Shown: positions 1 to 64,000 of the stretch, piece by piece
Layout of the letters: each line of letters begins with the position of its first letter
How positions within the stretch are numbered: the first letter of the stretch is position 1
Translations under genes and position numbers: made by a program
NCBI GenBank assembly: GCA_964543535.1
Contig: CAZIYS010000001.1
Coordinates: 195,159 to 259,158 of the forward strand
DNA from: an uncultured Gammaproteobacteria bacterium
GTDB lineage: Bacteria > Patescibacteriota > Microgenomatia > UBA1406 > GWC2-37-13
Length of the DNA stretch: 64,000 nucleotides
Direction: 5' to 3'
The notes under the pieces: model-generated
Told to the model about the DNA's origin: nothing
What the model saw: the letters and a program-made list of their open reading frames with translations, nothing else
Database searches by the model: none

Positions 1-372
1 GGTTTAGATGAAATAAAAACCATGATCAAACAAAAAAAAATAAAAGCTTATATTATTACCGCCCGTTACAGTTTTCTAAAACAAGATCTGGAAAAATGGT
101 TAAAAAAAATAGATGTAGATCATTATTTCTCCGGCGTTTTTTACAATGAAAAAGATGAACAGCCACATCTTTTTAAAGAACGAATGATCAAAAAACTGAA
201 ACTTGATATGTTTGTTGAGGACAACTGGGATATTGTAAATTATTTATTAACCAAAAGTCGATCGCCCTCTGGGCAAAAAATCTACTGGATTTACAATATC
301 TTTGATAGAAATATTAAATATAAATATAAACTTTCTTCATTAAAAAACTTTATTAAATCTATAAGTCAATGA
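1..372 (+). CDS. HAD-superfamily-like hydrolase, C-terminal part; the frame is open to the window start
   Basis: No stop codon between position 1 and the listed ORF 22..372. Weak HAD-like C-terminal pattern (IITAR...FVEDNWD). Confidence 0.35.
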   Translation, partial: GLDEIKTMIKQKKIKAYIITARYSFLKQDLEKWLKKIDVDHYFSGVFYNEKDEQPHLFKERMIKKLKLDMFVEDNWDIVNYLLTKSRSPSGQKIYWIYNIFDRNIKYKYKLSSLKNFIKSISQ

Positions 373-1499
373 AAATCCTGATCGTTACTGATTATTTTTA
401 TCCTCACTGGACCGGTATCTCTAAATCGTTATATTACCTTGTTAAAACAAAGATAGAAAACATCAAATTTGACGTTTTAACAACAAAATACAAAAAAGAA
501 TTAAAAAGTAAGGAAAGAATATTTCAAACCACTATTTACAGAGAACCATATATTTTTTCCATGAGTCGAGTTAAATATTCCATCGCTGTTATATTTAGAT
601 TTATTTCACTCGCCCATAATTACGACGGAGTACTTATAAACTCTCCTTGCTCAAATATATTACCTATTTCCTTATTGACAAAAATACTTAATATAAAATT
701 ATTTATTTTCCATCAGGGAGATTTGATTCTTCCTAAAGGATTAAAAAATAGAATATTGGAAATAATTTTTGACATCTCATCACAGATATCTTTTTATATA
801 TCAAATAAAATTAGCACCTACTCAAGAGACTATGCCATACATTCACGAATTATGAAATCTTTTTTAAATAAATTTACTCCCCTATTAATGCCAGTGATTA
901 TTGATAAAAAAAGTATTGATAAAAATAATACCATATATCAAAAATTGTTAAATCTAAAAAAACAAAAAAAAATATTATTTGGATTTGCAGGTAGGTTTGT
1001 AGAAGAAAAAGGTTTTGATATTCTTTTAAACGCAATTCCAGAAACGATTAAAAAAAACCCCAATATTTATTTTGTTTTTGCCGGAGATACTAATATTGCT
1101 TATGAAAATTTTTATAATAAAAATCGTAATAAAATATCACTAGTAAAATCGCATTTAACTATGTTGGGTTTGTTAAAAGAAGTTAACTTACAGAATTTTT
1201 ATCATTTAATAGATTTTATTGTTATTCCTTCTCGTTCAGACTGCTTTAATCTTGTTCAGGCCGAAGCAATGCTTCAAGACAAACCGTCGATTGTTACCAA
1301 CATCCCTGGTGCTAGATTTTTGGTAAAAAATAGCGACTTTGGATTAATTGCAAATGTGAATGATTCTGTTGATTTAAGTTCAAAAATAATTGAGGCTGTC
1401 AAAAAAAAATCCCAGTTATTAAATAATTTTAAGCAATTAAAATTAATATTGAACAACAAAAAAATTATTGAAAATATTAACCAATTTTTAACAAATTAA
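369..1499 (+). CDS. GT-B glycosyltransferase (GT4/GT1-like)
   Basis: Motifs FGFAGRFVEEKGFD, FVFAGD and PSRSDCFNLVQAEAM are typical of the Glycos_transf_1 C-domain. ATGA start/stop overlap with the upstream ORF. Confidence 0.75.
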   Translation: MKILIVTDYFYPHWTGISKSLYYLVKTKIENIKFDVLTTKYKKELKSKERIFQTTIYREPYIFSMSRVKYSIAVIFRFISLAHNYDGVLINSPCSNILPISLLTKILNIKLFIFHQGDLILPKGLKNRILEIIFDISSQISFYISNKISTYSRDYAIHSRIMKSFLNKFTPLLMPVIIDKKSIDKNNTIYQKLLNLKKQKKILFGFAGRFVEEKGFDILLNAIPETIKKNPNIYFVFAGDTNIAYENFYNKNRNKISLVKSHLTMLGLLKEVNLQNFYHLIDFIVIPSRSDCFNLVQAEAMLQDKPSIVTNIPGARFLVKNSDFGLIANVNDSVDLSSKIIEAVKKKSQLLNNFKQLKLILNNKKIIENINQFLTN

Positions 1500-2778
1500 T
1501 AAATACAATTAAGATTAATGATAAATAAAAAAATAAAGGGAGAGCCTGAATTAATATGTCTTTCTTTTTAATATTAAATATTTTACTATTTGAAGATTCA
1601 CGTATAATCAAATAACCTATCCATATTAAAAAACTCGATACAATAAAAAAAACAATTGATTTGGTTATACTATTAAAATAAAAAAGATTATTGTATTCAA
1701 TCGTTGATATAAAAGAAGATATTGGACGTAATAATGTATGATCAAAAAGACCCGGGAACATTAATAAGGTATATATAAAATAACCATAATATAACCAAGG
1801 TAAACTATTAAATAGTTTCTTATTAACGCTTGCATTAAGCAGTAAAAACGGAACTAAAAAAAGATATCTTTGGACGAACCAAAAAGAAGTAAAAAAGTAT
1901 AAAGAAGAAAATAAAAATCCGTATTTTAAGATAGAATTAAAGTCTTTCTTTTTTTCTAATAATAATTTGCCCAATAATAAACCATAAAGAACTATATAAA
2001 AACTTACCTTAAAATTTCCAATAGATAAACCAGTGTTTAACATTTTATAATTTTCTGAGAATAAGAACATTTTTAGAAAATCATTATTATAAAAAGGAAT
2101 AACTGATATTAAATATGGGGCCAATAAAATAACAATAAATTTTATTTTTTCAAAAAAAGTTCTTGTTAAAATTATTAAAAAAGGTAGCGCTAATAAAAAT
2201 GGGTAGTGTTTAAATGCTCCTCCTAATCCAAGTAAAAAGGCGGTAATAAAAATGTTCTTTTTTTTTGCATAATACAGCGATGTTAAAACAAAAAATGCAG
2301 GAATAATGTCAAATTGACCTTGAATAAAAGTTATAAATATTACAATTGGATTTAATAACCACAATAGAAACCAAAAGAAACGATTCTTATTAAAAAACTT
2401 AGAAAAAAAGACTGCAGACAAAAAGTGTAATATTAAAAATGGTAATTTTGCCCAAAATAAAAAATTCTTATTTAAGATTAACTCAAAAATTGGGCATTGA
2501 TTAACAGAAAAAATAGATGAAGGAATAATTTTAAAAAATTGTAAAAATTTCAGATAAGATCCAATTGTTAAATAATAAAGAGGGGGCCAAGTCGCATCTA
2601 GCCATGGACATATATTTTTATTAAGTCTTACTAAAGAATAAATATTTCCTTTTCCTATCATATTTGGAACATAAAACATCGCAAATAAATCAGGAAAAGA
2701 AAAGGAAATCATTAAAATAATGAAAAAAATTATGATTATTCCCAAAAAAATCAATCTCTTATTTAATATTTTTTTCAT
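1477..2778 (-). CDS. polytopic membrane protein, putative GT-C-type glycosyltransferase
   Basis: 433 aa with more than 10 hydrophobic segments. Overlaps the next membrane glycosyltransferase-like gene by 20 nt. Sits in a glycosylation gene context. Confidence 0.45.
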   Translation of the reverse strand: MKKILNKRLIFLGIIIIFFIILMISFSFPDLFAMFYVPNMIGKGNIYSLVRLNKNICPWLDATWPPLYYLTIGSYLKFLQFFKIIPSSIFSVNQCPIFELILNKNFLFWAKLPFLILHFLSAVFFSKFFNKNRFFWFLLWLLNPIVIFITFIQGQFDIIPAFFVLTSLYYAKKKNIFITAFLLGLGGAFKHYPFLLALPFLIILTRTFFEKIKFIVILLAPYLISVIPFYNNDFLKMFLFSENYKMLNTGLSIGNFKVSFYIVLYGLLLGKLLLEKKKDFNSILKYGFLFSSLYFFTSFWFVQRYLFLVPFLLLNASVNKKLFNSLPWLYYGYFIYTLLMFPGLFDHTLLRPISSFISTIEYNNLFYFNSITKSIVFFIVSSFLIWIGYLIIRESSNSKIFNIKKKDILIQALPLFFYLSLILIVFINLLKIG

Positions 2779-4450
2779 TCTTATATATCATAACTTTCGG
2801 ATGATCATAAACAGTAAAATTTTCATCAGACCACTGGTCAGAAAGTTCTAATGGAATACCTAGATATTTTAAAGATGGATATGAAGTAAATTCTTTTATT
2901 TTTTTATAACCAGGATTTTTATCGGCTAATAATTCATTATAAAATTTAGATGTCAGGGGATATTTTTTGGGAACGGTCGGAATACTCCCCCATCCACGGT
3001 TAGAGGACAAAATATAATAATTAGCTTTTTCTAATGATTTATTGATTTTCTGCCATTTTTCCGGCGTATCCGGATCAAAAACGGGCAGCTGCTCTCCTGA
3101 AAATTGTTTACCATAACTGTTTGTGACCGGAAGCGGTAATGAATCATCCCATGATTCACTCAAAATATAAGAGCCATTGGGTAAATTTTTGTAAATCCAT
3201 TCTGATGCTTCAACGCGGGTATGTTTATTAAAATAAATTGAGGAAAACATTAGAGGCCATATTATTAAAAAAATTACAAATAATAAATTACAAATAACAA
3301 ATAAATTTTTATTTTTTATTTTTTCTAAAAGAAAATTTATACCTATGCCTGCAAAAATTGCCAAAAAGGGGTAGATGATAATAAAATATCTCAAGGTCGG
3401 AGTTACTTGTAAACTTTGATAAACAAAAAATCCTATCATCCAGATCAAAATAGCTAATAATTGCCAGCTTTTAGAAATTTGTTTTTTGAAAATTCCAATA
3501 ATTAAAAATATTGTTGGTATTATTCCAAATCCAAATACTGAATTATTAACTAAACTATGCAATACCGTATTCTTATTCAGCCACTGCACCATTGGCGGAA
3601 ACCAGTTGTTTATATCTTTAACCGTCATATTCTTTAATGACTTCATATTTTCAACAAAATTCTGGCTCAGTTGAGGATTAAAAAAATTGGCTGATTGAAA
3701 CAAATATGGATCGGCAAACCTTAACGTGAAATAAGAAATCCCTAAATAAATAAATACAATCAATAGCCACTTACCTATCCGTGACGGCCGTCCCAGATAG
3801 GTAAGGCTGATAAGAAGTAGATTAAGTGGTAAGATGAATAACGCTGTTATTTTACTGGCCAAGGCCAAACCGAAAAAAATGGCGGATAAAAATAAATATT
3901 GTACGGAACGCATATATGCGTTCCGTACAGAATATCGTAATGCAAAATAGAACGATCCAAACATAAAAAAATTCAAGAAAGTATCAACCGCGAAAAAATG
4001 AGACAGTTGAATCGGCAGAACGGCGATTGCGTAGAAAAAGGCAGCCCAATATTTGATATTCGGTGAAAATCCTTTATTTTTTTCAAATAATTTGACTATC
4101 TTAATGATCAGCAAAATAACCAACAGATCAAAAAAAGCTGATAACTGACGTCCTAAAATTGTAAAGTCATTATAGTTATCTAGGTTTAATTTAACGGCTA
4201 AAAATTTTGTAAAAATTAAGGGAAATCGGCCATAGACAAAGAAGTTGTAACCAATATTAGCCGGATTTAACAACGAAGTTTTCTGGTCAAAATATTGATT
4301 AACATTTGTTGGTAACTTCATTGCGTTCCCTACCATGGTCAAAAATCTCTCATCGGGATGAAGATGAAAATTGGCGTCCCAGTTAAGATTATTAAAACGG
4401 AAAAAAAACGCCAACAAAATAATCACTAATCCAATTATTATTTTTTTCAT
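2759..4450 (-). CDS. polytopic membrane protein, ArnT/PMT-like (GT-C) glycosyltransferase
   Basis: 563 aa. N-terminal HPDERFLTMV-type loop followed by many TM helices and a soluble C-terminal domain. Confidence 0.5.
   Translation of the reverse strand: MKKIIIGLVIILLAFFFRFNNLNWDANFHLHPDERFLTMVGNAMKLPTNVNQYFDQKTSLLNPANIGYNFFVYGRFPLIFTKFLAVKLNLDNYNDFTILGRQLSAFFDLLVILLIIKIVKLFEKNKGFSPNIKYWAAFFYAIAVLPIQLSHFFAVDTFLNFFMFGSFYFALRYSVRNAYMRSVQYLFLSAIFFGLALASKITALFILPLNLLLISLTYLGRPSRIGKWLLIVFIYLGISYFTLRFADPYLFQSANFFNPQLSQNFVENMKSLKNMTVKDINNWFPPMVQWLNKNTVLHSLVNNSVFGFGIIPTIFLIIGIFKKQISKSWQLLAILIWMIGFFVYQSLQVTPTLRYFIIIYPFLAIFAGIGINFLLEKIKNKNLFVICNLLFVIFLIIWPLMFSSIYFNKHTRVEASEWIYKNLPNGSYILSESWDDSLPLPVTNSYGKQFSGEQLPVFDPDTPEKWQKINKSLEKANYYILSSNRGWGSIPTVPKKYPLTSKFYNELLADKNPGYKKIKEFTSYPSLKYLGIPLELSDQWSDENFTVYDHPKVMIYKNEKNIK
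3770..3805. repeat. GC-rich palindromic element, family D, copy inside a CDS
   Basis: cttacctatccgtgacggccgtcccagataggtaag is near-identical to intergenic 20082-20112. Read in frame as LTYLGRPSRIGK within ORF 2759..4450. Confidence 0.8.
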
Positions 4451-4458
4451 GAATCAAC

Positions 4459-5355
4459 TTATTTCTTAAAAATTTTTTTAAACGGATTTAAGGATTTAAT
4501 AAAATTCCTTTTTTCATTATCAATATAAAAACGCAGAATATCTCGAGTAGTAATAATGCCTAAAGGATGCCTTTCTTTATCAACAATAATGACACTGCCA
4601 ATCTTTTTATTGACAATTAGGTTAATCACCTCAATTAATAGTTTTTCTTTTGATAAGGTTAGAACATAACTCTTGGCAAAATTTTTTACCCGATAATTAT
4701 AAAAGCTTATTCTGTCACTGCTTTTTTCGCCTCGATTAGAATACTTTGGACTAATCATTAGTCTGATTAAGTCGTAATAACTCAATACTCCTTTTAGTTT
4801 TCTTTCTTGATTAATGACGACTAATTTGGAGATTTTTTTGGTTTTAAAAAGGTGAATTGCCTGACTAATCATGTCATCTTCATAAACCGTGATTAAACCT
4901 TGCCATCTTTTTCTAATAATCTCTTCTACTTTAACTTTAAAAATCGGTTGATCTTTAAAATAAGATAATACTCGACGGGCGGAAATAATCCCTAAAAATT
5001 TCTCTGGGGATTTACCCTGAACCCTAAGTGGTTCAGGGTCAAAAACCGGTAAATAATGAATTTTTGATTGAATAAAAAGTTCGCAAACTTTAGATAAAGG
5101 ATAGTTAAGATAAATTTTTGAAGTATGAGTCAAACAATGTTCAACTTTAGTATTCCCAGGAAACGAAGATTTAATCATCGTAAAATACGGATTAATCACT
5201 CCTAAATATTTATCATTATCGTCAAAGACAAAGGCCGCGTCGTGCGAAGTTGATAATTTACTTAAAACTTTAGAAAGGTGATCTTCCGGAGAAACTTTTA
5301 TAATATTATTTTCTTTTAAGATATTTAAAAGCCGCATAAGATTGTTATAACACAA
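4459..5355 (-). CDS. CBS-domain protein (two CBS pairs)
   Basis: Repeated CBS-like blocks (LGVINPYF..., LGIISARRVL, KGVLSYYDLI, LGIITTRDIL). Confidence 0.7.
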   Translation of the reverse strand: MCYNNLMRLLNILKENNIIKVSPEDHLSKVLSKLSTSHDAAFVFDDNDKYLGVINPYFTMIKSSFPGNTKVEHCLTHTSKIYLNYPLSKVCELFIQSKIHYLPVFDPEPLRVQGKSPEKFLGIISARRVLSYFKDQPIFKVKVEEIIRKRWQGLITVYEDDMISQAIHLFKTKKISKLVVINQERKLKGVLSYYDLIRLMISPKYSNRGEKSSDRISFYNYRVKNFAKSYVLTLSKEKLLIEVINLIVNKKIGSVIIVDKERHPLGIITTRDILRFYIDNEKRNFIKSLNPFKKIFKK

Positions 5356-6544
5356 ACTGACCGCTTTTGTAAATGATTTTTTTTGATCCGTCTTTTAAAA
5401 TGGCTTCAACCATCTTATCATTGGTATTGATAATATCGCAGTGCTCAACCGATTCGTTAAAACCCAAATGCTCCCAATCTTTTTCTTTCATTTTTTTAAT
5501 ATCACCATTATAACAATCATGATATGAAGTTCCAACCGCCAAATGACTATTACCGAACTGGCCGCCGAAATTCTCATCATATAAAGTATTGGCCATGAAA
5601 CGGGAGATCTTGGAAAATCTAATATCCGTCAAGGAAAACTCACCGATTTTATTGGCATTTTTTTGGGCAATCAAAGCTTTAAGCAATCCTTCGTTTTGAT
5701 CAGCTTGTGCTTTGACAACGACTCCATCTTTGAATTCTAAATGAATATTTTTAATTATATTTCCATATCTATAAAGCGGAAAGTTAAAAAATATTTTTCC
5801 GTTAACACCTCGCCAGTCAGGCGAAGTAAAGATCTCAAAAGACGGAATATTTACTCCCGAGCCACCCTGCCAAATTCTTTTTTCACCCAAAGAAATATAT
5901 AGATCGGTTTTTTCAGAAACCATATGATATTTTTCTACCGGCAGTTCGTTTAATTTTTTCTTTAAGTCATTTATCTGTCGAAAAGTTGTTTTCCATGTAG
6001 GGATCGGGTTTCCCGATCCCAAATAACAAGCATTGATTATCTCTTGCCAGAATTCTTTGATTGACAACCCTGCCTCGTGGGCCATTCCTTTGGTTCCATA
6101 CAAACACAAAGTCCAGGTTAATTTGCCTTGATCTTCTTTTTCAAATAACCATTTTCGAAGTTGTTGTTTTTCGCTGTTAGCAATGATAATCTTTTTCGGA
6201 TCAATGTCTTTTAAAAGAAACGGGTCAGTCGGAGCGATCAAATATATCCTGTGATCAATCGTATTAACTAAAGTTTTAGTATATTCTTTAGGAAAAAATT
6301 TCAGTTGATGATCTTTGGCATTTTCAAACATTACTTTCTGAAAACTTTCATCAATATTTTTCACCATCGGATAAGCGCCTTTTTCCAGAATTCTTTTGTA
6401 AACCACCAAGGCTAACGGTAGAGCTTCTGAATCATATTGAAGATAGATTATTTGTTTTTCCTTAATTCCCTGTCCTTTCCCTAGTGCGAAGTCAATCAAC
6501 ACTTTAGCGTAGTTTTCGAGAATTTTTTTTGAAGGAATAAACAT
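5345..6544 (-). CDS. aminopeptidase, M29 (AmpS/PepS) family
   Basis: 399 aa. Conserved C-terminal block GGQFGNSHLAVGTSY...VEHCDII is typical of thermophilic-metalloprotease M29. Confidence 0.8.
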   Translation of the reverse strand: MFIPSKKILENYAKVLIDFALGKGQGIKEKQIIYLQYDSEALPLALVVYKRILEKGAYPMVKNIDESFQKVMFENAKDHQLKFFPKEYTKTLVNTIDHRIYLIAPTDPFLLKDIDPKKIIIANSEKQQLRKWLFEKEDQGKLTWTLCLYGTKGMAHEAGLSIKEFWQEIINACYLGSGNPIPTWKTTFRQINDLKKKLNELPVEKYHMVSEKTDLYISLGEKRIWQGGSGVNIPSFEIFTSPDWRGVNGKIFFNFPLYRYGNIIKNIHLEFKDGVVVKAQADQNEGLLKALIAQKNANKIGEFSLTDIRFSKISRFMANTLYDENFGGQFGNSHLAVGTSYHDCYNGDIKKMKEKDWEHLGFNESVEHCDIINTNDKMVEAILKDGSKKIIYKSGQFVL

Positions 6545-6577
6545 TATTTATTATATTCTATTTAACGAGTTATTTAT

Positions 6578-6610
6578 TTAGCGAGTTAAAAAAAATAGGT
6601 AACTCGCTAA
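6578..6610 (-). terminator. 11-bp-stem hairpin between the UPRT-like gene and the aminopeptidase gene
   Basis: ttagcgagtta / taactcgctaa arms with an A/T-run loop. Lies downstream of the stop at 6662. Confidence 0.4.
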
Positions 6611-6661
6611 ACTCGTAATAATTAATAAATTAATTATATTTAATTATAACAGTTTAACTGT

Positions 6662-7546
6662 TTATCTTTCCGGCAAAAAGTGGCGGAGAATGTGACCGGC
6701 GTCGCCAACCGCTCGGTCGCCTATTAAATAATAACTGGAGTTTAGCTCGTCAGCTACTCCAACACTATAAAAACAAGTTTTTATCCCCAACTCCTCCAAG
6801 GCTTTTTTCATTAGCAAAGTTCCCGCTTGAGTCAAACTGATTGACCGATGATAAATCTTAGACGGCTTTATTCCAAGTTTTTCGGCAGCTATTATGAAGG
6901 CGGAGCTTGAGGCGCCGGAGGCCGGATTAACAAAATCACTTATCAATATTGGCTGATTATTAATTTGCTCCAATTGTTTTTTATTTCGCCACAAAACCGT
7001 TACAGATAGATTGGTCGTCGGCTCCCCTTTCAAATGAGTTCTTTTGGTGACAACCCGAATTTCATTTTTAAGCGAAGAGTTCCTACTTTTTCCTAAAGCT
7101 AATCGGGTGGTCACTAACCCTGCTCTTTCCAAACTAATTGCCGGTAATTTTAAATCATCTATTTTAAACTGTTTTTCATGTTTTCGAAGCATTTCATAAC
7201 CATTTTTAGCCAGTTGAAAATATTCTTCAGCAATGCCGCTATCATGATAGAGATTGGAATTGAAAACGATTTTCTGAGCAATATTGTTAATCTTATCCAT
7301 CAAGTGTTTGGCGTCTTTATAATAATTTTCCAAAATAAAGATCTGGTTTTTTTCTAGATTTTTTAGATTCCATTGACCAAATTGACCATGATATTTACCA
7401 ATTAATTTTTTAAACAAATCTTTAAATTTAACAATGTGGTCAACGAGAGGATTGCCAAAAAAACCATTAGGATCTAAAAGATAAGGCGAGACATTAATTT
7501 TTTTTCCATTCTTTCCTGATTGAATAGTTACTTTGTCGAAAATCAC
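6662..7546 (-). CDS. uracil phosphoribosyltransferase-like protein with ~130-aa N-terminal extension
   Basis: The C-terminal half carries the UPRT-type order ERAG...D-x-x-NPASGAS...DR-x-x-GDAG. Adjacent to pyrF. Confidence 0.5.
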   Translation of the reverse strand: MIFDKVTIQSGKNGKKINVSPYLLDPNGFFGNPLVDHIVKFKDLFKKLIGKYHGQFGQWNLKNLEKNQIFILENYYKDAKHLMDKINNIAQKIVFNSNLYHDSGIAEEYFQLAKNGYEMLRKHEKQFKIDDLKLPAISLERAGLVTTRLALGKSRNSSLKNEIRVVTKRTHLKGEPTTNLSVTVLWRNKKQLEQINNQPILISDFVNPASGASSSAFIIAAEKLGIKPSKIYHRSISLTQAGTLLMKKALEELGIKTCFYSVGVADELNSSYYLIGDRAVGDAGHILRHFLPER

Positions 7547-7555
7547 AATTAGTAA

Positions 7556-8410
7556 TTAGTAATTGGTAATTAGAAATTTATTTATCTCGTTTCTCAATTT
7601 CTCCGCTTCTTCACGCGGGTTTTTGGCGAAGATAATACCCCGGGAGGAATTTATTATTAATCCTTGTTTTTTAGAATTTAATCCTGCTTTAAGAGTCGCT
7701 TCCAAATCGCCTCCCTGAGCGCCAATACCTGGAATCAACAACGTCATATCCCCCACTATCTTTCTTACTTCCTTAAGTTCAGAAGGATAAGTAGCGCCAA
7801 CTACCAACATGCAGTTTTTGTTCTTGTTCCACTTTTTGGCAATGTTTTTAGCAACAATTTGATATAAAGGTCTTACCATCTTTGCTCGATCGTGCAGAGA
7901 TGGTATAGAAACCTGGAGATTTTGAAATTCATCACTACCCGGATTAGATGTTTTACATAAAATTATTATTCCTTTATCAATGCAATCCAAAAATGGTCTT
8001 ATAGCCTCTTCTCCTAAATACGGATGAACGGTCACGGCATCAGCACCAAGGTATGTAAAAACAAATTGAACATAACCTTTATTTGTATTGCCAATATCGG
8101 CCCGCTTGGCATCGATGATGATGGGAATTTCCGGATATTTTGCTTTTAAATAATCACAGGTGTCTTTTAAAGCATTTATTCCTTCATGTCCTATAGACTC
8201 ATAGAAGGCTGTGTTCAATTTGTAAGAACAAACCAGGTCATGGGTGGCTTCAATTATCTTCTTATTGAACGAAAGCTGATTCCGTGGAGCGGAATCATCC
8301 TGAGCGAACGTTGTAAGTCGAAGGATCTTCTCCATATCACTATCTAACCCCACACAAACCAAAGACTTGTTTTTTTTGACGATTGCGTCAAGTTTTTCTT
8401 GAAAGATCAT
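7556..8410 (-). CDS. pyrF: orotidine 5'-phosphate decarboxylase (type 2)
   Basis: LVCVGLD, IIDAKRADIGNT and PGIGAQGG motifs. Confidence 0.85.
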   Translation of the reverse strand: MIFQEKLDAIVKKNKSLVCVGLDSDMEKILRLTTFAQDDSAPRNQLSFNKKIIEATHDLVCSYKLNTAFYESIGHEGINALKDTCDYLKAKYPEIPIIIDAKRADIGNTNKGYVQFVFTYLGADAVTVHPYLGEEAIRPFLDCIDKGIIILCKTSNPGSDEFQNLQVSIPSLHDRAKMVRPLYQIVAKNIAKKWNKNKNCMLVVGATYPSELKEVRKIVGDMTLLIPGIGAQGGDLEATLKAGLNSKKQGLIINSSRGIIFAKNPREEAEKLRNEINKFLITNY

Positions 8411-8425
8411 AAGATTAAAATTAAT

Positions 8426-9727
8426 TTATAATAAATAAGCCGGAAAAAAAAGTACCCAAATATCTTGGTGTTTTTTAACAGTCAATAAATTTTTCGTTAT
8501 TACAACAGCTTTTTTTTGCTTATACTTATTTAAAAAGTTATGAAAACTCCGAGTAAGATTCGTGTCTGGCGATTCTTGATATTTTACTTCTAAGGGAATT
8601 AATTCGTTTTGAAACTCAATCACAAAATCTACTTCCGCTCCTTGTTTAGTCCGCCAATATTTAATTTCATAGCGAAAATTGTTTTCTAATCTGCGACGAA
8701 AATATAATTGTTGAAAAACAAAACATTCAACCAAATTTCCTTTATCTTGGCGGGAATCTATTGGCCGAAAATCATTAATTAGACTATTTCTTAGGCCAAT
8801 ATCCAAGAAGTAAGCTTTTGGAGTTTTTTTTATTTCCGTAGTTTTGTTAGTCGCATAAGAATTAATTAACTTAATAATAAAAGTGTTTTCCAACTGTGAT
8901 AGATATTGTTTTACCTGACGGTATGGCGTACCCATTTCTTTTGACAATGAGGAATAATTTAACATTCCTCCATTAATCGCCGAAAGAGATTTAACAAAAT
9001 TTTGAAATTGCAAAAAATCCCCAATCCGTAAATATTTAATAATATCTTTTTCTACGTAAGTCTCTAATAAATTAGTCAGTGTTTCCTGTTTTAATGAAGA
9101 GTCTATCGTGTTTACCCGCGGATAACCACCATACATCAGATATGATTCAAAAGATTTTGTTAGTTCATTGTTAAAAATCAGTTTTGGCAAATAATCGACA
9201 AATCCCGTCTTTAAATAATTTCTGAAAAAACTATTATTTTTTTTCCAGTAGTGATAAAGCGGTTTTTCTTGTAATAAAAGTGACTCTCCGAATGAAAAAG
9301 GGTAAAGATTCAAATATATTATTCGGCCAACCAAAGCGCTAGCTATTTCTCGTATTGCCAGGCTGGCTGATCCGGTGATTATGAATTTTGCTTGTGGAAA
9401 AGTATCATATAGTTCTTTTAATATCTTACCTCCATTTTTGACATATTGAAATTCATCAAAAAGAAAATAAACTTTATTTTTTTTTTGACAATAGGCTGAT
9501 ATAAATTCTTTTGGTGAAGTAATAAAAGAAGTTAAACTTTGATTATTTTCAAAACTGATGTATATGGTATTATCCAATGGGAGTTTTTCTTTAATTTTAT
9601 TCAAAAGAGTAGTTTTACCAGATTGACGAGGTCCGTTTAATGCAATTATTTCTTTTTCTTTAATCCAGGGCAAAATACGGCTAAAAACCTCCCTTTCAAC
9701 AATATTAACATTACTTTTTTTACTCAT
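8426..9727 (-). CDS. AAA+ ATPase of the DUF4143 type
   Basis: Walker A GPRQSGKTTLL, Walker B-like FLFDEFQ, and a C-terminal DUF4143-like region. Has its own promoter. Confidence 0.8.
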   Translation of the reverse strand: MSKKSNVNIVEREVFSRILPWIKEKEIIALNGPRQSGKTTLLNKIKEKLPLDNTIYISFENNQSLTSFITSPKEFISAYCQKKNKVYFLFDEFQYVKNGGKILKELYDTFPQAKFIITGSASLAIREIASALVGRIIYLNLYPFSFGESLLLQEKPLYHYWKKNNSFFRNYLKTGFVDYLPKLIFNNELTKSFESYLMYGGYPRVNTIDSSLKQETLTNLLETYVEKDIIKYLRIGDFLQFQNFVKSLSAINGGMLNYSSLSKEMGTPYRQVKQYLSQLENTFIIKLINSYATNKTTEIKKTPKAYFLDIGLRNSLINDFRPIDSRQDKGNLVECFVFQQLYFRRRLENNFRYEIKYWRTKQGAEVDFVIEFQNELIPLEVKYQESPDTNLTRSFHNFLNKYKQKKAVVITKNLLTVKKHQDIWVLFFPAYLL

Positions 9728-9736
9728 ACTGTAATA

Positions 9737-9765
9737 ATAGTATTACTTTTATAACGGCTTGTCAA
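9737..9765 (-). promoter_or_regulatory. sigma70-like promoter of the ATPase gene
   Basis: Minus strand reads TTGACA, 17 nt, TACTAT, 9 nt, ATG. Confidence 0.5.
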
Positions 9766-9783
9766 GAGTATTTTGCTAAAAGT

Positions 9784-9823
9784 GTCATTCCCGCGGAGGC
9801 GGGCTATAGTCCCCTTTAGGGGA
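9784..9823. repeat. GC-rich palindromic element family A plus an adjacent small hairpin
   Basis: gtcattcccgcggaggcggg is the exact reverse complement of 58208-58227. Followed by the hairpin tcccctttagggga. Confidence 0.75.
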
Positions 9824-9921
9824 AATCCAGTCTAAAATTACTACTATGAAGTTTATAGATACGAAGCGATTCTTTTTGTTTTGAAATAATCTTATCTCGT
9901 TCTTATTGAATGATCACAATG

Positions 9922-10548
9922 TTATTTTTTCAAAATATTTTTTCTTGATTCTAAAGTAAATTTTAAACATTTATCATTTAATTTTTTATCAATTCTTTTA
10001 TGCTTAAGTAATATTGCAAAAACCTCTTTTACATTATAAATAACATGACACTTGTATCCTTGTTTCTCAATTATTTCTGGTCCTCCCTGCCACCTATCAA
10101 GTAAAACAACGATGTCTTTTACCGTCAAACCCTCATCCAAAACTGGTTTAATTGTCTCTAGTTTACTGTCACCATTGGTTATAACATCATCTACTATGAT
10201 AGCTTTTTGACCATTATGATAGTTGCCTTCAATTAATTTACTAGTTCCATATGATTTTCTTTCTTTTCTGACAAAAACCATGCGTTGATTTTGGTATAAG
10301 GAAATTGCAGTAGCTATTGGAATGGCTGTGTAAGGTACACCAACCATGACATCAAAGTATAATGTCCTCATTGTTTCCCAAAATACATTCGCGGTTAATT
10401 TGAGAAGATATGGATAAGAAACTATCATACGGAGATCGATGTAATATGGAGACATTATCCCAGACTTAAGTTTAAATTCTCCAAATTTAATACCATTAAC
10501 TGCAAACAAATCGAGAATCAGTTTTTCTCTTTGGGTAATTTTATCCAT
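9922..10548 (-). CDS. pyrE: orotate phosphoribosyltransferase
   Basis: PRPP-binding loop AIIVDDVITNGDS and an N-terminal FKLKSG-type motif. Confidence 0.85.
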   Translation of the reverse strand: MDKITQREKLILDLFAVNGIKFGEFKLKSGIMSPYYIDLRMIVSYPYLLKLTANVFWETMRTLYFDVMVGVPYTAIPIATAISLYQNQRMVFVRKERKSYGTSKLIEGNYHNGQKAIIVDDVITNGDSKLETIKPVLDEGLTVKDIVVLLDRWQGGPEIIEKQGYKCHVIYNVKEVFAILLKHKRIDKKLNDKCLKFTLESRKNILKK

Positions 10549-10554
10549 AGGATT

Positions 10555-10776
10555 TTATTTTAAAACTAATAATTTTTCCAACTCTGTTTCTGATAATAAT
10601 TTTTTTTCCAGAATAATTTCTCTCATTGTCTTACCCGTTGCAACGGATTCTTTAACAACTTTGGAGACAGCGTCTTTATTAATATAGACGCTTCCATGCT
10701 TTCCAGAAGTATAAACAAAGTGGCTATCAGTAATCACCGCCCCGACTTTTTTTAAGATATCAACAACATTGTCCAT
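10555..10776 (-). pseudogene. chimeric relic ORF: PRTase N-terminus joined to an aspartase/fumarase-type C-terminal tail
   Basis: Residues 1-37 (ILKKVGAVITDSHFVYTSGKHGSVYIN) look like a PyrE-type N-terminus. The last ~30 aa (ATGKTMREIILEKKLLSETELEKLL) look like the C-terminus of aspartate ammonia-lyase or class II fumarase. Confidence 0.35.
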
Positions 10777-10818
10777 AAGTATATAAATAATTTATAATAT
10801 TTAATAAATTAAAACATT

Positions 10819-11730
10819 TTAATGAGCCATTCCAATTAAATTTTCAACATTTTTTATTTTTTCTTTTACTAAAAAGTCTTTCATACCGGCAATAATTTCT
10901 TTATATATTTTATAGCCACGTAAATATACACTTGATCCAACGCCGATCAAAGTCGCGCCAGCCATCATCATCTCAACCGCATCCTGCCATTTCTCCACTC
11001 CGCCCATACCAAGGATAGGAATTTTTACTGATTCGTATATTTCATATATTTTTGCAATCGCAACCGGCCTGATGCCAGGTCCGGACAAACCACCTTTTTT
11101 TGCCCCAAGAATCGGCTTCCGCTTGTAAATATCAATTATCATGCTTGGAGCAACAGTGTTTATGGCGGCAATCGCCGAAGCGCCTGCTTCCTCACAGGCT
11201 TTTGCTATTTCGCTAATTTGTTCAACGTTTGGAGAAAGTTTGGCAATTAAAGGAATTTTTCCTGCTTCTTTTTTCACTGAACTAACGACTTGATAAGACG
11301 ACTTACTTTTATTACTAATCATTTCACCAAATTCACCCTCAACATTAGGACAAGATAAATTTAACTCAATGGCAAAAGGCTTTATTTCAGCAATTTCAGC
11401 CACTAATTTTTTAAATTCTTTGATACTGGCCGCAAAAACACTTACTATCACAGGAACTTTTGCTTGTCTTAAGAATATTTTTATCTGTTTTTTTCCTTCT
11501 TTTAATCCTGGATTTTTTAATCCAACCGAATTAAGAATGCCATATTCATATTTAGCCACTCGAGGAATTGGATTGCCTTCTCGCGGCTCTAAAGTAATCG
11601 ATTTTAATACAACTGTTGACGCTCCAGCATCAATAGCTAATTGATGGCCGGGAATATCATTGATAATTCCTGAAGGAAGAAATAATGGATTTTCCAATTT
11701 CTTATTAAATAATTTTATTTTAAGATCCAT
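10819..11730 (-). CDS. pyrD: dihydroorotate dehydrogenase, class 1 catalytic subunit
   Basis: NLSCPN active-site block, and GGLSGP and GGV motifs. No pyrK-like partner is seen. Confidence 0.85.
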   Translation of the reverse strand: MDLKIKLFNKKLENPLFLPSGIINDIPGHQLAIDAGASTVVLKSITLEPREGNPIPRVAKYEYGILNSVGLKNPGLKEGKKQIKIFLRQAKVPVIVSVFAASIKEFKKLVAEIAEIKPFAIELNLSCPNVEGEFGEMISNKSKSSYQVVSSVKKEAGKIPLIAKLSPNVEQISEIAKACEEAGASAIAAINTVAPSMIIDIYKRKPILGAKKGGLSGPGIRPVAIAKIYEIYESVKIPILGMGGVEKWQDAVEMMMAGATLIGVGSSVYLRGYKIYKEIIAGMKDFLVKEKIKNVENLIGMAH

Positions 11731-11757
11731 ATTTTTAAAAATTATAAATAATTTAAT

Positions 11758-12810
11758 TTATAATGGTTTTATAACTTTTCCAAAACCAGATTTAATTAAT
11801 AATTTACCACCTTCAAATACTTTTTTTCCTCGAATATAAACTTTTTTTATTCTGCCTTTTACTTTCCATCCATTAAACGATGACCAACCGCACTTTGTCT
11901 TTAAGTTTTTATTATCAATAATATACTCTTCTTTTGGATCGATTTCTACAAAAGTATTTTTATCAGTTTTTATATTAAAAATTCTTTTTGGATTTTCAAA
12001 ACAAAGTTCGACTAATCGATTAATCGTTAATCTTTTTTCTGAAACTGCAGTTAGCAAAAGTGGTAAAGTCGTCTCCAGCCCTGGGACGCCAAAAGGTGGT
12101 TTATCCGATTTTTTTTCTTCGATAGTGTGAGGGGCATGATCGGATTCTATAATATCAATATCTTTTAAGTGGCCCCAAAGAAAATCAACGTCTTTTTTTG
12201 ATTTTAAAGATGGCTTCATCATGCCGAATGGACCGAGTTTTTTTTCATCAGCAACAGTTAAAAATAGATGATGAGGAGTAACACCACAGGTAATCGGCAA
12301 TCCTTGATTTTTTGCTTTAATAACTGATTCCAATTCGTATTTAGTTGATATATGAACAATGTGAACTCTTTTTCCTGTTTTTGCCGCCAATTTAATGACA
12401 ATATCAATGACATCCGCCTCAGCATGAGCGAGAATTGGTTTATTACTTTTCCAAGTTCGAAAAATTTTTTTTAGTTTTTCTTCATTAATAATAAAATTGC
12501 CGGTAGTTTCATTTAAATAAAGTTTAAGTCCAAAAACATACGGTTTCATTTTTCTTAATTCATCTAAATTCTCTCCAAGACTTCCCGCATAAAAACCAAG
12601 TTCACAGACAATTTTTTGGCTGGCAATTTTTTGTTTTTTCCTTAATTCTTTTATTGAAGTAATTGGGGTTTTATTATTCGGCATATCTAAAACTGTAGTA
12701 AAACCACCGGCAAGTGCGGCCAAAGTCCCAGTCAAAAAATCTTCTTTATAAGTTTGACCCGGATCGCGCAGATGAACATGTATATCAATTAACCCTGGTA
12801 AACGCAACAT
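11758..12810 (-). CDS. pyrC: dihydroorotase
   Basis: IDIHVHLRDPG metal-binding start and SDHAPH motif. Confidence 0.85.
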   Translation of the reverse strand: MLRLPGLIDIHVHLRDPGQTYKEDFLTGTLAALAGGFTTVLDMPNNKTPITSIKELRKKQKIASQKIVCELGFYAGSLGENLDELRKMKPYVFGLKLYLNETTGNFIINEEKLKKIFRTWKSNKPILAHAEADVIDIVIKLAAKTGKRVHIVHISTKYELESVIKAKNQGLPITCGVTPHHLFLTVADEKKLGPFGMMKPSLKSKKDVDFLWGHLKDIDIIESDHAPHTIEEKKSDKPPFGVPGLETTLPLLLTAVSEKRLTINRLVELCFENPKRIFNIKTDKNTFVEIDPKEEYIIDNKNLKTKCGWSSFNGWKVKGRIKKVYIRGKKVFEGGKLLIKSGFGKVIKPL

Positions 12811-12832
12811 ATTTTATCTATAAATCTATAAT

Positions 12833-13552
12833 TTATATCACCCTCTTGATTTCCTGTTCCAAAATATTTTTAAAGTTTTTAATAATTGCCCAGTGATTTT
12901 TTGGGAGAAACATCTTTAATTCTTTTTCAAATTGAATATTTTGCTTACTGAGTACGATTAATACTTTTTTTAGCACGTTTTTTCCACTCGCGGGTAGAAG
13001 ATTAGCTCTCAGAATATAATACAGATCATAAAAGTCCCTGGCTTTTTGTCTATCAAGTAAAGCGTGGACTTTTCCTGATATAAGTTGTCCCTGCTTAAGA
13101 GCCATGATAGTATATGGTGGAATAAAATCATTAACAACTGTAGCTATTTCTCCTATATTTTTTTCCTTTCTTTGAGAAATTTCAAGCTGAATATCTATTC
13201 TCTGACCATGCAAAAAAAAATTAATGATAGCTAAATATCCTCCAGTTGTCTTTTTTGACTCTTTTATATCAATTTTAATTCCTTCCCGTTCAATTTCCCT
13301 GACTGTTTGAATAATAATATCCTCTATTTTGCTCATCGTTGTTGTATTTGAACTAAAGTCCAAGTCCTCAGAAAATCTTGGGCTATGGTAAATTATTCTT
13401 AAAGCCGTACCGCCTTTAAAATATATTTTGTTCGATTCCGAATGACGATAAAAATAGGAGAGAAAAAGATGTTGAATGTATTCTCGACGAACATTTAGTT
13501 CGCTTGTCTGCCATTTTATAGATAAGTCTTTGATGAATTGATTGGAAATCAT
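12833..13552 (-). CDS. AbiEii/AbiGii-family nucleotidyltransferase toxin (DUF1814)
   Basis: FKGGTALRIIYHSPRFSEDLDF motif. 4-nt overlap with the upstream AbiEi-like gene. Confidence 0.8.
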   Translation of the reverse strand: MISNQFIKDLSIKWQTSELNVRREYIQHLFLSYFYRHSESNKIYFKGGTALRIIYHSPRFSEDLDFSSNTTTMSKIEDIIIQTVREIEREGIKIDIKESKKTTGGYLAIINFFLHGQRIDIQLEISQRKEKNIGEIATVVNDFIPPYTIMALKQGQLISGKVHALLDRQKARDFYDLYYILRANLLPASGKNVLKKVLIVLSKQNIQFEKELKMFLPKNHWAIIKNFKNILEQEIKRVI

Positions 13553-14145
13553 ATAAAAGCTTCGATTAAATTATTTAATTTTTTATTTTTGAATAAAGCT
13601 GCATAAAAAATTATTTTTTCTTTATCAAAACCTTTTGTCTCTAATCGATCATTTTCTGGGCTTTTTTTCAACGATACAAAATATAGATAATCAATTAATG
13701 CTTTTTCTTTTTCGGCAATCAAAAAAATCTTGTCTCCAATTTTATTTAATGAATAACCTGTAAACGCTTCTTTTTTAATGGTTTGATAAGAAAACACTTT
13801 TCCAGAAACATCAAAAAGCCGCGTCGGCTTAGTTGTAGCCGATGTAATTGTATATACCATCTCCGGAATTAAATTATAATAAGCTAATGCATATTCGAAG
13901 GAAATATATGATGGTTTGTAGATGGCATTGGCTATTTCTTCTTCCGATGGTTGGTCAGTTTTTAGCATATATATTCCCCGCTTTAACCTTGAAAGAAAGC
14001 CTTCTTTTACTTGTGTCTCTAAAAAATATTTAGTTGAGTGAGACGAAGTTTGAAAGATGCGTGTAAATTCTTGCCCAGTAAAAACACGAAGATTGCGTTT
14101 TAGTAACTCTTCACGTATTTGAATTGGTTTCAGTAAAGTGTACAT
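13549..14145 (-). CDS. AbiEi-family antitoxin / transcriptional regulator
   Basis: RLKRGIYML...PSYISFEYALAYYNLIPE is typical of AbiEi. Translationally coupled to AbiEii. Confidence 0.7.
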   Translation of the reverse strand: MYTLLKPIQIREELLKRNLRVFTGQEFTRIFQTSSHSTKYFLETQVKEGFLSRLKRGIYMLKTDQPSEEEIANAIYKPSYISFEYALAYYNLIPEMVYTITSATTKPTRLFDVSGKVFSYQTIKKEAFTGYSLNKIGDKIFLIAEKEKALIDYLYFVSLKKSPENDRLETKGFDKEKIIFYAALFKNKKLNNLIEAFI

Positions 14146-14165
14146 ATTTATACTTAACTGAAATG

Positions 14166-14194
14166 ATTATAAGACTAAACCACTTATTTGTCAA
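14166..14194 (-). promoter_or_regulatory. consensus sigma70 promoter of the AbiE pair
   Basis: Minus strand reads TTGACA, 17 nt, TATAAT, about 20 nt before the AbiEi ATG. Confidence 0.55.
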
Positions 14195-14206
14195 GTCCTT
14201 ACATTC

Positions 14207-14226
14207 GGGACGGATAAATCCGTCCC
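14207..14226 (-). terminator. hairpin 5 nt after the carB stop
   Basis: gggacgga-taaa-tccgtccc, 8-bp GC-rich stem. No clear U-tract follows. Confidence 0.4.
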
Positions 14227-14231
14227 CTACA

Positions 14232-17200
14232 TTATAAATACTCGTCCCAGCTCTTAATCTTTAAATCGCTTATTTTGTATCTGTCCAGAGCATTGACAAA
14301 AAAACGGGCGGAATTTAAATCAGTGAACAATGGAATGTTGTTGTCAATCGCCGCCCGCCGGATCAGATATCCGTCGGTCTGATGTTTTTTTAATAAAACA
14401 ACATTATTATAATCTTCACTCAAATTAATCACCAAAGAAACTTGTTTTGATTTGATAATATCAACGACGTTCGGGTTTTTGCCTTCATAGACTTTATAAA
14501 CCAGACTAGTCCGAACCCCTTTAGTTTTTAAAAATTTATGAGTATTCAAAGTCGCGTACAGTTTATAACCCAGACTTTTCAAACGCCAGATTGACTCGGC
14601 AAAACGAAGTTTAAAATCATCCCCGCCAATTGTGACTAGTGCCGTCTTATTTTTTAAAGATAAACCAGTGGAAAACAGAGATTTCAAATAAGCTTCCTCA
14701 GCCGTCTCACCAAAACAAGCCACTTCTCCGGTTGAAGACATCTCAACCCGTAAAATAGGATCAGCCCCTTCCAACCTGGCAAAAGAAAATTGCGGCGCTT
14801 TGACCGCCACGTAATTGGGATATTTTATTTTGTATTCTTTACTCTTTCCAAAAAAACTGTCAACTATTACTTCGGCAAAGTTAACTCCGGTGACTTTAGA
14901 AATAAATGGAAAAGTTCGAGACGCCCGTAAATTCATTTCAATCACATAAACTTCATTGTCTTTGACCATAAACTGGATATTAAAAGGTCCGGTTATATTT
15001 AAAGAGGCGCTTAATTGATTTGCAATCTCAACCATCCGAGTACCGCTAAAGAACCGTACTCTTTCGGCCGGATAGACAATCGTTGCGTCTCCGGAATGAA
15101 CGCCGGCGTGTTCAATGTGATTGGAAATCGCATAAACTTTGACTTTACCCTCTTCCGCCACTCCGTCAAATTCGATTTCCCGGGCGTTGATAATAAATTT
15201 GGAGATTGTGACCGGATGAGTTCTGTTAATATCAGTCGCCTTTTTAATAAAATGTTTTAGTTCGGTTTCGTTATAACAAAGATTCATTGCCGCGCCGGAC
15301 AAAACATAAGATGGTCTGACTAAAATTGGATAACCAACTGTTTGACTGAACTTTAAAGCCGCCTCCATAATGGAAAAACTATTCCAAACCGGCTGCTTAA
15401 TTTTTAAGCTGTCTAATAAATGAGAAAACTTTTTCCTATCCTCAGCCCGGTCAATATCAGCGGCTTTCGTTCCTAAAATTTTGATACCGTATTGAGTAAT
15501 CTTTTGAGCAATATTATTAGGAGTCTGGCCGCCAACCGAAACCACCACTGCTGATGACTGTTCAAATTCATAGATATCAGCTACCCGTTCAAAATTTAGT
15601 TCTTCGAAATAAAGTCGGTCAGAAATATCATAGTCAGTCGAAACCGTTTCCGGATTACAGTTAACAATAATTGACTTTTTTCCATATTTTTTTAAGAATA
15701 GAGAGCTATTGACGCAGGTCCAATCAAACTCAACTGATGAGCCGATCCGGTACGGCCCAGAGCCTAAAACCATCACTCCTTTATCACCGATCGGTTTAAC
15801 ATCATGATGACTACCGTTATAGGTGGTGTATAAATAGTTTGTTTTGGCGGGAAATTCTCCGGCTAAGGTATCAATTTGGAAAACGGACGGAAATAATTTC
15901 CATTTATTTCTTAATTTCCTAATTTCTAATTCCTTGACTCCTAACAGCTCCCCGATTTTCTTATCCGAAAACCCTAATTGTTTTAGGCGTAACATTTGTT
16001 CCAGTTGTAAGGAACAAAAATTTTTGTTCCTTACGGAAGAAATTTCACGTTCTGCCTCCACAATCACCTTTAATCGATATAAAAACCAAGGATCAATACC
16101 AGATAACTGGTAGATTTTTTCCACTGACACTCCTAGTTTTAAGGCTTTAGCAATAAAAAATATTCTTTTTGAGTTAGCCTGTTTAATATTCGCCAAAACT
16201 TCCTCTTCGGTCATATCAAAATTATTATCAGTTATTCCTTGAACGCCAATATCTAACATTCTCACTCCTTTTTGAATCGCTTCCTCAAACCGGCGGCCAA
16301 TCGCCATAATCTCACCCACTGACTTCATTGAGCTGCCGATTTTTTCCGTTGTTCCTTTAAATTTATCCATATCCCAACGAGGAATTTTCACAACAATATA
16401 GTCTAAAGCCGGTTCAAAAAACGACTGAGTAACTTGAGTTACCTGATTTTTTATCTCCATTAGACTTTTACCCATTATTAATTTGGCGGCCACGTAAGCT
16501 AAAGGATAACCAGTGGCTTTGGAAGCCAAGGCTGAAGAGCGGGATAAGCGGGCATTGACTTCGATAACATAATATTCTATTTGAGGCGAGACAGGCCCCG
16601 TCGAAGGATGAGGATTGAGCGCGAATTGAACGTTACACTCCCCCACAATCCCCAAGCTCCTAACGATTTTAATTGAAAGTTCCCGCAGATAATGATATTC
16701 AAAATTAGTCAACGTCTGACTGGGAGCCACAACAATTGACTCGCCGGTATGAACGCCTAAAGGATCCATATTTTCCATATTGCAAACCGTCACACAGTTA
16801 TCATATTGGTCTCGAACTACTTCGTATTCAACTTCCTTATAATGATGGAGATATTTTTCCACCAATATCTGCGGAGAAAAAGCCAAAGCCTCTTGAGCAA
16901 TAACAATAAATTCATTTTCATTTTTAGCGATTCCCGATTTCTGGCCGCCTAAAGAAAAGCCTGCCCGGATCATCACCGGATAACCGATTTCTTGAGCTTT
17001 TTTCAAACCAACTTCAACAGAACTAACGGCAGAACTTCTCGGTGTTGCTACTTTAATTTTATGAAGATGATTGGCAAACTTTTCCCTGTCTTCAGTTAAA
17101 ATAATTGAAGAAACTGGTGTTCCCAAAACTTGAACATGATATTTACGTAAAACTCCTTTTTTGTAAAGATCCATTCCGCAGTTTAAGGCTGTCTGGCCGC

Positions 17201-17453
17201 CAAAAGACAAAACAATTGCGTCAGGTTTTTCTTTTTTAATTACCTCGGTGACAAAGTCCGGAGTCACCGGCAAAAAATAAATTTTGTCAGCCAGCTCTTT
17301 TGAAGTCTGAATCGTGGCAATATTGGGATTAATCAAAACCGTCTTAATCCCCTCTTCCTTAAAAGCCTTGATTGCTTGACTTCCTGAATAGTCAAATTCT
17401 CCAGCCTGGCCGATTTTGAGGGCTCCGGAACCAAGAATTAGTATTTTTTTCAT
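14232..17453 (-). CDS. carB: carbamoyl-phosphate synthase large subunit
   Basis: 1073 aa with two ATP-grasp halves and an MGS-like C-terminus. Collinear with CarB throughout. Confidence 0.95.
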   Translation of the reverse strand: MKKILILGSGALKIGQAGEFDYSGSQAIKAFKEEGIKTVLINPNIATIQTSKELADKIYFLPVTPDFVTEVIKKEKPDAIVLSFGGQTALNCGMDLYKKGVLRKYHVQVLGTPVSSIILTEDREKFANHLHKIKVATPRSSAVSSVEVGLKKAQEIGYPVMIRAGFSLGGQKSGIAKNENEFIVIAQEALAFSPQILVEKYLHHYKEVEYEVVRDQYDNCVTVCNMENMDPLGVHTGESIVVAPSQTLTNFEYHYLRELSIKIVRSLGIVGECNVQFALNPHPSTGPVSPQIEYYVIEVNARLSRSSALASKATGYPLAYVAAKLIMGKSLMEIKNQVTQVTQSFFEPALDYIVVKIPRWDMDKFKGTTEKIGSSMKSVGEIMAIGRRFEEAIQKGVRMLDIGVQGITDNNFDMTEEEVLANIKQANSKRIFFIAKALKLGVSVEKIYQLSGIDPWFLYRLKVIVEAEREISSVRNKNFCSLQLEQMLRLKQLGFSDKKIGELLGVKELEIRKLRNKWKLFPSVFQIDTLAGEFPAKTNYLYTTYNGSHHDVKPIGDKGVMVLGSGPYRIGSSVEFDWTCVNSSLFLKKYGKKSIIVNCNPETVSTDYDISDRLYFEELNFERVADIYEFEQSSAVVVSVGGQTPNNIAQKITQYGIKILGTKAADIDRAEDRKKFSHLLDSLKIKQPVWNSFSIMEAALKFSQTVGYPILVRPSYVLSGAAMNLCYNETELKHFIKKATDINRTHPVTISKFIINAREIEFDGVAEEGKVKVYAISNHIEHAGVHSGDATIVYPAERVRFFSGTRMVEIANQLSASLNITGPFNIQFMVKDNEVYVIEMNLRASRTFPFISKVTGVNFAEVIVDSFFGKSKEYKIKYPNYVAVKAPQFSFARLEGADPILRVEMSSTGEVACFGETAEEAYLKSLFSTGLSLKNKTALVTIGGDDFKLRFAESIWRLKSLGYKLYATLNTHKFLKTKGVRTSLVYKVYEGKNPNVVDIIKSKQVSLVINLSEDYNNVVLLKKHQTDGYLIRRAAIDNNIPLFTDLNSARFFVNALDRYKISDLKIKSWDEYL

Positions 17454-17462
17454 AATTTATAT

Positions 17463-17624
17463 AAAGCTTGATACCGTATTTTTTCGCAGACTTCACCCTA
17501 AAGGGACCCAAGTCATTTGCTCAAAAATAGGTATCTGCGCTTTAGCATATTTTAAAAAGCGAAGATATCAAATTTTTTACGGTTTTTTGTTTTCCGTTAA
17601 AAAATTTTTGATATCGAGCTTTTT
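17463..17624. repeat. composite hairpin element (module X + module E), left arm
   Basis: aaagcttgataccgt...gatatcgagcttt. It is the reverse complement of 18699-18847, with the first ~80 nt nearly identical. Confidence 0.85.
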
Positions 17625-17627
17625 CTT

Positions 17628-18689
17628 TCATATCTTTTTCAAAAAATAATCAAATATCCATTCTGTATCTGTTGGCCCCGGACTCGCCTCAGGATGAAAC
17701 TGAACTGACATAAACAGATATTTTTTATGGATAATGCCTTCATTAGTATTATCATTAGCATTAACAAACCATGGAGAAAATCCTTCAGGGATTCTTCCAA
17801 TAGCAAAACCATGGTTTTGCGTCGTCAGATAGCAACGCTTAGTACCAACCATGATGCACGGTTGATTTTGTCCGCGGTGACCAAACTTCATTTTATAAGT
17901 ATCGCCGCCGGCTGCCAAAGCGAGAATCTGATTTCCCAGACAAATTCCCAAAAGAGGAATTTTTTTTGCTAAAACTTTCTTAACGGTTTCAATCGTCACA
18001 TCAGCCATTTTCGGATCTCCTGGCCCATTCGAGACAATCATGGCATCAAAATTTAAATTCGAATTAAAAATATCAAAATCCCAAGGTACAGTAATTACTC
18101 TTACTCCCCGATTAATTAGACATCTCTTTATATTATTTTTAACACCACAATCTATTAAAACAATTGTTTTAACTTTGTTTCTATCTTGTCCACGATCGTT
18201 GTTAAGATAATATTCTTTAATAACCTTTTTTGTTGAAACAGCATTAACTAAGTTACTCAAGTTTGGATCAACAAAATTAATATCTTTGTCAAAGATAATC
18301 TTTGCCAGCTGAGCCCCTTGATCTCTTAATTTTTGGGTCAAATAGCGAGTATCTGGAATCACTAAACCGGGGATTTTTTCTTTTTTTAACCAATCACTCA
18401 AGGTCATCTGGCTTTGAAAATGCGACGGTGTATCAATATATTGAGAAACAATCAAGCCGGAAACATGAATCCTGTCCGACTCCCAAAATTTTTTATCCGG
18501 GACTCCGTAGTTACCAATAATCGGATAAGTAGCCACTAAAATTTGCCCTTCATATGAAGGATCAGTTAAACTTTCCGGATAGCCAACCATACCTGTCGAA
18601 AAGACTAACTCTCCGGATTTAGCTTGTTCATAGCCGAAGCTTTGCCCTTCAAAAACTTCGCCATCTTTTAAGATTAGTTTTGCTAACAT
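17628..18689 (-). CDS. carA: carbamoyl-phosphate synthase small (glutaminase) subunit
   Basis: GICLGNQ catalytic Cys block and HRG.N/HGF motifs. Confidence 0.95.
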   Translation of the reverse strand: MLAKLILKDGEVFEGQSFGYEQAKSGELVFSTGMVGYPESLTDPSYEGQILVATYPIIGNYGVPDKKFWESDRIHVSGLIVSQYIDTPSHFQSQMTLSDWLKKEKIPGLVIPDTRYLTQKLRDQGAQLAKIIFDKDINFVDPNLSNLVNAVSTKKVIKEYYLNNDRGQDRNKVKTIVLIDCGVKNNIKRCLINRGVRVITVPWDFDIFNSNLNFDAMIVSNGPGDPKMADVTIETVKKVLAKKIPLLGICLGNQILALAAGGDTYKMKFGHRGQNQPCIMVGTKRCYLTTQNHGFAIGRIPEGFSPWFVNANDNTNEGIIHKKYLFMSVQFHPEASPGPTDTEWIFDYFLKKI

Positions 18690-18698
18690 AATTTATTT

Positions 18699-18847
18699 AA
18701 AAAGCTCGATATATAAATTTTTACGAAAAACTAAAAAGTCGCAAAAATTATATATCTTCGCTTTTGAAAAAGTGCAGATACCTTTTTTGAGCAAATGACT
18801 TGGGTCCCTTTAGGGTGAAGTCTGCGAAAAAAACGGTATCAAGCTTT
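18699..18847. repeat. composite hairpin element (module E + module X), right arm, inverted
   Basis: Reverse complement of 17463-17624. Its terminal aagcttt supplies the last codons and the stop of pyrB. Confidence 0.85.
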
Positions 18848-19792
18848 TTCATCTCCTAAAATTAAACTAAACAACGCCATTCTTACGTACATCCCATTTT
18901 TCGCTTCGGTCGTTAGATAGACTGCTCGTGGATCCGAATCAACCGCAGTTTCAATTTCCCCAACCCGCGGCAAAGGATGCATTATTAAGGTGTTCTTTCC
19001 AGCTTTTTTATCAACTAGCTTTTTAGTTAAAATAAAACTGTGCTTTAATTTTTCATATTCATTTTTATCACTAAATCGCTCTTTCTGCACCCGCGTCCAG
19101 TACCAAAAATGGCAGTCAGAGGGAATTTCTTCAAATGATTTTATTTCTATTAACTTTATATTTCTTTTTTCTGACGCCTGAAAATCTTCTTTTGACAACT
19201 TTAATTCTTTTGGTGATAAAAGATAAAGAGTGTTTTTGGGAAAAATTGACAAGCCGCGAATCAGTGAATGGACGGTCCGGCCGTTTAAAAGATCGCCAAC
19301 TAAAAGACCTTTCAGATGATCAAGATGTTGGTGTTTTTCATAAATTGTAAACATATCAAGAAGGGCTTGGGTCGGGTGTTCGCCAATTCCGTCGCCGGCG
19401 TTGATGATAGGAATATCAGAAATATTACTGACCTTTTTAGCAATTCCGACCTGAGGATGACGGATGACAATCGCGTCGGAATACTGCTCAAACATTTTTA
19501 TTGTATCTTCAATCGTTTCTCCTTTAACCACCGAAGATGTTAATAAAGGATTTTGATATTCGATTGTCTGACCGCCGAGCCGTTTAACGGCTGACGAATT
19601 CGAGCTAAAAGTCCGAGTCGATGGTTCGAAAAATAGAAGAGCGACTACTTTTCCAGAAAGAATCTTTAATAATTTTTTTGTTGGGGTTTTTTTAATCTTG
19701 ATTACCTGACGAAACAATAAATCTATTGATTTTTGATCAAACTGATCAAGGGAAATAACATCTTTCCCAAAAAAAACCTCAGAAATTTTCAT
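18839..19792 (-). CDS. pyrB: aspartate carbamoyltransferase catalytic subunit
   Basis: STRTF, HPTQ and HPLPR motifs. Confidence 0.9.
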   Translation of the reverse strand: MKISEVFFGKDVISLDQFDQKSIDLLFRQVIKIKKTPTKKLLKILSGKVVALLFFEPSTRTFSSNSSAVKRLGGQTIEYQNPLLTSSVVKGETIEDTIKMFEQYSDAIVIRHPQVGIAKKVSNISDIPIINAGDGIGEHPTQALLDMFTIYEKHQHLDHLKGLLVGDLLNGRTVHSLIRGLSIFPKNTLYLLSPKELKLSKEDFQASEKRNIKLIEIKSFEEIPSDCHFWYWTRVQKERFSDKNEYEKLKHSFILTKKLVDKKAGKNTLIMHPLPRVGEIETAVDSDPRAVYLTTEAKNGMYVRMALFSLILGDEKA

Positions 19793-19871
19793 AGTCTCTG
19801 AGAATTATATTCTATACGATTTATAAAAAAAAGCAAGGGGAAAATTTTAAGTTATTGATATAATATAAATA

Positions 19872-19910
19872 GCCAGGGTGGCGGAACTGGTAGACGCGCA
19901 GGTTTCAAAT
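19872..19910 (+). pseudogene. orphan tRNA-Leu-like 5' half (acceptor strand, D-arm, anticodon loop with CAA)
   Basis: GCCAGGG-TG-GCG-GAACTGGTAGA-CGC-G-CAGGT-TTCAAAT. No matching 3' anticodon stem, T-arm or acceptor strand follows. Confidence 0.4.
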
Positions 19911-19922
19911 CCCGCCAAGAAA

Positions 19923-20006
19923 GGCGCGGTGTTGGAATGGTAGACAAGCCAGTCTCAAAAACTGGTGGCTGCATAAGCCGTGAGAGTTCGAGTCTCTCCC
20001 GCGCCA
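19923..20006 (+). tRNA. tRNA-Leu(CAA)
   Basis: Hand-folded cloverleaf: acceptor GGCGCGG/CCGCGCC, anticodon arm CCAGT-CTCAAAA-ACTGG, long variable arm, T-arm GAGAG-TTCGAGT-CTCTC. CCA is not encoded. Confidence 0.85.
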
Positions 20007-20081
20007 CTTTAGGCGGGACAATTCCCTCCCCCGGTACTAATTAACGATTATACAATCTATCTTACTTAAAAAAGTTTTATA

Positions 20082-20112
20082 ACCTATCTGTGACGGCCGT
20101 CTCAAATAGGTA
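20082..20112. repeat. GC-rich palindromic element family D, intergenic copy
   Basis: acctatctgtgacggccgtctcaaataggta matches 3770-3805. Confidence 0.8.
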
Positions 20113-20151
20113 AATAAAAATCATCAAAAAGAAATGTGTTTTCATCGCCTC

Positions 20152-20189
20152 TTGACAAGAAGAAGAAGAAGAAGAAGAAGAAGTAAAAT
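20152..20189 (+). promoter_or_regulatory. promoter-like TTGACA and TAAAAT hexamers separated by the (AAG)9 tract
   Basis: The spacer is 26 nt as sequenced. It would be 17 nt with three fewer repeat units. The -10 lies 7 nt from the ATG at 20197. Confidence 0.4.
20157..20183. repeat. (AAG)9 trinucleotide microsatellite
   Basis: Nine perfect AAG units counted directly in the sequence. Confidence 0.95.
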
Positions 20190-20196
20190 ATCAACC

Positions 20197-20553
20197 ATGA
20201 TAAATCAAGAAGTCAGGAAAGATCAATTCAATCATCTTAAAAAAAGGGCTTTGTTGGTTTTTTCGACTGCTCTTCGTGGCCCTTTACTTCTCATGTTAGG
20301 CTGTGGAACAACTGTCAAAGGGATTTCTGTTCATGACCATGGTGGTCAAAAGTGGACCAAAGGTTATTTATTACCAGAAACATTTGATGAATCAACCCAC
20401 GGAAAAATCAAAGATTGGAGAGAAGAGGGTGAAGAAGTTAATATTGATTTAAGAGGTAAAAATGGAAGTAAACCTATTCATCGTCATCCAAAACATATAG
20501 GAGACGGAGACTACGACGGATATTTGGGAGCTCAAGAATTCAAATTTGAGTGA
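20197..20553 (+). CDS. small putative lipoprotein, function unknown
   Basis: Lipobox-like LLMLGC after a hydrophobic segment. The alternative start at 20134 would add an N-terminal poly-Arg tract encoded by the microsatellite. Confidence 0.5.
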   Translation: MINQEVRKDQFNHLKKRALLVFSTALRGPLLLMLGCGTTVKGISVHDHGGQKWTKGYLLPETFDESTHGKIKDWREEGEEVNIDLRGKNGSKPIHRHPKHIGDGDYDGYLGAQEFKFE

Positions 20554-20562
20554 TTAAACCCT

Positions 20563-21621
20563 TTATATCTCCTCCACGTCATGAGGCATTGATTCGATTA
20601 GAGAACTCTGGGTAATCTGGATAAACTCGGCTTTTTGCCAAAGCTCTTTTGTATTTTTCGCTCCACAGTATGAAAAACCCGAGCGCACTCCGCCCAACAT
20701 CTGTCTAATTAATTCAGAAACCGTCCCTTGATAAGGGACAACTGCCTCGACCCCTTCAGCCGCATATTCTTTTAAATCCTTTTTTACTTTTATATCGTTT
20801 TTCTGTCGATCATGATTGGCCATAAGAGACGCCATTCCCCTGGTTAATTTAAATTTTCGGTTATTTTTAAAAAATGTCAGAGCCGGTGATTCGTCACAGC
20901 CGGCAAAAAGTGTTCCGATCATGACAGTTGAGGCGCCAACGGCCAGAGCTTTCACCATATCTCCGGAATTTCTGATTCCGCCGTCGGCAATAATCGGTAC
21001 ACCGTATTTTTTCGCGACCGTCGCACACTCAGAAATTGCCGTTAATTGAGGGACACCAGCTCCCGCCACAATTCTTGTGATACACAGGGCGCCAGGACCG
21101 ATTCCAACTTTAATTGCAGCGGCGCCACTTTTTATCAACTCTTCAGTCGCCTCAGCGGTTGCCACATTACCGGCAATAATATCAACTTTAGGAAATTTTT
21201 TCTTTAAATCTTTTAGAACTTTAATTAAATAAATCGAATGACCATGCGCAATATCAATAACAATGACATCAGCTCCCGCTTTAACCAATGCCTCTGTTCT
21301 TTTAATATAATCATCCTTTATCCCAACAGCCGCACCGACTAATAATTTTTCTTTTTTTACCGCCGCTACCATCTCTGCTTCTCTTGTTAGAGTGGCAAAT
21401 CGGTGAATAATACCGACACCGCCCTCACGCGCCAGAGCAATGGCCATTTCCGCTTCAGTTACCGTATCCATATTTGATGAGATAATTGGAATTTTTAATT
21501 TGATTTTTTTGGTTAAGTTAGTTGATAAATCAACCGAGGTCCGGGAAACCAAATTAGTTTTTTGCGGAATCAATAAAACATCATCAAAGGTCAAACCGAT
21601 GTCTTTTCTTATGTTTAGCAT
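20563..21621 (-). CDS. IMP dehydrogenase/GMP reductase family enzyme lacking the CBS subdomain
   Basis: GIGPGALCITR catalytic loop and ADGGIR. At 352 aa it has no CBS insertion. Confidence 0.8.
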   Translation of the reverse strand: MLNIRKDIGLTFDDVLLIPQKTNLVSRTSVDLSTNLTKKIKLKIPIISSNMDTVTEAEMAIALAREGGVGIIHRFATLTREAEMVAAVKKEKLLVGAAVGIKDDYIKRTEALVKAGADVIVIDIAHGHSIYLIKVLKDLKKKFPKVDIIAGNVATAEATEELIKSGAAAIKVGIGPGALCITRIVAGAGVPQLTAISECATVAKKYGVPIIADGGIRNSGDMVKALAVGASTVMIGTLFAGCDESPALTFFKNNRKFKLTRGMASLMANHDRQKNDIKVKKDLKEYAAEGVEAVVPYQGTVSELIRQMLGGVRSGFSYCGAKNTKELWQKAEFIQITQSSLIESMPHDVEEI

Positions 21622-21646
21622 ATAATCATTATAAAATTTATAATTT

Positions 21647-22927
<1,281 letters not shown>

Positions 22928-22960
22928 TCATTATTTAACCAAATTTGATAAAATTAGTCA

Positions 22961-23509
22961 ATGGCATTTTTTATAATCTTTATAGTTTTAATAATCATTA
23001 TAATTTTTATTTTTTCTTCGAAAAAATTTTCCCCCATTCCCTACTTTCCCTCCCAATCAGTTGATTTGTCAAAAATAATTAAGGCTCTAAATTTAAAAAA
23101 TAATCAAACTGTCATTGACCTGGGCGCCGGCGACGGAATTGTGATTTTCGAAGCGGCTAAATCGTCATATCAGCAAAAATTAAACACAAAGTTTGTTGCC
23201 GTAGAAATAAATCCTGTTTTAATTTTAATTCTCCACCTCCGCCGTCTATTTCACATTAATAAAAATAATATAAAAATTATCTACGGCGACATTTTTACAA
23301 TGGATTTTTCCCCCCTAACTCCTAACTCCTATCTCCTAACTTTTTATCTCTACATTTCCCCCTGGTTTCTCGAAAAAACAATCTCAAATATCAAAAATCA
23401 AATATCAAAGTTTTCTGTTATCTCGTATATGTATCCAATTAAATCGTTGACAAAGAAGAGCAAAGAAATAATTCAAGGGAAAAATCGTATTTTTGTTTAT
23501 AATAATTAG
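22961..23509 (+). CDS. membrane-anchored class I SAM-dependent methyltransferase
   Basis: N-terminal TM helix and VIDLGAGDGIV motif I. Confidence 0.6.
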   Translation: MAFFIIFIVLIIIIIFIFSSKKFSPIPYFPSQSVDLSKIIKALNLKNNQTVIDLGAGDGIVIFEAAKSSYQQKLNTKFVAVEINPVLILILHLRRLFHINKNNIKIIYGDIFTMDFSPLTPNSYLLTFYLYISPWFLEKTISNIKNQISKFSVISYMYPIKSLTKKSKEIIQGKNRIFVYNN

Positions 23510-23540
23510 CCTCATACAACTGACGCAGTTGTACAGGCTA
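23507..23540. repeat. palindromic element family I between convergent genes (bidirectional-terminator-like)
   Basis: tagcctcatacaactgacgcagttgtacaggcta. Related copy at 46714-46746. Confidence 0.7.
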
Positions 23541-24185
23541 TCTTGATATTATTTTCAAAATGTCGATCGGCTTATTGACAATATAGTCAACGCCATTTTT
23601 TTTCAACGCTTCAACCGTATTCAATCCCCAGGAAACACCAATCATTTTAATGCCGACTTTATGACAAGCTTCAACATCGCGGATCTCATCGCCAATATAA
23701 ATTACTTCCGATTTTTTTAAATTAAAATCTTTAAGAAATTTTTTCAAATAACCGGCTTTGCCAAAAAGATCTGTCTTTCCATGTACAAAATCAAAAATAT
23801 TGAGTTTGTTAAATTTTATAAACTTATCAATATTTTCTTTTCTGTTTGAAGAAATAATTACTAATTTGTATCCTTCTTTTTTTAAGTCAAAAAGAAACTT
23901 TTTTATTCCGGGAAATAGCTTGATTTTATCCATTTCTTTTTCTAATTCTACCTGCATATTTTTTATCATATTAACTACAAAAGGAAGTTTGAGCCAAGCT
24001 TTTTTAAAACTGCCGCTTAATAATTCCTGATAACTCTTTGATCTGATTTCATTGATTATCTGTTTATCGTTAAGATTGTCTATTTGCAGTAGTTTGGCCA
24101 TTTCCAAAAATTTTTGAAAACTAAAAGGAAGAGTATCGGCAATCGTTCCGTCAAAGTCAAAAATAACGAACTTAATTTTTTTCAT
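23538..24185 (-). CDS. HAD-family hydrolase (phosphoglycolate phosphatase-like)
   Basis: FDFDGTIADT motif I and a GD-x-x-x-D motif near the C-terminus. Confidence 0.75.
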   Translation of the reverse strand: MKKIKFVIFDFDGTIADTLPFSFQKFLEMAKLLQIDNLNDKQIINEIRSKSYQELLSGSFKKAWLKLPFVVNMIKNMQVELEKEMDKIKLFPGIKKFLFDLKKEGYKLVIISSNRKENIDKFIKFNKLNIFDFVHGKTDLFGKAGYLKKFLKDFNLKKSEVIYIGDEIRDVEACHKVGIKMIGVSWGLNTVEALKKNGVDYIVNKPIDILKIISR

Positions 24186-24208
24186 TAGAGATAAATTATA
24201 ATATATTT

Positions 24209-24790
24209 ATGGAAAAAATTATCTCTGTTGATTATTTTATTACTAACTTAATAAATAAATTTTTTCCTCATAATATTTTTTTCGATTATTTTTTCTCTTT
24301 TTTTTCCTTAAAAGGTAGCTCAATTTTAATCTGGTTGTTGGTGATTTTGTTGTCAGTGATTTTGGAAGAACGAAAAAATCCCGGTGTCAACAAAAAGGAC
24401 AAAAAGTTTATTATCTTGTTTTCTGTTTCTTTTTTACTGACTTTCCTTTTTAGTGACGTTGTTCTAAAAAATCTTTTTCATCGCCCCCGCCCACAATTAA
24501 TTTCTACAAATTTCAATTTATTTCAATTTATTTCTAACTCTTGCCCAACCGATCTCTCCTTCCCCTCCACTCATGCCGCCACCGCTTTCGCGGCAGCAAC
24601 AGTTTTGACTTTTTTTGACAAAAAACGCCGTTGGTTTTATTACACCGTCGCCGTTTTAATTTCCTTTTCAAGAATTTACCTTGGTTGTCATTATTTTTTG
24701 GATGTCATCGCCGGAGCAATAATCGGATATATCATCAGTCAACTACTTCTATTCGTCCACGATACATTCCCATCCCGCAGGAAAAGTTGA
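24209..24790 (+). CDS. PAP2-family phosphatase
   Basis: RPRP...PSTHAATAFAAA...SRIYLGCHYFLDV acid-phosphatase motifs. Confidence 0.75.
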   Translation: MEKIISVDYFITNLINKFFPHNIFFDYFFSFFSLKGSSILIWLLVILLSVILEERKNPGVNKKDKKFIILFSVSFLLTFLFSDVVLKNLFHRPRPQLISTNFNLFQFISNSCPTDLSFPSTHAATAFAAATVLTFFDKKRRWFYYTVAVLISFSRIYLGCHYFLDVIAGAIIGYIISQLLLFVHDTFPSRRKS

Positions 24791-26048
24791 TGAAACCGGA
24801 GTCTTTCGGAGTAAACTCAAAAATATTTTCGCCTTCGTTTAAAGCTTTTTGAATCCCAAGCGAAGGAACGACAAAATAACCCTGGCAGCCAAAGACATTT
24901 TTCCCGTCAACAATCCATTTAACAGGAATTCTCTTTTTAACAATAAAATAATTGGGAACATAACCGCCGCTAACCACTGCCATATTGATAATTTGCTTGC
25001 CGTTTTCTATCTTTACGTTTGAAGCAGTTCCCTTGTTAATTTGATTGAAACCTAAATTAATCCCATAAATGGAAAGAAAATTTGCCGTATAATATAAGCC
25101 TAAAATCAAAACTCCAACCGCCATCACTTTCATAAAGTATTGATAGATTGTACTTTTTAGCAAACCTCTCAAATTACCGATGAATAAAATGGCCGGCGCT
25201 GTCCCGAGGGCAAAAACCGCCATGGTTAAAGCGCTCTGCCAAGGAGATGCTAAACCCAAAGCATAGACTTGCGTCGCCTGGGTAAAGCCACAAGGAAGAA
25301 AGTATGTAATCAATCCTAACAAAAAAGCTGATTTATGGGGATCTTTAATTAAGCGATTCTCCAACTTTCTGAAAACATTGGAAGAAACACCATAAGGAAT
25401 AATGGCGGCAAAAGAAACAATCTTTAACATATCCAGACCCAGAAGAATCATAAATACGGCTGCTAATAAAGTTAAAACCGATCCGAATTTAAAGTTAATG
25501 ATAATGACGCTGCCGATTAAACCGGCGATGAATCCGAAAAATCCGTAGGAAATAATCCTTCCCGAACTAAAATAAATTGCCTGTTTTAAATTATTGGTTT
25601 TTCTGCCGATTGTTGATAAAAATAGCGCTCCTGAAGTTGCCATGCAGGTAGAGATAGACGCCACTAGACCTAAAAACAAAATGGTTAATAAATTCAAATT
25701 GCCGGTAATATTAATAGCCGGAATAATATTAATTTCTTTGGCAATTAAATAAATTAAGACTAAACCTGCCGTGATTAAAACCGCTTCAAAAATCTTTTTA
25801 CCCAAGGGTTCTTTGTCTTCAATATCATTGTGCCGTTCCGTTATCTCATAACCAAACGGTCGAATTTTTTTATTAATGATGTCTTGATCCAAATGACCGG
25901 TAAAATAAACTTCTGCCTCCTGTTTATTAAAATTAGACTTCACTTCAGTAACATTAGGTACTTCTTTAAATTTATCGGTAATTAAGATCTCGCAGGAAGG
26001 ACAGTGCATTCCTTTGATATGAATGGTTTTTTTACTTATTTTAGGCAT
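24735..26048 (-). CDS. fusion protein: HMA metal-binding domain, polytopic membrane domain, C-terminal cupredoxin-like domain
   Basis: N-terminal GMHCPSC, about 7 TM segments, and C-terminal FSCGMGMYRG resembling ORF 37279..37632. Confidence 0.7.
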   Translation of the reverse strand: MPKISKKTIHIKGMHCPSCEILITDKFKEVPNVTEVKSNFNKQEAEVYFTGHLDQDIINKKIRPFGYEITERHNDIEDKEPLGKKIFEAVLITAGLVLIYLIAKEINIIPAINITGNLNLLTILFLGLVASISTCMATSGALFLSTIGRKTNNLKQAIYFSSGRIISYGFFGFIAGLIGSVIIINFKFGSVLTLLAAVFMILLGLDMLKIVSFAAIIPYGVSSNVFRKLENRLIKDPHKSAFLLGLITYFLPCGFTQATQVYALGLASPWQSALTMAVFALGTAPAILFIGNLRGLLKSTIYQYFMKVMAVGVLILGLYYTANFLSIYGINLGFNQINKGTASNVKIENGKQIINMAVVSGGYVPNYFIVKKRIPVKWIVDGKNVFGCQGYFVVPSLGIQKALNEGENIFEFTPKDSGFINFSCGMGMYRGRIEVVD

Positions 26049-26107
26049 AAAGAAAATTAAACCATTTTAAAAAAGATTTTGCAAATGAAGATACTTTTTA
26101 TTGCCAA

Positions 26108-26284
26108 TCAACAATTTTTTCCATCTTTATAGCACTTCATGCATAATCTCTCATTGCTGCAACTATAATCAGGCAGTTGTTGAAAAAGTTTTTCTATAAT
26201 TACATTTTTAATATTATTACCAAAAAACAACATAATAAAAATAGCCAATAATAGTATTCCTCCAATAATTAATTTGATCTTCAT
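26108..26284 (-). CDS. 58-aa membrane-anchored Cys-rich peptide (not in the ORF track)
   Basis: My own translation: MKIKLIIGGILLLAIFIMLFF...YSCSNERLCMKCYKDGKNC. ATGA overlap with the stop of the CcdA gene. Confidence 0.4.
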   Translation of the reverse strand: MKIKLIIGGILLLAIFIMLFFGNNIKNVIIEKLFQQLPDYSCSNERLCMKCYKDGKNC

Positions 26285-26889
26285 ATGTATCCCTGTAAAG
26301 AGAAATAGATAAGATAGACTGCCGCTGCCAACATTAATACCCCGCCAATTCTTTGAACTAATGTCATATGTCTCATTAATTTAAATTGAAAAACTTTATC
26401 GGTTATGATTAAACCAAACACAAAAAACGGGGTAATAAAACCAATCCCGTAAAAAATAATCATAAAAATCCCGTTGACCAAACTTCTTTGAGCAATAATA
26501 AATGTCAAAAGTGAAGCCAGTTGCGGACCAATACAACCTAAAATAACTGCACCGTAAAGGAGTCCGTCAATAAAGGCATGTGAATGTTTGTTAGGCTCTT
26601 GTATGTGAGGTAGTTCTAATTTAATGGCGCCCAACATCCCCAATCCTGAAATTAAGGTAACAATACCGGCTATAAAATAAAGATAGCGATTAACAGAATT
26701 AGTAAAAACAATACCGGTCAGAGAAGCAACGATTCCTAAAGAAATAAAAACAAGAAGCATTCCAGAAAAAAAATAGATTACCCCAATCAATGATTTTTTT
26801 ATTTTACTGAGAATTACCGGCACCATGATAAAGGTACAGGGGCCAACGATTGAAAGAATACCTAAAATAAATGCATAGAGATAGTTCAT
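26281..26889 (-). CDS. ccdA: CcdA/DsbD-family thiol:disulfide transmembrane electron transporter
   Basis: Six TM segments with one Cys in each half (GPCTF and GCIGPQ). Confidence 0.7.
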   Translation of the reverse strand: MNYLYAFILGILSIVGPCTFIMVPVILSKIKKSLIGVIYFFSGMLLVFISLGIVASLTGIVFTNSVNRYLYFIAGIVTLISGLGMLGAIKLELPHIQEPNKHSHAFIDGLLYGAVILGCIGPQLASLLTFIIAQRSLVNGIFMIIFYGIGFITPFFVFGLIITDKVFQFKLMRHMTLVQRIGGVLMLAAAVYLIYFSLQGYI

Positions 26890-26919
26890 CTTTGTATTTT
26901 ATTGGAAATTAATTATTAT

Positions 26920-26948
26920 CCCTCGACTCGTTTTACTCGCTCGGGATG
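26920..26948. repeat. GC-rich palindromic element family C, intergenic copy
   Basis: ccctcgactcg-ttttac-tcgctcgggatg. Related inverted copy at 39036-39064. Confidence 0.75.
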
Positions 26949-26958
26949 AAGATTAGGT

Positions 26959-27561
26959 TTATTTAAATCTAATCTTCACTTTTTTCCCTTTAAGATTGTC
27001 TTCATTTGCAGGTTTAAGATCTTCGTTTTTAAGACAGTAACCGGTGACATCGCAAATTATTTTGGCCAAATTTTCCTTGGAGATATATCCATCAACCGTA
27101 TATTCTTTCGAGTCTTTTTTTGTAGAAAATACAAAACCAGGAGTAAGACTTAATTTATATTTTTGCATGATGTCATTACAACTTTCCCGGGTATATTTTT
27201 CCAGTTTGAAAGCCTGGCCCTCTTTTTGCAAAAGCTCGTCCAAATGCTGATCTTCCAATATGCACCAAAAACAGACCGGAGAGTAAAAATATTTTATCGT
27301 TAAGTCTGCGTCAGGATTTCCCGCTTGCTCATCCGGACATTTGGATTCAAGCTTAATTTTTTTCGTAAACTCAGGTTTTAACTGTTGCTTTTTTAATATT
27401 AATAATTGTTTTTGAGAAATAATTAATTTTTTTTTATTAAAATTTATTAAATTCCTTAAAGCAATATTGGCAAAAATAAACAAAAAAATAATTAGCAAAC
27501 CGATTACCAACAAAAAATATCGTTTTTCATCCTTTTCAATAACAATTTTAGGAAAACTCAT
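26959..27561 (-). CDS. membrane-anchored thioredoxin-like protein (CxxC)
   Basis: N-terminal TM helix. CFWC motif after a beta-strand-like YFYSPV. Confidence 0.55.
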   Translation of the reverse strand: MSFPKIVIEKDEKRYFLLVIGLLIIFLFIFANIALRNLINFNKKKLIISQKQLLILKKQQLKPEFTKKIKLESKCPDEQAGNPDADLTIKYFYSPVCFWCILEDQHLDELLQKEGQAFKLEKYTRESCNDIMQKYKLSLTPGFVFSTKKDSKEYTVDGYISKENLAKIICDVTGYCLKNEDLKPANEDNLKGKKVKIRFK

Positions 27562-27562
27562 A

Positions 27563-27790
27563 TTAACAACCTCCCACCTGTTGGGGAATATCTTTTAAAG
27601 CTGCCGGTAAATTTGATTTACCTACTGAAGTAGTAGTCCCATCCGCTTGTTTCTTACCAAGAAGGCTTGTTAATACCACTGTTTGGATTACGGAAATGAA
27701 GACTAAAATTGACAAAAGTCCTAAAACAAGCATGTTAATATTAAAGCGAAAAGTTATCTGTTTGTTTTGACGTTTTAATTCTTCTACCAT
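27563..27790 (-). CDS. 75-aa single-TM protein ending in QQVGGC
   Basis: Strong SD (aaggaggtg) 7 nt upstream. One TM helix. C-terminal Cys is the last residue. Confidence 0.5.
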   Translation of the reverse strand: MVEELKRQNKQITFRFNINMLVLGLLSILVFISVIQTVVLTSLLGKKQADGTTTSVGKSNLPAALKDIPQQVGGC

Positions 27791-27889
27791 TATTTCTCAC
27801 CTCCTTTAGAGATTGTTTGCGAACTTATAATAGTGAGCATTACAATCTCTTAAGTCCTTCCGTAGCTAATTGAGCGAAGGAGGACTCCA

Positions 27890-28510
27890 TCATTTTCCAT
27901 TTTCCAACTGTTGTAACATCGATTGCTCTATACTAACTATTGACAGCCGTTCGCTCATCCAGTCATTAACGGAAACTGATTTCGGATCAGTACCTTTCGA
28001 TTGTAAATACGTTGCCGCAATCGCATAGTGTTTTGGCCACCAGAAGCGGTACCATAAGAATAATTCTTCCTTAATTTTTTTGTCATCCCATCCTTGAGTA
28101 ATAAGATATTTTGCTAGTCCCATAGCCGCCTGGGCATGAAGACAGTCTTTAGTGTCAATGGGAGCATCGCAACAGGGGTGAGGCAATTTACCTAAACTTT
28201 CCAGTCTCTTTTTCTGATCGGCCGTTAAGCTGGAATCAGCAATTTCTTTTTCCATCTCAATCATTTGCTGACCGTTGGTCTCAACATATTTACTTAAAGT
28301 CACCGGTTCATCTTTCCATTTATATGGTCTGACTTCATCTTTATCAGTTGGGAGAATATCGGTTGATCCACTGTTAACGGATGCAGCTGATAAAGTAATT
28401 GCTCCGGAAGACAAAGCGTAGATTACCTGGGTCAAAAGAATTTGTTTAACGGCTGTTACCAAAATTGCAATAATTAAAAAACTTTTTATTAATTTTGACT
28501 TGAATATCAT
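27890..28510 (-). CDS. secreted Cys-rich protein, P-C-C-D...D-C-x-H family (paralog 1), unknown function
   Basis: Signal-anchor N-terminus. PHPCCDAPIDTKDCLHAQA aligns with RPCCDNSTAFPDCNHGMA of ORF 37634..38563. Confidence 0.6.
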   Translation of the reverse strand: MIFKSKLIKSFLIIAILVTAVKQILLTQVIYALSSGAITLSAASVNSGSTDILPTDKDEVRPYKWKDEPVTLSKYVETNGQQMIEMEKEIADSSLTADQKKRLESLGKLPHPCCDAPIDTKDCLHAQAAMGLAKYLITQGWDDKKIKEELFLWYRFWWPKHYAIAATYLQSKGTDPKSVSVNDWMSERLSIVSIEQSMLQQLENGK

Positions 28511-28532
28511 AAGAAGTAATTTTACTCAAATA

Positions 28533-28554
28533 TTTATGAAGATTTTATGAAGAG
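28533..28554 (-). promoter_or_regulatory. direct-repeat box (TCTTCAT-N4-TCTTCAT), candidate response-regulator site
   Basis: atgaaga at 28536 and 28547 (11-bp period), 11 nt upstream of a TAAAAT -10 for the gene starting at 28510. Confidence 0.5.
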
Positions 28555-28615
28555 AAAATATAAAAACGACCCACCTTTGAATGGTTATAATCATTTACCG
28601 TAACAAAATTGATAA

Positions 28616-28891
28616 TTACTTTTTTGCAAAATAATTATATAAATTGGCAAAAAGATAGCCGACTAACCAGGTGCCGATCGTTGACGTTGTTAGTCCCAGG
28701 ACGAATGAACCTAATGACAGATTTAATTCAGAAATTTGGGTTAATTGAATACCATGGAACCACGACTGGGCAATCGTCATTGCCAGATCTGGGAAAAGAG
28801 CAACTCCTACACGACAAACAATATAAACTATGGCGACGGTTACTGCCGCCGCATTGGCTGTGGCTTTTGGATCATGTTTCATATTTTTCAC
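28616..28891 (-). CDS. small membrane protein, unknown function
   Basis: 91 aa with two hydrophobic helices and an SD-like aaggaggtg upstream. The plus-strand ORF 28609..28911 is judged to be an antisense artefact. Confidence 0.5.
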   Translation of the reverse strand: MKNMKHDPKATANAAAVTVAIVYIVCRVGVALFPDLAMTIAQSWFHGIQLTQISELNLSLGSFVLGLTTSTIGTWLVGYLFANLYNYFAKK

Positions 28892-28911
28892 CTCCTTTCA
28901 TATATTTATAA

Positions 28912-29391
28912 TTATAACTCCCATTTCAACTTCCTCTGCGAAACACCGCCAACATCTTTGATGATTAACTCAACGAACTTTGTTTCTGATAAGACTGTAT
29001 TAAAAGTCAAGGTTCCCTCTCGATGATGGCCGCCTGGAACAGTGCCTTTCCAATTCGAATTAGAGTAGATATTGCTTTTGTCATCAACAAATGAACTTAT
29101 CTGAGCTACATCAAATGCTAAATCCACCGAGTGAGTCTCAAATACAATGTTAAAACTTGGTTTTTCCCCGATTTTCAAAACTTTTGGCTTAACTTTTACT
29201 GTAACATTGCCGCCTTCATTTTCCTGAGAATTTAGATTTTCTTCCTGCTTACTAACACTGCTAACAGCTTTAATCCCGGCAGATTTTTTATCGGTTTTTT
29301 TGACGGCATTAATTCCCAAAAATAAAACTACGAAGACTAAAATTATTAGTAAAAAATTATTGATTTTTGACATGGGTTTTGATCTTAGCAA
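28912..29391 (-). CDS. membrane-anchored secreted protein with GGHH motif, unknown function
   Basis: N-terminal TM helix, beta-rich ectodomain, GTVPGGHHREG. Confidence 0.5.
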   Translation of the reverse strand: MLRSKPMSKINNFLLIILVFVVLFLGINAVKKTDKKSAGIKAVSSVSKQEENLNSQENEGGNVTVKVKPKVLKIGEKPSFNIVFETHSVDLAFDVAQISSFVDDKSNIYSNSNWKGTVPGGHHREGTLTFNTVLSETKFVELIIKDVGGVSQRKLKWEL

Positions 29392-29806
29392 TTGTTTTTA
29401 ACATATATAAAATCCCCAATAAGTTCATCGATATTCCGAAAATGATGATGGGAATTTGATATCTCGTCAGAAATATGGCAAAGCCTGATAGACCGATTAT
29501 GGGCAGAACTTCGCTTAGGTGATGTGCACAGCAGGCAATCATTGAGGCAGATGAAGTACCTGTAGAAGCGGCCGTGACGGCTCCGGCTTGATTTGTGACT
29601 GGCGAATGACTGATTAGCCTCTTCAACCGTGTAAATAAACCAATCTGAACTCCAAATCCTAAGGACAAAGTTATCATCCAATACCAGAGTTCTTTAAATT
29701 GGAAAATGGTGGCTGACCAACTTCTTGAAGCAAATGTCATCACTAAAAAATAAAAAAACAGCAGTCCGAAAAACCCGGCTAACCCGCTTAAAATTTCTTT
29801 TTTCAT
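29357..29806 (-). CDS. 4-TM membrane protein with intramembrane C-C-A-H-H motif
   Basis: SASMIACCAHHLSEVLP lies within a hydrophobic segment. Confidence 0.55.
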   Translation of the reverse strand: MKKEILSGLAGFFGLLFFYFLVMTFASRSWSATIFQFKELWYWMITLSLGFGVQIGLFTRLKRLISHSPVTNQAGAVTAASTGTSSASMIACCAHHLSEVLPIIGLSGFAIFLTRYQIPIIIFGISMNLLGILYMLKTIAKIKTHVKNQ

Positions 29807-29818
29807 AATCTTAATTAT

Positions 29819-29847
29819 ATGAAGACATTATTAAGAATTTATGAAGA
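29819..29847 (-). promoter_or_regulatory. triple direct-repeat box, candidate response-regulator site
   Basis: atgaaga (29819), attaaga (29830), atgaaga (29841): exact 11-bp period. The box abuts a TATAAT that lies 7 nt before the ATG at 29806. Confidence 0.55.
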
Positions 29848-29855
29848 ATGGAAGA

Positions 29856-30455
29856 TTAGAAAGTTCTTTTTTTATAGTCTAAGTAAGTCTTGCTAAATTT
29901 ATCTTCCATCTCCTTCTCTTCTTGTTTGGCCAAAATAAAATAACGGATAATCAAGATCGGCGCCATAAGAAGAGTAATTAAGGTTGGCCATTGGAGAAGA
30001 AAACCAATAATAATCAGAATAAAACCAATGTATTGAGGGTGGCGGACATATTTATAGACACCGGTTGTTGCCAAAATATTTTCTTTTTGCGCTTTGTATA
30101 AGACTTCCCAGGCAGTGGCAATGAGAACTAAACCGCCAATAATTAAGCCATTACTAATTAGATGAAGATAGTTAAAATGCGGATCTCCGGAAATATTCAG
30201 AAGTTTATTCAATACGTGGCCTGAATCGTGAGAAAAATCAATATTAAAAAATTTGTTACCAAACCACGAAGTTAACAGATAAATAGTTAAGGGAAATCCA
30301 TACATCTCGGCAAAAAGAGCGACTATAAATGCGGAAAACGTCTGATAAGTCCGCCAATCGGTTTTACTGCGGGGCTTAAAAGCCGATTTTAGAAACACTA
30401 AAAAAATGACTATGCTAATTATGACAAGAAACCAGTTTCCATACTCGTATTTCAT
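29856..30455 (-). CDS. isoprenylcysteine carboxyl methyltransferase (ICMT/PEMT) family membrane methyltransferase
   Basis: VYKYVRHPQYIGFILIIIGFLL motif. Confidence 0.75.
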   Translation of the reverse strand: MKYEYGNWFLVIISIVIFLVFLKSAFKPRSKTDWRTYQTFSAFIVALFAEMYGFPLTIYLLTSWFGNKFFNIDFSHDSGHVLNKLLNISGDPHFNYLHLISNGLIIGGLVLIATAWEVLYKAQKENILATTGVYKYVRHPQYIGFILIIIGFLLQWPTLITLLMAPILIIRYFILAKQEEKEMEDKFSKTYLDYKKRTF

Positions 30456-30496
30456 AGTTCGATAAACTCACTATAACCCTGAGCAAAGTCGAAGGG

Positions 30497-30763
30497 TCAT
30501 AATGACAAAATCTTGCTGATGAACTTCTTTTTATCCAGAGTACCGCTAGAAAAAAGTTTTCCGTTGATGATAATTCCCGGGTTGGATAAAACCGAATGTT
30601 CAACGGCCAGATCTAAACCCTTTGCAGTGATGATATTAATTTTTTCAATATGTAGTTTAAGATAAGAAAATTCTTTTTTGACTTCCTGGAATATGATTTT
30701 AGCCCGCTCACATTCCGTACACCCGGGAGCAGTCAAAAACTGGACTTGAATTACCGGTTTCAT
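30497..30763 (-). CDS. small thioredoxin-fold protein (glutaredoxin-like, CxxC)
   Basis: 88 aa with TAPGCTECE motif. Confidence 0.7.
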   Translation of the reverse strand: MKPVIQVQFLTAPGCTECERAKIIFQEVKKEFSYLKLHIEKINIITAKGLDLAVEHSVLSNPGIIINGKLFSSGTLDKKKFISKILSL

Positions 30764-31458
30764 GGATTATTTTTTGGGTTCTGTAATTGATCAATATGAC
30801 TTAAAAGAACATTGGCCGGGACATTCATGTTGGGAAAATCAGCTGATGAATGTATTTTCCCATCCGGAGTAATATGAATATAGGTATGGCCAGCCCGATC
30901 GTCATGCATTGATGAAGGTGTACCTAAGGCTTTATATGCTTTTGTTACTTTCCGGTCGGCATCAATAAGAATCGGAGTAGTAATTCTTTCTTCTTTAAGA
31001 ATTGGGTTCCAGGTTGCCTGATCATCCACGCTAACCGGAATAATTATTGTATTCAATTTCTCAAAATCATTCTTAAACCGTTCCAACCGAGATATTTCCT
31101 GCCAGCAAGGAGCACACATCACTCCTTCGTTAAAAAAAAGAAAAATATTTTTTCCTTTATATTCTGATAGTGAAATTGTTTTTCCTGATGTTGAGGGAAG
31201 ACTGAAATCTGGAGCTATTGTTCCAGGGGCGAGTGGTACAAATTTTTTATTGCTTGCGGCTCCTCCCCCGCCATGATGATCAGCCATCGGATCGGCAGCG
31301 GCAACCTGTTTATTATCAGCTTTGACTTGATTTTTACTGCTGGCCATCGAATACCCGACCACAACCGTCATAATAATAAGAATAATAAGGGCATAGGTTA
31401 ATATTTTATCCTTTGATAACGAAAAAACAACCTGATCTGTATCTGTAATATCTTTCAT
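30760..31458 (-). CDS. membrane-anchored redoxin (AhpC/TSA / ResA-like thiol-disulfide oxidoreductase)
   Basis: TM anchor. FFNEGVMCAPCWQE CxxC block in a thioredoxin fold. Confidence 0.75.
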   Translation of the reverse strand: MKDITDTDQVVFSLSKDKILTYALIILIIMTVVVGYSMASSKNQVKADNKQVAAADPMADHHGGGGAASNKKFVPLAPGTIAPDFSLPSTSGKTISLSEYKGKNIFLFFNEGVMCAPCWQEISRLERFKNDFEKLNTIIIPVSVDDQATWNPILKEERITTPILIDADRKVTKAYKALGTPSSMHDDRAGHTYIHITPDGKIHSSADFPNMNVPANVLLSHIDQLQNPKNNP

Positions 31459-31482
31459 ATCTCTATTTATATACTTTTAATA

Positions 31483-31500
31483 ATTAAGATTTTATTAAGG
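31483..31500 (-). promoter_or_regulatory. direct-repeat box, candidate response-regulator site
   Basis: attaaga (31483) and attaagg (31494), 11-bp period, upstream of a TATA-rich -10 and the ATG at 31458. Confidence 0.45.
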
Positions 31501-31508
31501 GCTCGTTC

Positions 31509-31579
31509 GTCCCGCTTAGCGGGACGATTACGGCCCTTTATGCCGCATCCTTAAAGATCGTATTATTAGCGGATGCGGC
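31509..31579 (-). terminator. two GC-rich hairpins directly after the CcdA-like gene stop
   Basis: gccgcatcc...ggatgcggc (9-bp stem) abuts the stop codon. It is followed by gtcccgc-tta-gcgggac. Confidence 0.5.
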
Positions 31580-32428
31580 TTAAGACTGCCGGGATTTTCC
31601 TTTAAGAAAAAATCCTATGCCAATTAATATAATGATTAACAGAAATATCCAGTCCGGCACTCCGCCAGTCAAATTTAAAATTTTTCTTTGCATTAAAGTC
31701 ATCGTCGCCACTAACCGTGTTTGCGAAGGAGTGATCGATGTTATCTGATTGGTCGTTGCCAGATAAAGAATATAAATCCCGATTATTAAAAAAACCATAC
31801 CGGTTATAAGATTGGTCGAATGAATCATTAACTGTCTATTAAAAACTTTAAACCGGAAAGTAAATCCCCTGACAAACCGGCTTTCTGAAAAGTTAAAGCT
31901 TTCCCAAAAAAAAGCGAGAATGAAAAGAGGAAAAACCATACCAAAGACATAGACTAAAGACAGAATCAAGGCCTGAAAAGTACTCGCTGAAAGAGCAGTC
32001 AACGTTAATACTCCAGCCAAAACCGGCGCACAGCAGGATGAGGCTAAGCCGGAAAATAGACCCAGTCCAAAGACAGAAAAGACATCATGCTTTTTTAAGA
32101 GCGGGGCGGTTTTGAAAGGCGGGTTGAATTTTTTTCCGGAAAAAGAAAGCAGCGCCAATAAAATCATAAAAACTCCGCCTAAATAAAAAACCTGGGTATG
32201 ATAATTCTTAAAGAGCGAGCTTAAAAATGAAACGCCTAAACCGATCGGTACTAAAATAGCGGCTACTCCCAAGAAAAAAACAAAGGTCATCAAAAGAATC
32301 GCCTTCTTTTGTTTGAAAGTATAGGCAAAATAGGCAGGGAGCATAAAAGTTATACAACAAGGGGCAAACAGAGCTAACATTCCTCCTAAAAACGAGGCAA
32401 TAATTGAGGTTTCAAATAAAATATTCAT
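31580..32428 (-). CDS. CcdA-like membrane protein with vicinal Cys-Cys in both halves (copy 1)
   Basis: LFAPCCITFMLPAY and SSCCAPVLAG. Paralog of ORF 38560..39393. Confidence 0.7.
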   Translation of the reverse strand: MNILFETSIIASFLGGMLALFAPCCITFMLPAYFAYTFKQKKAILLMTFVFFLGVAAILVPIGLGVSFLSSLFKNYHTQVFYLGGVFMILLALLSFSGKKFNPPFKTAPLLKKHDVFSVFGLGLFSGLASSCCAPVLAGVLTLTALSASTFQALILSLVYVFGMVFPLFILAFFWESFNFSESRFVRGFTFRFKVFNRQLMIHSTNLITGMVFLIIGIYILYLATTNQITSITPSQTRLVATMTLMQRKILNLTGGVPDWIFLLIIILIGIGFFLKGKSRQS

Positions 32429-32560
32429 TTAATGACAACTTTTTTTTGAATTTTTATCATTATCACCACCATGACCACCATGGTTTCTCATCATAATTAT
32501 ATGAATAAGCGGACATAACAGTAATATTGCGTAGGGAAGGATGCTTTTTATAATATCCAT
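32429..32560 (-). CDS. 43-aa DUF2933-like membrane peptide (not in the ORF track)
   Basis: My own translation: MDIIKSILPYAILLLCPLIHIIMMRNHGGHGGDNDKNSKKSCH. Its stop is immediately followed by the ATG of the next gene. Confidence 0.55.
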   Translation of the reverse strand: MDIIKSILPYAILLLCPLIHIIMMRNHGGHGGDNDKNSKKSCH

Positions 32561-32583
32561 AGCCCAAGAATACCTGATTGGTT

Positions 32584-32601
32584 ATTAAGAAATTATGAAG
32601 A
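32584..32601 (-). promoter_or_regulatory. direct-repeat box, candidate response-regulator site
   Basis: attaaga (32584) and atgaaga (32595), 11-bp period. Overlaps the kinase stop codon, upstream of the ATG at 32560. Confidence 0.45.
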
Positions 32602-33600
32602 AACAAGAGGCAGGCTGATCGTAAAAACAGTCTTTTTGCCGACTTTGCTTTTTACTTCTATCTCTCCCCGATGAGAGTTAACTATGGCTTTAGCAATCGC
32701 CAGTCCTAATCCCGACCCGAGGGTCTTTTCTCCGGAGGATCCCCGGTAAAAACGGTCAAAAATACGGGAGATATCTTTTTGAGATATGCCTACACCATTA
32801 TCTTTTATTTCTATAATTGCCTGATATTTATTCTTCTTAAGAACGATTTCAACTTTGTCTTTTGTAGGAGTGTATTTGATCGCATTATCAATAATATTTA
32901 AGAGTGCCCGTCCCAGCTTTTCTTTAAAACCAATAATTTCGATGTTTTTATCAAAAGAACCGGAGACTTTAATATTTTTCTTTAGAGCCATTTTCTGAGC
33001 CAGTTCAAATAATTCTTCCATTAGTTCACTGAGATTAAATGAAATAGCATTTTTTTGTTCCATCGGTGTCTCCGACCAGGCCAGATCCAGAACATTTTTT
33101 AACGTCGTTGAGACGCGGTGAGTTTCTTGAACTGCCTCTTTAAGAGTTTGGCGGTATTCATCTTCGGTTCTTTTTTGATTCAAAGCGATTTCTAGAGTAC
33201 TTCGTAACGTTGATAAAGGTGTTTTCAGTTCATGAGCCACATCGGCAATAAACTGTTGTTCGCGCTTAAAAGCAAAATGCAGGCGATCAAGCAGTTGGTT
33301 GAATGTCTGTGCAAGTTCACCGATCTCATCGCGACTGTCAATTCCGTCAACCCTCTCATCAAGATTTTTACTGGAAATCATTCGCATCCGCGAGGATAGA
33401 TAGGTAAGGGATTCGGTGATTTTATAGATGATAATAAAACCAAATAGAGCCAAAGTTAAAAAAAGAAGCAGAATAAAATAAAAACCGTTTTTAAAAGCAA
33501 ACACGTGGACAACTAAAACAATAAATATTCCTAACAAAGCAAGGCTGCCTATATACCAAAAAAAAAGTTTTTTTATTAAACTGTCAACCGGCTTTCTCAT
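32593..33600 (-). CDS. sensor histidine kinase (HAMP-HisKA-HATPase; CusS/CopS-like architecture)
   Basis: H-box ADVAHELKTPL, N-box IIDNAIKYT, G-box GSGLGLAIAK. Two N-terminal TM helices. Confidence 0.85.
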   Translation of the reverse strand: MRKPVDSLIKKLFFWYIGSLALLGIFIVLVVHVFAFKNGFYFILLLFLTLALFGFIIIYKITESLTYLSSRMRMISSKNLDERVDGIDSRDEIGELAQTFNQLLDRLHFAFKREQQFIADVAHELKTPLSTLRSTLEIALNQKRTEDEYRQTLKEAVQETHRVSTTLKNVLDLAWSETPMEQKNAISFNLSELMEELFELAQKMALKKNIKVSGSFDKNIEIIGFKEKLGRALLNIIDNAIKYTPTKDKVEIVLKKNKYQAIIEIKDNGVGISQKDISRIFDRFYRGSSGEKTLGSGLGLAIAKAIVNSHRGEIEVKSKVGKKTVFTISLPLVSS

Positions 33601-33602
33601 CT

Positions 33603-34274
33603 TTATTTTTTGCCAATTTTATAACCGACCCCGTGGACGGTCTGGATTAATTTATTTTTAAATCCGGAGTCGACTTTCTTCCTTAAAGTAGCCACAAAAA
33701 CGTCAACCACATTAGACAGTGCATCGAAGTTATAGTCCCAGACATGTTCGGTAATCTGGGTTCGGGTGACTACTTCACCCTGATGTCTTAGTAAAAATTC
33801 AAGAATAGAAAATTCCTTGGGAGTTAAAAAAATTATTTTATTGCCTCTTTTAGCAGTATGCTTAACCGGATCAACTTCCAAATCCTCAACCTGAAGAGTG
33901 GTTTGCGTTTGATTATGACTGCGGCGAAGAAGAGCTTGAAGGCGGGCTTTCAGTTCGGTAAAAGCAAATGGTTTGGTGAGATAGTCATCAGCACCAACAT
34001 TTAAGCCTTCGACTTTATCTTCAACCGTGGTTTTGGCGGTTAACATAAGAATGGGTGTAGTAATTTTTTTATTTCTCAAGCTCCGGCAAACATCCAGTCC
34101 GTTAATTTTAGGCAGCATGACATCAAGAATGATTAGGTCATAACTTTCTGATTCAGCTAAATACTGTCCTTCTTCTCCGTCAAATGCCTGGTCGACGGCA
34201 AATCCTTCCTCAATCAATCCTTTTCTGACAATATTAGAAAGTTTTCGCTCGTCCTCAATAATTAAGATTCTCAT
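33603..34274 (-). CDS. OmpR/PhoB-family response regulator
   Basis: Receiver domain DLIILDVMLP...LTAK and a winged-helix C-terminus. ATG at 34274 is preferred over the track's TTG at 34280. Confidence 0.9.
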   Translation of the reverse strand: MRILIIEDERKLSNIVRKGLIEEGFAVDQAFDGEEGQYLAESESYDLIILDVMLPKINGLDVCRSLRNKKITTPILMLTAKTTVEDKVEGLNVGADDYLTKPFAFTELKARLQALLRRSHNQTQTTLQVEDLEVDPVKHTAKRGNKIIFLTPKEFSILEFLLRHQGEVVTRTQITEHVWDYNFDALSNVVDVFVATLRKKVDSGFKNKLIQTVHGVGYKIGKK

Positions 34275-34285
34275 AGGCAAATGAT

Positions 34286-34315
34286 ATTATAGCTAATATG
34301 AAGATATCATTAAGT
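34286..34315 (-). promoter_or_regulatory. autoregulatory promoter: direct-repeat box plus TATAAT
   Basis: atgaaga (34298) and attaagt (34309), 11-bp period, 6 nt upstream of TATAAT (34286-34291). Confidence 0.5.
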
Positions 34316-34370
34316 TTTAAAGTTATATCTTAATTAAACCTTCACAAACTGATTGCTATTATTTTTACAT

Positions 34371-34532
34371 ATGGAGGATAAATTTTCAAAGTTTTCATTA
34401 TATGTTTTTATTACTGGAGTCATTATTGCTTTGTATGTTTTAATTAACTCTCTTCTTCATACCTCAATTGGCTCAAAGATTGTCAATCCACCGCCTGCCT
34501 CACAATTTATGGGACCAAATGCCAAAGAATAA
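34371..34532 (+). CDS. possible 53-aa single-TM protein on the opposite strand (not in the ORF track)
   Basis: MEDKFSKFSLYVFITGVIIALYVLINSLL... fills an otherwise unexplained 254-bp gap. TTAAAC-17-TATTAT lies 8 nt upstream. No SD. Confidence 0.3.
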   Translation: MEDKFSKFSLYVFITGVIIALYVLINSLLHTSIGSKIVNPPPASQFMGPNAKE

Positions 34533-34534
34533 AT

Positions 34535-34882
34535 TTAGGGAAGAAGAAATCCTCCTTTATAACCGGGAATCCACCAGGGAATAAAGACGTAGATCATAAA
34601 AGCAATACGAAAGATAATAGAAAATACTACGTAAAAAATAATTAAAAGCAAGTGGTCTCTTATGTTCTTATGTCCCTTTTTCTCACAACATCTTCCGTAA
34701 TATTGATACAAAAAAAAGAAAAGCCCTCCCACAAGAAGAAGCGGGAGAAGAAAAATTTTCTTATCCCCCTCTTGACGAACCAACAAAAGATAACCGGAAG
34801 CGGCAAGAAAAATAATCAGGCCGCCACAACAAACAAGATGGAACAAAAAAAACGGCACCACTGACCCAATAAACTTTTTCAT
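34535..34882 (-). CDS. MerF/MerT-like small membrane protein with two vicinal Cys-Cys pairs
   Basis: HLVCCGG lies in TM1 and GRCCEKKGH in a loop. The layout resembles mercury/metal uptake proteins. Confidence 0.5.
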   Translation of the reverse strand: MKKFIGSVVPFFLFHLVCCGGLIIFLAASGYLLLVRQEGDKKIFLLPLLLVGGLFFFLYQYYGRCCEKKGHKNIRDHLLLIIFYVVFSIIFRIAFMIYVFIPWWIPGYKGGFLLP

Positions 34883-34924
34883 TTTTTCTTTCCGCCACCG
34901 TGACAGCCTTCGTGTTTCATAGGT

Positions 34925-37165
34925 TTATATTTTTGCTTTTTTTAGAAAAAGCGAATTTGTAACTACTGAAATGCTAGAAATTGCCATTGCTCCTGAGGCT
35001 AAAATCGGACTAATCCACCCCATCATGGCCACCGGTATCAAAACTACATTATACGCGAAAGCCCAAAATAAATTAAGCTTAATTGTTTTCATTGTTTGTT
35101 TGGATAATTTAATCGCCGAAACCACTGACATTAAATTTTTATTAACTAAGGTAATCCCGGCCGCTTCAATCGCAACGTCGGTGCCGCTTCCCATAGCAAT
35201 CCCGATGTCAGCGGAGGCAAGCGCCGGCGCATCATTAATTCCGTCTCCGATCATAGCAACTATTTTTCCTTGTAATTGAATCTTTTTTACTTCTTTTTCT
35301 TTGTCCTGTGGCAAAACTTCGGCTAAAACGTTTTCTTTTTTAATCCCAACTTGATTAGCAATTGCTATTGCTGTTTGATTGTTGTCTCCGGTAATCATAA
35401 ATATCTCAATCTCTAAATCTCTCAATCTCTGAATTGCTTCTTTAGCCGTTTCTTTAATCGTATCGGCAATGGCAATTGCGCCTACTAATTTTTCATCTAT
35501 ATAAACATAAACTACGGTTTTGCCTTGATTTTTTAGTTTTTGAGCCTGGTCACCCTTAGGGTGTTCAGCCACGAGTTTACCTACATAAATCTTTTTTCCG
35601 TTGATCATCCCTTCAACACTTTGACCGGTAATTGATTTAAACTTAGAGACTTTAATTAATTGAAGTTTTTCTTCTTGCGCTTTATTAACAATTGCTTCGC
35701 CCAAAGGATGCTCGGAATTTTTTTCGACAGATGCGGATAGAGTTAAAAGCGAAGATATTAAATTTTTTGCGGTTTGTGGTTTTCCGTCAAAAAATTTCGA
35801 TATCGAGCTTTTATTTATCACAATAATGTCTGTCACTTCTGGTTTGCCTTTCGTCAATGTCCCTGTCTTGTCAAAAATTATTGCTTTGATTTTATGGGCA
35901 GTTTCCAAGCTCTCAGCATCTTTAATTAATATTCCATGTTGAGCCCCGATTCCTGTTCCAACCATAATCGCAGTCGGGGTTGCCAGTCCCATTGCGCAAG
36001 GACAGGCAATAATTAAAACGGCAATCGAGTTAAGCATTGCCAAAATGAATCCGCCGGCTGACGGCCCAAAAACATACCAACCAACAAATGTTGAGATAGC
36101 CAACATTATCACAATAGGAACAAAATAAGAAGAAATAATATCGGCCAATCTTTGAATTGGGGCTTTGCTTCCCTGTGCTTCTTCAACCATTTTAATAATT
36201 TGGGAAAGCATGGTATCTTTACCGACTTTAGTGGCTTTATAAACAAAACTTCCCGATTTGTTCATCGTCGCTCCAATTACCATATCTCCTTTATATTTTG
36301 AAGCGGGCATGCTTTCACCAGTCACCATCGACTCATCAATTGCTGATTCTCCTTCAATAATGACTCCGTCAACAGGAATTTTTTCTCCCGGTCGAACCCT
36401 GATTAAATCACCAGCAACAACCGCATCAATTGAAATATCGATTTCTTTTTTATTTCGAATTACTCGAGCAGTTTTTGCCTGAAGGCCGATTAATTTTTTA
36501 ATCGCTTCTCCTGTCCCGGCTTTAGCTTGAGCTTCCAAGAACCGGCCCAACAAAATCAAACCAATAATAACTGTTGAGACGTCAAAATACGGTTCGGTTT
36601 TTAAATTTAGTCTTTCAAAAAAACCAGGAAAAAATACTACTGCGGCAGAATAAAGATAAGCTACCGTTGTTCCAATCACTACCAAAGTATCCATGTTGGC
36701 AAGGCGGTGTTTTAAAGAAGAAATCGCCGCTTTGTAAAAATCATAAGCTCCCCAAAACTGGACAATTGACGCCAGGAAAAAATGATAGAACATGTTTTTT
36801 AAGATATTTGGAGCCGTATTCAAAAGCCCTGGAAAACTCCCCCAAACGACTAAGCCAGCTAAAATTAGGCTGACAGTAGTTTTAATCTGGAGGTCTTTCA
36901 ATTCTTTTTCCTTTTCTTCTTTGATCTTCTCATCCAATGAATCTTCCTCGTGGGTTTCATCTAACATCGCTTCGTAACCAACACTTTCTACTGCACTTTT
37001 TATAGCATCATTTCCAATTGGCATAGCCGCAGTTATAGTGGCTTTGCCAGTATTCAAATTAACAACCGCTTCAGTAACTCCGGGAATTGCTTTTAATGCT
37101 TTCTCATTGGAATAAACGCACGAAGCACAGTGCATGCCTTTAATGGCAAAAGTTTGTTTATTCAT
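34925..37165 (-). CDS. copA: copper-translocating P1B-type ATPase
   Basis: N-terminal [37 protein letters not shown]. Confidence 0.95.
35745..35812. repeat. AT-rich hairpin element family E, in-frame copy inside copA
   Basis: Differs by only a few bases from 37175-37240. Translated as [23 protein letters not shown] between DKTGT and SEHPL. Confidence 0.85.
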
Positions 37166-37174
37166 ATGTTTTTC

Positions 37175-37240
37175 AAAGCGAAGATATCAAATTTTTTGCG
37201 GTTTTTTGTTTTCCGTCAAAAAATTTCGATATCGAGCTTT
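37175..37240. repeat. AT-rich hairpin element family E, copy in the copA upstream region
   Basis: aaagcgaagatatcaaattttttgcgg...ccgtcaaaaaatttcgatatcgagcttt. The arms are self-complementary. Confidence 0.85.
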
Positions 37241-37278
37241 AAATAACCCGTTAACATGTTAACTCGTTAACCAAATAA

Positions 37279-37632
37279 CTATTTAATAATTAGTTTGCCG
37301 TGGAACATACCCATGGCACAGGAAAAATCAAACTCCCCTTTTTTATCGGGGGTGATTTCAACAGTTACTTTCTCATTCAGAGGTAATGATTTTTTAATTT
37401 TAAAGTCGGCAAAAATCACTTCTTCCAAACAACTATTACTGTCTTTTCTTTGAAAAACTAGTTTTGTTGTTTTCCCATATGGAATTGCAATCCTTTCCGG
37501 TTTATAACCACCATCAACTAAGATATCAATTCTTCCTTCTGCTTGAATTGTATTAACTTTTTTCATAAAAAAGAACCAATAAGTAAATATTATGCCTAAG
37601 ATGCCAGAAACAGCAACAATTATTTTATCCAT
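37279..37632 (-). CDS. membrane-anchored cupredoxin-like domain protein
   Basis: TM anchor and FSCAMGMFHGKLIIK C-terminus. Same motif as the C-terminus of ORF 24735..26048. Confidence 0.65.
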   Translation of the reverse strand: MDKIIVAVSGILGIIFTYWFFFMKKVNTIQAEGRIDILVDGGYKPERIAIPYGKTTKLVFQRKDSNSCLEEVIFADFKIKKSLPLNEKVTVEITPDKKGEFDFSCAMGMFHGKLIIK

Positions 37633-37633
37633 A

Positions 37634-38563
37634 TTAAACCCCGCATCCTCCTCCGGTTTTTGGCGGCTGTTCGACTATTCCTTTATTAATTAACCACTGT
37701 TTAGCCGCTTGCCAACCTGAGGAAGAAGAAAATTCTTTACCTAATATTATCTGGGCTGGAACCTGGCTAAATTTTTTCCCTTCCTTATTTTTAAAGTATA
37801 ACGCCAAATCATAGTAATTACTTGGGAACCAAAATGCATTAAAGTATTTGGCCGCTTCAAACATCTGATTTTCCGTGGCATTATTTCCTGCCATCAACTG
37901 TAACACTGCCAGTAACGCCATTCCGTGGTTGCAGTCCGGAAAAGCAGTCGAATTATCACAACAAGGACGATAGATATTGCCAGCTACTTTTGCCACTAAC
38001 GCCTGTTGTTGATCGTTTAATGAAATCAGGCTTTCTTTTGAAAAATAATTCATTGGGTCACCGGCCGCCAAGCTCCAGCCACCGGTTGAGGCAAAATTAC
38101 CAACCTTGCCTTCACCGTACTTAACAATATCGCCTTCATCTAAAACCTTTGATTTATTGTTTAAACCAACGGCCCAGAAAAAGTTGAGCAAAAAATAAGA
38201 ATTGTCACGATCTATCTTGATTTTTTTATCTGATCCTTTAGTCAAAATTTCCAGCTGCTCTTTAGTTAACGGCTGAGCGCTCTTTTCATATGTCTGTTTA
38301 AACTTTTCCAGATCAATCACTCCGGAAGCAACCATTTTAGGCCCTAAATCGTCATATTTCGCATTAATCTCAAAGCCTTTTTCCGGATTAATTTCATCAA
38401 ATAAATTTGCCGTTTCTTTTTTCGCGGCAGTTTCTTTGCTTTTTGAGATTAACTTATTAACCTGCGGCTTTAACACATAGGCTAAAGCTAAAATATTTAA
38501 CCCCAAACTCAATCCCAAAACAATAAGCCAAAGATTTTTGGCTGGTTTTTTTGTTCTTTTCAT
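37634..38563 (-). CDS. secreted Cys-rich protein, P-C-C-D...D-C-x-H family (paralog 2), ends in GGGCGV
   Basis: Signal anchor. YRPCCDNSTAFPDCNHG. ATGA overlap with the upstream CcdA-like gene. Confidence 0.6.
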   Translation of the reverse strand: MKRTKKPAKNLWLIVLGLSLGLNILALAYVLKPQVNKLISKSKETAAKKETANLFDEINPEKGFEINAKYDDLGPKMVASGVIDLEKFKQTYEKSAQPLTKEQLEILTKGSDKKIKIDRDNSYFLLNFFWAVGLNNKSKVLDEGDIVKYGEGKVGNFASTGGWSLAAGDPMNYFSKESLISLNDQQQALVAKVAGNIYRPCCDNSTAFPDCNHGMALLAVLQLMAGNNATENQMFEAAKYFNAFWFPSNYYDLALYFKNKEGKKFSQVPAQIILGKEFSSSSGWQAAKQWLINKGIVEQPPKTGGGCGV

Positions 38564-39393
38564 TTTTTTTTAATTAATTTATAAAAAATAAAAATAATAA
38601 AACTGAAAATTAATAAATCGATGATCGGATTTTGAAAATATTTGGAGATATTAAAAACCATCAGCCGTAAAGGTTTAGTATAAACTTCCATCTGATACAT
38701 CTGGATCTTATTGTAATAATTAAAAATAATAATCAAAACTCCGGAGATGATAAAAATTCCTGCTCCTAAAGCCTGAAAGATTTTGTAGATTTTTTCCCGA
38801 TTAGAACCGGAAATTTTATTGGTTAGTTTATTGTAGAAAAGAGACAGAATAAAAAGCGGGAAAACTATCCCCAATACATAAGCTAAAGAGACAATTAAGG
38901 CCTGAAATAAAGTCGGTGATAAACTGGTCAGAGTGACGGCCGCAAACAAAACCGGCGCGCAACAGGAAGAAGAAAGCCCTGACATTACCCCTAAACTAAA
39001 CACCGAAAATATATTTATTTTTTCTCCCCCCTTGTCATCCCGAGCGAGCGGAGCGAGTCGAGGGAGCTTAAAAAGTTGGGGGAAATGAAAGATTGGTTTA
39101 ATCGTCATAAATCCCATAAAAATCAAAAACAATCCTCCAAAATAATAAATTTGCTTATGCCAACTGTCAAAAAAGAAGATAAAAAATCTAAATCCCAAAG
39201 CGACCGGAATTAAGATTATCGATAAACCCAGTGCAAATACCAAGGTATAAAACATTACTTTTGTTCCGCTTTTGAAAACCGTTCCCAGATAAGAAGGAAA
39301 TAAAAATGTGATACAGCATGGGGCAAACAAAGCCAAGACTCCGGCCAAAAACGAAGCGGTCAAGGAAATGCCGAAGAAAAAGTTGCTATTCAT
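38560..39393 (-). CDS. CcdA-like membrane protein with vicinal Cys-Cys in both halves (copy 2)
   Basis: LFAPCCITFLFPSY and SSCCAPVLFA. Carries the family C repeat in a loop. Confidence 0.7.
   Translation of the reverse strand: MNSNFFFGISLTASFLAGVLALFAPCCITFLFPSYLGTVFKSGTKVMFYTLVFALGLSIILIPVALGFRFFIFFFDSWHKQIYYFGGLFLIFMGFMTIKPIFHFPQLFKLPRLAPLARDDKGGEKINIFSVFSLGVMSGLSSSCCAPVLFAAVTLTSLSPTLFQALIVSLAYVLGIVFPLFILSLFYNKLTNKISGSNREKIYKIFQALGAGIFIISGVLIIIFNYYNKIQMYQMEVYTKPLRLMVFNISKYFQNPIIDLLIFSFIIFIFYKLIKKK
39036..39064. repeat. GC-rich palindromic element family C, in-frame copy inside a CDS
   Basis: catcccgagcgag-cggag-cgagtcgaggg, translated as part of PRLAPLARDD. The paralog at 31580..32428 lacks these residues. 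Confidence 0.75.
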
Positions 39394-39401
39394 AAATTTT
39401 T

Positions 39402-39505
39402 ATTGATATTTTCGCTTTTAGCAGACGAGGTAAGCGTAATTTTTTCACCTTTTGAGTGATAAAATTACCTTACCGAGTCCAATAAACACGGTGTCAAGCT
39501 TTTAT
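39402..39505. repeat. hairpin element related to module X/E termini
   Basis: Reverse complement starts aaagcttgacaccgt and ends aaaagcgaaaatatcaa, as at 17463-17624. Internal stem ggtaagcgtaatttt/aaaattaccttacc. Confidence 0.5.
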
Positions 39506-39999
39506 TTGACAGTCGCTTTAACCTTAAATATTAATTTTTGATTGTCCGGATCATTGGTTGTCACATAAACTTCCCTCTCTACCACTCCATAAACCGGCAT
39601 TATGGAAGGTCTGTAAGTTACTTTAATGATCGCTTCTTTCCCCGGCAGTACTTCTCCGGCAAAATCTGAAATATTATGCATCCCAAAAAGCTCAGACTCT
39701 TTACCGTTTATTACGATCTGACCAAAAGCGCAGTTACAACTTGAAGAAACGTTGCTCAACTGCAAAGGTTTTTGACCGATATTTTTTATCTTAAAGTTGG
39801 CTGATTTATCGTCGGAAACCTTCATCTTCCCCAAATCAGCAAAAGTCGTTTTAGCTTCCACCCTTGGCTTTTCTTTATTTGTAGTTGAATAAGACGCGAT
39901 TTGCGGTTGCGGCTTTTGTCCACCCACTAACATAAAATACGAACCGCCAATAACAACGATTGAAAAAATAATTATCCCGATGATTAAAATTTTTGACAT
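39502..39999 (-). CDS. DUF1573-domain protein (membrane-anchored)
   Basis: FKIKNIGQKPLQLSNVSSSCNCAFG matches the DUF1573 hallmark. Confidence 0.7.
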   Translation of the reverse strand: MSKILIIGIIIFSIVVIGGSYFMLVGGQKPQPQIASYSTTNKEKPRVEAKTTFADLGKMKVSDDKSANFKIKNIGQKPLQLSNVSSSCNCAFGQIVINGKESELFGMHNISDFAGEVLPGKEAIIKVTYRPSIMPVYGVVEREVYVTTNDPDNQKLIFKVKATVK

Positions 40000-40046
40000 A
40001 TGCTATATTTCGTACGGAACAAAAATTTTTGTTCCCTACAATTTAA

Positions 40047-40310
40047 TTATTTTCGTTTAAACACCTCAATCACCTCGGCCACTTTTTCGTCAATCCCCTT
40101 TCCACTAACAATAGACTCTCTAACACAGGTTTTTAAGTGGTTTTCCAAAATCAATTCCGCGACTTTTTCCAATGAACTTTCTACTGCCTGAGTCTGTTGA
40201 ATCACATCCAAACAGTACTGGTCCTTTTCCACCATCTCAATCACCTTCTCTAAATGCCCATGGGCAATTTTTAATCGATGAAGCAGATTCTTTTTATGCT
40301 GATTGTTCAT
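40047..40310 (-). CDS. csoR: CsoR/RcnR-family metal-sensing repressor
   Basis: 87 aa. RLKIAHGHLEKV...QYCLDV...HLKTC gives a C-H-C ligand pattern. Confidence 0.85.
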   Translation of the reverse strand: MNNQHKKNLLHRLKIAHGHLEKVIEMVEKDQYCLDVIQQTQAVESSLEKVAELILENHLKTCVRESIVSGKGIDEKVAEVIEVFKRK

Positions 40311-40348
40311 ATTTTTGATATTTGATATTTAATTTTTAATATTTCTTC

Positions 40349-40398
40349 TATCCTCCCCTCCACCATAGGATTGTAAAGTAAAAAAATATTTTTGTCAA
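40349..40398 (-). promoter_or_regulatory. csoR promoter (TTGACA-17-TACAAT) with candidate CsoR operator
   Basis: -35 at 40393-40398 and -10 at 40370-40375. An inverted repeat atcct-N12-aggat around a C-tract (40349-40369) lies just downstream. Confidence 0.5.
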
Positions 40399-40418
40399 TA
40401 AGATAATTTTCTTAAAAG

Positions 40419-40446
40419 TTGCAATTTATTTAAAATAGGTTATAAT
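40419..40446 (+). promoter_or_regulatory. sigma70-like promoter of the lipoprotein gene
   Basis: TTGCAA, 16 nt, TATAAT, 13 nt before the ATG at 40460. Confidence 0.45.
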
Positions 40447-40459
40447 AACGAGCAGAAAT

Positions 40460-40984
40460 ATGAATAACGAGGTCTTAAAAGAGCTATGGGCAATTACGAA
40501 AAAATATGGTCCAGGAGTTGGACTTACCGTTTTAGCCACTGTTCTATCTGCTTGTGGAGCTAAACCACAAATAACCACTACCATTGAATCTTGTGGTGGA
40601 CAGGAAGAAGTAGATGCTCAACCTGGGGTTTTAAGAAAGATAGTGGCACCAGGAATAACGATGGAATATATGGTTAATCCTGACGGTTCTACTACCTGGT
40701 TTTCTAAACCTCGTTTCACTGATATCCCCCCTTATGCAGGTAGACCTCTTGGTGGAACAACTGAAGAACATTTATTAGCTGATTTACAAGGGGATATCGA
40801 CGGTGACGGAAATCAAGATATAAAATTTAAATCAGTCTGTCCAACTCCTTCAAAACCAACACTTTCTCCTCAACCTCCTGCAACACCTACTGGTTATCTT
40901 GGAAAAGGGATTGGACGACTTGCTTCTTTACCAAGAGGTTTTCATCCTAATTCAGGAAAACCAGCTCTTTCACGAAGAATTTGA
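40460..40984 (+). CDS. putative lipoprotein, unknown function
   Basis: Lipobox VLSACG. Pro/Thr-rich C-terminus. Somewhat GC-richer than its neighbours by eye. Confidence 0.5.
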   Translation: MNNEVLKELWAITKKYGPGVGLTVLATVLSACGAKPQITTTIESCGGQEEVDAQPGVLRKIVAPGITMEYMVNPDGSTTWFSKPRFTDIPPYAGRPLGGTTEEHLLADLQGDIDGDGNQDIKFKSVCPTPSKPTLSPQPPATPTGYLGKGIGRLASLPRGFHPNSGKPALSRRI

Positions 40985-41000
40985 TTTCAATCTATTAAAG

Positions 41001-42335
41001 TTATTTCTCCACACTATAGAATTTTACGCGGTCTCCCCTAAACATCAAATCCATCTCGCCAATCGGGCCATTGCGGTGCTTGGCAATATAAAGTTTAATC
41101 AACTTTTTGTTTTGATCCAATATGTCTTCGCTTTCCTGCTCCAGATAAAGAAACATCACCACGTCCGCATCCTGTTCTATACTCCCGCTTTCCCTTAAAT
41201 CAGATAGTTGAGGCTTGCGGCTGCCCCGCTGTTCAACGGCTCGTGACAGCTGGGAAATCGCCAACACCGGAATCTTCAGTTCGCGGGCTAAGTTTTTTAA
41301 ATTTTGAGAAATAAAAGAAACTTCGTTAACCCGACTATCAAATCGGCGGCCAGCATCAACCAACTGAAGATAATCAACGATTAAAAATTTAATATTTTTT
41401 TCCATCTTTAATTTTCTTGCCTTAGTCCGCATTTCTAAAATCGACGCACCCGGCGTGTCATCAATAAATATCGGCGCTTCAGACAGCTCACCCATCGCCT
41501 CGGTCAACTTTTTATAATCATCATCAGAAAGCCTACCGGTTTTTAATCTCCAGGCATCAATATCTGCCTGACCAACCAATAAACGGTCAACTAATTCTTC
41601 CTTGCTCATCTCAAGAGAAAAATACCCGACCGCTGTTTTGTATTTTGTTGCCACTTGAAGAGCCATATTTAAAGCCAAAGTGGTCTTACCGATGGCCGGT
41701 CTGGCCGCCAAAATCAAAAGGTTTGAGTCCTGCATTCCGGCTAATTTATTGTCTAAATCAGGAAAGCCAGTCGGCACGCCTCTCAGATGAGTACCTCTTT
41801 TGACAAACTCTTCCAATCTCTCGAAACTTTCCGCCAGCACTTCTTTTAACTGGATAAAATCGCGATGAAGATGAGCTTGGGATAAAGCAAAAATCTCTAT
41901 TTCGGCTTCGTCCAATAATTCTTTTATGTCACCTTTTTCCTCAAATGATTTTTCCACCATCCGTGACGACAGCTCAATTAATTTTCTTTTGACAAATTGG
42001 TTTTTGACAATCCGAGCATACTGTTCGATATAGGCTGAAGTTGGAACTGTATTAATTAAGTCGGAAAGATAATTTTTGCCGCCGATCTGTTTTAAAGCAT
42101 CGTTCTTTTTTAACTCGTCCTGAATTGTCACCACATCAATTGGCTGTTGTTTTTCAAATAAAGTCAGCATGGACGAATAGATTAGTTGATTTTCGCGACT
42201 ATAAAAGTGTTCTTGTTTTAAAAACTCAGCCACCAAATTAATGGCGCCGGAGTCAATAAGAATTGCTCCAAGGACTGATCTTTCCGCTTCCAGATCATGA
42301 GGAGGGATTTTTAGGCCATTACTTGTTGTAGCCAT
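41001..42335 (-). CDS. dnaB: replicative DNA helicase
   Basis: PHDLEAERSVLG N-terminus and Walker A ARPAIGKTT. 444 aa, no intein. Confidence 0.95.
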   Translation of the reverse strand: MATTSNGLKIPPHDLEAERSVLGAILIDSGAINLVAEFLKQEHFYSRENQLIYSSMLTLFEKQQPIDVVTIQDELKKNDALKQIGGKNYLSDLINTVPTSAYIEQYARIVKNQFVKRKLIELSSRMVEKSFEEKGDIKELLDEAEIEIFALSQAHLHRDFIQLKEVLAESFERLEEFVKRGTHLRGVPTGFPDLDNKLAGMQDSNLLILAARPAIGKTTLALNMALQVATKYKTAVGYFSLEMSKEELVDRLLVGQADIDAWRLKTGRLSDDDYKKLTEAMGELSEAPIFIDDTPGASILEMRTKARKLKMEKNIKFLIVDYLQLVDAGRRFDSRVNEVSFISQNLKNLARELKIPVLAISQLSRAVEQRGSRKPQLSDLRESGSIEQDADVVMFLYLEQESEDILDQNKKLIKLYIAKHRNGPIGEMDLMFRGDRVKFYSVEK

Positions 42336-42339
42336 AATT

Positions 42340-42999
42340 TTAAATTTCTAGCACGATCACCTTCATTTCCTGCTCCATCTCTTCTTTTTTATAAATTAAC
42401 TTTGGTATTGGAGTTAAGTTTTCAATGCCGAATTTTTTGGTAAATTCACTCACCCCAGTTAACTGACCAAAGTTTTTCTGGTTAAGACGAGAGTGATTAT
42501 AATGCATGGGAATAACAATTGACGGTTCGATTTTTCTCACCAATTGAACTGCTTCCTCGGCATCAATCGTATAAAATCCGCCCACCGGCACCATGAGAAT
42601 ATCAACCTCGCCGATTGACTCAAGAAAACTTTCTTCAGGAATTACTCCCAGATCGCCGCAGTGTAAAACTGAAATCCCTTCGGCTTCAAATTTATAAAGA
42701 ATATTCTCCCCTCTTTCGCTGCCTTTAGTTTTATCATGAAAAGACTGAAAACCGAAAACCCGAACTCCCATTTTTTCAAACTCACCGGCCATATCAACTA
42801 CCAAAGGTGGAGCATCATTAATACCAATGACATTTTTTACTTGATTATGATCTTTATGTTGATGAGAAACTGTCACAATGTCCGCTTCGGTTTTCGGAAA
42901 CCTAAGACCAACCATTTCCGGATCATAAGGATCAGTAACGATTTTGGCCGTTTTAGTTTTAATCAAAAACGAGGCATGACCTAAGTATTTAATTTCCAT
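42340..42999 (-). CDS. MBL-fold metallo-hydrolase (UPF0173-like)
   Basis: YLGHASFLI...VSHQHKDH motif. Confidence 0.8.
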   Translation of the reverse strand: MEIKYLGHASFLIKTKTAKIVTDPYDPEMVGLRFPKTEADIVTVSHQHKDHNQVKNVIGINDAPPLVVDMAGEFEKMGVRVFGFQSFHDKTKGSERGENILYKFEAEGISVLHCGDLGVIPEESFLESIGEVDILMVPVGGFYTIDAEEAVQLVRKIEPSIVIPMHYNHSRLNQKNFGQLTGVSEFTKKFGIENLTPIPKLIYKKEEMEQEMKVIVLEI

Positions 43000-43095
43000 A
43001 TTTAAAAAGAAATTAAGAAATTATTTGAAACTAATAGAAATTTATTGTGAATAAAGAATAGCAAAATAATATTGTAATTGCAATTTAAATTAGTC

Positions 43096-43479
43096 TTATT
43101 CTGATTTCGCTTTATATGTTGAATTAATAAAATTATTTAGTTTTAAAGATAGTGTCTGACTCAAGTTTTTAAATTGCTTATACAAATCTTTATTAATTTT
43201 ATATCTTTTATTTATTAATTCAATCCAATGCTCATTAGCTTCGTTAAGCGATCCTCGACTATTGTAGTAAAATTTGATTTTATCAAGATAATGAAATCTA
43301 CTATAGCCCTCAGAGATATTTGCTCCAATAGAATCAACCGATTCGATAAATTGAAAACCTATAATCTTTTTGCTCTCCCAATCCATAAAACGATATATTT
43401 CCCATGCAATATCTGACAGCTGTCTGGAAATTTTATAAACTTCTAAGTCAGTTAATAAAATATATTGATGTTTTTGCAT
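43096..43479 (-). CDS. four-helix-bundle protein (23S rRNA intervening-sequence protein family)
   Basis: SIGANISEGYSRF...YYNSRGSLNE hallmark. Confidence 0.8.
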   Translation of the reverse strand: MQKHQYILLTDLEVYKISRQLSDIAWEIYRFMDWESKKIIGFQFIESVDSIGANISEGYSRFHYLDKIKFYYNSRGSLNEANEHWIELINKRYKINKDLYKQFKNLSQTLSLKLNNFINSTYKAKSE

Positions 43480-43510
43480 AACTTTATTTTACCTAATTTC
43501 CTAGTCTCCA

Positions 43511-43604
43511 TTAATCTCTAATTTCTATCAGTTTCCTAATCTCTCAATTTCAATTAGTTTCCTAATCTCTCAATTTCAATTAGTTTCTTAATCTCTAATT
43601 TCTA
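43511..43604. repeat. 26-bp tandem repeat (two perfect units plus partial flanking copies)
   Basis: agtttcctaatctctcaatttcaatt x2 at 43530-43581. ttaatctctaatttcta occurs on both sides. Confidence 0.8.
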
Positions 43605-44012
43605 TTTGCATATCTGCTCCTTTATCTTCTCCTGTTGGTCTTTTGGCAGTTTATCAACTTGTTCAACAATCTTGCCAATTGAATTTTCATAAATAATATT
43701 AGAAACAAAAGAACCGGCATCAGAACTTAACTTAGTAATAGTATCAGTTGCCTCCCCTAAAACTGCCTCACCAAGATCTTCGGCTTTTTTTATCGTATCA
43801 TTAATAAAATCGCTTTTTTGAACTTTTTCCACTAATTTTTTTTGGGTTTGTAGTTTTATTTCTTGAGTTTTGCCTAAAATACTTGGGATCTCTTTAGTTT
43901 TTCTTAAAAGTATTTTATTCAATAAAATACCAGTAATAATTAAAACAATTAACAAAGATAGTTTAAAAAGTAATGATCGATCGGTTTTTCCTTCAAGCGG
44001 TTTTATTGGCAT
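43602..44012 (-). CDS. membrane-anchored hypothetical protein
   Basis: 136 aa with one TM helix and a charged coiled C-terminal part. Confidence 0.4.
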   Translation of the reverse strand: MPIKPLEGKTDRSLLFKLSLLIVLIITGILLNKILLRKTKEIPSILGKTQEIKLQTQKKLVEKVQKSDFINDTIKKAEDLGEAVLGEATDTITKLSSDAGSFVSNIIYENSIGKIVEQVDKLPKDQQEKIKEQICK

Positions 44013-44043
44013 AAAATATGGATTTACCCTGAACTTGTGAATG

Positions 44044-44116
44044 GGTGACTGACGGGATTTGAACCCGCAACATTCGCCTCCACAGGGCGACGCTCTACCG
44101 TTGAGCTACAATCACC
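44044..44116 (-). tRNA. tRNA-His(GTG) with encoded G-1
   Basis: Hand-folded: G-1, acceptor GTGATTG/CAGTCAC, anticodon loop CTGTGGA, T-loop GGGTTCAAATCCC. Confidence 0.9.
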
Positions 44117-44170
44117 AGTAATGTAATTATACCTAATAAACAATTTATTTTTTGTATAATTTAAAGAACC

Positions 44171-44242
44171 GCCCGGATAGTTTAGCGGCAAAACAAACCC
44201 TTGGTAAGGGTTAGACTGTGAGTTCGATTCTCACTCCGGGCT
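44171..44242 (+). tRNA. tRNA-Thr(GGT)
   Basis: Acceptor GCCCGGA/TCCGGGC, anticodon arm AACCC-TTGGTAA-GGGTT, T-arm TGTGA-GTTCGATT-CTCAC. Confidence 0.9.
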
Positions 44243-44248
44243 CAAAAA

Positions 44249-44998
44249 TTAAAATTTTAGCCTCTTTACTTTTTTTTCAATTAAGCAAATTAAAGTAAGG
44301 CCTATTGGAGAAAAACCAATTAATGTTTCTAACTTTAGGAGCACAGAACAAAATGATGCAATCAATTTATTTAAGTTTGAAGCCCCGTATCTAAAATTTT
44401 CATTTATATGTTTTTTTAAAATTTTTTCGTAAAAAAAGTATATAAAAAAACCAAAAAAATTCCAGTAAGACATCATTTTTATTCTTCCTCCTAGATTTTT
44501 TGCCATTATGATTAGTCGAGATTTGTCATATCTGCGGAAATGGCCTAAGATAAAATCCCTTTTCCCATAGAGAAAAGAAAAAGCTGGAACGGTTATTATA
44601 AGTATCCCGCCAGGCTTAACAAAAGAAAAAAGATTTCCTAGGGCAGTATAATCATCTTTGATATGTTCTATTACATCGCTGGCCAAAACGAAATCATATG
44701 TTTCTCTTCCTCTTTTTTTTGTTATATCCTCATTAGTAATTTTTATCTTGTTAAATTTTTTTTTCCTTTTTAACATCTTAAAAATTTTATTTGAATATTC
44801 TATTCCAGCAACACTATAGCCTTTTGACTTAAAAAAAAGCAGCATCTGCCCATTGCCGCAACCAACATCTAATAATTTTCCGTTTTTTTTAGGAAGTTTT
44901 TTATAAATATACTTAGCTATATTCACTAATCTAAAATCACTTTTTTTATTTAAAAGAAGTTCCTGCTGTTTTTCGAGTGAATTTAACTTGTTGACCAT
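44249..44998 (-). CDS. class I SAM-dependent methyltransferase
   Basis: LLDVGCGNGQ motif I and DFVLASDVIEH. Confidence 0.75.
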   Translation of the reverse strand: MVNKLNSLEKQQELLLNKKSDFRLVNIAKYIYKKLPKKNGKLLDVGCGNGQMLLFFKSKGYSVAGIEYSNKIFKMLKRKKKFNKIKITNEDITKKRGRETYDFVLASDVIEHIKDDYTALGNLFSFVKPGGILIITVPAFSFLYGKRDFILGHFRRYDKSRLIIMAKNLGGRIKMMSYWNFFGFFIYFFYEKILKKHINENFRYGASNLNKLIASFCSVLLKLETLIGFSPIGLTLICLIEKKVKRLKF

Positions 44999-45048
44999 TT
45001 TATAAGAAGAATTTTATAAGAAGAAGATAGTATAATCAAGCTATCATT

Positions 45049-46164
45049 ATGCAAAAAGTACATCGTGTCGTTCTGATTGATGTTATTGACCCTCATCTGA
45101 ACAAAGAAGATGCTCTAAAAAATTTACAGGAATTAAAATCATTGGTGGCCACCTACAACGGGATTGATGTTGTCAATATTATCCAACACCGAACTCGTCC
45201 GGATAAAGCCACTTTTATTGGATCAGGAAAAGTTGTGGAATTAGCCCAAATCGTTGCTGAAAAACAAATCGACATTGTTGTTGTTAATGCGATTGTTAAC
45301 CCAGGCGTTTTATTTAACTTGACGCAAAACCTTTGGGATATTAACCCGAAAATCCAGGTCTGGGATAGGGTCGACTTAATCTTAAATATTTTTGATAAAC
45401 ATGCCTATACGACCGAGGCAAAACTACAAATAGAAATTGCCCGGATGCATCATATGGGTCCGAGAATTTATGGACTGGGTGAAACTTATTTTTCTCGTCA
45501 AGGCGGTGGCACAAACACAAAAGGTCAAGGAGAAACTAATATTGAACTGATGAAACGCCACTGGCGCGAGCAGATAAAAAAGAAAAAGGATCAATTAGAA
45601 AAAATTTCCAGCCAACATCTAACTCAACTTGAACGAAGAAAAACCAATAATATTACTGCTATTTCAATCGTTGGCTATACCAATGCCGGTAAAACATCGC
45701 TATTTAATCTCTTAACAAAAAAACAGAAAGCTGTTAAAGATGCCTTGTTTGTAACCCTTGACAGCGTCACCGGTAAATTCTACTTTCCAGTGCAAAAAAA
45801 AGAAGCCACCATTTCCGATACAATCGGCTTTATCAAAGGCCTGCCTTCATCCCTGATCGATTCTTTTAAGTCAACCTTAATGGAATCAATTTATGCCGAT
45901 CTTTTACTTCATATCATTGACATTAGCGATCCGGAAATGAGCGAAAAAATTGAAATAGTGGAAAAAATTTTAAAAGAACTTCAAGTCCGTACCAAAAAAA
46001 CTATCTTTGTCTTTAATAAAATTGACGCTTTTACCGGAGACGGCAAGAAAATTTTAAAAGAGATAGATGAAAAATATTCCCAGTTCTCACCTCAGTTTAT
46101 TTCCGCCACCACCGACTACGGAATTGAAAAACTAAAAAAAGCAGTCGAAAATGTTCTTTTTTAG
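45049..46164 (+). CDS. hflX: GTPase HflX
   Basis: HflX N-domain, G1 GYTNAGKTSLFN, DTIGF, NKID. Confidence 0.9.
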   Translation: MQKVHRVVLIDVIDPHLNKEDALKNLQELKSLVATYNGIDVVNIIQHRTRPDKATFIGSGKVVELAQIVAEKQIDIVVVNAIVNPGVLFNLTQNLWDINPKIQVWDRVDLILNIFDKHAYTTEAKLQIEIARMHHMGPRIYGLGETYFSRQGGGTNTKGQGETNIELMKRHWREQIKKKKDQLEKISSQHLTQLERRKTNNITAISIVGYTNAGKTSLFNLLTKKQKAVKDALFVTLDSVTGKFYFPVQKKEATISDTIGFIKGLPSSLIDSFKSTLMESIYADLLLHIIDISDPEMSEKIEIVEKILKELQVRTKKTIFVFNKIDAFTGDGKKILKEIDEKYSQFSPQFISATTDYGIEKLKKAVENVLF

Positions 46165-46176
46165 TATAATCAAGCC

Positions 46177-46716
46177 ATGAAAAACATCTGTGTTTTTTGT
46201 TCTTTCAATGAAGTCGATAAAAAATATACTGAAGTTACTAAGCAACTTGGATGCCTGATAGCAAAAAATAATTTTAACCTTGTTTGGGGTGGAGGTAATT
46301 CAGGATTAATGGAAGTTATTGCCAGTTCGGTCCAAGATAACGGAGGGAAAATATTTGGCGTCACTATTGAGTTTCTCAAAGGCTACCGAAGAATGAATGC
46401 CGATGAAATGGTAATTACCAAAGACTTTCCGGAAAGAAAAAAATTACTTCTCAAAAAAGCTGATGCTATTATCCTTTTAGCCGGAGGGGTTGGCTCTTTG
46501 GACGAAATAACGGAAGTAATAGAACTTAAAAAACATAGTTTTCATTTCAAACCGGTTGTTGTTTTGAATACGGATAAATTTTATGAAGGCTTGAAAATTC
46601 AACTACAGAGAATGGAAAAGGACGGTTTTTTGACAAAAGCTTTGGATGAATTCTTATATTTTGCCGATACTCCTTCCGAGGCAATTGATTACATTAATAA
46701 ATTTTTAAAGAATTAG
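46177..46716 (+). CDS. LOG-family (TIGR00730) Rossmann-fold protein
   Basis: GGGNSGLM and AGGVGSLDE(I)TE motifs. Confidence 0.8.
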   Translation: MKNICVFCSFNEVDKKYTEVTKQLGCLIAKNNFNLVWGGGNSGLMEVIASSVQDNGGKIFGVTIEFLKGYRRMNADEMVITKDFPERKKLLLKKADAIILLAGGVGSLDEITEVIELKKHSFHFKPVVVLNTDKFYEGLKIQLQRMEKDGFLTKALDEFLYFADTPSEAIDYINKFLKN

Positions 46717-46746
46717 CCTCATACAACCTACGAGGTTGGATGGGCT
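46714..46746. repeat. palindromic element family I between convergent genes
   Basis: tagcctcatacaacctacgaggttggatgggct shares its first 14 nt with 23507-23540. Confidence 0.7.
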
Positions 46747-46758
46747 TCACATTAATTT

Positions 46759-48276
46759 TCATTCAATGTAATGAGCTCCGAGGCTTTTGGGACGAGCTAA
46801 GGCCGCTTTAGTGATAATCGTCGCTACCTCTAATAAATTAATTACCTCAAGCAGTTTTTTTAATGTCTTACTATCCCCTTTTATTTTAACAACTTCATTC
46901 ATTTTCAAATTATTAATTTTATTTATTTCCTTAACTATTTTTTTCATTTTTACAAAATAATTAAGTGCTGATATTAATTCACTTTTTCTTCTTACGATGC
47001 CAACTTTTTCCCACATAATTTTTTTAATATCTTTTTTCATTTTATTTAATAAATCTTTATTTTTTTTATTAAATACAGCTGTTAAATTTTTATTTTTTCC
47101 CTGCCCCTCGAAGCCCGAAGGACGAAGTGGGGTTCTTTGATAATTATTCCTTATATATCCACTGACTTGTTTTCCAAAGACAACTGCCTCAAGAAGCGAA
47201 TTGGAAGAGAGCCGGTTTGCCCCATGGACTCCGGTCGCCGCTACCTCTCCAACTGCAAATAGATTTTTAACGGAAGTTTTCCCTTGGAGATCAGTCGTGA
47301 TTCCCCCACATAGATAATGAGCGGCCGGCGTGATGGGAATACGGTCTTTTGTCAAATCAAAACCATATGTTTTTAGTCTTTTGTAAATATTAGGAAATTT
47401 TTTAATGATCTGTCTTTTATCAATATGGCTCATTGTAAGATAGACCGCTGAATTTTTTTGTTTTTCATAAATTATCCGGGAAAGTTCGTCGCGAAGGATA
47501 AGTTCCGAAACAAATCGGTTGCCTTTTTCATCAATGATTTGCGCCCCTTCTCCCCGCAGCCGTTCTGATAATAAAAATAAAGGAGAGATTTTGTATTTTA
47601 ATGCCGTCGGATGGAACTGGACAAACTCAACATCAGACAAATCTGCTCTAGCCCTTTTACCAATAGCAATGCCGTCTCCGGTGGCTACTTTTGGATTGGT
47701 TGTCCATTGGTAAACTTGTCCGGCGCCACCAGTGGCTAAAATAATCGCTTTGGCAAAAAAAGCGATAATTTTATTATCTTCGGTTAAAACAAAGATTCCC
47801 TCGCAAATATTATTTTTAACAATTAAATCAATTGCTAAAGAATTGTTAAAAATATTGATCTGTTTATTTTTAGTTACTTTATTTAAAAGTGTTGCTACAA
47901 TATCTTGACCGGTAAAATCAGTCGTGTGAAAAATCCTAGGCCTTCGATGACCGGCTTCCAGTGAAGGCGTGGTATCAAACAAAACTCCTTGATTTTTTAA
48001 CCAAAAAAATGCTTCCCTGCTGTTTTTGACAAGAAGAGAAACTGCCTTTTTTTTGTTATGATAGTCCCCTGCCTTTATTGTATCTTCAACATGCCAACCG
48101 GCCCGGTCATTTTTAGCGGTCATGGCCGCCATTCCACCTTGGGCTAAATTAGTTGATGAATCAGAGGGATTTTTTTTAGTGAAGATGGCAACGCTATCTG
48201 AGTTTCTCAAAGTCAAGGCAGTCGTCAATCCGGCCAGACCGGAGCCGATGATAATGTAATCAAACTTGTTTTTCAT
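46759..48276 (-). CDS. nadB: L-aspartate oxidase
   Basis: FAD motif IIGSGLAGL, plus RPRIFH and GANRLSSNSLLE. Confidence 0.9.
   Translation of the reverse strand: MKNKFDYIIIGSGLAGLTTALTLRNSDSVAIFTKKNPSDSSTNLAQGGMAAMTAKNDRAGWHVEDTIKAGDYHNKKKAVSLLVKNSREAFFWLKNQGVLFDTTPSLEAGHRRPRIFHTTDFTGQDIVATLLNKVTKNKQINIFNNSLAIDLIVKNNICEGIFVLTEDNKIIAFFAKAIILATGGAGQVYQWTTNPKVATGDGIAIGKRARADLSDVEFVQFHPTALKYKISPLFLLSERLRGEGAQIIDEKGNRFVSELILRDELSRIIYEKQKNSAVYLTMSHIDKRQIIKKFPNIYKRLKTYGFDLTKDRIPITPAAHYLCGGITTDLQGKTSVKNLFAVGEVAATGVHGANRLSSNSLLEAVVFGKQVSGYIRNNYQRTPLRPSGFEGQGKNKNLTAVFNKKNKDLLNKMKKDIKKIMWEKVGIVRRKSELISALNYFVKMKKIVKEINKINNLKMNEVVKIKGDSKTLKKLLEVINLLEVATIITKAALARPKSLGAHYIE
47102..47133. repeat. GC-rich palindromic element family B, in-frame copy inside nadB
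   Basis: The reverse complement differs by 1 nt from 58226-58257. Translated here as TPLRPSGFEGQG. Confidence 0.8.
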
Positions 48277-48324
48277 TTGTTAGAAACTTATAATAGTACA
48301 CGCCAAAACAAATAACAAATTGTA

Positions 48325-48391
48325 ATGACTCGGCAACGCAAATTTTTCACAAAACCTACAAAAGTGAAAAATTTGCTTTTGCCTGCGTCAT
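48325..48391. repeat. long imperfect hairpin in the nadB/nadA divergent region
   Basis: atgactcggcaacgcaaatttttcac / gtgaaaaatttgcttttgcctgcgtcat. Followed at 48396-48432 by a partial family E-like segment. Confidence 0.6.
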
Positions 48392-48593
48392 ATTTAGCAA
48401 AAGCGAGGCGCTTAATTTTTTGCGACTTTTTTATTGGCAAATTAAAATTTATGAAAACAACCTGTCTGAGTCAGATTTGAGGGAATTAAAATAAATTTTA
48501 TATATAAAAATAACTTTAATTTAGTTAAAATTCCGAAAACCTGACGAGTTTTGTTTGAATAAATTTTAATTTATCAATAGTTATCATATAAAT

Positions 48594-49538
48594 ATGAAAG
48601 ACAAAAAACTAGTTAGTGAAATAAAAAAGTGGCGGAAAAAAAGAGGTGCTTTGATCCTTGCCCACAACTATCAAATTCCCGCTATTCAGGATCTGGCTAA
48701 CTTTGTTGGTGACTCTCTAGAGCTTTCAAAACAAGCAGCCTCTTCTTCGGAAAAACTAATTATTTTTTGCGGAGTTCATTTTATGGCAGAATCTGCCGCT
48801 ATTTTTTCTCCTGAAAAAACCATTCTTATTCCTGATCTCAAGGCCGGTTGTTCTTTAGCCGCTTCAATCGACGCTGAAGAGTTACGCCGTTGGAAAGCTA
48901 AATATCCCGACGCCGTCGTTGTCAGCTATGTTAATACGACCGCCGAAGTCAAAGCTGAATCAGATTACTGTTGTACTTCGACCAATGCAGTCTCTGTTGT
49001 TAACGCTATTCCAAAAGATAAACGAATACTTTTTGTTCCTGATATGTTTTTAGGTGCTTATGTCCAAAAGAAAACCGGAAGGGATTTGATTATTTATCCC
49101 GGCGAATGTCATGTCCATGCCAAAGCCCGACCGCAAGATATTTTAGAGAAAATGAAAGATAATCCCCAGGCAGATTTTTTGATTCATCCTGAATGCGGTT
49201 GCGTTACCAACTGTATGCATTTTGTCGCCAACGGTGATATTCCGGCCGATAAAACCCACATTTTGTCAACCGGCGGGATGCTAAAACATGCCAAACAATC
49301 GAAAAAATCTGACTTTATTGTGGCCACCGAAACCGGGATTATTTATCAACTGAAAAAGCAAAATCCGGATAAAAACTTCGCTCCCCTGCGCGATGACATG
49401 GTCTGTCAGTTTATGAAGATGATAACTTTGCCAAAACTTTTAAACTCTCTTATCAACTTGGAGTTTGAAGTCAAAGTCCCAAAAAAAATAGCTGAAAAAG
49501 CCCGGATTCCAATTGAGCGGATGTTTGCAGTTTTGTAG
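48594..49538 (+). CDS. nadA: quinolinate synthase
   Basis: ILAHNYQ, VHFMAE and HPECGC motifs. Confidence 0.9.
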   Translation: MKDKKLVSEIKKWRKKRGALILAHNYQIPAIQDLANFVGDSLELSKQAASSSEKLIIFCGVHFMAESAAIFSPEKTILIPDLKAGCSLAASIDAEELRRWKAKYPDAVVVSYVNTTAEVKAESDYCCTSTNAVSVVNAIPKDKRILFVPDMFLGAYVQKKTGRDLIIYPGECHVHAKARPQDILEKMKDNPQADFLIHPECGCVTNCMHFVANGDIPADKTHILSTGGMLKHAKQSKKSDFIVATETGIIYQLKKQNPDKNFAPLRDDMVCQFMKMITLPKLLNSLINLEFEVKVPKKIAEKARIPIERMFAVL

Positions 49539-49558
49539 TGGCGTGATTTATCACGCCA
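49539..49558 (+). terminator. GC-rich hairpin directly after the nadA stop
   Basis: tggcgtga-ttta-tcacgcca, 8-bp stem. No U-tract. Confidence 0.4.
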
Positions 49559-49574
49559 TGATATTCAATTTTAT

Positions 49575-50510
49575 ATGAACAAATACATTAAAACATATTT
49601 CGACAAAAGTCGCTTTCTGACAACTAAAAATAAAACCTATGCTGAGACGTGTCTACAACTTTTTGATTTTCTAACAAAAAATGATGTCAGCGAAAATGAT
49701 ATTACTTCAAAGATAATTAACAACCAGTACAAAAATACAAAAGCCTGTATCATTACCAAACAACCGGGAATCGTTAGCGGCATTGAAGAAGTTGTTTATC
49801 TGATTGAAAAAAAAACTAATCTAAAGATAAAAATTGTTACAAAAGATGGAACATTAGTTAATAAAAAAGATTTGCTAATCAAACTTTTTGGTGATCCTTT
49901 GGAAATTCTTTCCTTTGAAAGAACTGTTTTAAATATTCTGGCCCGAATGAGCGGAATCGCCACCTATACTAATTCTCTTATTAAAAAAAATAACCTGAAG
50001 ACACCACTGGCTTCGACTCGAAAGACTTTATGGGGACTATTGGATAAAAAAGCTGTTTCTATCGGTGGCGGCTTAACACATCGACTATCACTTTCTGATG
50101 AAGTTCTTATCAAAGATAACCATATTGATATAATGGCAAAAAATTCGCAACTTACTCGACTTGAGAGCTTAAAAAAAATACTAACTTTTATAAAAAAAAG
50201 TGGAACAAAAAACCCGTTTGAAATGGAAGTGGAAAACGAAAAGGAAGCTTATTTTCTCAGTAATTTTTGTCAAAAAATAAATATTACTGCCCCGTTAATT
50301 ATTATGCTTGACAATTTTGAGCCTAAAATAGCCGAAAAAACGATAAAAACAATTAAAAAACAGAATAATTCTCGGCAGATTTTTTTTGAACTATCAGGCG
50401 GCATTAATGAAAAAAATATTAAGGATTATGATCAAGTCGGCGCCGACGTCATCTCTCTCGGCTCCCTTACTCACTCCCCCAAAGCCCTGGATATCTCGAT
50501 TGAACTGTAG
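49575..50510 (+). CDS. nadC: nicotinate-nucleotide pyrophosphorylase (quinolinate PRTase)
   Basis: ERTVLNILARMSGIAT, KDNHI, LDN and SGGI blocks. Confidence 0.8.
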   Translation: MNKYIKTYFDKSRFLTTKNKTYAETCLQLFDFLTKNDVSENDITSKIINNQYKNTKACIITKQPGIVSGIEEVVYLIEKKTNLKIKIVTKDGTLVNKKDLLIKLFGDPLEILSFERTVLNILARMSGIATYTNSLIKKNNLKTPLASTRKTLWGLLDKKAVSIGGGLTHRLSLSDEVLIKDNHIDIMAKNSQLTRLESLKKILTFIKKSGTKNPFEMEVENEKEAYFLSNFCQKINITAPLIIMLDNFEPKIAEKTIKTIKKQNNSRQIFFELSGGINEKNIKDYDQVGADVISLGSLTHSPKALDISIEL

Positions 50511-50533
50511 TAATGTATATTTAATGTTATTTT

Positions 50534-51598
50534 TTATGCTGGTAATATTTCCTGTAATTTAAATGGTAAATGTGAAGTCCTGTTTCTTTCTAAACCTAAA
50601 GCATCCATTCCTCCAACAAGACCAAAAAGAAAGTCTATATTTTTAAAAACAACCGAACCAGGAATATCTGTTCCATTTATACTTATAGTATCCTCTCCTG
50701 GCTTTATACACATATCAATTCCATACAAATCTGTCAAGAAATGTCTAATTTGAATACCTAATTGATTAAATGTTTCATTATTTAACATTTTTCCTTTTAA
50801 ATAAGTCTCATATAATTGAAGTCCAAAGACTCTTCTATAATAAGCTGAGTCCGGAAATATTCTGTAGGATAAGTTTCCACTATTTCTTATGTTCCAATAC
50901 GGACGAAATTTGGTAATCTCCAAATCGTGACTTTCATCCTCATGATTAACAACTACAGGAGGGTTATAAAATAAACTAACATCTTTTCCCAAAATACTTA
51001 ATGGCAAAGCAAAAACACTAATCATTATTTGATCAAGATCCGGATGTCTAAATTCTCCGTGAACCCCAAACGCATCTAAAACCGATGGAAATACAGGTAA
51101 CCCTGGAACAATTCTTTCTTGAGGTAAAATAGCCGTCGCCAAGGGGCCGGACGATAGAACACTTTCTCTCTCTTTTAGATATGCGGGGTCATTATATAGG
51201 GCCTCCAAACGATCTTGACCAGCGTTTTCAATAATTCCATCGCGACTAATTTGTCGAATTCTTTCCGGAGTTGGAAATCTTGTACTACGAAAAAGCACTA
51301 TATAATGTTCATTTATTGGAAATTGCATCCTTTGTAAAAATGCTAATTCTTTCATGCCGGGAATTACCTTTAACAAGGGATCTCGCAAGACATCGTCGTC
51401 AATAAGCACTTCAGCTAAATTAATTTCGTCCAATAAATTACTATCTAAATTATCTTCAGAAAATAATCTTTGCCTAGTTGTTTCTGGAAGAGGGGCCCTA
51501 CTGAATTTTGTCACAGCCGGTTCAGTGGTTATCTTTTTCCACTTTCGGACTAATTCTCCTCGAACTAAATGTGACTGGAACTCATTTTTATTTGTCAT
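50534..51598 (-). CDS. hypothetical protein, no family recognised
   Basis: 354-aa uninterrupted ORF with no TM helix and no motif I can place. Slightly GC-richer than the flanks by eye. Confidence 0.5.
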   Translation of the reverse strand: MTNKNEFQSHLVRGELVRKWKKITTEPAVTKFSRAPLPETTRQRLFSEDNLDSNLLDEINLAEVLIDDDVLRDPLLKVIPGMKELAFLQRMQFPINEHYIVLFRSTRFPTPERIRQISRDGIIENAGQDRLEALYNDPAYLKERESVLSSGPLATAILPQERIVPGLPVFPSVLDAFGVHGEFRHPDLDQIMISVFALPLSILGKDVSLFYNPPVVVNHEDESHDLEITKFRPYWNIRNSGNLSYRIFPDSAYYRRVFGLQLYETYLKGKMLNNETFNQLGIQIRHFLTDLYGIDMCIKPGEDTISINGTDIPGSVVFKNIDFLFGLVGGMDALGLERNRTSHLPFKLQEILPA

Positions 51599-51753
51599 AA
51601 GATAATAAAATTTAATTCTGTATACGTGAATAATAACTTATAGCATACCATAAAGAGGCCATTTTACATCTTAGTTAGGGATTTAAAATAAACTAACTAA
51701 TATTTTAAAAAATATTTTATACAATAACATCCATTATCATTTTCAAAAAAAAT

Positions 51754-51894
51754 ATGAAACTCATTAGGAAACTTTTTGGGATTGTTATTCTTTTTTCAAT
51801 TGCTGCAACAATTTTCGGGCTTGGATACATTGGTTATATTCCCGTCATTGCTAATTTATTAGGTACGAACAAACCGCACAATAACCCACCCTAA
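51754..51894 (+). pseudogene. 46-codon ORF that looks like the N-terminus of a truncated membrane-anchored protein
   Basis: MKLIRKLFGIVILFSIAATIFGLGYIGYIPVIANLLGTNKP, then an abrupt change in sequence character and a stop. Confidence 0.3.
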
Positions 51895-51908
51895 GGGTGT
51901 CTGAGACT

Positions 51909-52010
51909 ACATCCTCCTAATCTTACCTCAAGATAACACCCTCCAATTCTTACTTCTCGCTTCCATCCACCACGTCTTACTTCAAGATTGCTATCCATCA
52001 CGTTTAAGAG
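51909..52010. repeat. four degenerate ~27-bp tandem repeats
   Basis: Units start at 51909, 51936, 51963 and 51991. Shared core (c)atcc-N-cc-N4-5-cttac(c/t)tc. Confidence 0.6.
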
Positions 52011-52021
52011 TCAATTACAAC

Positions 52022-52095
52022 CCTGTACCAGAAAACCTTCGGTTTACGGTACAGGATTTAGGGACTGTAATCCAGACTGAGTCGGGAACAGTCCC
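52022..52095. other. two adjacent stable hairpins (8-bp GC-rich stems)
   Basis: cctgtacc...ggtacagg (52022-52055) and gggactgt...acagtccc (52061-52095). Confidence 0.35.
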
Positions 52096-52098
52096 TAC

Positions 52099-52146
52099 AA
52101 AAAAACGCGCCGGGCCCTTCGATAAGTTCTCCGGACTCGGCTGCGT
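52099..52146 (-). terminator. intrinsic-terminator-like structure on the minus strand
   Basis: Minus strand: a GC-rich interrupted stem (cgcagccg...cggcgcg) followed by TTTTTTT. Confidence 0.4.
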
Positions 52147-52340
52147 ATGAGTTTGTTAGTAGCTATTAACGATTAGCTATTAACTATTTGAAACTTCTTT
52201 ATCCGCACCATAAACCTTGAGAATAGTTTTCATCTTCGAAAACTATCAGACGATAAGTTCTCATAGTTTTTTTTAGATTTATGATTAAAGTTTGATCAGT
52301 CTTTAATCAAAACTTATAATTAAATTTATCCTATAATTAA

Positions 52341-52369
52341 ACATTAAAGGATATATTTTAGTTTGTCAA
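52341..52369 (-). promoter_or_regulatory. sigma70-like promoter on the minus strand within the ORF-free region
   Basis: TTGACA (52364-52369), 17 nt, TAATGT (52341-52346). Confidence 0.4.
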
Positions 52370-52411
52370 GTGCATTTTATAATCAACAAATTTTTATCTT
52401 AAATGCACGAA

Positions 52412-52484
52412 GACCCTGAAGACTCGCCCCTCGGGAGTGCGAGGCTGAAAGCCTCCAGACCGAGGTAAGAGTTCTTCATGGGTC
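52412..52484. other. compact GC-rich multi-stem element downstream of the TrmH-like gene
   Basis: Outer stem gaccctgaaga/tcttca-t-gggtc encloses ctcgc...gcgag and gaggc-tgaaa-gcctc. gggtcaagg is repeated at 52480 and 52514. Confidence 0.3.
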
Positions 52485-52563
52485 AAGGAGTTAGAAATTA
52501 ACCGTTATACTGGGGTCAAGGTACTATCAAGAATCGGCGGGGAGAAATAACCCTATAGCTATT

Positions 52564-53205
52564 TTAAAAAGGATTGATTACCCAATAGCTAACAATGGCG
52601 GCTGACACGATAACATTCAATGACTTGTTAATTCCCCACATTGGGATCTCAACGATTTTATCACATAATTTTAGCGTCTCCTCAGTCACTCCATATGATT
52701 CATTGCCAAGAATTAATGCTAAAGGCAAAGAATAATCGGCTTTTTGATAAGGAATTGAGTTTTTGGCCTGTTCGACGGCAATAATAGAAATAGGAACATG
52801 GAAGTTGGGTTTTGATGCGGGTTTGGAAGATTGAAGCTGGAAATTAGAATTTCTTCTATCTTCAATTTCTATCTTCTTAACTCGTTTCCAAACCTTCCTT
52901 CTATTCTCCATTTTTCTAAGTTCTTCAATCGCCTCCCCGGCCGTCTTCTTATATTCCCATGGCACAACTTTATAAGTTCCAATTGAAGCCTTTTTAATTC
53001 TCGAATTCGGCGGTACTTCCATCTCCCCGCAAAGATAAATTTTTTCAATCGCCAGAGCGTCGGCCAAACGAAACAATCCGCCGATATTATAGGTATCATA
53101 GATATTCTCCAAAATAAAGTAGATCGGCCGCCGCTTGATTAACTTTAGTTTGTCCGCAACTTCTTTTTCATCAACATCACGAAGTTCTTTAGCGTTAAGT
53201 TTCAT
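52564..53205 (-). CDS. SpoU/TrmH-family RNA 2'-O-methyltransferase with an internal basic insertion
   Basis: NIGGLFR, LILGNESYGV and IPMWGINKSLNV motifs. A ~40-aa Lys/Arg-rich segment lies between them. Confidence 0.75.
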   Translation of the reverse strand: MKLNAKELRDVDEKEVADKLKLIKRRPIYFILENIYDTYNIGGLFRLADALAIEKIYLCGEMEVPPNSRIKKASIGTYKVVPWEYKKTAGEAIEELRKMENRRKVWKRVKKIEIEDRRNSNFQLQSSKPASKPNFHVPISIIAVEQAKNSIPYQKADYSLPLALILGNESYGVTEETLKLCDKIVEIPMWGINKSLNVIVSAAIVSYWVINPF

Positions 53206-53226
53206 AGAGACATTATATAAGATTCA

Positions 53227-53285
53227 AATCTACGAATGAATGCTAATCTACTAATTATTCGTTGATTAGAATAAATTCGTAGATT
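53227..53285. repeat. long hairpin with perfect 11-bp outer arms
   Basis: aatctacgaat ... attcgtagatt, with an inner ctaatc/gattag pairing. Confidence 0.6.
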
Positions 53286-53314
53286 GGCATCATGTTGTTG
53301 GTATTACCCTATAG

Positions 53315-53343
53315 TTGACATCTCTACAATCTTATAGTATAAT
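53315..53343 (+). promoter_or_regulatory. consensus promoter placed for a leaderless transcript
   Basis: TTGACA, 17 nt, TATAAT, then only 6 nt to the ATG at 53350. Confidence 0.55.
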
Positions 53344-53349
53344 ACTCGC

Positions 53350-53979
53350 ATGAAAAAAATATTTGCTTTTTTCGTTGTTATTTTTTCATTTCTTGCCATA
53401 ACTGTTTCTGCTTCTGCCGGTTGCGGCGGACAGTACGAATCCCCTTGTCAATCGTATTCAATATTGGTTGATAAGATGGTCGCAAAACCAGGTACTGAAA
53501 ATTATGTAGATAATTTATCAATCTCTGATTATCCTCGCTTTGCACCTGGTCAAACTGTTTTATTTAAAGTGACTATAAAAAATACCTCAACCACCACTTT
53601 TGGCGGCATGACTGCCAAAGATTTTGTTCCGGATTATTTAACTCCTATTGAAGGACCTGGAACCTTTGATTCAACTACCAGAACAATTTCTTGGGATGCT
53701 GGTTTTTTTAATGTTGATGAACAAAAAACCTATTATTTTAAAATGCAGATTAACTCACAAGCCAATTTACCAGCTGATAAGGGTTTATTTTGTCTCGTAA
53801 ATAAAGCTCAAGCATGGTCAAATACTACAACTGATGACGACACATCTCAGCTTTGTGTCGAAAAACAGGTAGTTGGCGCTCCAAAAGTCCCTTCTGCCGG
53901 ACCGGAATTAGGAATACTATTACTTTCAGGTCAGGTAGCCTTATTAGGCGTTGGAATATACCTTAAAAGAAAAGTTTAA
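53350..53979 (+). CDS. secreted surface protein (DUF11-like repeat domain) with C-terminal sorting-signal-like tail
   Basis: Signal peptide. FKVTIKNTSTTTF...DFVPDYL. C-terminus is VPSAGPE, then a TM helix, then KRKV. Confidence 0.6.
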   Translation: MKKIFAFFVVIFSFLAITVSASAGCGGQYESPCQSYSILVDKMVAKPGTENYVDNLSISDYPRFAPGQTVLFKVTIKNTSTTTFGGMTAKDFVPDYLTPIEGPGTFDSTTRTISWDAGFFNVDEQKTYYFKMQINSQANLPADKGLFCLVNKAQAWSNTTTDDDTSQLCVEKQVVGAPKVPSAGPELGILLLSGQVALLGVGIYLKRKV

Positions 53980-54145
53980 TTTCTTACTCCATTTAATCAT
54001 TTCGTCATTTGTTCATTTTTTCATTTATTTGATTATTAGATTATTTGTTTATTTGATTATTTATTAGTCCTGTATTTCTTCGAAATAGGTCTATGTGTTT
54101 TCCTTGTGCATAAAAAAACCTATCTTTTCCCAATCAGCACTATAA

Positions 54146-54174
54146 TTGATTTTTGACTCTTGATGTGCTATACT
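54146..54174 (+). promoter_or_regulatory. strong sigma70-like promoter with extended -10
   Basis: TTGATT, 17 nt, (TGc)TATACT. Confidence 0.55.
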
Positions 54175-54180
54175 ATGGGG

Positions 54181-54486
54181 CATATGAAAACAGTTTTGCT
54201 GAGACTGGTTTCGTTGATACCCAAGGAGAGGATTGTAATTAAAAAACTACGATCTTGGCCTTGGGTTTTTGCGTATAGAAGCTTGATCTCAGGGATCGAG
54301 GGATAGGAGAATGAATCAGCACCTATCCCCCGTTTCTTGGGGTTAAAATCTCAAGTTTTTCCCGCCGAAGGGGCGGGACCAAAAAGGAAGTTGTGACAAT
54401 TAGCCGTCACAAATCTTCCTTAATGGTAGATCGTGACGGAAATGAGTTGTTCATAAGCTAGAACAACTATTGAAAATATTTTTTTC
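54181..54486 (+). ncRNA. candidate structured non-coding RNA (~300 nt), class unknown
   Basis: Downstream of the promoter lie at least 5 stable hairpins: 54220-54265, 54300-54329, 54361-54377, 54386-54419, 54445-54468. A T-run follows at 54479-54485. No ORF with an SD. Confidence 0.35.
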
Positions 54487-54815
54487 CGTCGCACGTTTAC
54501 AAAATGGGTTTACCCGAACAAATTTTTTCTCGGGAATCAATAATAGCTATTGAAGAACCGAAAATTTCGACGGGTATTTTACTCGAAAGAGTAAATCAGG
54601 TTACTATATTTTATATGGGCATTTTATGGGCACATGGGAAACATGGCAGATTTGAACACGAACCTGAAAATCATCATCCTTTCTTTCCGAAAGAAATAAT
54701 TCTAGAAATAGGATTATTTTAAGTAGGGAAAGATTGGCTTGCACTTTGGCGCTAACTAATCGTTAGCCTCAGAGAGCAAGTCAATCTAAAAATCAGAAAA
54801 AGGAGAAAATGAAAA

Positions 54816-54962
54816 ATGAATACAATCGTATCAGTAGGTCTGAGTGGCCTTTTAACATGGGCACTCAAAAAAACATCCAAAGACATTGGGAATAAAATCC
54901 CTTTGTTAATTTGGATAATTATTTTCGTTGTGTTTGCGATTGGTTTCGCAAACATTAAGTAA
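54816..54962 (+). CDS. 48-aa two-TM peptide (not in the ORF track)
   Basis: SD aggag 10 nt upstream. MNTIVSVGLSGLLTWALKKTSKDIGNKIPLLIWIIIFVVFAIGFANIK. Confidence 0.4.
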   Translation: MNTIVSVGLSGLLTWALKKTSKDIGNKIPLLIWIIIFVVFAIGFANIK

Positions 54963-55115
54963 GATCGCCTTTTGAAAGGAGGTGATAAATAAGAAAAAGG
55001 GAGTGTACTCAACCCCTACTTACACCATACGGTGTAGATAATTCCAACAGGCCTGCAAAAGGTACTGACGGAAAACGAGAGAAAACGAAAAGTAAGATAA
55101 GAACAAGGAGTTAAA

Positions 55116-55796
55116 ATGAACCCGCAACTAGGACGACAGCAACAACAAGCACCCGCCGCAGCCGCACAACAAGCGCCGCAACCAGGACAGCAACCGCGCC
55201 CACAGCAACCGACGTGGTTTGCTCGAAACCGAAATTGGGTGATCCCTATGATCATCTTGATCGCAATCGTTTTTTGCCTTTCCTGCTTGGTCATCACAGG
55301 CCTCGTTGGATATGCATTCACGCGATCCGCCGCCGCTGTTCCCACCGCCCCGTACGCCCCCCCCGCTTCAACCGAAGCCCCCGCTCTGCCCACCCCCGCC
55401 GCGCCCGCGAATTCCTCATGTCCCACCACTCAAGAGGCCAAGAACCTCACTGGTGTTGACGTCCAACGCTTAGGCACAGAACCTTGTGCTTGGGTTTGGA
55501 GAGGAGTTCCCCCTGCCACTACGTTCGCCCGCTGTCCATCTGGATTCGCCTGCACCTGGGATGTCGTCAACGACATAACTGTTGTGCATTCTGGCGTCAA
55601 CCAGACTGCTGAAATTCACGCGGGAACGTGGAGATTTGTGGCGGCTTACCCGACCAGTGATGCAGTGCACGATATTTGTGCGCTCTATCAGAAAGAAAAG
55701 GCCTTCGGCTTGTCCGAAGTTCCTAGCTTTCAGGTTAGGTTTCAGTCCGTCACAGACGGCTCTTTGGGCCCTATTGGTCCGCAAACCTGTCCGTAA
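55116..55796 (+). CDS. GC-rich foreign-looking gene: Gln/Pro/Ala-rich tail, one TM helix, Cys-rich ectodomain
   Basis: SD aaggag 7 nt upstream. 226 aa. Six ectodomain Cys. Base composition is sharply different from the flanks. Confidence 0.6.
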   Translation: MNPQLGRQQQQAPAAAAQQAPQPGQQPRPQQPTWFARNRNWVIPMIILIAIVFCLSCLVITGLVGYAFTRSAAAVPTAPYAPPASTEAPALPTPAAPANSSCPTTQEAKNLTGVDVQRLGTEPCAWVWRGVPPATTFARCPSGFACTWDVVNDITVVHSGVNQTAEIHAGTWRFVAAYPTSDAVHDICALYQKEKAFGLSEVPSFQVRFQSVTDGSLGPIGPQTCP

Positions 55797-56048
55797 AAGG
55801 ACGTGAATGTGCCGTGCCGGCACTGTATAAGTATCCAATCGGATACTCGGCACAACCTGCAACCCACTGAGAGACTGAGAGAAATCTCAGAAAAAAGGAG
55901 GAAGAAGCTCTGTTATGTTTTTTGTTTGAACCGGAAGGTCAATTGCAGCCATTCGGCTCCAATTGCTTTCCGCAATTCAAACAAACTCATAATATCTTCT
56001 CCTCTTTTTTCTCATAATCATCAAGCACTTGGTGGTTATAGGAAAAAT

Positions 56049-56813
56049 ATGAAAACAATAAGTTTTGTCATCCCCGTTTATAACGAGGAAAAAAGAATTG
56101 AGAAGACTTTTAAAGCCTTGATGAAAGGTGTCTCTTTTAATGGGATAAAATTGGAAAAAGTAATTTTTGTCGACGACGGAAGTAGAGACGAAACAAAATC
56201 AAAAATCCAAATGACAAAATCTAAACTGGTAAGAAAATTAAAGGCAAAAATAAAGATAATCTCTTACAGTAAAAATCGCGGTAAAGGACATGCCATAAAA
56301 AGAGGCATGTTGGTTTCTAAATCAGATTATACTCTGATGTTTGATGCTGATATGTCAACTGAAATTAAAGAGTTAAGGAAGTTTTTATCTTTTATGAAAA
56401 AAGGTGTTGATATTATCATCGGCACCCGCAAAAACGGAGAGTCAACCGTCATCAAACACCAACCATTGTACCGTGAGCTTTTGGGACGCGGTTTTACCCT
56501 TTTATCAAACATTATCCTTGATACCTGGGTGACGGACTTTACCTGTGGATTTAAAGTTTTTTCAAAATTCGCCAAAAATAGAATTTTTGAAAATACTATC
56601 ATAGACCGTTGGTCATATGACGCGGAAATTATTTATCTGGCCAAAAAAATGAATCTGCTCATTCAAGAAAAATCTGTCGTCTGGAAAAATGATCCTCAAA
56701 CAAAAGTTGATTTAGCAAAAGATTTGCCTCAAACTTTAACTGACCTTATTAAAATAAAAATTCATGACTACAACTTACTAATTTCATTTTCTAAAAAACC
56801 AGCATTCATATGA
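56049..56813 (+). CDS. GT2 glycosyltransferase (polyprenyl-phosphate glycosyltransferase-like)
   Basis: ISFVIPVYNEE, VDDGSRDET and FDADMS motifs. ATG at 56049 is preferred over the track start at 55803. Confidence 0.85.
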   Translation: MKTISFVIPVYNEEKRIEKTFKALMKGVSFNGIKLEKVIFVDDGSRDETKSKIQMTKSKLVRKLKAKIKIISYSKNRGKGHAIKRGMLVSKSDYTLMFDADMSTEIKELRKFLSFMKKGVDIIIGTRKNGESTVIKHQPLYRELLGRGFTLLSNIILDTWVTDFTCGFKVFSKFAKNRIFENTIIDRWSYDAEIIYLAKKMNLLIQEKSVVWKNDPQTKVDLAKDLPQTLTDLIKIKIHDYNLLISFSKKPAFI

Positions 56814-57877
56814 AAAACAAAGTAATTGTTATTTCAAGCTATCCGGAAAAGTCCCTGACTCATGGTGAAAAGACCGTCGGTGTAGCTTCATACACTAAGA
56901 ATCTTTTATTGAATTTGAAAAATATCAATTTTGAGGTCTTGGCGGAAATTCATAATAAAAAAGAGAAATATGAAGAACAAGGTATTCTTGTCAATCGTGT
57001 TTGGAGGCGTAATTCTATCACCTCAATGATCGATTTGATGAACTACGTCACCAAAAGTCAAGTGATGACAATCGTTGTTCCTCTCGAATTTTATATGTTT
57101 GGAGGGTTAGTACAAAATATTGTTTTTCTTTACTCGCTTTTAGTATGGAAACTGTCTGGAAAAAAAATAATCTTAATTTTGCACCAAGTCGTGCTTTTTG
57201 TGAAAATATTCTATTTGCCGTTAATATTTTTGTCAGAAGAGGTCGTTGTTTTTGAAGAAAAATTTAGAAAAGTTTTAGGAAGTAAAAAAGTTGTCTTTAT
57301 TCCTCATGCCGTTGAATCGGTTCACATAGAAAAAACAAAAATAAATAAAAAATTCTCTGCTTTATATTTTGGTTTTCTTTCTCCATATAAAGGAGTAAAA
57401 GAATTAATAAATCTTTGGGATAAAAAGTTTGGTGCATTAATCATTGCGGGAGGCGGTAACCCTAACCATATGAAAAATAAACGGTATTTTGATTTCCTAA
57501 AAAATATTAAGGCCACCGGTTTTGTACCGGAAGATAAAATCGCCGATTATTTTTCAAAAACCAACCTAGTTATTTTACCTTATAAAATGTTTTTTTCTTC
57601 ATCCGGTCCTTTATCATTGGCTTTTTCTTTTGAAAAACCGTTTATTTTGTCAAAACCGCTCGAAGGGTATTTTGATAGCCCGGATTTTGACGAAGCTTTG
57701 AAAGAAACTGGATTAAAAAAGGAAGATTTTCTTTTTGATTTTAATAGCGAAAGTTTTGAAAATCGATTGAATTGGGCGAAGAAAAATCTCAACAAATTGA
57801 CTGCGTTTTCAAGGATAATGAAAGAAAAGAGAGCTTGGAAAAACGTCGCCAAACAATATGAAACACTTCTTAAGTAA
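56810..57877 (+). CDS. GT-B glycosyltransferase (GT1/GT4-like)
   Basis: C-terminal GFVPEDKIADYF...LPY block. ATGA overlap with the GT2 gene. Confidence 0.65.
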   Translation: MKNKVIVISSYPEKSLTHGEKTVGVASYTKNLLLNLKNINFEVLAEIHNKKEKYEEQGILVNRVWRRNSITSMIDLMNYVTKSQVMTIVVPLEFYMFGGLVQNIVFLYSLLVWKLSGKKIILILHQVVLFVKIFYLPLIFLSEEVVVFEEKFRKVLGSKKVVFIPHAVESVHIEKTKINKKFSALYFGFLSPYKGVKELINLWDKKFGALIIAGGGNPNHMKNKRYFDFLKNIKATGFVPEDKIADYFSKTNLVILPYKMFFSSSGPLSLAFSFEKPFILSKPLEGYFDSPDFDEALKETGLKKEDFLFDFNSESFENRLNWAKKNLNKLTAFSRIMKEKRAWKNVAKQYETLLK

Positions 57878-60728
57878 ATATAGATATCAGTTATTACTTT
57901 TTCTTATTGCTGCCATTCTCTTTTGGGTGAATTATTCACCGGGAACATACCTTTCCGGCTGGGACAATCTGCAGACTGAATTAAATCCCGAACTGGCTGT
58001 CAAACGGGCGTTTTTTAGCGTCTGGGAAGAGTATCAAAGCTTTGGTTTAACGGCCGGTATGGCTCATGCGGCTGATCTGCCCAGAGCGGTTCTCTTATGG
58101 CTCGTTTCGTTTGTCTTACCCCAAAATATGATCCGGTATTTTTATCATTTTTTGATGTTATTGTTAGGAGGGTTGGGAATGTTTAAGGTAATTATAGGAC
58201 TGGATCCCCGCCTCCGCGGGAATGACCCCACTTCGCCCTTCGGGCTTCGAGGGGCAAGCAATAAAACAATTGCCTTCCTTGGCGCTCTGTTTTATATGCT
58301 CAACCTTGGTACTGTCCAGATTTTTTATCTGCCGTTTGAATCTTTCTCGACTTTCTTTGCTCTCCTGCCGTGGGGGGTGTGGACGTTTATAAAAATAATA
58401 TCAAATATCAAATATCGAATATTAAAAAGAGATCTTCTGATTTTTTTTCTTATCAACCTTTTGGGCACACCCGCCTTTTATACCCAACAACTTTTTATTG
58501 TGTATATGCTGGTTTTAGGATGCATTGCTTTGGGAAAACTTAAAAATATAAAGAGAATATTTCTCGCTTTTTTTCTAATTTTAATTATAAATTCTTTCTG
58601 GATTCTACCGCAGGTATATTTTTTGAAAACCAATGGCGGTTGGCTAACTCAGGCCAAATCCAATCAAATCACCACCGAAGACACTCTTTATCAAAACTTA
58701 GAAAAAGGAACACTTGGTAATTTTTTAAGACTTGAGGGGTTTTACTTTGACCTCAGAGGAATACATAGCACTCCCCTTTTTTCGCCTTGGAAAGATCATT
58801 TTCAGGGAGCTTTTGAATTGCTCTCATATGCTTTTGCCGGATTGATGATTTTGGGTTTTTTAAAAACTATCAAAGAAAAAAAAATTGGCTTTGTTTTAAT
58901 TTTCGTTCTCTCTGCCACAGTTCTGCTTTTAGCAACACCGCCTTTTTCCTGGATCAACGAACTAATCAGACAGATTCCTATCATTAATCAAATCTTTCGT
59001 TCCCCTTTTACGAAGTTTATTATTCCTTATTCGTTGGTTTATAGTTATTTCGTCGTAAAAGGACTGTCCTTTTTCGGAACTAATTTGAAAAAGGTCAGTC
59101 CTTATATAATAGTTTTGATTTTTCTCTACTCTCTTCCCGCTTTCCAAGGCTATTTCTTTTCTCCGGAAATGAAAGTTACAATCCCAAATGATTATTCTCA
59201 AGTGATGAATTATTTTAAAACTGCTGAGAAAAACAAAAGGATTGCTCTTCTTCCCGATTATACTTTTTGGGGCTGGTTTTTTAATAAATGGGGTTATAAC
59301 GGGTCAGGATTTTTATGGTATGGGATTGAACAGCCGATTGTTTCCCGGACTTTTGACGTCTGGAGCTCAAAGAGCGAGTCATATTTTTGGGAAGAAAAAC
59401 AGGCGCTTGAGGCAGAAGATCTAACCCAATTTGAAAAAGTTCTTGATAAATACAACATAGATTATTTAATCATGGACTATTCTCTGATTCCGGTTGTCTC
59501 AAGTTATAAAAGTTTGGCCACCGATAGAATAGAAAATCTAATATACGCAAGTCAAAAGATTTCTTTAGTTTTCCGAGGAGAAAATGTCGCCCTTTATCAA
59601 GTCAGCCATCCGCAAAAAATAGAAAGTTTCGTTACTTTGTCATCAGGATTAAAAAATATCGGACCGGAAGTAAAGTTGATGATCGAGGACCGTGCTTATC
59701 AAGAAAATGGCGATTATATTTTGGATTCCCGCCCTGATATTTATTATCCGTTTGCTGATCTAACAACCCAAACGAGAATCAAAGATAAACAGTGGAACAT
59801 AAAAGAGTTAATTAACTCTTTTTCTATCAACTCTGATGTTGGTTTAGATCTTAACAACTATCAATTTAACATGCCATTGACCTCTACTGCCGGTATTTCC
59901 AATGATCAAGTAATAGCTAATTTAAAACTTAATCTAAATCCTTTTTTTGAAGACAAAAAAATCAAAATTAACTTTGAAAAAGTGTTAGTTAAATCGTTTG
60001 ATGTTAGTGGTTTCAATAATAATTTGACGGAATACGCTTTGACTGCGCCGGAATTGCCACAAAAATATGGTTATCTAATCAAAATCCGAAGTAAAAATAT
60101 CAAAGGTTCTCCATTATTTTTTTATATTGTTGATGAAACAAAAAAACAGTCGATGCTCGAAGAAAAATTAAGAGTCGATACCGAATATTTTATTTTACCT
60201 CATAAATTCGATTACGGCCTCGGATATTCTTTTGTCTTTCAAAATAAATCTTACAAAAACTATCCCTCGGAAAATTTGCTGGAAGAAGTATCTGTCTATT
60301 TGTTTCCATACGAAGAGTTAAAAAGTGCCAAGTTTATTAAAAATAATTCAACTCTAACAATACCAAGCTTTTCTGATGAATTTGAAGCTAAAAAAATTAA
60401 TTATTTTACCTACAAAGTCGTTATTAACAATGAAGTAATAAAACGATCCAATAATTTGATTTTATATCAATCCTACGACGACGGCTGGATTGCCATCTCC
60501 GGCGGAAAAAAACTTGACCATGTCTTAGTCAACAACTGGGCCAACGGATGGGAAATCAGTAGTCAGAAGTTAGAAGTTAGTAGTCAGCTAAAAGGAAAAA
60601 AACTAATTCCTAACTACCAACTACCAACTACTATTATCATCATCTTCTGGCCGCAGTACCTGGAGTTTTTGGGGTTTGGACTACTAATCGTTGCTTTTTT
60701 ATTTATTATTAAACAGAAGAATCTTTAA
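57858..60728 (+). CDS. large polytopic membrane protein, GT-C-like with soluble C-terminal domain
   Basis: 956 aa. N-terminal YLSGWDNLQTELNP loop, more than 12 TM helices, and a final TM helix. Carries repeat elements A+B in frame. Confidence 0.6.
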   Translation: MKHFLSKYRYQLLLFLIAAILFWVNYSPGTYLSGWDNLQTELNPELAVKRAFFSVWEEYQSFGLTAGMAHAADLPRAVLLWLVSFVLPQNMIRYFYHFLMLLLGGLGMFKVIIGLDPRLRGNDPTSPFGLRGASNKTIAFLGALFYMLNLGTVQIFYLPFESFSTFFALLPWGVWTFIKIISNIKYRILKRDLLIFFLINLLGTPAFYTQQLFIVYMLVLGCIALGKLKNIKRIFLAFFLILIINSFWILPQVYFLKTNGGWLTQAKSNQITTEDTLYQNLEKGTLGNFLRLEGFYFDLRGIHSTPLFSPWKDHFQGAFELLSYAFAGLMILGFLKTIKEKKIGFVLIFVLSATVLLLATPPFSWINELIRQIPIINQIFRSPFTKFIIPYSLVYSYFVVKGLSFFGTNLKKVSPYIIVLIFLYSLPAFQGYFFSPEMKVTIPNDYSQVMNYFKTAEKNKRIALLPDYTFWGWFFNKWGYNGSGFLWYGIEQPIVSRTFDVWSSKSESYFWEEKQALEAEDLTQFEKVLDKYNIDYLIMDYSLIPVVSSYKSLATDRIENLIYASQKISLVFRGENVALYQVSHPQKIESFVTLSSGLKNIGPEVKLMIEDRAYQENGDYILDSRPDIYYPFADLTTQTRIKDKQWNIKELINSFSINSDVGLDLNNYQFNMPLTSTAGISNDQVIANLKLNLNPFFEDKKIKINFEKVLVKSFDVSGFNNNLTEYALTAPELPQKYGYLIKIRSKNIKGSPLFFYIVDETKKQSMLEEKLRVDTEYFILPHKFDYGLGYSFVFQNKSYKNYPSENLLEEVSVYLFPYEELKSAKFIKNNSTLTIPSFSDEFEAKKINYFTYKVVINNEVIKRSNNLILYQSYDDGWIAISGGKKLDHVLVNNWANGWEISSQKLEVSSQLKGKKLIPNYQLPTTIIIIFWPQYLEFLGFGLLIVAFLFIIKQKNL
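58208..58257. repeat. composite GC-rich palindromic elements A+B, in-frame inside a CDS
   Basis: 58208-58227 is the reverse complement of 9784-9803. 58226-58257 matches 47102-47133. Translated as DPRLRGNDPTSPFGLRGAS. Confidence 0.85.
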
Positions 60729-61062
60729 TATCTTTTTTCACTTTTTCTATTAGCTTTTTAGTCTCTGGAAGGACTTTAATTATTGTACTCCAGATTCTTT
60801 CAGATACAATATCAGCATAGTTATGGATAGCCACGTCTCTAAGCCCTGCCATTTTCTTCCAGGGAATTTCTGGATATTTTTCTCGAATAGCAATTGGAAC
60901 ATGTTTTGTGGCTTCACCGATAATTTCCAATCTGCGCATAACTGAATCCTGAAGTTGAAAATCTTCATAAAAATCATCTTCGGATTTTCCTTTAATATAA
61001 GACTTGATCATATCAATACAGTCCAAGATGTCTTGAATTCGTAGATTATAATCTCTTTTCAT
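60709..61062 (-). CDS. HepT-like (DUF86) RNase toxin
   Basis: RLEIIGEA and RDVAIHNYADI (R-x4-H-x-Y) motifs. Confidence 0.85.
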   Translation of the reverse strand: MKRDYNLRIQDILDCIDMIKSYIKGKSEDDFYEDFQLQDSVMRRLEIIGEATKHVPIAIREKYPEIPWKKMAGLRDVAIHNYADIVSERIWSTIIKVLPETKKLIEKVKKDIKDSSV

Positions 61063-61346
61063 TTAGAAGATGGATAAATTGGTAATTGACTGGAAAGAAT
61101 ACTTTGTCTTAAAGCTGGTTTTATTCCTTTAAATTCAACTAAATCTACTTTTTTTTTCAGCACATCTTCCAGCTCAAATTGAATATCCATCATATCAAAT
61201 AAACTTTTGTCCTTCGGTACTTCAACCAAAATATCTATGTCACTTTTTTTATGAGTATCGCCCCGGACAACTGACCCAAACAAAGAGGCGCGACTGACGC
61301 CGTATTTTTTCAAAATTGGTATTATTTTGACTGTTATTTTATCCAT
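61059..61346 (-). CDS. MNT-type minimal nucleotidyltransferase antitoxin
   Basis: LFGSVVRGDTHKKSDIDILV motif. 4-nt overlap with HepT. Confidence 0.85.
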   Translation of the reverse strand: MDKITVKIIPILKKYGVSRASLFGSVVRGDTHKKSDIDILVEVPKDKSLFDMMDIQFELEDVLKKKVDLVEFKGIKPALRQSILSSQLPIYPSSK

Positions 61347-61392
61347 ACAAGTATTATAGCACTAATAACGGATTAGTCATCATTGCTTAAAA

Positions 61393-61632
61393 TTGTTTTT
61401 TGCCAACGGAAAAATCCTTGATCATGTTTTAGTCAACAACTGGGCTAACGGTTTTCGATTAAACCAAGTAAATAATTTTAATAAATTTCAACCCTTCGAT
61501 TTCACTCAGGGTAAACCAGTTTCTACTAATTTCAATGTTTTTATAATATTTTGGCCGCAGTATCTGGAGTTTTTGGGGTTTGGATTGATGATTCTGGCGT
61601 TGTCTACAACCACAATCGCATTTAAAAAATAA
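61393..61632 (+). pseudogene. displaced second copy of the 3' end of gene 57858..60728
   Basis: KILDHVLVNNWANG...IIFWPQYLEFLGFGL parallels KKLDHVLVNNWANG...IIFWPQYLEFLGFGL at 60504-60728. Confidence 0.6.
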
Positions 61633-61702
61633 CTCATTTTCCTTTTTTCCTGTAACTTTTTTCATAAACCTTTTTCCTAAACCTTAAAGTTCTAAACTAA
61701 TA

Positions 61703-61723
61703 ACAACTCTCGTGCGGCCGCAT
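61703..61723. repeat. 21-bp direct repeat, copy 1 (contains the palindrome tgcggccgca)
   Basis: acaactctcgtgcggccgcat is identical to 62353-62373. Confidence 0.9.
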
Positions 61724-61743
61724 CAAAGTTGTCATTACAGACT

Positions 61744-62340
61744 CTAACTATAAAGACCGAAGTAAGTCTTTAGCTGACTTTCTCGCTCTAATTTTTCGGC
61801 AATAATATAGCTTATATATTTTCCGCCTTCGACTATTTTTTTGATTAAACCAATCTCCTTCTCACATTCATAAGGAAAAACATAAACGCTTTGGTTGTAA
61901 GGATAAAAACTAATCTCCTTTAAAAAACTTCTTAAATAATTACGTTTATTTCTCTCCTCTTCTGGTACATCAAAAACCACTATAAACCATTTTCCTTGCC
62001 ACTTCTTTTTTTTCTTAAGATTTAAAACTTCTCGTAGTGAATATTTCAAAATAGAAACATCATCTTTATTTTTTACAGTCACAGAAATTTCTTCTCCTTT
62101 TCTTTCAATTTGAATTAATTTCTTTTTTTCAAGCTGCTTTAATACTCGTTTTGCTTTTTCTTTCGGTATTTTTATTCCTTTAAATTCTTCAATAATCTTA
62201 AGTATTCCTCCCAAAACAATGGGAAAATTTGGCGTGATAAAAATGGAGCCGCCTAAAACCAAACCGATTCCTAAAGCGGCTAGGATATATTGTTTTAATT
62301 CATTCGGTTTAAATTTTTTCTCTTTTTGGTTATTAGTCAT
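61744..62340 (-). CDS. membrane-anchored protein with PaaX-C / Cas2-fold-like C-terminal domain
   Basis: WQGKWFIVVFDVPEEERNKRNYLRSFLKEISFYPYNQSVYVFP. ATG at 62340 is preferred, because the track's N-terminus is encoded by the repeat. Confidence 0.5.
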   Translation of the reverse strand: MTNNQKEKKFKPNELKQYILAALGIGLVLGGSIFITPNFPIVLGGILKIIEEFKGIKIPKEKAKRVLKQLEKKKLIQIERKGEEISVTVKNKDDVSILKYSLREVLNLKKKKKWQGKWFIVVFDVPEEERNKRNYLRSFLKEISFYPYNQSVYVFPYECEKEIGLIKKIVEGGKYISYIIAEKLERESQLKTYFGLYS

Positions 62341-62352
62341 AATCCTTAGCAT

Positions 62353-62373
62353 ACAACTCTCGTGCGGCCGCAT
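62353..62373. repeat. 21-bp direct repeat, copy 2
   Basis: Identical to 61703-61723. Similarity continues for ~10 nt further. Confidence 0.9.
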
Positions 62374-62411
62374 TCAAGTGGTATGGTAATCGGTTAAATA
62401 AAAATAAAGAG

Positions 62412-62633
62412 TTATAAATTTTTTATTAAACTTCCTATTTTTATTTTCAAAATTTTGGCAATTTTATGAAGAAATCTGATTGATGGATTAGCTTTACCTT
62501 CTTCAACCTCAGCCAGATAACTGCGATCAACATCAGAGAGAATCGCCACTTGCTGTTGAGATAACTTAAGTTTTTTTCGATGAGTGATAATGCTTTCCCC
62601 CAGCCTTTTATAATAGAAATTACCTCGCGTCAT
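62412..62633 (-). CDS. XRE-family HTH regulator (paralog 1)
   Basis: LSQQQVAILSDVDRSYLAEVEEGKANPS helix-turn-helix. Confidence 0.8.
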   Translation of the reverse strand: MTRGNFYYKRLGESIITHRKKLKLSQQQVAILSDVDRSYLAEVEEGKANPSIRFLHKIAKILKIKIGSLIKNL

Positions 62634-62667
62634 TCAGCAATCATATTGGAATCAATATCAAAAAACA

Positions 62668-62683
62668 GTAGGTTATAACCTAC
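62668..62683. promoter_or_regulatory. perfect 16-bp palindrome, candidate XRE operator
   Basis: gtaggttataacctac lies 35 nt upstream of the ATG at 62633. Confidence 0.5.
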
Positions 62684-62770
62684 AAAATATATATTTTAGA
62701 TATCTATAACAAGCTAAATTTTAGCATATACCATGTGGGATATATCCAAGCTAATAATATTAATGTTAAT

Positions 62771-62989
62771 TTATAATCCTTTTAACAAATTACAAATCTT
62801 AATTTTGAGGACACGGCAGATTTTATTTAATATTTTAACCGATGGATTAGCTTTGCCTTTTTCAATTCGCGAGAGATATGTACGATTAAGGTCACAAAGT
62901 AATGATAGCTGCTCCTGAGTCAGCTTTCTTTTTTTTCTTATCTTAAAAATGATTTCTCCTAAACGCCGGTAGAAGAAATTTTCACGCAT
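62771..62989 (-). CDS. XRE-family HTH regulator (paralog 2)
   Basis: MRENFFYRRLGEIIF...LTQEQLSLLCDLNRTYLSRIEKGKANPS. Collinear with paralog 1. ATG at 62989 preferred. Confidence 0.8.
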   Translation of the reverse strand: MRENFFYRRLGEIIFKIRKKRKLTQEQLSLLCDLNRTYLSRIEKGKANPSVKILNKICRVLKIKICNLLKGL

Positions 62990-63032
62990 ATTGGAAAATA
63001 AGATATAAAAAAATAATATTGAAGTCAATCGC

Positions 63033-63046
63033 TTATAACCTACAAA
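63033..63046. promoter_or_regulatory. half-site copy of the XRE operator
   Basis: ttataacctacaaa is identical to 62673-62686 and sits at the same distance from the second XRE start. Confidence 0.4.
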
Positions 63047-63096
63047 GTATGCGAGTTGGATTATTATGGCAATATATTTTTTACGATAGACCAACA

Positions 63097-63207
63097 AGTC
63101 AAAATTCAAAACTCAAAAGTCAAAAATATAAGTCAAAATTAAAAAGTTTTAATTACTTTTAACTTTTTACTTTAACTTTTGAATTCTAACTTTTTACTTT
63201 TAACTTC
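63097..63207. repeat. low-complexity imperfect inverted repeat (~45-bp arms)
   Basis: Arms are built from aaaagt(c/t)aaaa-type units and are centred near 63149. Confidence 0.5.
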
Positions 63208-63214
63208 ACCTATC

Positions 63215-63229
63215 TGTTATAATTTTTTT
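63215..63229 (+). promoter_or_regulatory. extended -10 (TGtTATAAT) 6 nt from the ATG
   Basis: tgttataat at 63215-63223, then tttttt, then the ATG at 63230. Confidence 0.4.
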
Positions 63230-64000
63230 ATGTCTATCCTTTCCCATCTGCAAATCCGCAATCCAAAAGATGACGAGACGCCGATTGAGTCGGCCACCCA
63301 GATTTTTTCCTCGCTTCTCCCCTATCCTTATATTCCTTTATGGCGGCGGATTTTTGTTCATCCAAAAACCTATGCTTTTGAACTTTATTTTATCTCCCAG
63401 ATTCTTTATTTTTATGTCACCGCACCCTGTGAAAGCGAAATTTTTGTCTCAAGTTTAATTTCCTCATCATTTCCCACCTCAAACGTCAAAAAAACTTCTG
63501 ATCCGATGAATATTATTTTAAAATCTTCTCGATTAACTTATGGCGAAGTAGCTTTAAACTCTTATTTTTACTTGCCAACTAAAACTTATTTTGATTTTAA
63601 AGATGTTGATCCGTTATCATCGCTTTTAGGCTTCCTATCAAAACAGCCGCCTCACTTGAAAATGGCGATTCAGATTGTCATGACACCGGCTTATTTTTCC
63701 TGGGCTGATGAAGCGGTTAAGGCGGCCAAACATTTAGCCTACGACGAAACGGCAGATAAATATGGCCAAAATCCGCAAAAACTCTTAATTATGAAAAAGG
63801 CCTCATTTCAAGGCGGCAAGGTAGCAATTCGGCTCCTTGTGGGATCAACATCAAAAACAATCGACCCATACCCATATTTGACTCAATTAGCCGGAACTTT
63901 TGGAACGTTTTCTTTAGGCGAAGGCAATCAATATATCTTTAAAAAGCGAATTTTTTTCAAAAATAATTTTCTAAAAAGAGTTAAAGAAAGAAAGATTAGC
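63230..64000 (+). CDS. hypothetical protein, N-terminal 257 codons (open to the window end; not in the ORF track)
   Basis: My own translation shows no in-frame stop from 63230 to 64000 in AT-rich DNA: MSILSHLQIRNPKDDETPIESATQIFSSL... Confidence 0.6.
   Translation, partial: MSILSHLQIRNPKDDETPIESATQIFSSLLPYPYIPLWRRIFVHPKTYAFELYFISQILYFYVTAPCESEIFVSSLISSSFPTSNVKKTSDPMNIILKSSRLTYGEVALNSYFYLPTKTYFDFKDVDPLSSLLGFLSKQPPHLKMAIQIVMTPAYFSWADEAVKAAKHLAYDETADKYGQNPQKLLIMKKASFQGGKVAIRLLVGSTSKTIDPYPYLTQLAGTFGTFSLGEGNQYIFKKRIFFKNNFLKRVKERKIS

Follow-up and report, generated by a model that had tools for sequence, protein, structure and literature searches.

A dispersed hairpin repeat of Roizmanbacteria-like Patescibacteria lies in frame in copA and in other unrelated genes

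We analysed a 64,000-nucleotide stretch of DNA (the window) from an ultra-small groundwater bacterium of the Roizmanbacteria-like Patescibacteria (CPR); its assignment to Patescibacteria follows source names. The window contains a copper-transporter gene, copA, with a hairpin-forming element inside its reading frame, and related elements lie in intergenic DNA. The copA gene and the copies in the window are listed here.

34925..37165, minus strand: copA, Cu(I) P1B-type ATPase of 746 aa (ORF translation, Pfam, PDB 3J09)
35744..35812, minus strand: in-frame hairpin copy inside copA, residues K452-L474; the plus strand reads AAAAGCGAAGATATTAAATTTTTTGCGG-loop-CCGTCAAAAAATTTCGATATCGAGCTTTT
37175..37240, plus strand: intergenic copy, 10 nt upstream of the copA start codon (covariance 95.0 bits)
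17556..17622, plus strand: intergenic copy between carB (14232..17453) and carA (17628..18689) (covariance 95.1 bits)
18699..18765, minus strand: intergenic copy between carA and pyrB (18839..19792) (covariance 75 bits)
17459..17547, minus strand: longer family variant of about 89 nt with a G+C-richer centre (covariance 32.8 bits)
18765..18851, plus strand: second long variant, about 87 nt (covariance 29.9 bits)
48321..48395, minus strand: degenerate full hairpin, intergenic (covariance 34.1 bits)
48396..48432, plus strand: left-arm fragment AAAAGCGAGGCGCTTAATTTTTTGCGAC..., right arm absent (70% identity over 37 nt)

The copy inside copA gave a covariance match at 35742-35815 (+) of 95.1 bits and folds at -23.6 kcal/mol (z -4.9). 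Its upstream counterpart sits in the 113-nt gap that separates copA from a cupredoxin gene (37279..37632). An initial annotation of this DNA described these two copies as nearly identical, and pairwise comparison of 35743-35811 with 37172-37240 gave 94% identity over 69 nt. The further copies that it listed, which prove to lie on both sides of carA, and the partial one were recovered at 17556-17622, 18699-18765 and 48396-48432. Window searches that took each half of the element as a query and tolerated as many as 3 mismatches gave no sites beyond those annotated earlier, and 0.00 chance matches were expected from 100 shuffles. The copy at 18699..18765 is more diverged than the one at 17556..17622 and lies in the opposite orientation. 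The two long variants beside carA contain the arms of a perfect 49-nt inverted repeat (17479-17527 and 18784-18832). The degenerate hairpin adjoins the left-arm fragment and is flanked by a nadB-like ORF (46759..48276) and the next ORF (48594..49538); the orthologous site in loci L013 and L064 holds two longer variants. Each full copy in the window forms a long hairpin (-21 to -24 kcal/mol, z -4.9 to -6.8), and none of 200 shuffles folded as well.

These copies belong to a family of dispersed, short, A+T-rich hairpin repeats found across Roizmanbacteria-like CPR genomes. A covariance model built from a seed of 10 copies gave 180 non-overlapping matches in 1.07 Mb of Patescibacteria DNA, representing at least 168 unique members, most of them intergenic. 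A strict element pattern found only 6 loci in GTDB species genomes. A looser pattern was far richer in metagenomes, and the resulting copy numbers are lower bounds. Four pattern matches (L041, L086, L092 and L099) received no covariance-model match and were dismissed as chance. Members measure 66 to about 100 nt, contain 22-33% G+C and are imperfect palindromes throughout. Their ends are conserved (AAAAGCG.AGATA ... TATC[GA]AGCTTTT) and their centres are variable. The apical pair is G/C, A/T or T/A, each in discrete subfamilies. In the 66-nt class, represented by 76 distinct copies, 98.2% of cells are paired and 9 pairs have changed on both sides; none of 500 shuffles reached these pairing and covariation values. 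An asymmetric internal loop is kept across the family. We considered whether this conserved GAA/GA loop could be a kink-turn and judged by inspection that it probably is not, because the register needed would disrupt the remaining stem. Adjoining units in differing orientations occur at the carA flanks of the window and at L013, L033 and L101.

The host protein of the copA copy appears complete. The HMA domain and the TGES, CPC, DKTGT, SEHP and GDGINDAP motifs are all intact, CopA homologues show the Pfam HMA, E1-E2_ATPase and Hydrolase domains, and the match to PDB 3J09 has an E value of 9e-169. The element is read in frame as K452-L474, between DKTGT (432-436) and SEHP (484-487). The ORF translation and an AlphaFold2 model together agree with the proposal that it opens the nucleotide-binding domain. 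AlphaFold2 predicts two helices, at 452-458 and 466-481, joined by a loop at 459-465; pLDDT is 67-70 within the insert, and 83 and 88 to its two sides. In this model the insert forms a helix-loop-helix of lower confidence where the N domain begins. The region had been thought tolerant of length variation, and spacing between DKTGT and SEHP indeed ranges from 34 to 70 residues among the CopA homologues in which both motifs were found.

Comparison with orthologues indicated that the extra segment is lineage-specific. Archaeoglobus CopA (3J09) shows a 16-residue gap facing the insert in a HMMER alignment, and P0039 and other close Roizmanbacteria orthologues carry a linker of native length at this site. 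The initial annotation proposed an in-frame insertion, which holds as to frame and residues; its size does not, since the outer-stem codons fill positions that are native in insert-free orthologues, and the net addition is about 16 aa rather than 22. The alignment of these outer-stem codons (NKSSIS ... SSLL) to native residues is also what speaks for the reverse history, in which the segment belonged to CopA from the outset and pieces of copA were copied out to the intergenic sites. We consider this very improbable. The segment is absent from Archaeoglobus CopA and from many Roizmanbacteria CopAs, so the refuting case set out in the initial annotation, a homologous peptide here in CopAs of unrelated lineages, did not overturn its reading. 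Moreover, the element recurs with the same ends at some 140 places between genes and in no fewer than 12 other proteins, in three frames and both orientations, and those ends are set by conservation across the family, not by copA.

The site in CopA exists in several states among orthologues: insert-free, with a full insert, with short scars, and as other variants. Short scars, longer variants and unrelated hairpins are found in this loop in other lineages, which marks it as a hot spot. At least four element types occupy the N-domain hinge of CopA across lineages. In L008 a deletion of 45 nt, bounded by two ATATC repeats, has left only the outer stem of the copA element. The insert versions of CopA and TatD (one of 11 residues, the other FFIGKQQTEKN) match two intergenic stem subfamilies. 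In a neighbour-joining tree of CopA the insert states are interspersed; this tree is weak, possibly affected by recombination, and too weak for counting independent gains.

We found the same element in frame in at least 12 protein families besides CopA, consistent with the Rickettsia-like behaviour that had been suggested for it. Among the matches listed, 29 are placed within long ORFs that extend for at least 40 aa to either side of the element. We dismissed L018 as a genic copy because its element is upstream of the real uvrB start, which leaves 28 true genic copies. The hosts are CopA, IleRS, TatD, Tgt, LepA, QueA, NadE, a Trp/Tyr-type tRNA synthetase, MurD-like and MiaB-like proteins, an MFS transporter and two unknown proteins. 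Pfam confirmed IleRS, TatD, Tgt, NAD synthase, the class I W/Y tRNA synthetase, the MFS transporter, a radical-SAM/UPF0004 protein and the MurD-like protein, and the Pfam domains extend over both sides of the insert. Against solved homologues the element appears as an unaligned extra of 28 residues in LepA and 15 in TatD. Some genes hold several copies, with three in one Tgt gene and two in one LepA gene. Genic copies make up about 17% of the matches listed (28/168, against about 140 intergenic) although 92% of the sampled DNA lies under ORFs, so the element is depleted from coding DNA (p = 7e-125).

The genome is metagenome-assembled, and an assembly or binning artefact, or chance similarity, might in principle produce such a pattern. 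We give this a negligible likelihood. The same in-frame insert appears in independent NCBI, ENA, JGI and Logan assemblies, chance matches are expected to be zero, and the ORF and all CopA motifs are intact.

The genic copies are most simply explained as translated with their host proteins. Hairpins in coding regions can be skipped by the ribosome, as in gene 60 of phage T4 and the mitochondrial 'byp' hairpin inserts of Magnusiomyces. The very stable hairpin and a nucleotide conservation above what the peptide needs would suit an element that is cut from the mRNA or bypassed, and we nevertheless think it very unlikely that the copies go untranslated. All genic copies are open in the host frame, although detection itself required an open frame. 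Compensating 1-nt indels keep the frame, giving KSSISKFF in one case and KARYQKFF in another from the same DNA, and the difference in length between scars and full copies is a multiple of 3 nt, 45 nt being one example. A 15-residue hydrophobic frame is used in the membrane-like ORF of L053/L066, and a hydrophilic frame is used in soluble enzymes; the MFS transporter of L082 uses the same frame as L053/L066, in a long variant with a more hydrophilic centre. Retention of frame and matching of hydrophobicity are expected only if the peptide is made. Searches for the peptide itself added little. Joining three element peptides in a protein-database search returned 11 candidates sharing words, none of which scored. 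A full HMMER search of a 32-aa insert peptide against 1.84 billion representatives gave 3 weak, repetitive matches of low identity. Nothing could be learned from this result, for which the shortness of the query and the clustering of the library at 50% identity are the probable reasons.

At the junction upstream of copA, the window, L070 and L114 carry the copy; L009-L012 and L133, in which the cupredoxin gene and copA abut or overlap, lack it. Copies at orthologous sites are kept across genomes that are about 77-82% identical in DNA, namely in copA, at the carA flanks and in the spacer downstream of nadB. Within 1.07 Mb, limited to the flanks of small copies, we found no transposase or longer parent with the same ends; pairs of orphan ends 0.5-3 kb apart were likewise absent, and only scattered single-arm matches occurred. 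Flank logos and the comparison of filled with empty loci gave no consistent direct repeat that would represent a target-site duplication. The flanks are A/T-rich, and conservation stops at AAAAGCG...AGCTTTT.

Some of these properties raise the alternative that the hairpin is chiefly a functional nucleic-acid module, which selection rather than selfish spread would maintain. Possible roles are a site of RNA processing or stability, a transcription attenuator, or a protein-binding site on DNA or RNA, with genic copies tolerated or used; such a role would be compatible with mobility, as in REP, ERIC and Correia elements. The element is better conserved than the synonymous sites of copA. Between the window and L007, 2/75 nt of the copA element differ, against nearly all of the flanking synonymous sites, and third-codon identity in copA is 78-96% within the element and 43-62% in the flanks. 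Further points in favour of a module are the copies held at orthologous positions between species, the strong pairing with compensatory changes, and the conserved asymmetric internal loop, which correction of one arm by the other should erase. Orientation with respect to transcription also shows a significant bias, with ratios of 49:19 among intergenic copies and 24:4 among genic ones, and positions between genes of one operon are frequent, as in pyrB-carA-carB and cupredoxin-copA. Retention across species, conservation relative to synonymous sites and strand bias fit selection or copy-to-copy conversion better than junk DNA.

Other observations weigh against a functional module. At least 13 unrelated coding sequences contain copies, and a signal for processing or termination would do harm there. 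Numerous copies have decayed to scars, and orthologous operons work without a copy. The element matches no Rfam family: at the gathering threshold the whole window yielded three tRNAs only, and a permissive scan of 17400-18900 returned only sub-threshold look-alikes of microRNA precursors. A simple scan for intrinsic terminators flagged 20 sites in 17400-37300, none of them a copy, and the element's A/U-rich stem and 11-nt loop differ from the short G+C-rich stem, 3-8 nt loop and T run of a terminator. We think a primarily functional role is a real but minority possibility.

We compared the element with known repeat systems. Palindromic repeats that lie in frame within essential genes have been seen as something peculiar to Rickettsia. 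RPE-1 to RPE-10 were described by Ogata et al. (2000 Science 290:347; 2002 Genome Res 12:808), here as summarised in PMC10969869, and this 2024 review of MITEs treats the same behaviour elsewhere as merely 'conceivable'. Our literature search found no prior report of such in-frame palindromes in Patescibacteria. The resemblance to RPEs covers dispersed palindromes that are intergenic and also in frame in many unrelated housekeeping genes, with open frames at positions compatible with the fold, in a small-genome, host-dependent lineage and with no transposase known in either system. The copies described here are both intergenic and coding, and the coding ones are in frame, stop-free, lineage-specific and located in loops. 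They differ from RPEs in length (66 to about 100 nt against about 100-150 bp) and in host (Patescibacteria/CPR against Alphaproteobacteria). The copies here are still very similar, near-perfect hairpins, conserved beyond synonymous sites, and the same protein loop bears different subfamilies and scars by lineage. We conclude that the element is RPE-like by behaviour, a statement that makes no claim of homology to RPEs, which we would not expect, and that CPR is an independent second case of RPE-like behaviour.

REP and REPIN elements, which are mobilised by RAYT (Y1/HUH) transposases, share with this family imperfect hairpins, a conserved asymmetric feature, adjacent clusters of mixed orientation (BIME), a mostly extragenic location and strand bias. 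The element departs from REP/REPIN hairpins in size, G+C content and tag, being at least 66 nt long, A+T-rich and starting with AAAAGCG, whereas REPs span 20-40 nt, are rich in G+C and bear a GTAG or CGTC tag (PMC3733652). MITEs can fuse in frame with host ORFs, as intragenic ERIC, Correia, Anabaena MITEs and Coxiella QMITE1 do (PMC10969869). Like MITEs, the element is small, non-autonomous and A+T-rich, has terminal inverted repeats, is occasionally intragenic with open frames, and is present or absent at orthologous sites, here the junction upstream of copA. It differs in having no detected target-site duplication or parent insertion sequence, and in a genic share (about 17%) and range of essential hosts far above what is usual outside Rickettsia. 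Coding palindromes are reported in mitochondrial genes of Nematomorpha (PMC6649704). In that account, long inverted repeats lie in protein-coding genes with both arms translated, as would be the case here; they are described there for organelle protein-coding genes, and here about 140 intergenic copies occur too.

Taken together, the copA feature is probably one copy of a hairpin repeat family of Roizmanbacteria-like CPR that is the behavioural counterpart of RPEs. Most copies lie between genes, and a minority survive within genes, in frame and stop-free, in loops that tolerate added residues. The genic copies would most simply be translated along with the host protein. The copA copy occupies the loop that opens the nucleotide-binding domain and is predicted to add a helix-loop-helix bulge; the element's 3' arm (NLISSLL) would replace the start of the native first N-domain helix, and the catalytic motifs are spared. 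Copies decay by internal deletion, leaving outer-stem scars behind, and one protein site holds different subfamilies in different lineages. The repeat may be hairpin DNA of a selfish or near-neutral kind that an organism with a small genome tolerates in its essential genes, possibly spread by transposition or copy-to-copy conversion.

A broader reading, which we offer tentatively, is that hairpin elements of an entire superfamily may be present throughout the coding sequences of Microgenomates-type CPR. They would then be anything but inert, repeatedly occupying, replacing and vacating the same loops of essential proteins, under constraint at the nucleotide level and with a bias towards one strand relative to transcription. 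If true, this would imply a mechanism of hairpin-targeted insertion or conversion, or a function at the RNA or DNA level, and repeats would account for some of the unusual length and divergence of CPR proteins.

Since CPR organisms have small genomes and are probably host-dependent, this family offers a way to test whether weak selection in reduced genomes lets selfish hairpins colonise proteins. The inserts make CPR proteins look longer and more divergent, and they disturb alignments, phylogenies and structure predictions; they could also serve as lineage markers. Hot spots with full copies, scars and swapped subfamilies are natural experiments on how proteins absorb random peptides.

Judging by the organisms named as sources of its closest CopA homologues, the window derives from Patescibacteria, probably 'Candidatus Roizmanbacteria' or a near relative. 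It is A+T-rich (27-41% G+C). The initial annotation described a hairpin repeat placed in frame within copA, with further copies nearby, and identity, half-element searches and folding all confirmed that these copies are real.
34925..37165, minus strand: copA ORF
35743-35811: element copy within copA
37172-37240: element copy upstream of copA
17556-17622: further element copy
18699-18765, reverse complement: further element copy
48396-48432: left-arm fragment
48321-48395: degenerate complete hairpin adjoining the left-arm fragment
The two copies at copA are 94% identical across 69 nt. Queries with either half of the element matched the reported sites only, with 0.00 matches expected from shuffles. 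Every full copy forms a ~24-pair hairpin (-21 to -24 kcal/mol, z-scores -4.9 to -6.8). The copy previously called partial is present as a left-arm fragment, to which we add the adjoining degenerate hairpin. Mirror-image pairs bracket carA, each with a long variant and a 66-nt copy (17459-17626 and 18697-18851), and contain a perfect 49-nt inverted repeat (17479-17527 / 18784-18832). This arrangement could permit carA to invert, or could be the trace of recent conversion. Family copies also lie beside carA in the related loci L007, L003 and L062.

The copA gene retains all of its motifs (HMA, TGES, CPC, DKTGT, SEHP and GDGINDAP), and the element is read in frame as K452-L474. Alignment to Archaeoglobus fulgidus CopA by HMMER (PDB 3J09, E 9e-169) left a 16-residue gap opposite the insert, and the linker is of native length (...DIISNIKNKNELIQLAAS) in many Roizmanbacteria orthologues, confirming that the segment is extra. 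Among 120 homologues, DKTGT-to-SEHP spacing ranged from 34 to 70 residues where both motifs were found, and 13 carried the same insert (KFF[DI]GK...). Others had short remnants (NKSSIS|SLL, NKSSIPGGESSLL), longer variants (EARQRNFLSQWGPLHPKSEKNLISTLL) or quite different inserts at the same site. In a neighbour-joining tree with the insert region masked, insert states were interspersed, in a tree too weak for event counts. At the DNA level, copA of homologue P0007 retains the outer stem alone, 45 nt having been deleted between two ATATC repeats. The family model missed the P0036 and P0050 inserts, yet these form strong hairpins (-37 and -34 kcal/mol). The empty site is extremely A+T-rich. Orthologue DNA supports decay and diversity at this site, and sequence comparison indicates that the insert is an extra segment and its site a hot spot. 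In six homologues (P0024, P0033, P0038, P0032, P0073 and P0094), the loop carries inserts of low complexity, SNIKDQISKIQIKNQ and FPISNFQFSKKE among them, that resemble A/T-rich tandem repeats read as protein. The window has DNA repeats of a similar kind at 3266, 23374 and 58391, which may be related.

We modelled CopA using AlphaFold2 with 69 homologues (mean pLDDT 77.7). The model shows a strand (438-449), a short helix (452-458), a loop (459-465) and a helix (466-481) that runs on into the first N-domain helix. The proposed location at the start of the N-domain agrees with this predicted helix-loop-helix, whose pLDDT (70 and 67) is lower than that of its flanks (83 and 88). In the model, the 3' arm of the element (AKNLISSLL) supplies the N-terminal turns of a native helix, which accounts for a net gain of ~16 residues rather than 22.

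The junction upstream of copA provided one clear filled-versus-empty contrast: the element copy lies there between copA and the cupredoxin gene, two genes that adjoin or overlap where it is absent. An extra 37 nt (37241-37278) with three GTTAAC motifs (GGTTAACGAGTTAACATGTTAACGG) separate this copy from the stop codon of the cupredoxin gene and might be an operator-like repeat. This segment is missing from locus L114, though the element is present at the same junction there. On the copA strand, the element contains a weak sigma-70-like match (TTGACG, 17 nt, AAAAAT; 9/12) at 37191-37219 and 35762-35790, minus strand; matches in the region overall were no more frequent than in shuffles. In the upstream copy, it would fall ~26 nt before the copA ATG.

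A covariance model built on 10 copies was run on 1.07 Mb in total, comprising the window and a further 132 loci. Some loci came from a metagenome pattern search, among the matches listed, and copy numbers are lower bounds. The model found 180 non-overlapping matches, 168 of them unique. Family-wide conservation spans AAAAGCG to AGCTTTT and ends there, and the centre is variable, ranging from an A/T loop of 11 nt to G+C-rich extensions ~40 nt long. In 76 distinct copies of the 66-nt class, 98.2% of cells were paired and both sides had changed at 9 pairs (71 doubly changed cells). No shuffle (0/500) equalled the observed pairing and covariation, and slid controls were just 40-58% paired. The apical pair defines three discrete subfamilies (GCGG/CCGTC, ACGG/CCGTT and TCGG/CCGAT), and adjacent groups of 2-3 different variants are common. 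Rfam gave no match for the element, and a simple terminator scan left the copies unflagged.

The proposed resemblance to Rickettsia palindromic elements was upheld and extended to many unrelated host genes. Among the 168 unique copies, 29 lay in long ORFs that extend for 40 codons or more to either side. The host proteins were as follows.
CopA: window and several loci
IleRS (Pfam)
TatD (Pfam): three full copies and a scar at the same site
Tgt (Pfam): three in-frame copies in a single gene (L057, 6016-7332), one a 42-nt scar
NAD synthase (Pfam)
Class I Trp/Tyr-type tRNA synthetase (Pfam)
MFS transporter (Pfam)
Radical-SAM MiaB-like enzyme (Pfam)
MurD-like ligase (Pfam)
LepA/EF4 (PDB): two in-frame copies in one gene (L119, 428-2410); the same sites hold scars or full copies in L081 and L100
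QueA-like protein (motif alone)
Two proteins with no Pfam match
We rejected one of the 29, in L018, where the element lies upstream of a uvrB start. Alignments to solved structures left the element unaligned (28 residues in LepA, 15 in TatD). Genic copies use three reading frames, of which the commonest is hydrophilic (K[SA][SR]I.KFF.GK...NL[IV]SSL). A hydrophobic frame is used in the L053/L066 membrane-like ORF and in the MFS transporter of L082, but the latter has a long variant with a more hydrophilic centre. ORFs cover ~92% of the DNA examined, yet only 28/168 copies are genic (p = 7e-125). Coding insertions would therefore be mostly purged, and those that survive appear to be in frame.

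The element is better conserved than the synonymous sites around it. Between the window and L007, whose CopA proteins are 73% identical, there are 2 differences in the 75 nt around the element, whereas nearly all flanking synonymous sites differ. Across six copA orthologues, third-position identity was 0.78-0.96 in the element versus 0.43-0.62 in the flanks. In genomes ~77-82% identical in DNA, copies persist at orthologous sites in copA, on both sides of carA (window, L003, L007 and L062) and in the spacer that follows nadB (window, L013 and L064). The subfamily at one site can differ by genome: CopA and TatD each occur with FFIGKQQTEKN and with another version. Orientation relative to transcription was biased, both between co-directional genes (49:19, p = 3.6e-4) and in genic copies (24:4). 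Conservation, persistence, orientation bias and clustering are not explained by simple junk DNA. These features suggest either that selection acts on the sequence or its structure, or that copies often convert one another or re-insert where a copy already lies.

Other repeats in the window also lie within genes. A different small palindrome (GTAAGGAACAAAAATTTTTGTTCCTTAC) at 16005-16038 is in frame in carB (ORF 14232..17453, minus strand) as SSVRNKNFCSLQ, with a second, intergenic copy at 40008-40041 (91% complementary). A G+C-rich repeat at 39035-39065 is read in frame as LPRLAPLARDD in a CcdA/DsbD-like ORF (38560..39393, minus strand); its other copy is intergenic (26919-26949), and a similar peptide, ATLPLVARDD, occurs at the CopA hot spot of homologues P0015 and P0021. 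A third repeat, with arms 90% complementary, is in frame on opposite strands in a nadB-like ORF (47093-47133 in 46759..48276, minus strand) and a 968-aa ORF (58225-58265 in 57822..60728, plus strand), as TPLRPSGFEGQGKN and DPTSPFGLRGASNK. The element itself also occurs in L001 (CAZJKY010000034.1) and L003 (CAYHOJ010000012.1), from bins labelled 'uncultured Gammaproteobacteria'. L003 and the window share 77% identity over 3.2 kb of carB, and the L001 and L003 contigs are probably mis-binned or mislabelled Patescibacteria DNA.

We compared the element to known families. It matches Rickettsia palindromic elements (Ogata et al., as summarised in PMC10969869) in behaviour, the only likeness claimed; it is shorter, comes from an unrelated phylum and has far better preserved copies. 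It resembles MITEs in size, inverted repeats and presence/absence, but no target-site duplication was found at its flanks and no parent element or transposase in the 1.07 Mb examined. Its composition and tag are unlike those of REP sequences. In the literature searched, with incomplete coverage, no account of comparable elements from CPR or Patescibacteria turned up. We conclude that the element, whose conservation and strand bias are unexplained and allow for something further, is a new family with a known kind of behaviour, one apparently not previously described in this lineage.

Follow-up and report, generated by a model that had tools for sequence, protein, structure and literature searches.

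The largest gene-free gap in the window, the 64,000-nt stretch of DNA analysed here, is probably a mosaic in which gene decay and a traffic of small selfish repeats surround one real tiny gene. As the initial annotation had claimed, neither strand of this gap has an ORF of 60 aa or more. The gap measures 958 nt (51606-52563), against a median of 50 nt for the 53 gaps of the window; the two next largest are of 542 nt, at the end of the window, and of 524 nt. The inventory of parts in that annotation was largely correct. The single unusual non-coding RNA locus that it implied did not hold up, since the parts, namely a gene remnant, repeat debris, a unit built around a 21-codon ORF, and a mobile hairpin repeat, are unrelated to one another (Table 1). 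The 21-codon ORF had been overlooked because the 60-aa cut-off hid small ORFs. The gap is not an assembly join, a possibility that had also been raised: single contigs from runs X1 (51200-53000) and X2 (51200-52789) span it with 0 differences, X1 and X2 possibly being the source sample itself, and run X3 covers the region in two pieces with a break at 52290-52309. In genomes of ~1 Mb, a gene-free kilobase readily suggests some new RNA machine; this one would instead be a record of gene loss, repeat traffic, and a real gene hidden by a filter.

Table 1. Features of the gap and its right-hand neighbour (positions in the window).
Positions	Strand	Feature	Details
51599-51753		AT-rich divergent control region	Between 354-aa ORF and gene remnant
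51754-51894	+	Remnant of a 267-aa protein gene, N-terminally hydrophobic	46-aa ORF; homology over residues 1-43 (51754-51882)
51884-51909		Short hairpin repeat CACCC-TAA-GGGTG and tail	At end of homology to 267-aa gene
51910-51988	+	Three tandem 27-bp units	25-nt core, 72-80% alike; family D1
52019-52058 and 52059-52097		Two adjacent hairpins	Inverted repeats I6, I16; small repeat families
52099-52145	-	Predicted factor-independent terminator	GC-rich stem, then run of 7 T
52160-52188		14-nt tandem repeat, 2.1 copies	Tandem Repeats Finder; inside ~35-nt insert between stop codon and terminator
52199-52264	-	21-codon ORF and TAA stop, MRTYRLIVFEDENYSQGLWCG	Conserved ORF
52265-52334	-	Predicted 5' leader, ~70 nt, with 9-bp hairpin (52282-52309)	Alignment and fold
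52341-52369	-	Predicted promoter of small gene	-35 TTGACA (52369-52364), 17-nt spacer, -10 TAATGT (52346-52341)
52365-52370	+	GTCAAG, target of mobile element	Complement of small-gene -35 box
52371-52407	+	P0, leading hairpin	TGCATTT/AAATGCA, 23-nt AT-rich loop
52408-52487	+	B, long three-helix hairpin	Helices 52412-52484; CGAA before, AAG after; ends ...GGGTCAAG
52499-52521	+	3' end ...CCGTTATACTGGGGTCAAGG left from a second, older copy of B, of a different subfamily	Direct repeat D3
52564-53205	-	SpoU-family 2'-O-methyltransferase gene	Pfam PF00588, E = 4e-29; outside gap

The tiny gene lies on the minus strand, where positions ~52334 to 52099 would form a self-contained transcription unit composed of a sigma-70-type promoter, a leader with a hairpin, an ORF, and an intrinsic terminator. 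A promoter-to-terminator unit had been noted here before, and it is real, being conserved from promoter to terminator in all eight aligned copies from the genus. In each of these, the -35 box of the predicted promoter is invariant and the form TAnnnT is kept at -10, and the 3' arm and T run of the terminator, whose stem is present in both the minimum-free-energy and the centroid structures, are likewise invariant (8/8). The arms of the leader hairpin, which is also seen in the predicted fold, covary by eye in the same alignment (TGATTAAAG/CTTTAATCA, TGATTAAAAG/CTTTTAATCA, GATTTAAAA/TTTTAAATC). No Shine-Dalgarno sequence precedes the ORF, as is normal in this genome, where only 58 of 643 long ORFs have anything like the motif; the start context of the small ORF, with a T at position -1 as in 68% of the long ORFs, fits such a genome. 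The consensus promoter scan missed the promoter, whose -10 matches at only 3/6 positions, and the simple terminator scan skipped the terminator, whose loop exceeds 8 nt. Two of the eight aligned copies (those of the window and of G022) carry an insert between stop codon and terminator, and within it the window has the 14-nt tandem repeat that had earlier been described as gttaatagcta-type repeats at 52150-52180. The duplicated 11-12-mers of the initial annotation correspond to the 12-mer CGATAAGTTCTC, found at 52120 (terminator loop) and 52251 (codons 2-5); most relatives have not kept the pair, and we treat it as chance or an old duplication.

The codon pattern of the 21-codon ORF is that of a protein and indicates that it is a conserved protein-coding gene. 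Of 27 loci, 24 retain an ORF of 17-24 aa, which in 22 of them has a length of exactly 21 aa. Residues M1, F9, W19, and G21 of the peptide are invariant, and several synonymous codons are in use for each of Phe9, Gly17, Leu18, Ser20, and Gly21, with Phe9 read from TTC in 11 copies and TTT in 11 and Ser20 from TCT, TCA, AGC, and AGT. Since third positions vary silently, serine codons come from both families, and ORF length is fixed, selection appears to act on the peptide. A profile search with the peptide matched 30 of the 223 genomes of the order, comprising 26 of the 43 genus genomes and 4 genomes from 3 other genera, and 28 of the 30 have just one copy of the ORF. The four copies from other genera (G182, G210, G128, G201) keep the whole promoter-to-terminator architecture, including the terminator sequence. 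The tiny gene is both dispensable and lineage-restricted.

We considered whether the minus-strand unit could instead be a non-coding small RNA in which the frame is incidental or, as a variant, a leader or arrest peptide with a regulatory role, governing the terminator downstream of it. Even in other genera, leader hairpin and terminator sequence are better conserved than a terminator would require, and conservation of the peptide is concentrated in its last 13 residues before a stop codon which, in the 22 ORFs of 21 aa, is always TAA; conservation just before the stop codon is the pattern of nascent-peptide arrest sequences. However, the codon signature described above speaks for selection on the peptide itself, and the spacer from stop to terminator varies by at least 35 nt through insertions, which argues against coupling between the two. 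Moreover, in G055 and G009 a convergent gene stands behind the terminator, leaving read-through without a target to regulate; the one in G055 is an intact 267-aa gene, and the unit is hence not the leader of a downstream gene. A co-directional gene behind the terminator (in G055 and G009) and a fixed distance from stop to terminator, both features of attenuators and leader peptides, are absent. We judge the small-RNA and leader explanations to be quite improbable and retain the reading of a protein-coding gene.

Most likely, the gene encodes a small protein of the cytoplasm, whose working part would be the conserved C-terminal 13 residues, F-E-[DE]-x-N-[FY]-x-x-G-[LIM]-W-[SC]-G. In being a stand-alone unit of ~235 nt with a very short conserved ORF, the gene is akin to unannotated bacterial small proteins (≤50 aa) and dual-function small RNAs. 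Known bacterial small proteins are dominated by hydrophobic membrane peptides and type I toxins, and the 21-aa peptide is unlike these in being hydrophilic and acidic. No specific relative or homologue of known function was found for it. In 21 of 24 loci, a co-oriented SpoU-family gene lies upstream; that of the window encodes a protein matching the NCBIfam RlmB and TrmH models below their own cut-offs. As a first guess, drawn from the steady position of the small ORF behind this gene, the candidate partner of the peptide would be the SpoU methyltransferase or its RNA substrate; the linkage may also be mere shared descent within one family. The 21-aa protein would represent a new unannotated conserved family in a lineage of almost unknown biology, and its complete promoter-to-terminator unit makes it easy to test. 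Gene callers miss the small ORF.

The second component of the mosaic abuts the predicted promoter of the tiny gene. Here, the initial annotation had pointed to a GC-rich multi-stem element near a TrmH-like gene; this element is real (52412-52484) and strongly covarying, and proves to be one copy of a multicopy mobile repeat. The window copy of B scores 97.1 bits with model R1. Across 32 copies of B, 96.3% of cells are paired versus 79.7% in shuffles, compensatory changes occur in 16 of 23 pairs, and none of 500 shuffles reaches the observed values. B is preceded by P0: in 25 of 35 copies, a stem of at least 5 bp begins at the nucleotide after CAAG and closes immediately ahead of the CG in front of B. 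P0 stem sequences differ between copies and change in compensating fashion among orthologous copies. Since the same P0 type recurs at two different loci (L068 and L057), P0 appears to travel with B.

Comparison of empty sites in the window's own genome with filled sites in relatives revealed precise insertions at three loci, namely dnaG, hrcA, and one further locus, where the empty form reads ...TCAAG followed directly by the flank and the filled form ...TCAAG[P0+B...GTCAAG]flank. These precise insertions indicate that P0+B (52371-52487, 117 nt) is a non-autonomous mobile hairpin repeat inserted exactly after GTCAAG. At the locus studied here, it would have landed immediately 3' of this hexamer, beside the stub of an older copy; the remnant at 52499-52521 resembles the 3' ends of the L069, L059, and L072 subfamily, and a similar remnant is found at the same locus in G020. 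Four genomes (G018, G019, G008, G022) that had been candidates for empty sites at the SpoU locus were discarded as deletion derivatives that keep the promoter-side arm and loop of P0.

The distribution of the element is patchy. Genomes have 0-8 copies of B each, with 20 of the 43 genus genomes carrying at least one; across the order, B occurs in 23 of 151 genomes, which belong to 10 of 68 genera; many complete genus genomes have 0 copies, and a search of viral contigs with the B pattern gave 0 matches. Where CAAG directly precedes P0 (25/35 copies), this CAAG belongs, in 21 of the 25, to a promoter-like site on the opposite strand, TTGA[CA][AT]-N15-19-TAnnnT. The strict arrangement of CAAG and P0 is missing in the other 10 of 35 copies, and an independent, pattern-defined set of B copies has it in only 14 of 32. 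Among the non-strict copies of the latter set, by reading of the flanks, at least 10 start with CTTG/CCTG-(C/T)CCC and several end in GGGGTTA.., and at least one P0-less copy sits in an operon spacer, again by reading, with that of G002 abutting a gene stop codon. Flanking direct repeats of 10-13 nt (L029, L065, L178) or 8 nt (L066) are left unexplained by a simple insertion model.

The strong covariation of B could also signal that P0+B is a host-functional structured RNA that spreads like a repeat, acting either as a small RNA or, at promoters, to terminate or insulate divergent or read-through transcription. In this respect, orthologous copies differ by compensatory changes (four genomes at the hrcA locus, the window versus G020 at the SpoU locus); these show selection on structure after insertion, which would also fit a host function. 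The promoter-adjacent position is constant (21 of the 25 strict copies), a T run follows the hairpin by 6-10 nt in several copies, and a plus-strand promoter-like site matching at 10 of 12 positions (52292-52320) could drive transcription through the element. Against a host function stand the patchy copy number of 0-8, the many complete genus genomes without the element, the precise insertions at unrelated loci, and the P0-less copies in operon spacers and at gene ends. Additionally, the genes that neighbour B share no function, and the stems carry no strand signal, with 15 G-T versus 13 A-C mismatches in 736 cells; a plus-strand preference from G-U pairs was dropped on this count. Selection maintains the hairpins of known HUH-mobilised repeats as well. 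We therefore think a host-functional RNA unlikely, and favour the reading of P0+B as a new selfish hairpin repeat family with insertion adjacent to -35 boxes. Its hairpins would be kept by selection because their single-stranded form is what the mobilising enzyme recognises, and an HUH-type nuclease acting in trans may cut after CAAG. Copies just upstream of -35 boxes would survive because they destroy neither promoter nor gene.

The layout of the P0+B ends recalls the IS91 family. According to PMC13181058 and PMC3189936, IS91 inserts at a CTTG/GTTC tetranucleotide without target duplication, and ~170 bp of its ends are enough for transposition; PMC13181058 describes subterminal imperfect palindromes at both ends and a far end that opens with a related tetranucleotide. 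P0+B has comparable features. Read on the other strand, it begins with the tetranucleotide beside a long imperfect palindrome and is followed by CTTG (GTTC in L029), and there is one subterminal palindrome at its target-abutting end. The P0 end has CAAG (complementary to CTTG) in 25 of 35 copies and GAAC in one; at the other end, the 73-nt palindrome of B begins with CTTGAC on the other strand. There is no demonstrable target duplication beyond the target tetranucleotide: in the three filled/empty comparisons, the duplication extends no further than (G)TCAAG, with which the element itself ends, so that a target duplication of 4-5 bp would look the same. The ends of P0+B thus resemble those of IS91-family mini-elements by layout. 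P0+B differs in preferring a longer target, (T)GTCAAG, in having a target-adjacent palindrome that varies in sequence from copy to copy, and in the lack of a Y2 transposase match in genus genomes. No score of the Y2 family (PF04986) exceeded the cut-off in any of the 43 genus genomes or in five B-bearing genomes (5/5), and three of the 223 order genomes, those three being fragmented assemblies, had one that did; all of these genomes are metagenome-assembled, so that the family may yet be present.

REP/REPIN-RAYT repeats and IS200/IS605 PATEs are intergenic, non-autonomous hairpins that insert 3' of a short sequence. P0+B is similar to them: it is short, non-autonomous, and intergenic, compensatory change preserves its structure, it inserts 3' of a specific short sequence, and it lacks inverted terminal repeats. 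Genomes that carry it also have RAYT-like Y1 genes. A Y1 transposase (PF01797) scored over its cut-off in all 10 genomes tested, copies numbering 2 in the window's own genome, 1-2 in genomes free of B, and 5-10 in those rich in B; the two proteins of the own genome, encoded on contigs C11 and C1, reach 70.3 and 40.2 bits against the NCBIfam RAYT cut-off of 80. In contrast to REP/REPIN-RAYT systems, P0 and B are unlike each other and flank no Y1 gene: all 10 Y1 loci examined for a cognate gene are flanked by different hairpins of their own, none by B or P0, and the only B near any of them is the SpoU-locus copy, ~1 kb away. P0+B is not a classical MITE in form, as it has no terminal inverted repeats. 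By reading of the flanks, many P0-less copies have starts (CTTG/CCTG-(C/T)CCC) and, in several, ends (GGGGTTA..) that are able to pair. As selfish palindromic repeats that survive at low-harm sites in a reduced genome, P0+B copies also parallel the palindromic elements of Rickettsia, but the P0+B form is tied to -35 boxes and not to coding frames.

It is tempting to go further and hypothesize that P0+B represents a new kind of mobile element that homes to promoters, moved by some single-strand nuclease that recognises both hairpins and places the element exactly behind GTCAAG, the complement of the -35 hexamer, and that, separately, the 21-aa peptide and its structured mRNA form a dual-function RNA/small-protein regulator tied to an RNA methyltransferase, a combination that we put forward tentatively and regard as rather doubtful. 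If promoter homing were true, the element would colonise the upstream edge of strong promoters, its own AT-rich loop replacing their upstream region; the promoters occupied under such a reading are those of heat-shock hrcA (with a CIRCE-like repeat), dnaG, tuf, the tiny gene, and genes with LexA boxes. It would then be a bacterial analogue of promoter-targeting retrotransposons, with IS91-like end chemistry and without an IS91-type transposase. The rule of lying directly upstream of -35 boxes is unusually sharp, and if it reflected enzyme specificity and not survivorship, it would bear on how selfish DNA persists in a packed genome and could provide a natural promoter-tagging tool. For annotation, the P0+B family can be masked and the 21-codon ORF added in genomes of the same kind.

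Searches for known RNA families agreed with the initial annotation, which had been able to match none. Rfam at gathering score found only 3 tRNAs in the whole window and nothing in the gap; the assignment of a known RNA, named earlier as what would overturn the idea of a novel locus, did not occur there. A permissive scan of the gap gave a best E of 0.23 (18.6 bits versus a gathering score of 43), ARAGORN found no match in the gap, and Rfam 15 none at the B copies in loci of seven relatives. The abundance of hairpins in the gap region and the lack of a match to RF00010 or RF00169 in the own genome (97% complete) would be compatible with the whole 960-bp stretch being one novel long structured RNA gene or ribozyme, perhaps replacing an undetected RNase P or SRP RNA. 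That explanation, which we hold to be exceedingly improbable, is already contradicted by modular conservation as read from the relatives, which keep independent modules, each with a different distribution. One module is the remnant of a protein gene and another is multicopy and mobile, G009 has neither the small ORF nor a model-R1 match at the locus, so neither module is essential, and the best Rfam E is no lower than 0.23. Several narrower candidates were also rejected. The GC-rich element is not a divergent RNase P or SRP RNA, being multicopy, patchy, and missing from many complete relatives. A hammerhead-like core in the window copy of B fails because CUGAAGA is not kept in other copies, and a role as SpoU terminator because elsewhere B does not lie behind a co-directional gene. 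A riboswitch or other 5' cis-regulator was dismissed as the genes adjacent to B are unrelated (primase, UvrD, hydrolase, NUDIX, DUF7489, 23S intervening-sequence protein); at least one of them is served by a promoter of its own, located between B and its start codon.

The left part of the gap bears the traces of gene decay and repeat traffic. The 354-aa ORF to its left (50534-51598, minus strand) has no Pfam or NCBIfam match, and a promoter-like TTCACG-17-TATTAT (51630-51602, minus strand), known by its match to the consensus, abuts its start. The truncated gene start proposed earlier at 51754-51894 is real: it is a 46-aa ORF whose residues 1-43 are 74% identical to the start of an intact 267-aa protein of G009 (tblastn; L025:1746-2549). 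The gene is full length in G055 (L088) as well as in G009 and persists as a shorter remnant in G002; the intact protein belongs to no Pfam or NCBIfam family. The concern that the region might be a degraded pseudogene with protein homology was thus justified for 51754-51882, and not for the rest of the gap. This segment would be the first part of the 267-aa gene, cut where the short hairpin repeat begins and followed by repeat debris.

The stop codon of the remnant is the loop of that hairpin (51884-51909), which has exact 16-19-nt copies on contigs C14, C4, C10, and C6 of the same genome and scored as terminator-like on the minus strand in the simple terminator scan. The tandem array of ~27-bp repeats exists (51910-51988, 72-80% alike), with three copies and not the four reported. 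Its units are repeated 5' halves of a ~70-nt repeat that is absent from Rfam and has fuller copies elsewhere in the genome; full-length relatives lie at C5 ~45056 and C3 ~78091, both near tRNA genes. Likewise, the two hairpins with 8-bp stems of the initial annotation are hairpins in fact and differ in their stems, those at 52019-52058, 52059-52097, and 52371-52407 having 16-nt arms (81%), a perfect 10-bp stem, and a 7-bp stem, respectively. Copies of the adjacent pair (52019-52097) occur in the same genome at C3:60857-60899 (84%) and C5:19219-19275 (86%), and the second of the two matches the leading hairpin of a B-like variant found behind terminators.

Conservation across the ORF-free gap is modular. 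In a DNA search of the gap region against 40 relatives, matches were found in 23 of 41 genomes (the home genome, G000, counted) as separate blocks differing in distribution: block 52092-52380 is present as a single copy per genome, block 52404-52491 reaches several copies per genome at unrelated sites, and block 51724-51875 is confined to two genomes. Short pieces of 51880-52110 also recur inside the home genome (1.0 Mb, 23 contigs, 97% complete). The initial annotation had singled out the gap for its length without an ORF of at least 60 aa, and indeed its 958 nt make it the longest of the 53 gaps in the window (median 50 nt). An assembly join, which had been raised as a trivial explanation, can be dismissed because one X1 contig (51200-53000) and one X2 contig (51200-52789) cross the gap with zero differences; these two sequencing runs may be the source sample, and contigs of a third run, X3, span the region in two pieces. 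The failure to match the gap by eye to a known RNA is borne out as well, since Rfam at gathering score returned only three tRNAs in the whole window. A permissive Rfam scan of the gap gave six matches, all far under gathering scores (best E = 0.23), and ARAGORN found no tmRNA there, the genome's own being on contig C8 (97.8 bits). Searches with RF00010 and RF00169 found neither bacterial RNase P RNA type A (best 5.6 bits) nor small SRP RNA in the 97%-complete genome. A second ORF-free gap lies directly past the DUF11 gene (53980-54503, 524 nt), and grows to 1036 nt once ORFs of less than 100 aa are disregarded.

Features of the gap and its two neighbouring genes (window coordinates)
Feature	Position	Strand	Remarks
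354-aa ORF, left neighbour	50534-51598	minus	no Pfam or NCBIfam match
ORF-free gap	51599-52563		
Gene remnant	51754-51882		
Short hairpin	51887-51899		
Tandem repeat units	51910-51988		
Hairpin	52019-52058		two-hairpin pair with next; copies on own C3 and C5
Hairpin	52059-52097		two-hairpin pair with previous; copies on own C3 and C5
Tiny-gene unit	about 52334 to 52099	minus	
21-codon ORF	52199-52264	minus	
P0, leading hairpin	52371-52407		
B, three-helix hairpin	52408-52487	plus	
Stub of older copy	52499-52521		last ~20 nt, other subfamily; G020 has a similar stub
SpoU-family methyltransferase gene, right neighbour	52564-53205	minus	PF00588, E = 4e-29

The left third consists of a gene remnant and repeat debris. 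The proposed truncated gene start is real: its homologue in G009 opens an intact 267-aa ORF (L025:1746-2549), whose product has no Pfam or NCBIfam family. In tblastn this protein aligns to the window through residues 1-43 alone (74% identity), to G002 through residues 1-26 and to G055 through all 267. In G009 the ORF ends at the terminator that it shares with the small-gene unit. The remnant frame of the window stops within the loop of a short hairpin with exact 16-19-nt copies on four other contigs of the home genome. The ~27-bp tandem repeats beyond it are present, as three units and not the four first counted, and they are the 5' halves of a ~70-nt repeat absent from Rfam, fuller copies of which lie near tRNA genes at own C5 ~45040-45110 and C3 ~78070-78140 (L022, L023). 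This repeat has a structured-looking layout, CCTCC..TTCTTACTTCTCGCC...GGCTC.AAGAGCGA...GGAGG, and in G015 (L151) a copy sits just upstream of the small-ORF unit.

The minus-strand promoter-to-terminator unit in the middle of the gap, already recognized from the single sequence, recurs in eight aligned genus copies. In all eight, TTGACA is invariant and stands 17 nt from TAnnnT (TAATGT in the window); then come a leader with a covarying 9-bp hairpin, an ATG, an invariant TGG...GGATAA, and a GC-rich stem with a T run at the end. Compared with shuffled sequences, the unit folds better (z = -3.2). The frame reads MRTYRLIVFEDENYSQGLWCG. An intact ORF of 17-24 aa is found at 24 of 27 loci, with a length of exactly 21 aa in 22 of these 24. 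Residues M1, F9, W19 and G21 are invariant and N13 is kept in more than 90% of copies; the N-terminal 8 residues vary freely, whereas the remaining 13, up to the C-terminus, fit the pattern F-E-[DE]-x-N-[FY]-x-x-G-[LIM]-W-[SC]-G. Synonymous codons are used at Phe9 (TTC 11, TTT 11), at Ser20 (TCT 7, TCA 5, AGC 6, AGT 1; Cys in three) and, several each, at Gly17, Leu18 and Gly21. Variation of this kind marks selection on the peptide. The missing Shine-Dalgarno motif is normal for this genome, in which only 58 of 643 ORFs of at least 200 aa have such a motif; like 68% of those ORFs, the tiny ORF has T at position -1. Upstream regions in this genome are A/T-rich, and several promoters end a few bases before the ATG, suggesting initiation that is leaderless or needs no Shine-Dalgarno sequence.

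A profile built from the 24 peptides matches 30 of 223 genomes of the order, including 26 of 43 in the genus (home genome counted) and four in three other genera, and the gene is single-copy in all but two of them. The four copies from other genera keep promoter, leader, ORF and even terminator sequence. At 21 of 24 loci the tiny gene follows the co-directional SpoU gene; the latter is 1.3 kb away in one other genus, and none lies within 2.5 kb in another. Because G009 has lost the ORF by a deletion between leader and terminator, the tiny gene is dispensable. A role as an attenuator is disfavoured by G055, where the unit is convergent with the intact 267-aa gene, and by insertions that vary the distance from stop codon to terminator. 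The tiny gene represents a small-protein family that is new, confined to this lineage and without known relatives; its expression, like any expression from the gap, is presumed. On the plus strand, a promoter-like site (52292-52320, TTGATC-17-TATAAT, only a 10-of-12 consensus match) is antisense to the leader hairpin and would transcribe towards the hairpins of the right third.

The right third holds B, for which 12 copies from eight genomes gave a three-helix consensus with compensatory changes in 13 of 23 pairs. Across 32 copies compensatory changes affect 16 of 23 pairs, 96.3% of cells pair (79.7% in shuffles; 33-47% in slid-partner controls) and the covariation score is 0.413 (0.131 in shuffles), values reached by none of 500 shuffles. 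With the covariance model R1, a single full copy is detected in the home genome (97.1 bits). By this model B is present in 20 of the 43 genus genomes, with at most 7 copies each, and in 23 of 151 sampled order genomes from 10 of 68 genera, with at most 8. The exact pattern occurs at 13 places in species-representative genomes and 36 in metagenome contigs, and nowhere in viral contigs. The titles of named records with the repeat give Candidatus Roizmanbacteria or Woesebacteria, and in five cases uncultured Gammaproteobacteria.

Directly upstream of B stands P0, a hairpin whose stem sequence differs wholly between copies. Its 5' arm begins immediately past GTCAAG and its 3' arm stops immediately ahead of the CG preceding B. 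Of 35 copies, 25 show this strict CAAG+P0 arrangement (GTCAAG in 22, TCAAG in 24) and 10 do not; 22 of the 35 end in G[GA]TCAAG. For 21 of the 25 strict copies, the opposite strand carries a TTGA[CA][AT]-N15-19-TAnnnT site whose -35 box is the complement of this GTCAAG; in the window that box belongs to the tiny gene. Comparison of filled sites in relatives with the home genome revealed precise insertion. At the dnaG locus the empty site of the home genome reads ...TTGTCAAG joined directly to CGTTTTTAGG, and the filled site of G002 reads ...TTGTCAAG, then P0+B ending in GGTCAAG, then CGTTTTTGGG. Two more loci, hrcA among them, show this precise arrangement as well. Since one P0 type is found at two unrelated loci, L068 and L057, P0 travels with B. 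Orthologues of the hrcA locus in four genomes have compensating P0 arms (AGGAAT/ATTCCT, AGCAAT/ATTGCT, AGCATT/AATGCT, AGTATT/AATGCT), and compensating differences between the window and G020 affect both P0 and B at the SpoU locus. The SpoU loci of G018, G019, G008 and G022, which lack B, were rejected as empty sites because they retain the promoter-side arm and loop of P0 and are thus deletion derivatives. Taken as a whole, the 117-nt P0+B (52371-52487) appears to be a mobile two-hairpin element.

The arrangement is not uniform. Of the 32 distinct copies in the pattern-defined set, only 14 have the strict P0; read by eye from their flanks, many others begin CTTG/CCTG-(C/T)CCC and several end GGGGTTA.., ends that can pair, and one lies in an operon spacer. 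A B copy of G002 abuts the stop codon of its neighbour, and three P0-less copies carry 10-13-nt flanking direct repeats. A distant B-like variant (20-30 bits with R1; own C5:19219-19330 in L018, G016:C3 in L076, G019:C122 in L067) has its own leading hairpin, TAGAGTCTGT...ACAGACTCTA, directly behind intrinsic terminators, and is also precisely inserted (filled L076, empty own C3:11380-11520). Neighbours of P0+B include dinB (LexA-type box), hrcA (CIRCE-type repeat), uvrD, dnaG, tuf, a NUDIX gene and an AP endonuclease gene. Rather than a regulon, we see in this set a sampling of promoters that are strong or regulated.

P0+B is of the general kind of selfish hairpin repeats that includes REP/REPIN, IS200/IS605 and IS91 miniatures and Rickettsia palindromic elements; its novelty is that it is built of two hairpins and sits exactly upstream of -35 boxes. 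Other repeat families of this genome have no sequence in common with the gap. On the other strand it starts with CTTG beside a long palindrome and ends in a palindrome abutting a flanking CTTG (GTTC in one copy). This is the layout of IS91-family elements and their miniature derivatives, which, as described in PMC13181058 and PMC3189936, target CTTG/GTTC without duplication and have subterminal palindromes and short sufficient ends. From the end architecture only, we infer that P0+B may move by an HUH-type single-strand mechanism; stem mismatches (15 G-T and 13 A-C in 736 cells) allow no strand call. Among the five B-richest genomes tested, none has an IS91-type (Y2) transposase above cut-off (one match stayed below the threshold, at 13.3 bits). 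At E 0.001 or better, the Y2 family gave no match in the 43 genus genomes and matched 3 of the 223 order genomes, each of them a fragmented bin. RAYT-like (Y1) matches number two in the home genome, 5-10 per genome in four B-rich genomes and 1-2 in five B-free ones; the NCBIfam REP-associated tyrosine transposase model matches these proteins below its cut-off. No cognate Y1 for B emerged, all 10 Y1 loci examined being flanked by their own, different hairpins, and B stood beside none of the 10, save about 1 kb away at the G002 SpoU locus.

These Y1 genes (211-234 aa) have direct copies of their own hairpin on both sides (L109-L118, in G002, G015, G099, G037, G000:C11, G013 and G022). The hairpin varies between genes, so these 1-Mb genomes contain several coexisting IS200-like or REP systems that are independent of one another. 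Intergenic DNA close to Y1 genes and at other places repeatedly contains a motif, TTTTGTAGGTTATAA(C/G) (upstream in L113, L115 and L117, downstream in L109 and L118, and in the right flank of L060). Also recurrent is a promoter-like module in which 4-6 CTT (or TAC) triplets immediately precede TTGTCAAG and which on the other strand reads TTGACA, an AAG-repeat spacer and a -10 box; it is found at own C2 ~45620, C3 ~50400 and C11 ~18900 and in L057, L060, L068, L075, L077 and L115, and several B copies sit inside it. Finally, promoters with a LexA-like GAAC-N4-GTTC-type box precede a dinB-like gene and one other gene, and a CIRCE-like TTAGCA-N15-TGCTAA repeat overlaps the hrcA promoter (L030, L054, L069, L074, own C2 ~19110; L049, L053, L061, L071, own C4 ~80520).

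Follow-up and report, generated by a model that had tools for sequence, protein, structure and literature searches.

CPR genomes are tiny and their intergenic gaps very short, yet in the lineage studied here a folded untranslated RNA of 0.6–0.9 kb is kept before a surface-glycoprotein operon whose genes probably shape host-cell contact. What is this RNA, where does it end, and what does it do for the operon? These questions were addressed in a window of 64,000 nucleotides (the whole stretch of DNA that was analysed) from a 1.0 Mb genome that is 97% complete. A first-pass annotation, made by eye, had described positions 54146–54486 as a strong extended -10 promoter driving a hairpin-dense transcript of ~300 nt with no convincing ORF, and had proposed either a novel sRNA or a long regulatory leader of foreign-looking genes downstream.

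The promoter was found where this annotation had placed it, with TTGATT (54146–54151), 17 nt and TGcTATACT (54166–54174) on the + strand, and AT-rich tandem repeats and a conserved TGTGNATAA lie upstream of it.

54105–54113, + strand: DnaA-box-like TGTGCATAA, 33 nt upstream of the -35 element, fitting the DnaA-box consensus TTATNCACA
54146–54174, + strand: sigma-70-type promoter with extended -10, kept in relatives together with the first transcribed bases

From this promoter we infer a transcription start near 54181. TGTGNATAA occupies the same position upstream of the promoter in 14 of the 16 homologues read; on this comparison the DnaA-box-like TGTGNATAA is conserved upstream context. Genome-wide, 29 DnaA-box-like sites were observed against 75 expected.

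All five stems noticed on first inspection, as well as the T7 run, are present on the + strand.

54220–54226 / 54259–54265, + strand: stem cccaagg/ccttggg, with T5 directly after it (54266–54270)
54300–54307 / 54322–54329, + strand: stem gggatagg/cctatccc
54361–54366 / 54372–54377, + strand: stem cccgcc/ggcggg
54386–54397 / 54406–54419, + strand: stem ggaagttgtgac / gtcacaaatcttcc
54445–54452 / 54461–54468, + strand: stem agttgttc/gaacaact
54479–54485, + strand: T7 run

The region is also richer in GC than its background, as had been noted (0.417 for 54175–54486 vs 0.348 for the whole window), and its fold is far more stable than that of shuffled sequences. The minimum free energy (MFE) of 54175–54495 is -126 kcal/mol, whereas 100 dinucleotide shuffles gave -82 ± 5 (z -8.6), and the 635 nt of 54181–54815 gave z -10.8 (20 shuffles). 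The five stems are kept in G019 and in the metagenome loci L124 and L175, the only homologues that have the 5'-half sequence type of the window. In an alignment of this type (A7, of four sequences only, its structure being derived from the same four), 96.6% of cells were paired and 12 pairs showed compensatory changes, compared with 38–54% and 0–3, respectively, when partners were slid. The minus strand of the region originally described folds almost as stably (z -8.2), so energy does not settle the strand, which was taken instead from the promoter, from G-U pairs and from synteny. Near-equal folding of both strands is what selfish GC-rich palindromic repeats, or relics of mobile elements accumulated in an intergenic gap and devoid of RNA function, would give. 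Such an origin is very improbable: the genome holds a single copy, the modules keep a fixed, collinear order from genus to genus, pairing is kept by compensatory changes, and G-U pairs favour the + strand fold.

The region neither codes for a recognizable protein nor belongs to a known RNA family, in agreement with the view that it was a structured RNA lacking a convincing ORF and any tmRNA, RNase P or SRP signature. When the whole window was searched with Rfam 15 at the gathering threshold, three tRNAs only were returned. At E<=10, positions 53900–55150 gave chance-level matches only (the best had 24 bits vs a threshold of 64), and no match was obtained for nine homologous loci at E<=0.1. Families covered by Rfam 15 include tmRNA, RNase P, SRP, 6S, EAR, OLE, GOLLD, ROOL, raiA, HEARO, riboswitches and T-box. 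A tmRNA was also rejected by ARAGORN, which finds none in the window; the tmRNA of this genome is on contig 8. Two small ORFs of 48 and 72 aa (54160–54306 and 54504–54722) were rejected as genes, since relatives do not conserve the frames. Stops interrupt the frame in both G019 and G012, and in G017 the insertion of 1 nt shifts the 5' ORF although the nucleotides are conserved; the second ORF, of 72 aa, has no Pfam match. One housekeeping explanation deserves mention, since RNase P RNA, SRP RNA and 6S RNA all went undetected in this genome (no match for RF00010, RF00011, RF00013, RF00169 or the RnpA protein), and the locus might then encode a very divergent form of one of them. We consider this extremely improbable. 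No Rfam match appears even at E<=10, the conserved P4 of RNase P and domain IV motifs of SRP are absent by eye, the distribution is patchy with near-complete congeners in which the RNA was not found, the 5' half is replaced between subtypes, and the RNA is tied to one operon.

Homologues were found in at least 14 Roizmanbacteria/Microgenomates genomes, representing four or more genera, and in 10 metagenome contigs. By BLAST the closest copy is that of G019 (95% identity); in other congeners BLAST aligned the promoter and first transcribed bases only, and reading of these loci revealed a collinear hairpin-rich RNA that extends far beyond 54486. A covariance model (R1), built on the part after 54487, matched, at E<=0.01, 12 of 43 genomes in the genus, including one weak match; beyond the genus, matches were strong in three genera and weak in two. 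Among 80 metagenome loci from a pattern scan (120 stretches reported), 10 were true homologues by covariance model. These counts are minima, and the divergent subtype of G003 and G013 was missed by the model. In the near-complete congeners G009 and G022 the DUF11 gene that commonly precedes the RNA is present, and the RNA was not found after it. The RNA has one copy in its own genome; a second, weak model match on contig 5 (E 1e-3) lies behind a tRNA, shares no common architecture and was discarded. Across homologues the size ranges from 550 to 900 nt, with lineage-specific inserted hairpins and a module order that is collinear across genera. As to the checks proposed with the original description, Infernal/Rfam assigned no known family, homologues exist, and compensatory changes support every domain. 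By these criteria of conservation and pairing, the locus is a covariation-supported RNA family absent from Rfam, and the window carries a conserved folded RNA, predicted to be untranslated, from ~54181 to ~54805. At roughly 630 bases it is about twice the ~300 nt that had been described, as conserved structure continues to about 54805.

The 5' half (54181–54492) is a series of hairpins.

54181–54214, + strand: 5' hairpin h0 (MFE fold; helix 2 of A7, 88% of cells paired)
54219–54270, + strand: T1, a terminator-like hairpin (54219–54265) with U5; base ACCCAAGG/CCUUGGGU and an inner stem
54283–54346, + strand: long imperfect hairpin containing gggatagg/cctatccc (repeat I1 of the inverted-repeat search; A7 helix 4, with 23 pairs, 97.8% paired, 2 compensatory)
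54361–54377, + strand: GC hairpin CCCGCC-GAAGG-GGCGGG (MFE fold; A7 helix 5)
54386–54419, + strand: hairpin GGAAGUUGUGAC / GUCACAAAUCUUCC (MFE fold; A7 helices 7 and 8)
54433–54492, + strand: P3 domain, outer helix GUGACGGAAA / UUUCCGUCGC (A7 helices 9 and 10)

The outer helix of P3 encloses the hairpin AGUUGUUC/GAACAACU with loop CAUAAGCU, and two pairs of the domain are compensatory. The 3' side of the domain contains the T7 run, near which the described transcript had ended; the run pairs with GACGGAAA (54435–54442) and forms a 3' helix strand rather than a terminator. The remaining homologues differ in their 5' half but follow the same plan, a 5' hairpin and then a terminator-like hairpin, and the 5' 40–60 nt differ between the two subtypes. 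In the major type, GGGACGAAAC before the terminator-like hairpin is complementary to GUUUCGUCCC beyond it, and single-sequence folds pair both. This type carries an analogous CCGCC/GGCGG hairpin and adds a nested hairpin rich in GC and another that resembles P3 and has AGCU as its loop.

T1 has the form of an intrinsic terminator, that is, a stable G+C-rich hairpin with a U run immediately after it. In 14 homologues a comparable hairpin with U5–U8 lies at +26 to +63 relative to the start, and its free energy is -22 to -35 kcal/mol in 13 of these (-12.6 kcal/mol in G147). Compensatory changes were seen in 11 of 16 pairs, and AUACCCA at the terminator base is invariant. A long-range pairing of this AUACCCA with UGGGUAU, which follows the boxA-like block described below, was considered and dropped when no compensation was seen in G147 and G003. 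On reading the homologue sequences, no upstream antiterminator strand able to pair with the 5' side of the T1 stem was found. The conserved resemblance to an efficient terminator, together with the lack of such a strand, would suit a case in which only the first ~90 nt are functional, as a small RNA ending at 54219–54270, and the rest is a separate leader or a set of unrelated elements. We regard this as unlikely: no promoter-like site lies between the hairpin and the conserved downstream domains, which would then have no transcript, the GGGACGAAAC / GUUUCGUCCC pairing of the major type ties both sides of the hairpin into one fold, and the 5' end varies between subtypes as stated above. The sRNA half of the original proposal may apply to these ~90 nt. 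The leader option is the better one, as the conserved structure leads, with no terminator in between, to a ribosome-binding site, and a GC-rich gene lies downstream in 12 of 12 loci.

Directly after P3 comes the block with the highest sequence conservation in the RNA.

54491–54509, + strand: boxA-like GCACGUUUACAAAA followed by UGGGU; 16 homologues listed, including GCUCUUUAACAAAAUGGGU and GCUCUUUGAAAA

It lies downstream of the promoter in an untranslated part of the predicted transcript, ~310 nt from the start and ~300 nt from the ribosome-binding site, and a hairpin before boxA is also the layout of rrn leaders (PMC5725501, PMC6614797). The one structure predicted over it is a marginal 5-bp A/U hairpin. 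The boxA consensus is UGCUCUUUA (PMC6614797), or GYTCTTTAANA in gamma-proteobacteria (PMC5725501), and the rRNA leader of this genome has GCUCUUUGACAA. Some relatives have a canonical GCUCUUUAA block. Agreement with the gamma-proteobacterial form is complete (11/11) for GCUCUUUAACA of G197 and GCUCUUUAAAA of G008, and reaches 10/11 positions for GCUCUUUGAAA of G148 and for GCACUUUAACA, shared by four other homologues, with A at position 3. The block of the window, GCACGUUUACA, matches at only 8 of 11 positions; here and in most members of the genus GCAC stands instead of GCUC, with A where known boxA has a usually invariant U. By a rough estimate made with no tool, the chance of a 12-mer with <=2 mismatches in 600 nt is about 0.02. 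In a pattern scan of 185,579 genomes, the 19-mer of boxA plus UGGGU matched outside Microgenomates within coding sequence, and these matches were attributed to chance. The genome encodes NusB (90 bits) and a single NusG (one PF02357 match), with no second paralogue of the RfaH/LoaP type. We consider it likely, but unproven, that the block is boxA-like and probably bound by NusB/S10. A classical anti-Rho role may not apply, because Rho was sought and not found in this 97%-complete genome. Among the papers searched, none linked boxA or antitermination with CPR.

The 3' half (54511–54805) ends in a translation module.

54511–54576, + strand: three-tier long hairpin with apical loop AAUAGCU, of the same shape in each of 14 homologues folded alone
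54578–54595, + strand: 7-bp hairpin with a GAAA loop
54597–54666, + strand: helix CAGGUU / AACCUG, sequence-conserved without covariation, closing a loop predicted to be largely unpaired
54677–54805, + strand: three-way junction; in its outer helix, UCCUUU base-pairs with the AAAGGA of the Shine-Dalgarno sequence (SD) AAGGAG (54800–54805)

From the boxA-like block to CAGGUUA (14 sequences), 88% of cells were paired vs 30–46% in slid controls, 17 of 21 pairs were compensatory vs 4–10, and none of 500 shuffles was as good. In the corresponding alignment (A4), compensatory pairs numbered 12 of 16 in the three-tier hairpin (helices 1 and 2) and 5 of 5 in the 7-bp hairpin (helix 3). The palindrome AGCU occurs in two hairpin loops. 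The loop of CAGGUU / AACCUG contains AUGGGC, AUGGGC, AUGGGA and AUGGC (54615–54649) and the conserved UUGAACACGAA. UGGG occurs 4–9 times per leader, about 2 being expected, mostly as single-stranded (A/U)UGGGCA.

Inside the junction, UUUCC/GGGAAAG closes one hairpin and GGCUUGCACUUUG / CAGAGAGCAAGUC the other, and the same architecture with its closing helix pairing AAGGAG was seen in all 11 homologues folded singly. In the window the SD is paired with a probability of 0.82; the mean is 0.77, only moderately higher than the 0.55 ± 0.17 of 19 other genomic AAGGAG sites. Since about half of the homologues have no start codon after the AAGGAG that closes the junction, the closing helix is primarily structural.

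A conserved multi-domain structure of 550–900 nt, into which individual lineages have inserted hairpins of their own, as happens in stable RNAs, together with invariant single-stranded blocks and enriched UGGG motifs, raises the possibility of a stable non-coding RNA in its own right, cut from or sharing the operon transcript and acting in trans or as a ribonucleoprotein. Elements of the boxA type are typical of untranslated stable RNAs (PMC6614797), and in such a case the block would help the making and folding of a long untranslated RNA, as in rRNA, and a protein could bind the UGGGCA repeats. This seems to us rather unlikely. No terminator or conserved end was found after the last domain, in several homologues the SD of the following ORF forms part of the helix that closes this domain, there is one copy per genome with a strict link to one operon, and the RNA was not found in near-complete congeners.

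We favour a cis-acting leader. The following features come after the junction.

54816–54962, + strand: first ORF downstream of the leader, for a hydrophobic membrane peptide of 48 aa with a single pass, poorly conserved and with no Pfam match
54963–55115, + strand: untranslated spacer before the GC-rich gene, conserved with G019 and the metagenome locus L175
55116–55796, + strand: GC-rich (0.57) gene for a Gln/Pro/Ala-rich membrane-anchored protein, followed by GT2 and then GT1 glycosyltransferase genes

Small hydrophobic ORFs of a comparable kind come after the junction in G017, G031, G115 and G011, and none does in G019. In seven related genomes with sufficient sequence the order is the RNA, small hydrophobic or zinc-ribbon ORFs, the GC-rich gene (0.50–0.57 GC) for a membrane-anchored protein, GT2, sometimes GT1, and a last membrane protein of 950–1340 aa. 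On the upstream side, an SpoU methylase gene on the opposite strand and then the gene for a DUF11 surface protein are visible in some genomes; DUF11 was seen in 5 of 7 and wherever the upstream gene was visible. Whether the GC-rich gene always accompanies the RNA had been proposed as a check, and it was found downstream in each locus with enough sequence: in all 12 loci with 3 kb downstream, a 500-nt segment of 0.50–0.62 GC lies within 0.25–1.7 kb, the loci themselves having 0.34–0.44 GC. The GC-rich gene at 55116–55796 is likely to be the cargo of the leader. The impression that the downstream genes were foreign was not borne out: they appear native, because the same gene order recurs in related genomes and no promoter-like site or terminator intervenes. 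An inverted-repeat search for a leader-trailer helix around the GC-rich gene gave only scattered, non-nested 15–17-mers inside the coding region, and found no link from the leader to the 55797–56049 spacer.

Taken together, we lean, by a little more than even chances, towards a multi-module cis-regulatory 5' leader of a surface-glycoprotein and glycosyltransferase operon in Candidatus Roizmanbacteria (Microgenomates, CPR), and hold with the same guarded preference that this leader, with its spacer, extends to 55115. A leader is preferred to a separate gene because no terminator follows the junction, a scan of the + strand at 54610–55223 found no promoter-like site, the closing helix contains the SD, downstream gene order is conserved and the GC-rich segment recurs in all 12 loci. 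Under such a model, T1, about 40–90 nt after the start, would attenuate transcription so that only part of the polymerases continue. The boxA-like element after P3 would recruit NusB/S10 and other Nus factors, as in rRNA operon leaders, and the modified elongation complex would resist pausing and termination through the hairpin-rich leader and the GC-rich operon. The block cannot explain read-through of T1, because T1 lies upstream of it. Nus factors bound at the boxA-like element may in addition help the RNA domains downstream of it to fold, as a chaperone would. The three-way junction, in holding the SD of the first small ORF, would set translation initiation and probably mRNA stability, and a protein is likely to use the single-stranded UGGGCA repeats as its binding platform. 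Several observations weigh against a leader: ~600 nt of conserved structure exceeds the need of known leaders of this kind, the excess of SD pairing is modest, the boxA match is 8/11, and the RNA was not found in G009 and G022.

These observations leave some room for a broader and more tentative interpretation, which we think possible but doubtful, namely a new class of large (0.55–0.9 kb), multi-domain Microgenomates RNA. It would be a Nus-assisted, self-folding, signal-sensing riboregulator or ribonucleoprotein that gates the surface-glycoprotein operon at both termination and translation and perhaps accumulates as a stable RNA; sensing could rely on a bound protein or ligand, either on the UGGGCA repeats or on conserved junction loops. 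If the boxA assignment is true, rRNA-type Nus machinery serves protein operons, apparently without Rho, in a phylum about whose gene regulation almost nothing is known.

How does the proposed leader compare with known systems? In rRNA operon leaders, a signal composed of a boxB hairpin, boxA and boxC assembles NusB/S10/NusA/NusG (rrnTAC), and the RNA made from a strong promoter is long, structured and untranslated (PMC6614797). The locus described here resembles them in this last respect and in its sequence of a hairpin, then directly a GCUCUUUAA-type block (canonical in some homologues), then G/U-rich UGGGU. NusB and NusG are encoded as well, and Nus binding is predicted. It differs in that its cargo is a protein operon, the block lies ~310 nt into the RNA, most genus members have GCAC for GCUC, and no leader-trailer helix was found here. 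BoxA elements are also known from mRNA leaders, including the suhB 5' UTR of E. coli and Salmonella and predicted others (Baniulyte et al. 2017, PMC5725501). In suhB, boxA is close to the start codon and represses via Rho-dependent termination and translation (PMC5725501). Both systems have a boxA-like sequence, conserved among relatives, in the untranslated leader of protein-coding genes; unlike in suhB, the block here is ~300 nt from the ribosome-binding site and embedded in a large conserved structure, and Rho was not found in the genome.

With OLE, GOLLD, ROOL, HEARO and raiA the RNA has in common its size (0.55–0.9 kb), many covarying helices, modular hairpin insertion and a narrow phylogenetic range. 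It differs from these large RNAs in having no Rfam match, in its fusion with a ribosome-binding site and its link to a single operon, and in carrying a boxA-like block and an early terminator. Processive antitermination of polysaccharide or surface operons is achieved by EAR RNA in Bacillales eps operons, by RfaH/ops and by LoaP leader elements. The present RNA has no EAR/Rfam match, no accompanying RfaH/LoaP paralogue and a far larger size; like these systems, it would be a leader element before a long cell-surface glycan operon with terminator-like hairpins.

Upstream of the promoter of the leader (a conserved folded RNA on the + strand), two features lie in the window.

54020-54066: AT-rich tandem repeats of TTATTTGATTATT-type units, 5' of the leader promoter
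54105-54113: DnaA-box-like site TGTGCATAA, 33 nt 5' of the -35 element, fitting the consensus TTATNCACA

We found that the DnaA-box-like site was kept at the same position, as TGTGNATAA, in 14 of 16 homologous loci from several genera. Across the genome holding the window, DnaA-box-type sites were rarer than composition would predict (29 observed vs 75 expected). The equivalent place of the tandem repeats is occupied in relatives by other AT-rich repeats, and for those of the window a role as UP-element or curved DNA is possible. At L098, a locus of the related genome G013, a putative opposite-strand gene lay between the DUF11 surface-protein gene and the leader promoter, at ~90-440 past the former.

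Downstream of the leader, three features fall in the spacers on either side of the GC-rich gene.

54973-54986: GAAAGGAGGUGAU, perfectly complementary to the 3' end of 16S rRNA, with no start codon downstream
54996-55100: untranslated block lying 3' of the small ORF and 5' of the GC-rich gene, with small hairpins such as GGGAGUGUACUCAACCCC
55797-56049: untranslated 250-nt spacer with several hairpins, from the GC-rich gene to the true start of the GT2 glycosyltransferase gene

The first of these may represent either the remnant of a small ORF or a standby site for ribosomes; in the related genome G147, a near-identical GAAAGGAGGUGAUAAAUG lay at the end of the last leader domain and was followed by a short ORF. 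The untranslated block at 54996-55100 was common to the window, G019 (another relative) and the metagenome locus L175. The true GT2 start was the ATG at 56050, and the listed 336-aa ORF from 55803 probably had its start called too early. At L052 (genome G165, ~1840-2020), a small gene was located 3' of a truncated last leader domain; its translation, read by eye, resembled a four-helix bundle of the kind encoded in 23S rRNA intervening sequences.

With regard to housekeeping RNAs and factors, the 97%-complete genome holding the window contained tmRNA, 16S rRNA, NusB and NusG, and gave no match to RNase P RNA of either type A or type B, RnpA protein, 6S RNA, small SRP RNA or the RNA-binding domain of Rho. 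In its tmRNA gene (G000:C8:4064), GCACUUUUAAAAAUGGCUUAG was similar to the boxA-like block of the leader and the bases after it, a resemblance that is probably coincidental. Another boxA-type block was found at L055 (G197:C9, ~1340-1720), in another genus, where the promoter type of the leader preceded a canonical GCUCUUUAACAAAAUGGGU block and then a hairpin. By eye, the genes upstream at this locus resembled a HicA/HicB pair, and the one downstream an NYN-domain gene. The occurrence of the block amid such other-looking genes suggests that the boxA-plus-UGGGU module may also serve other operons.
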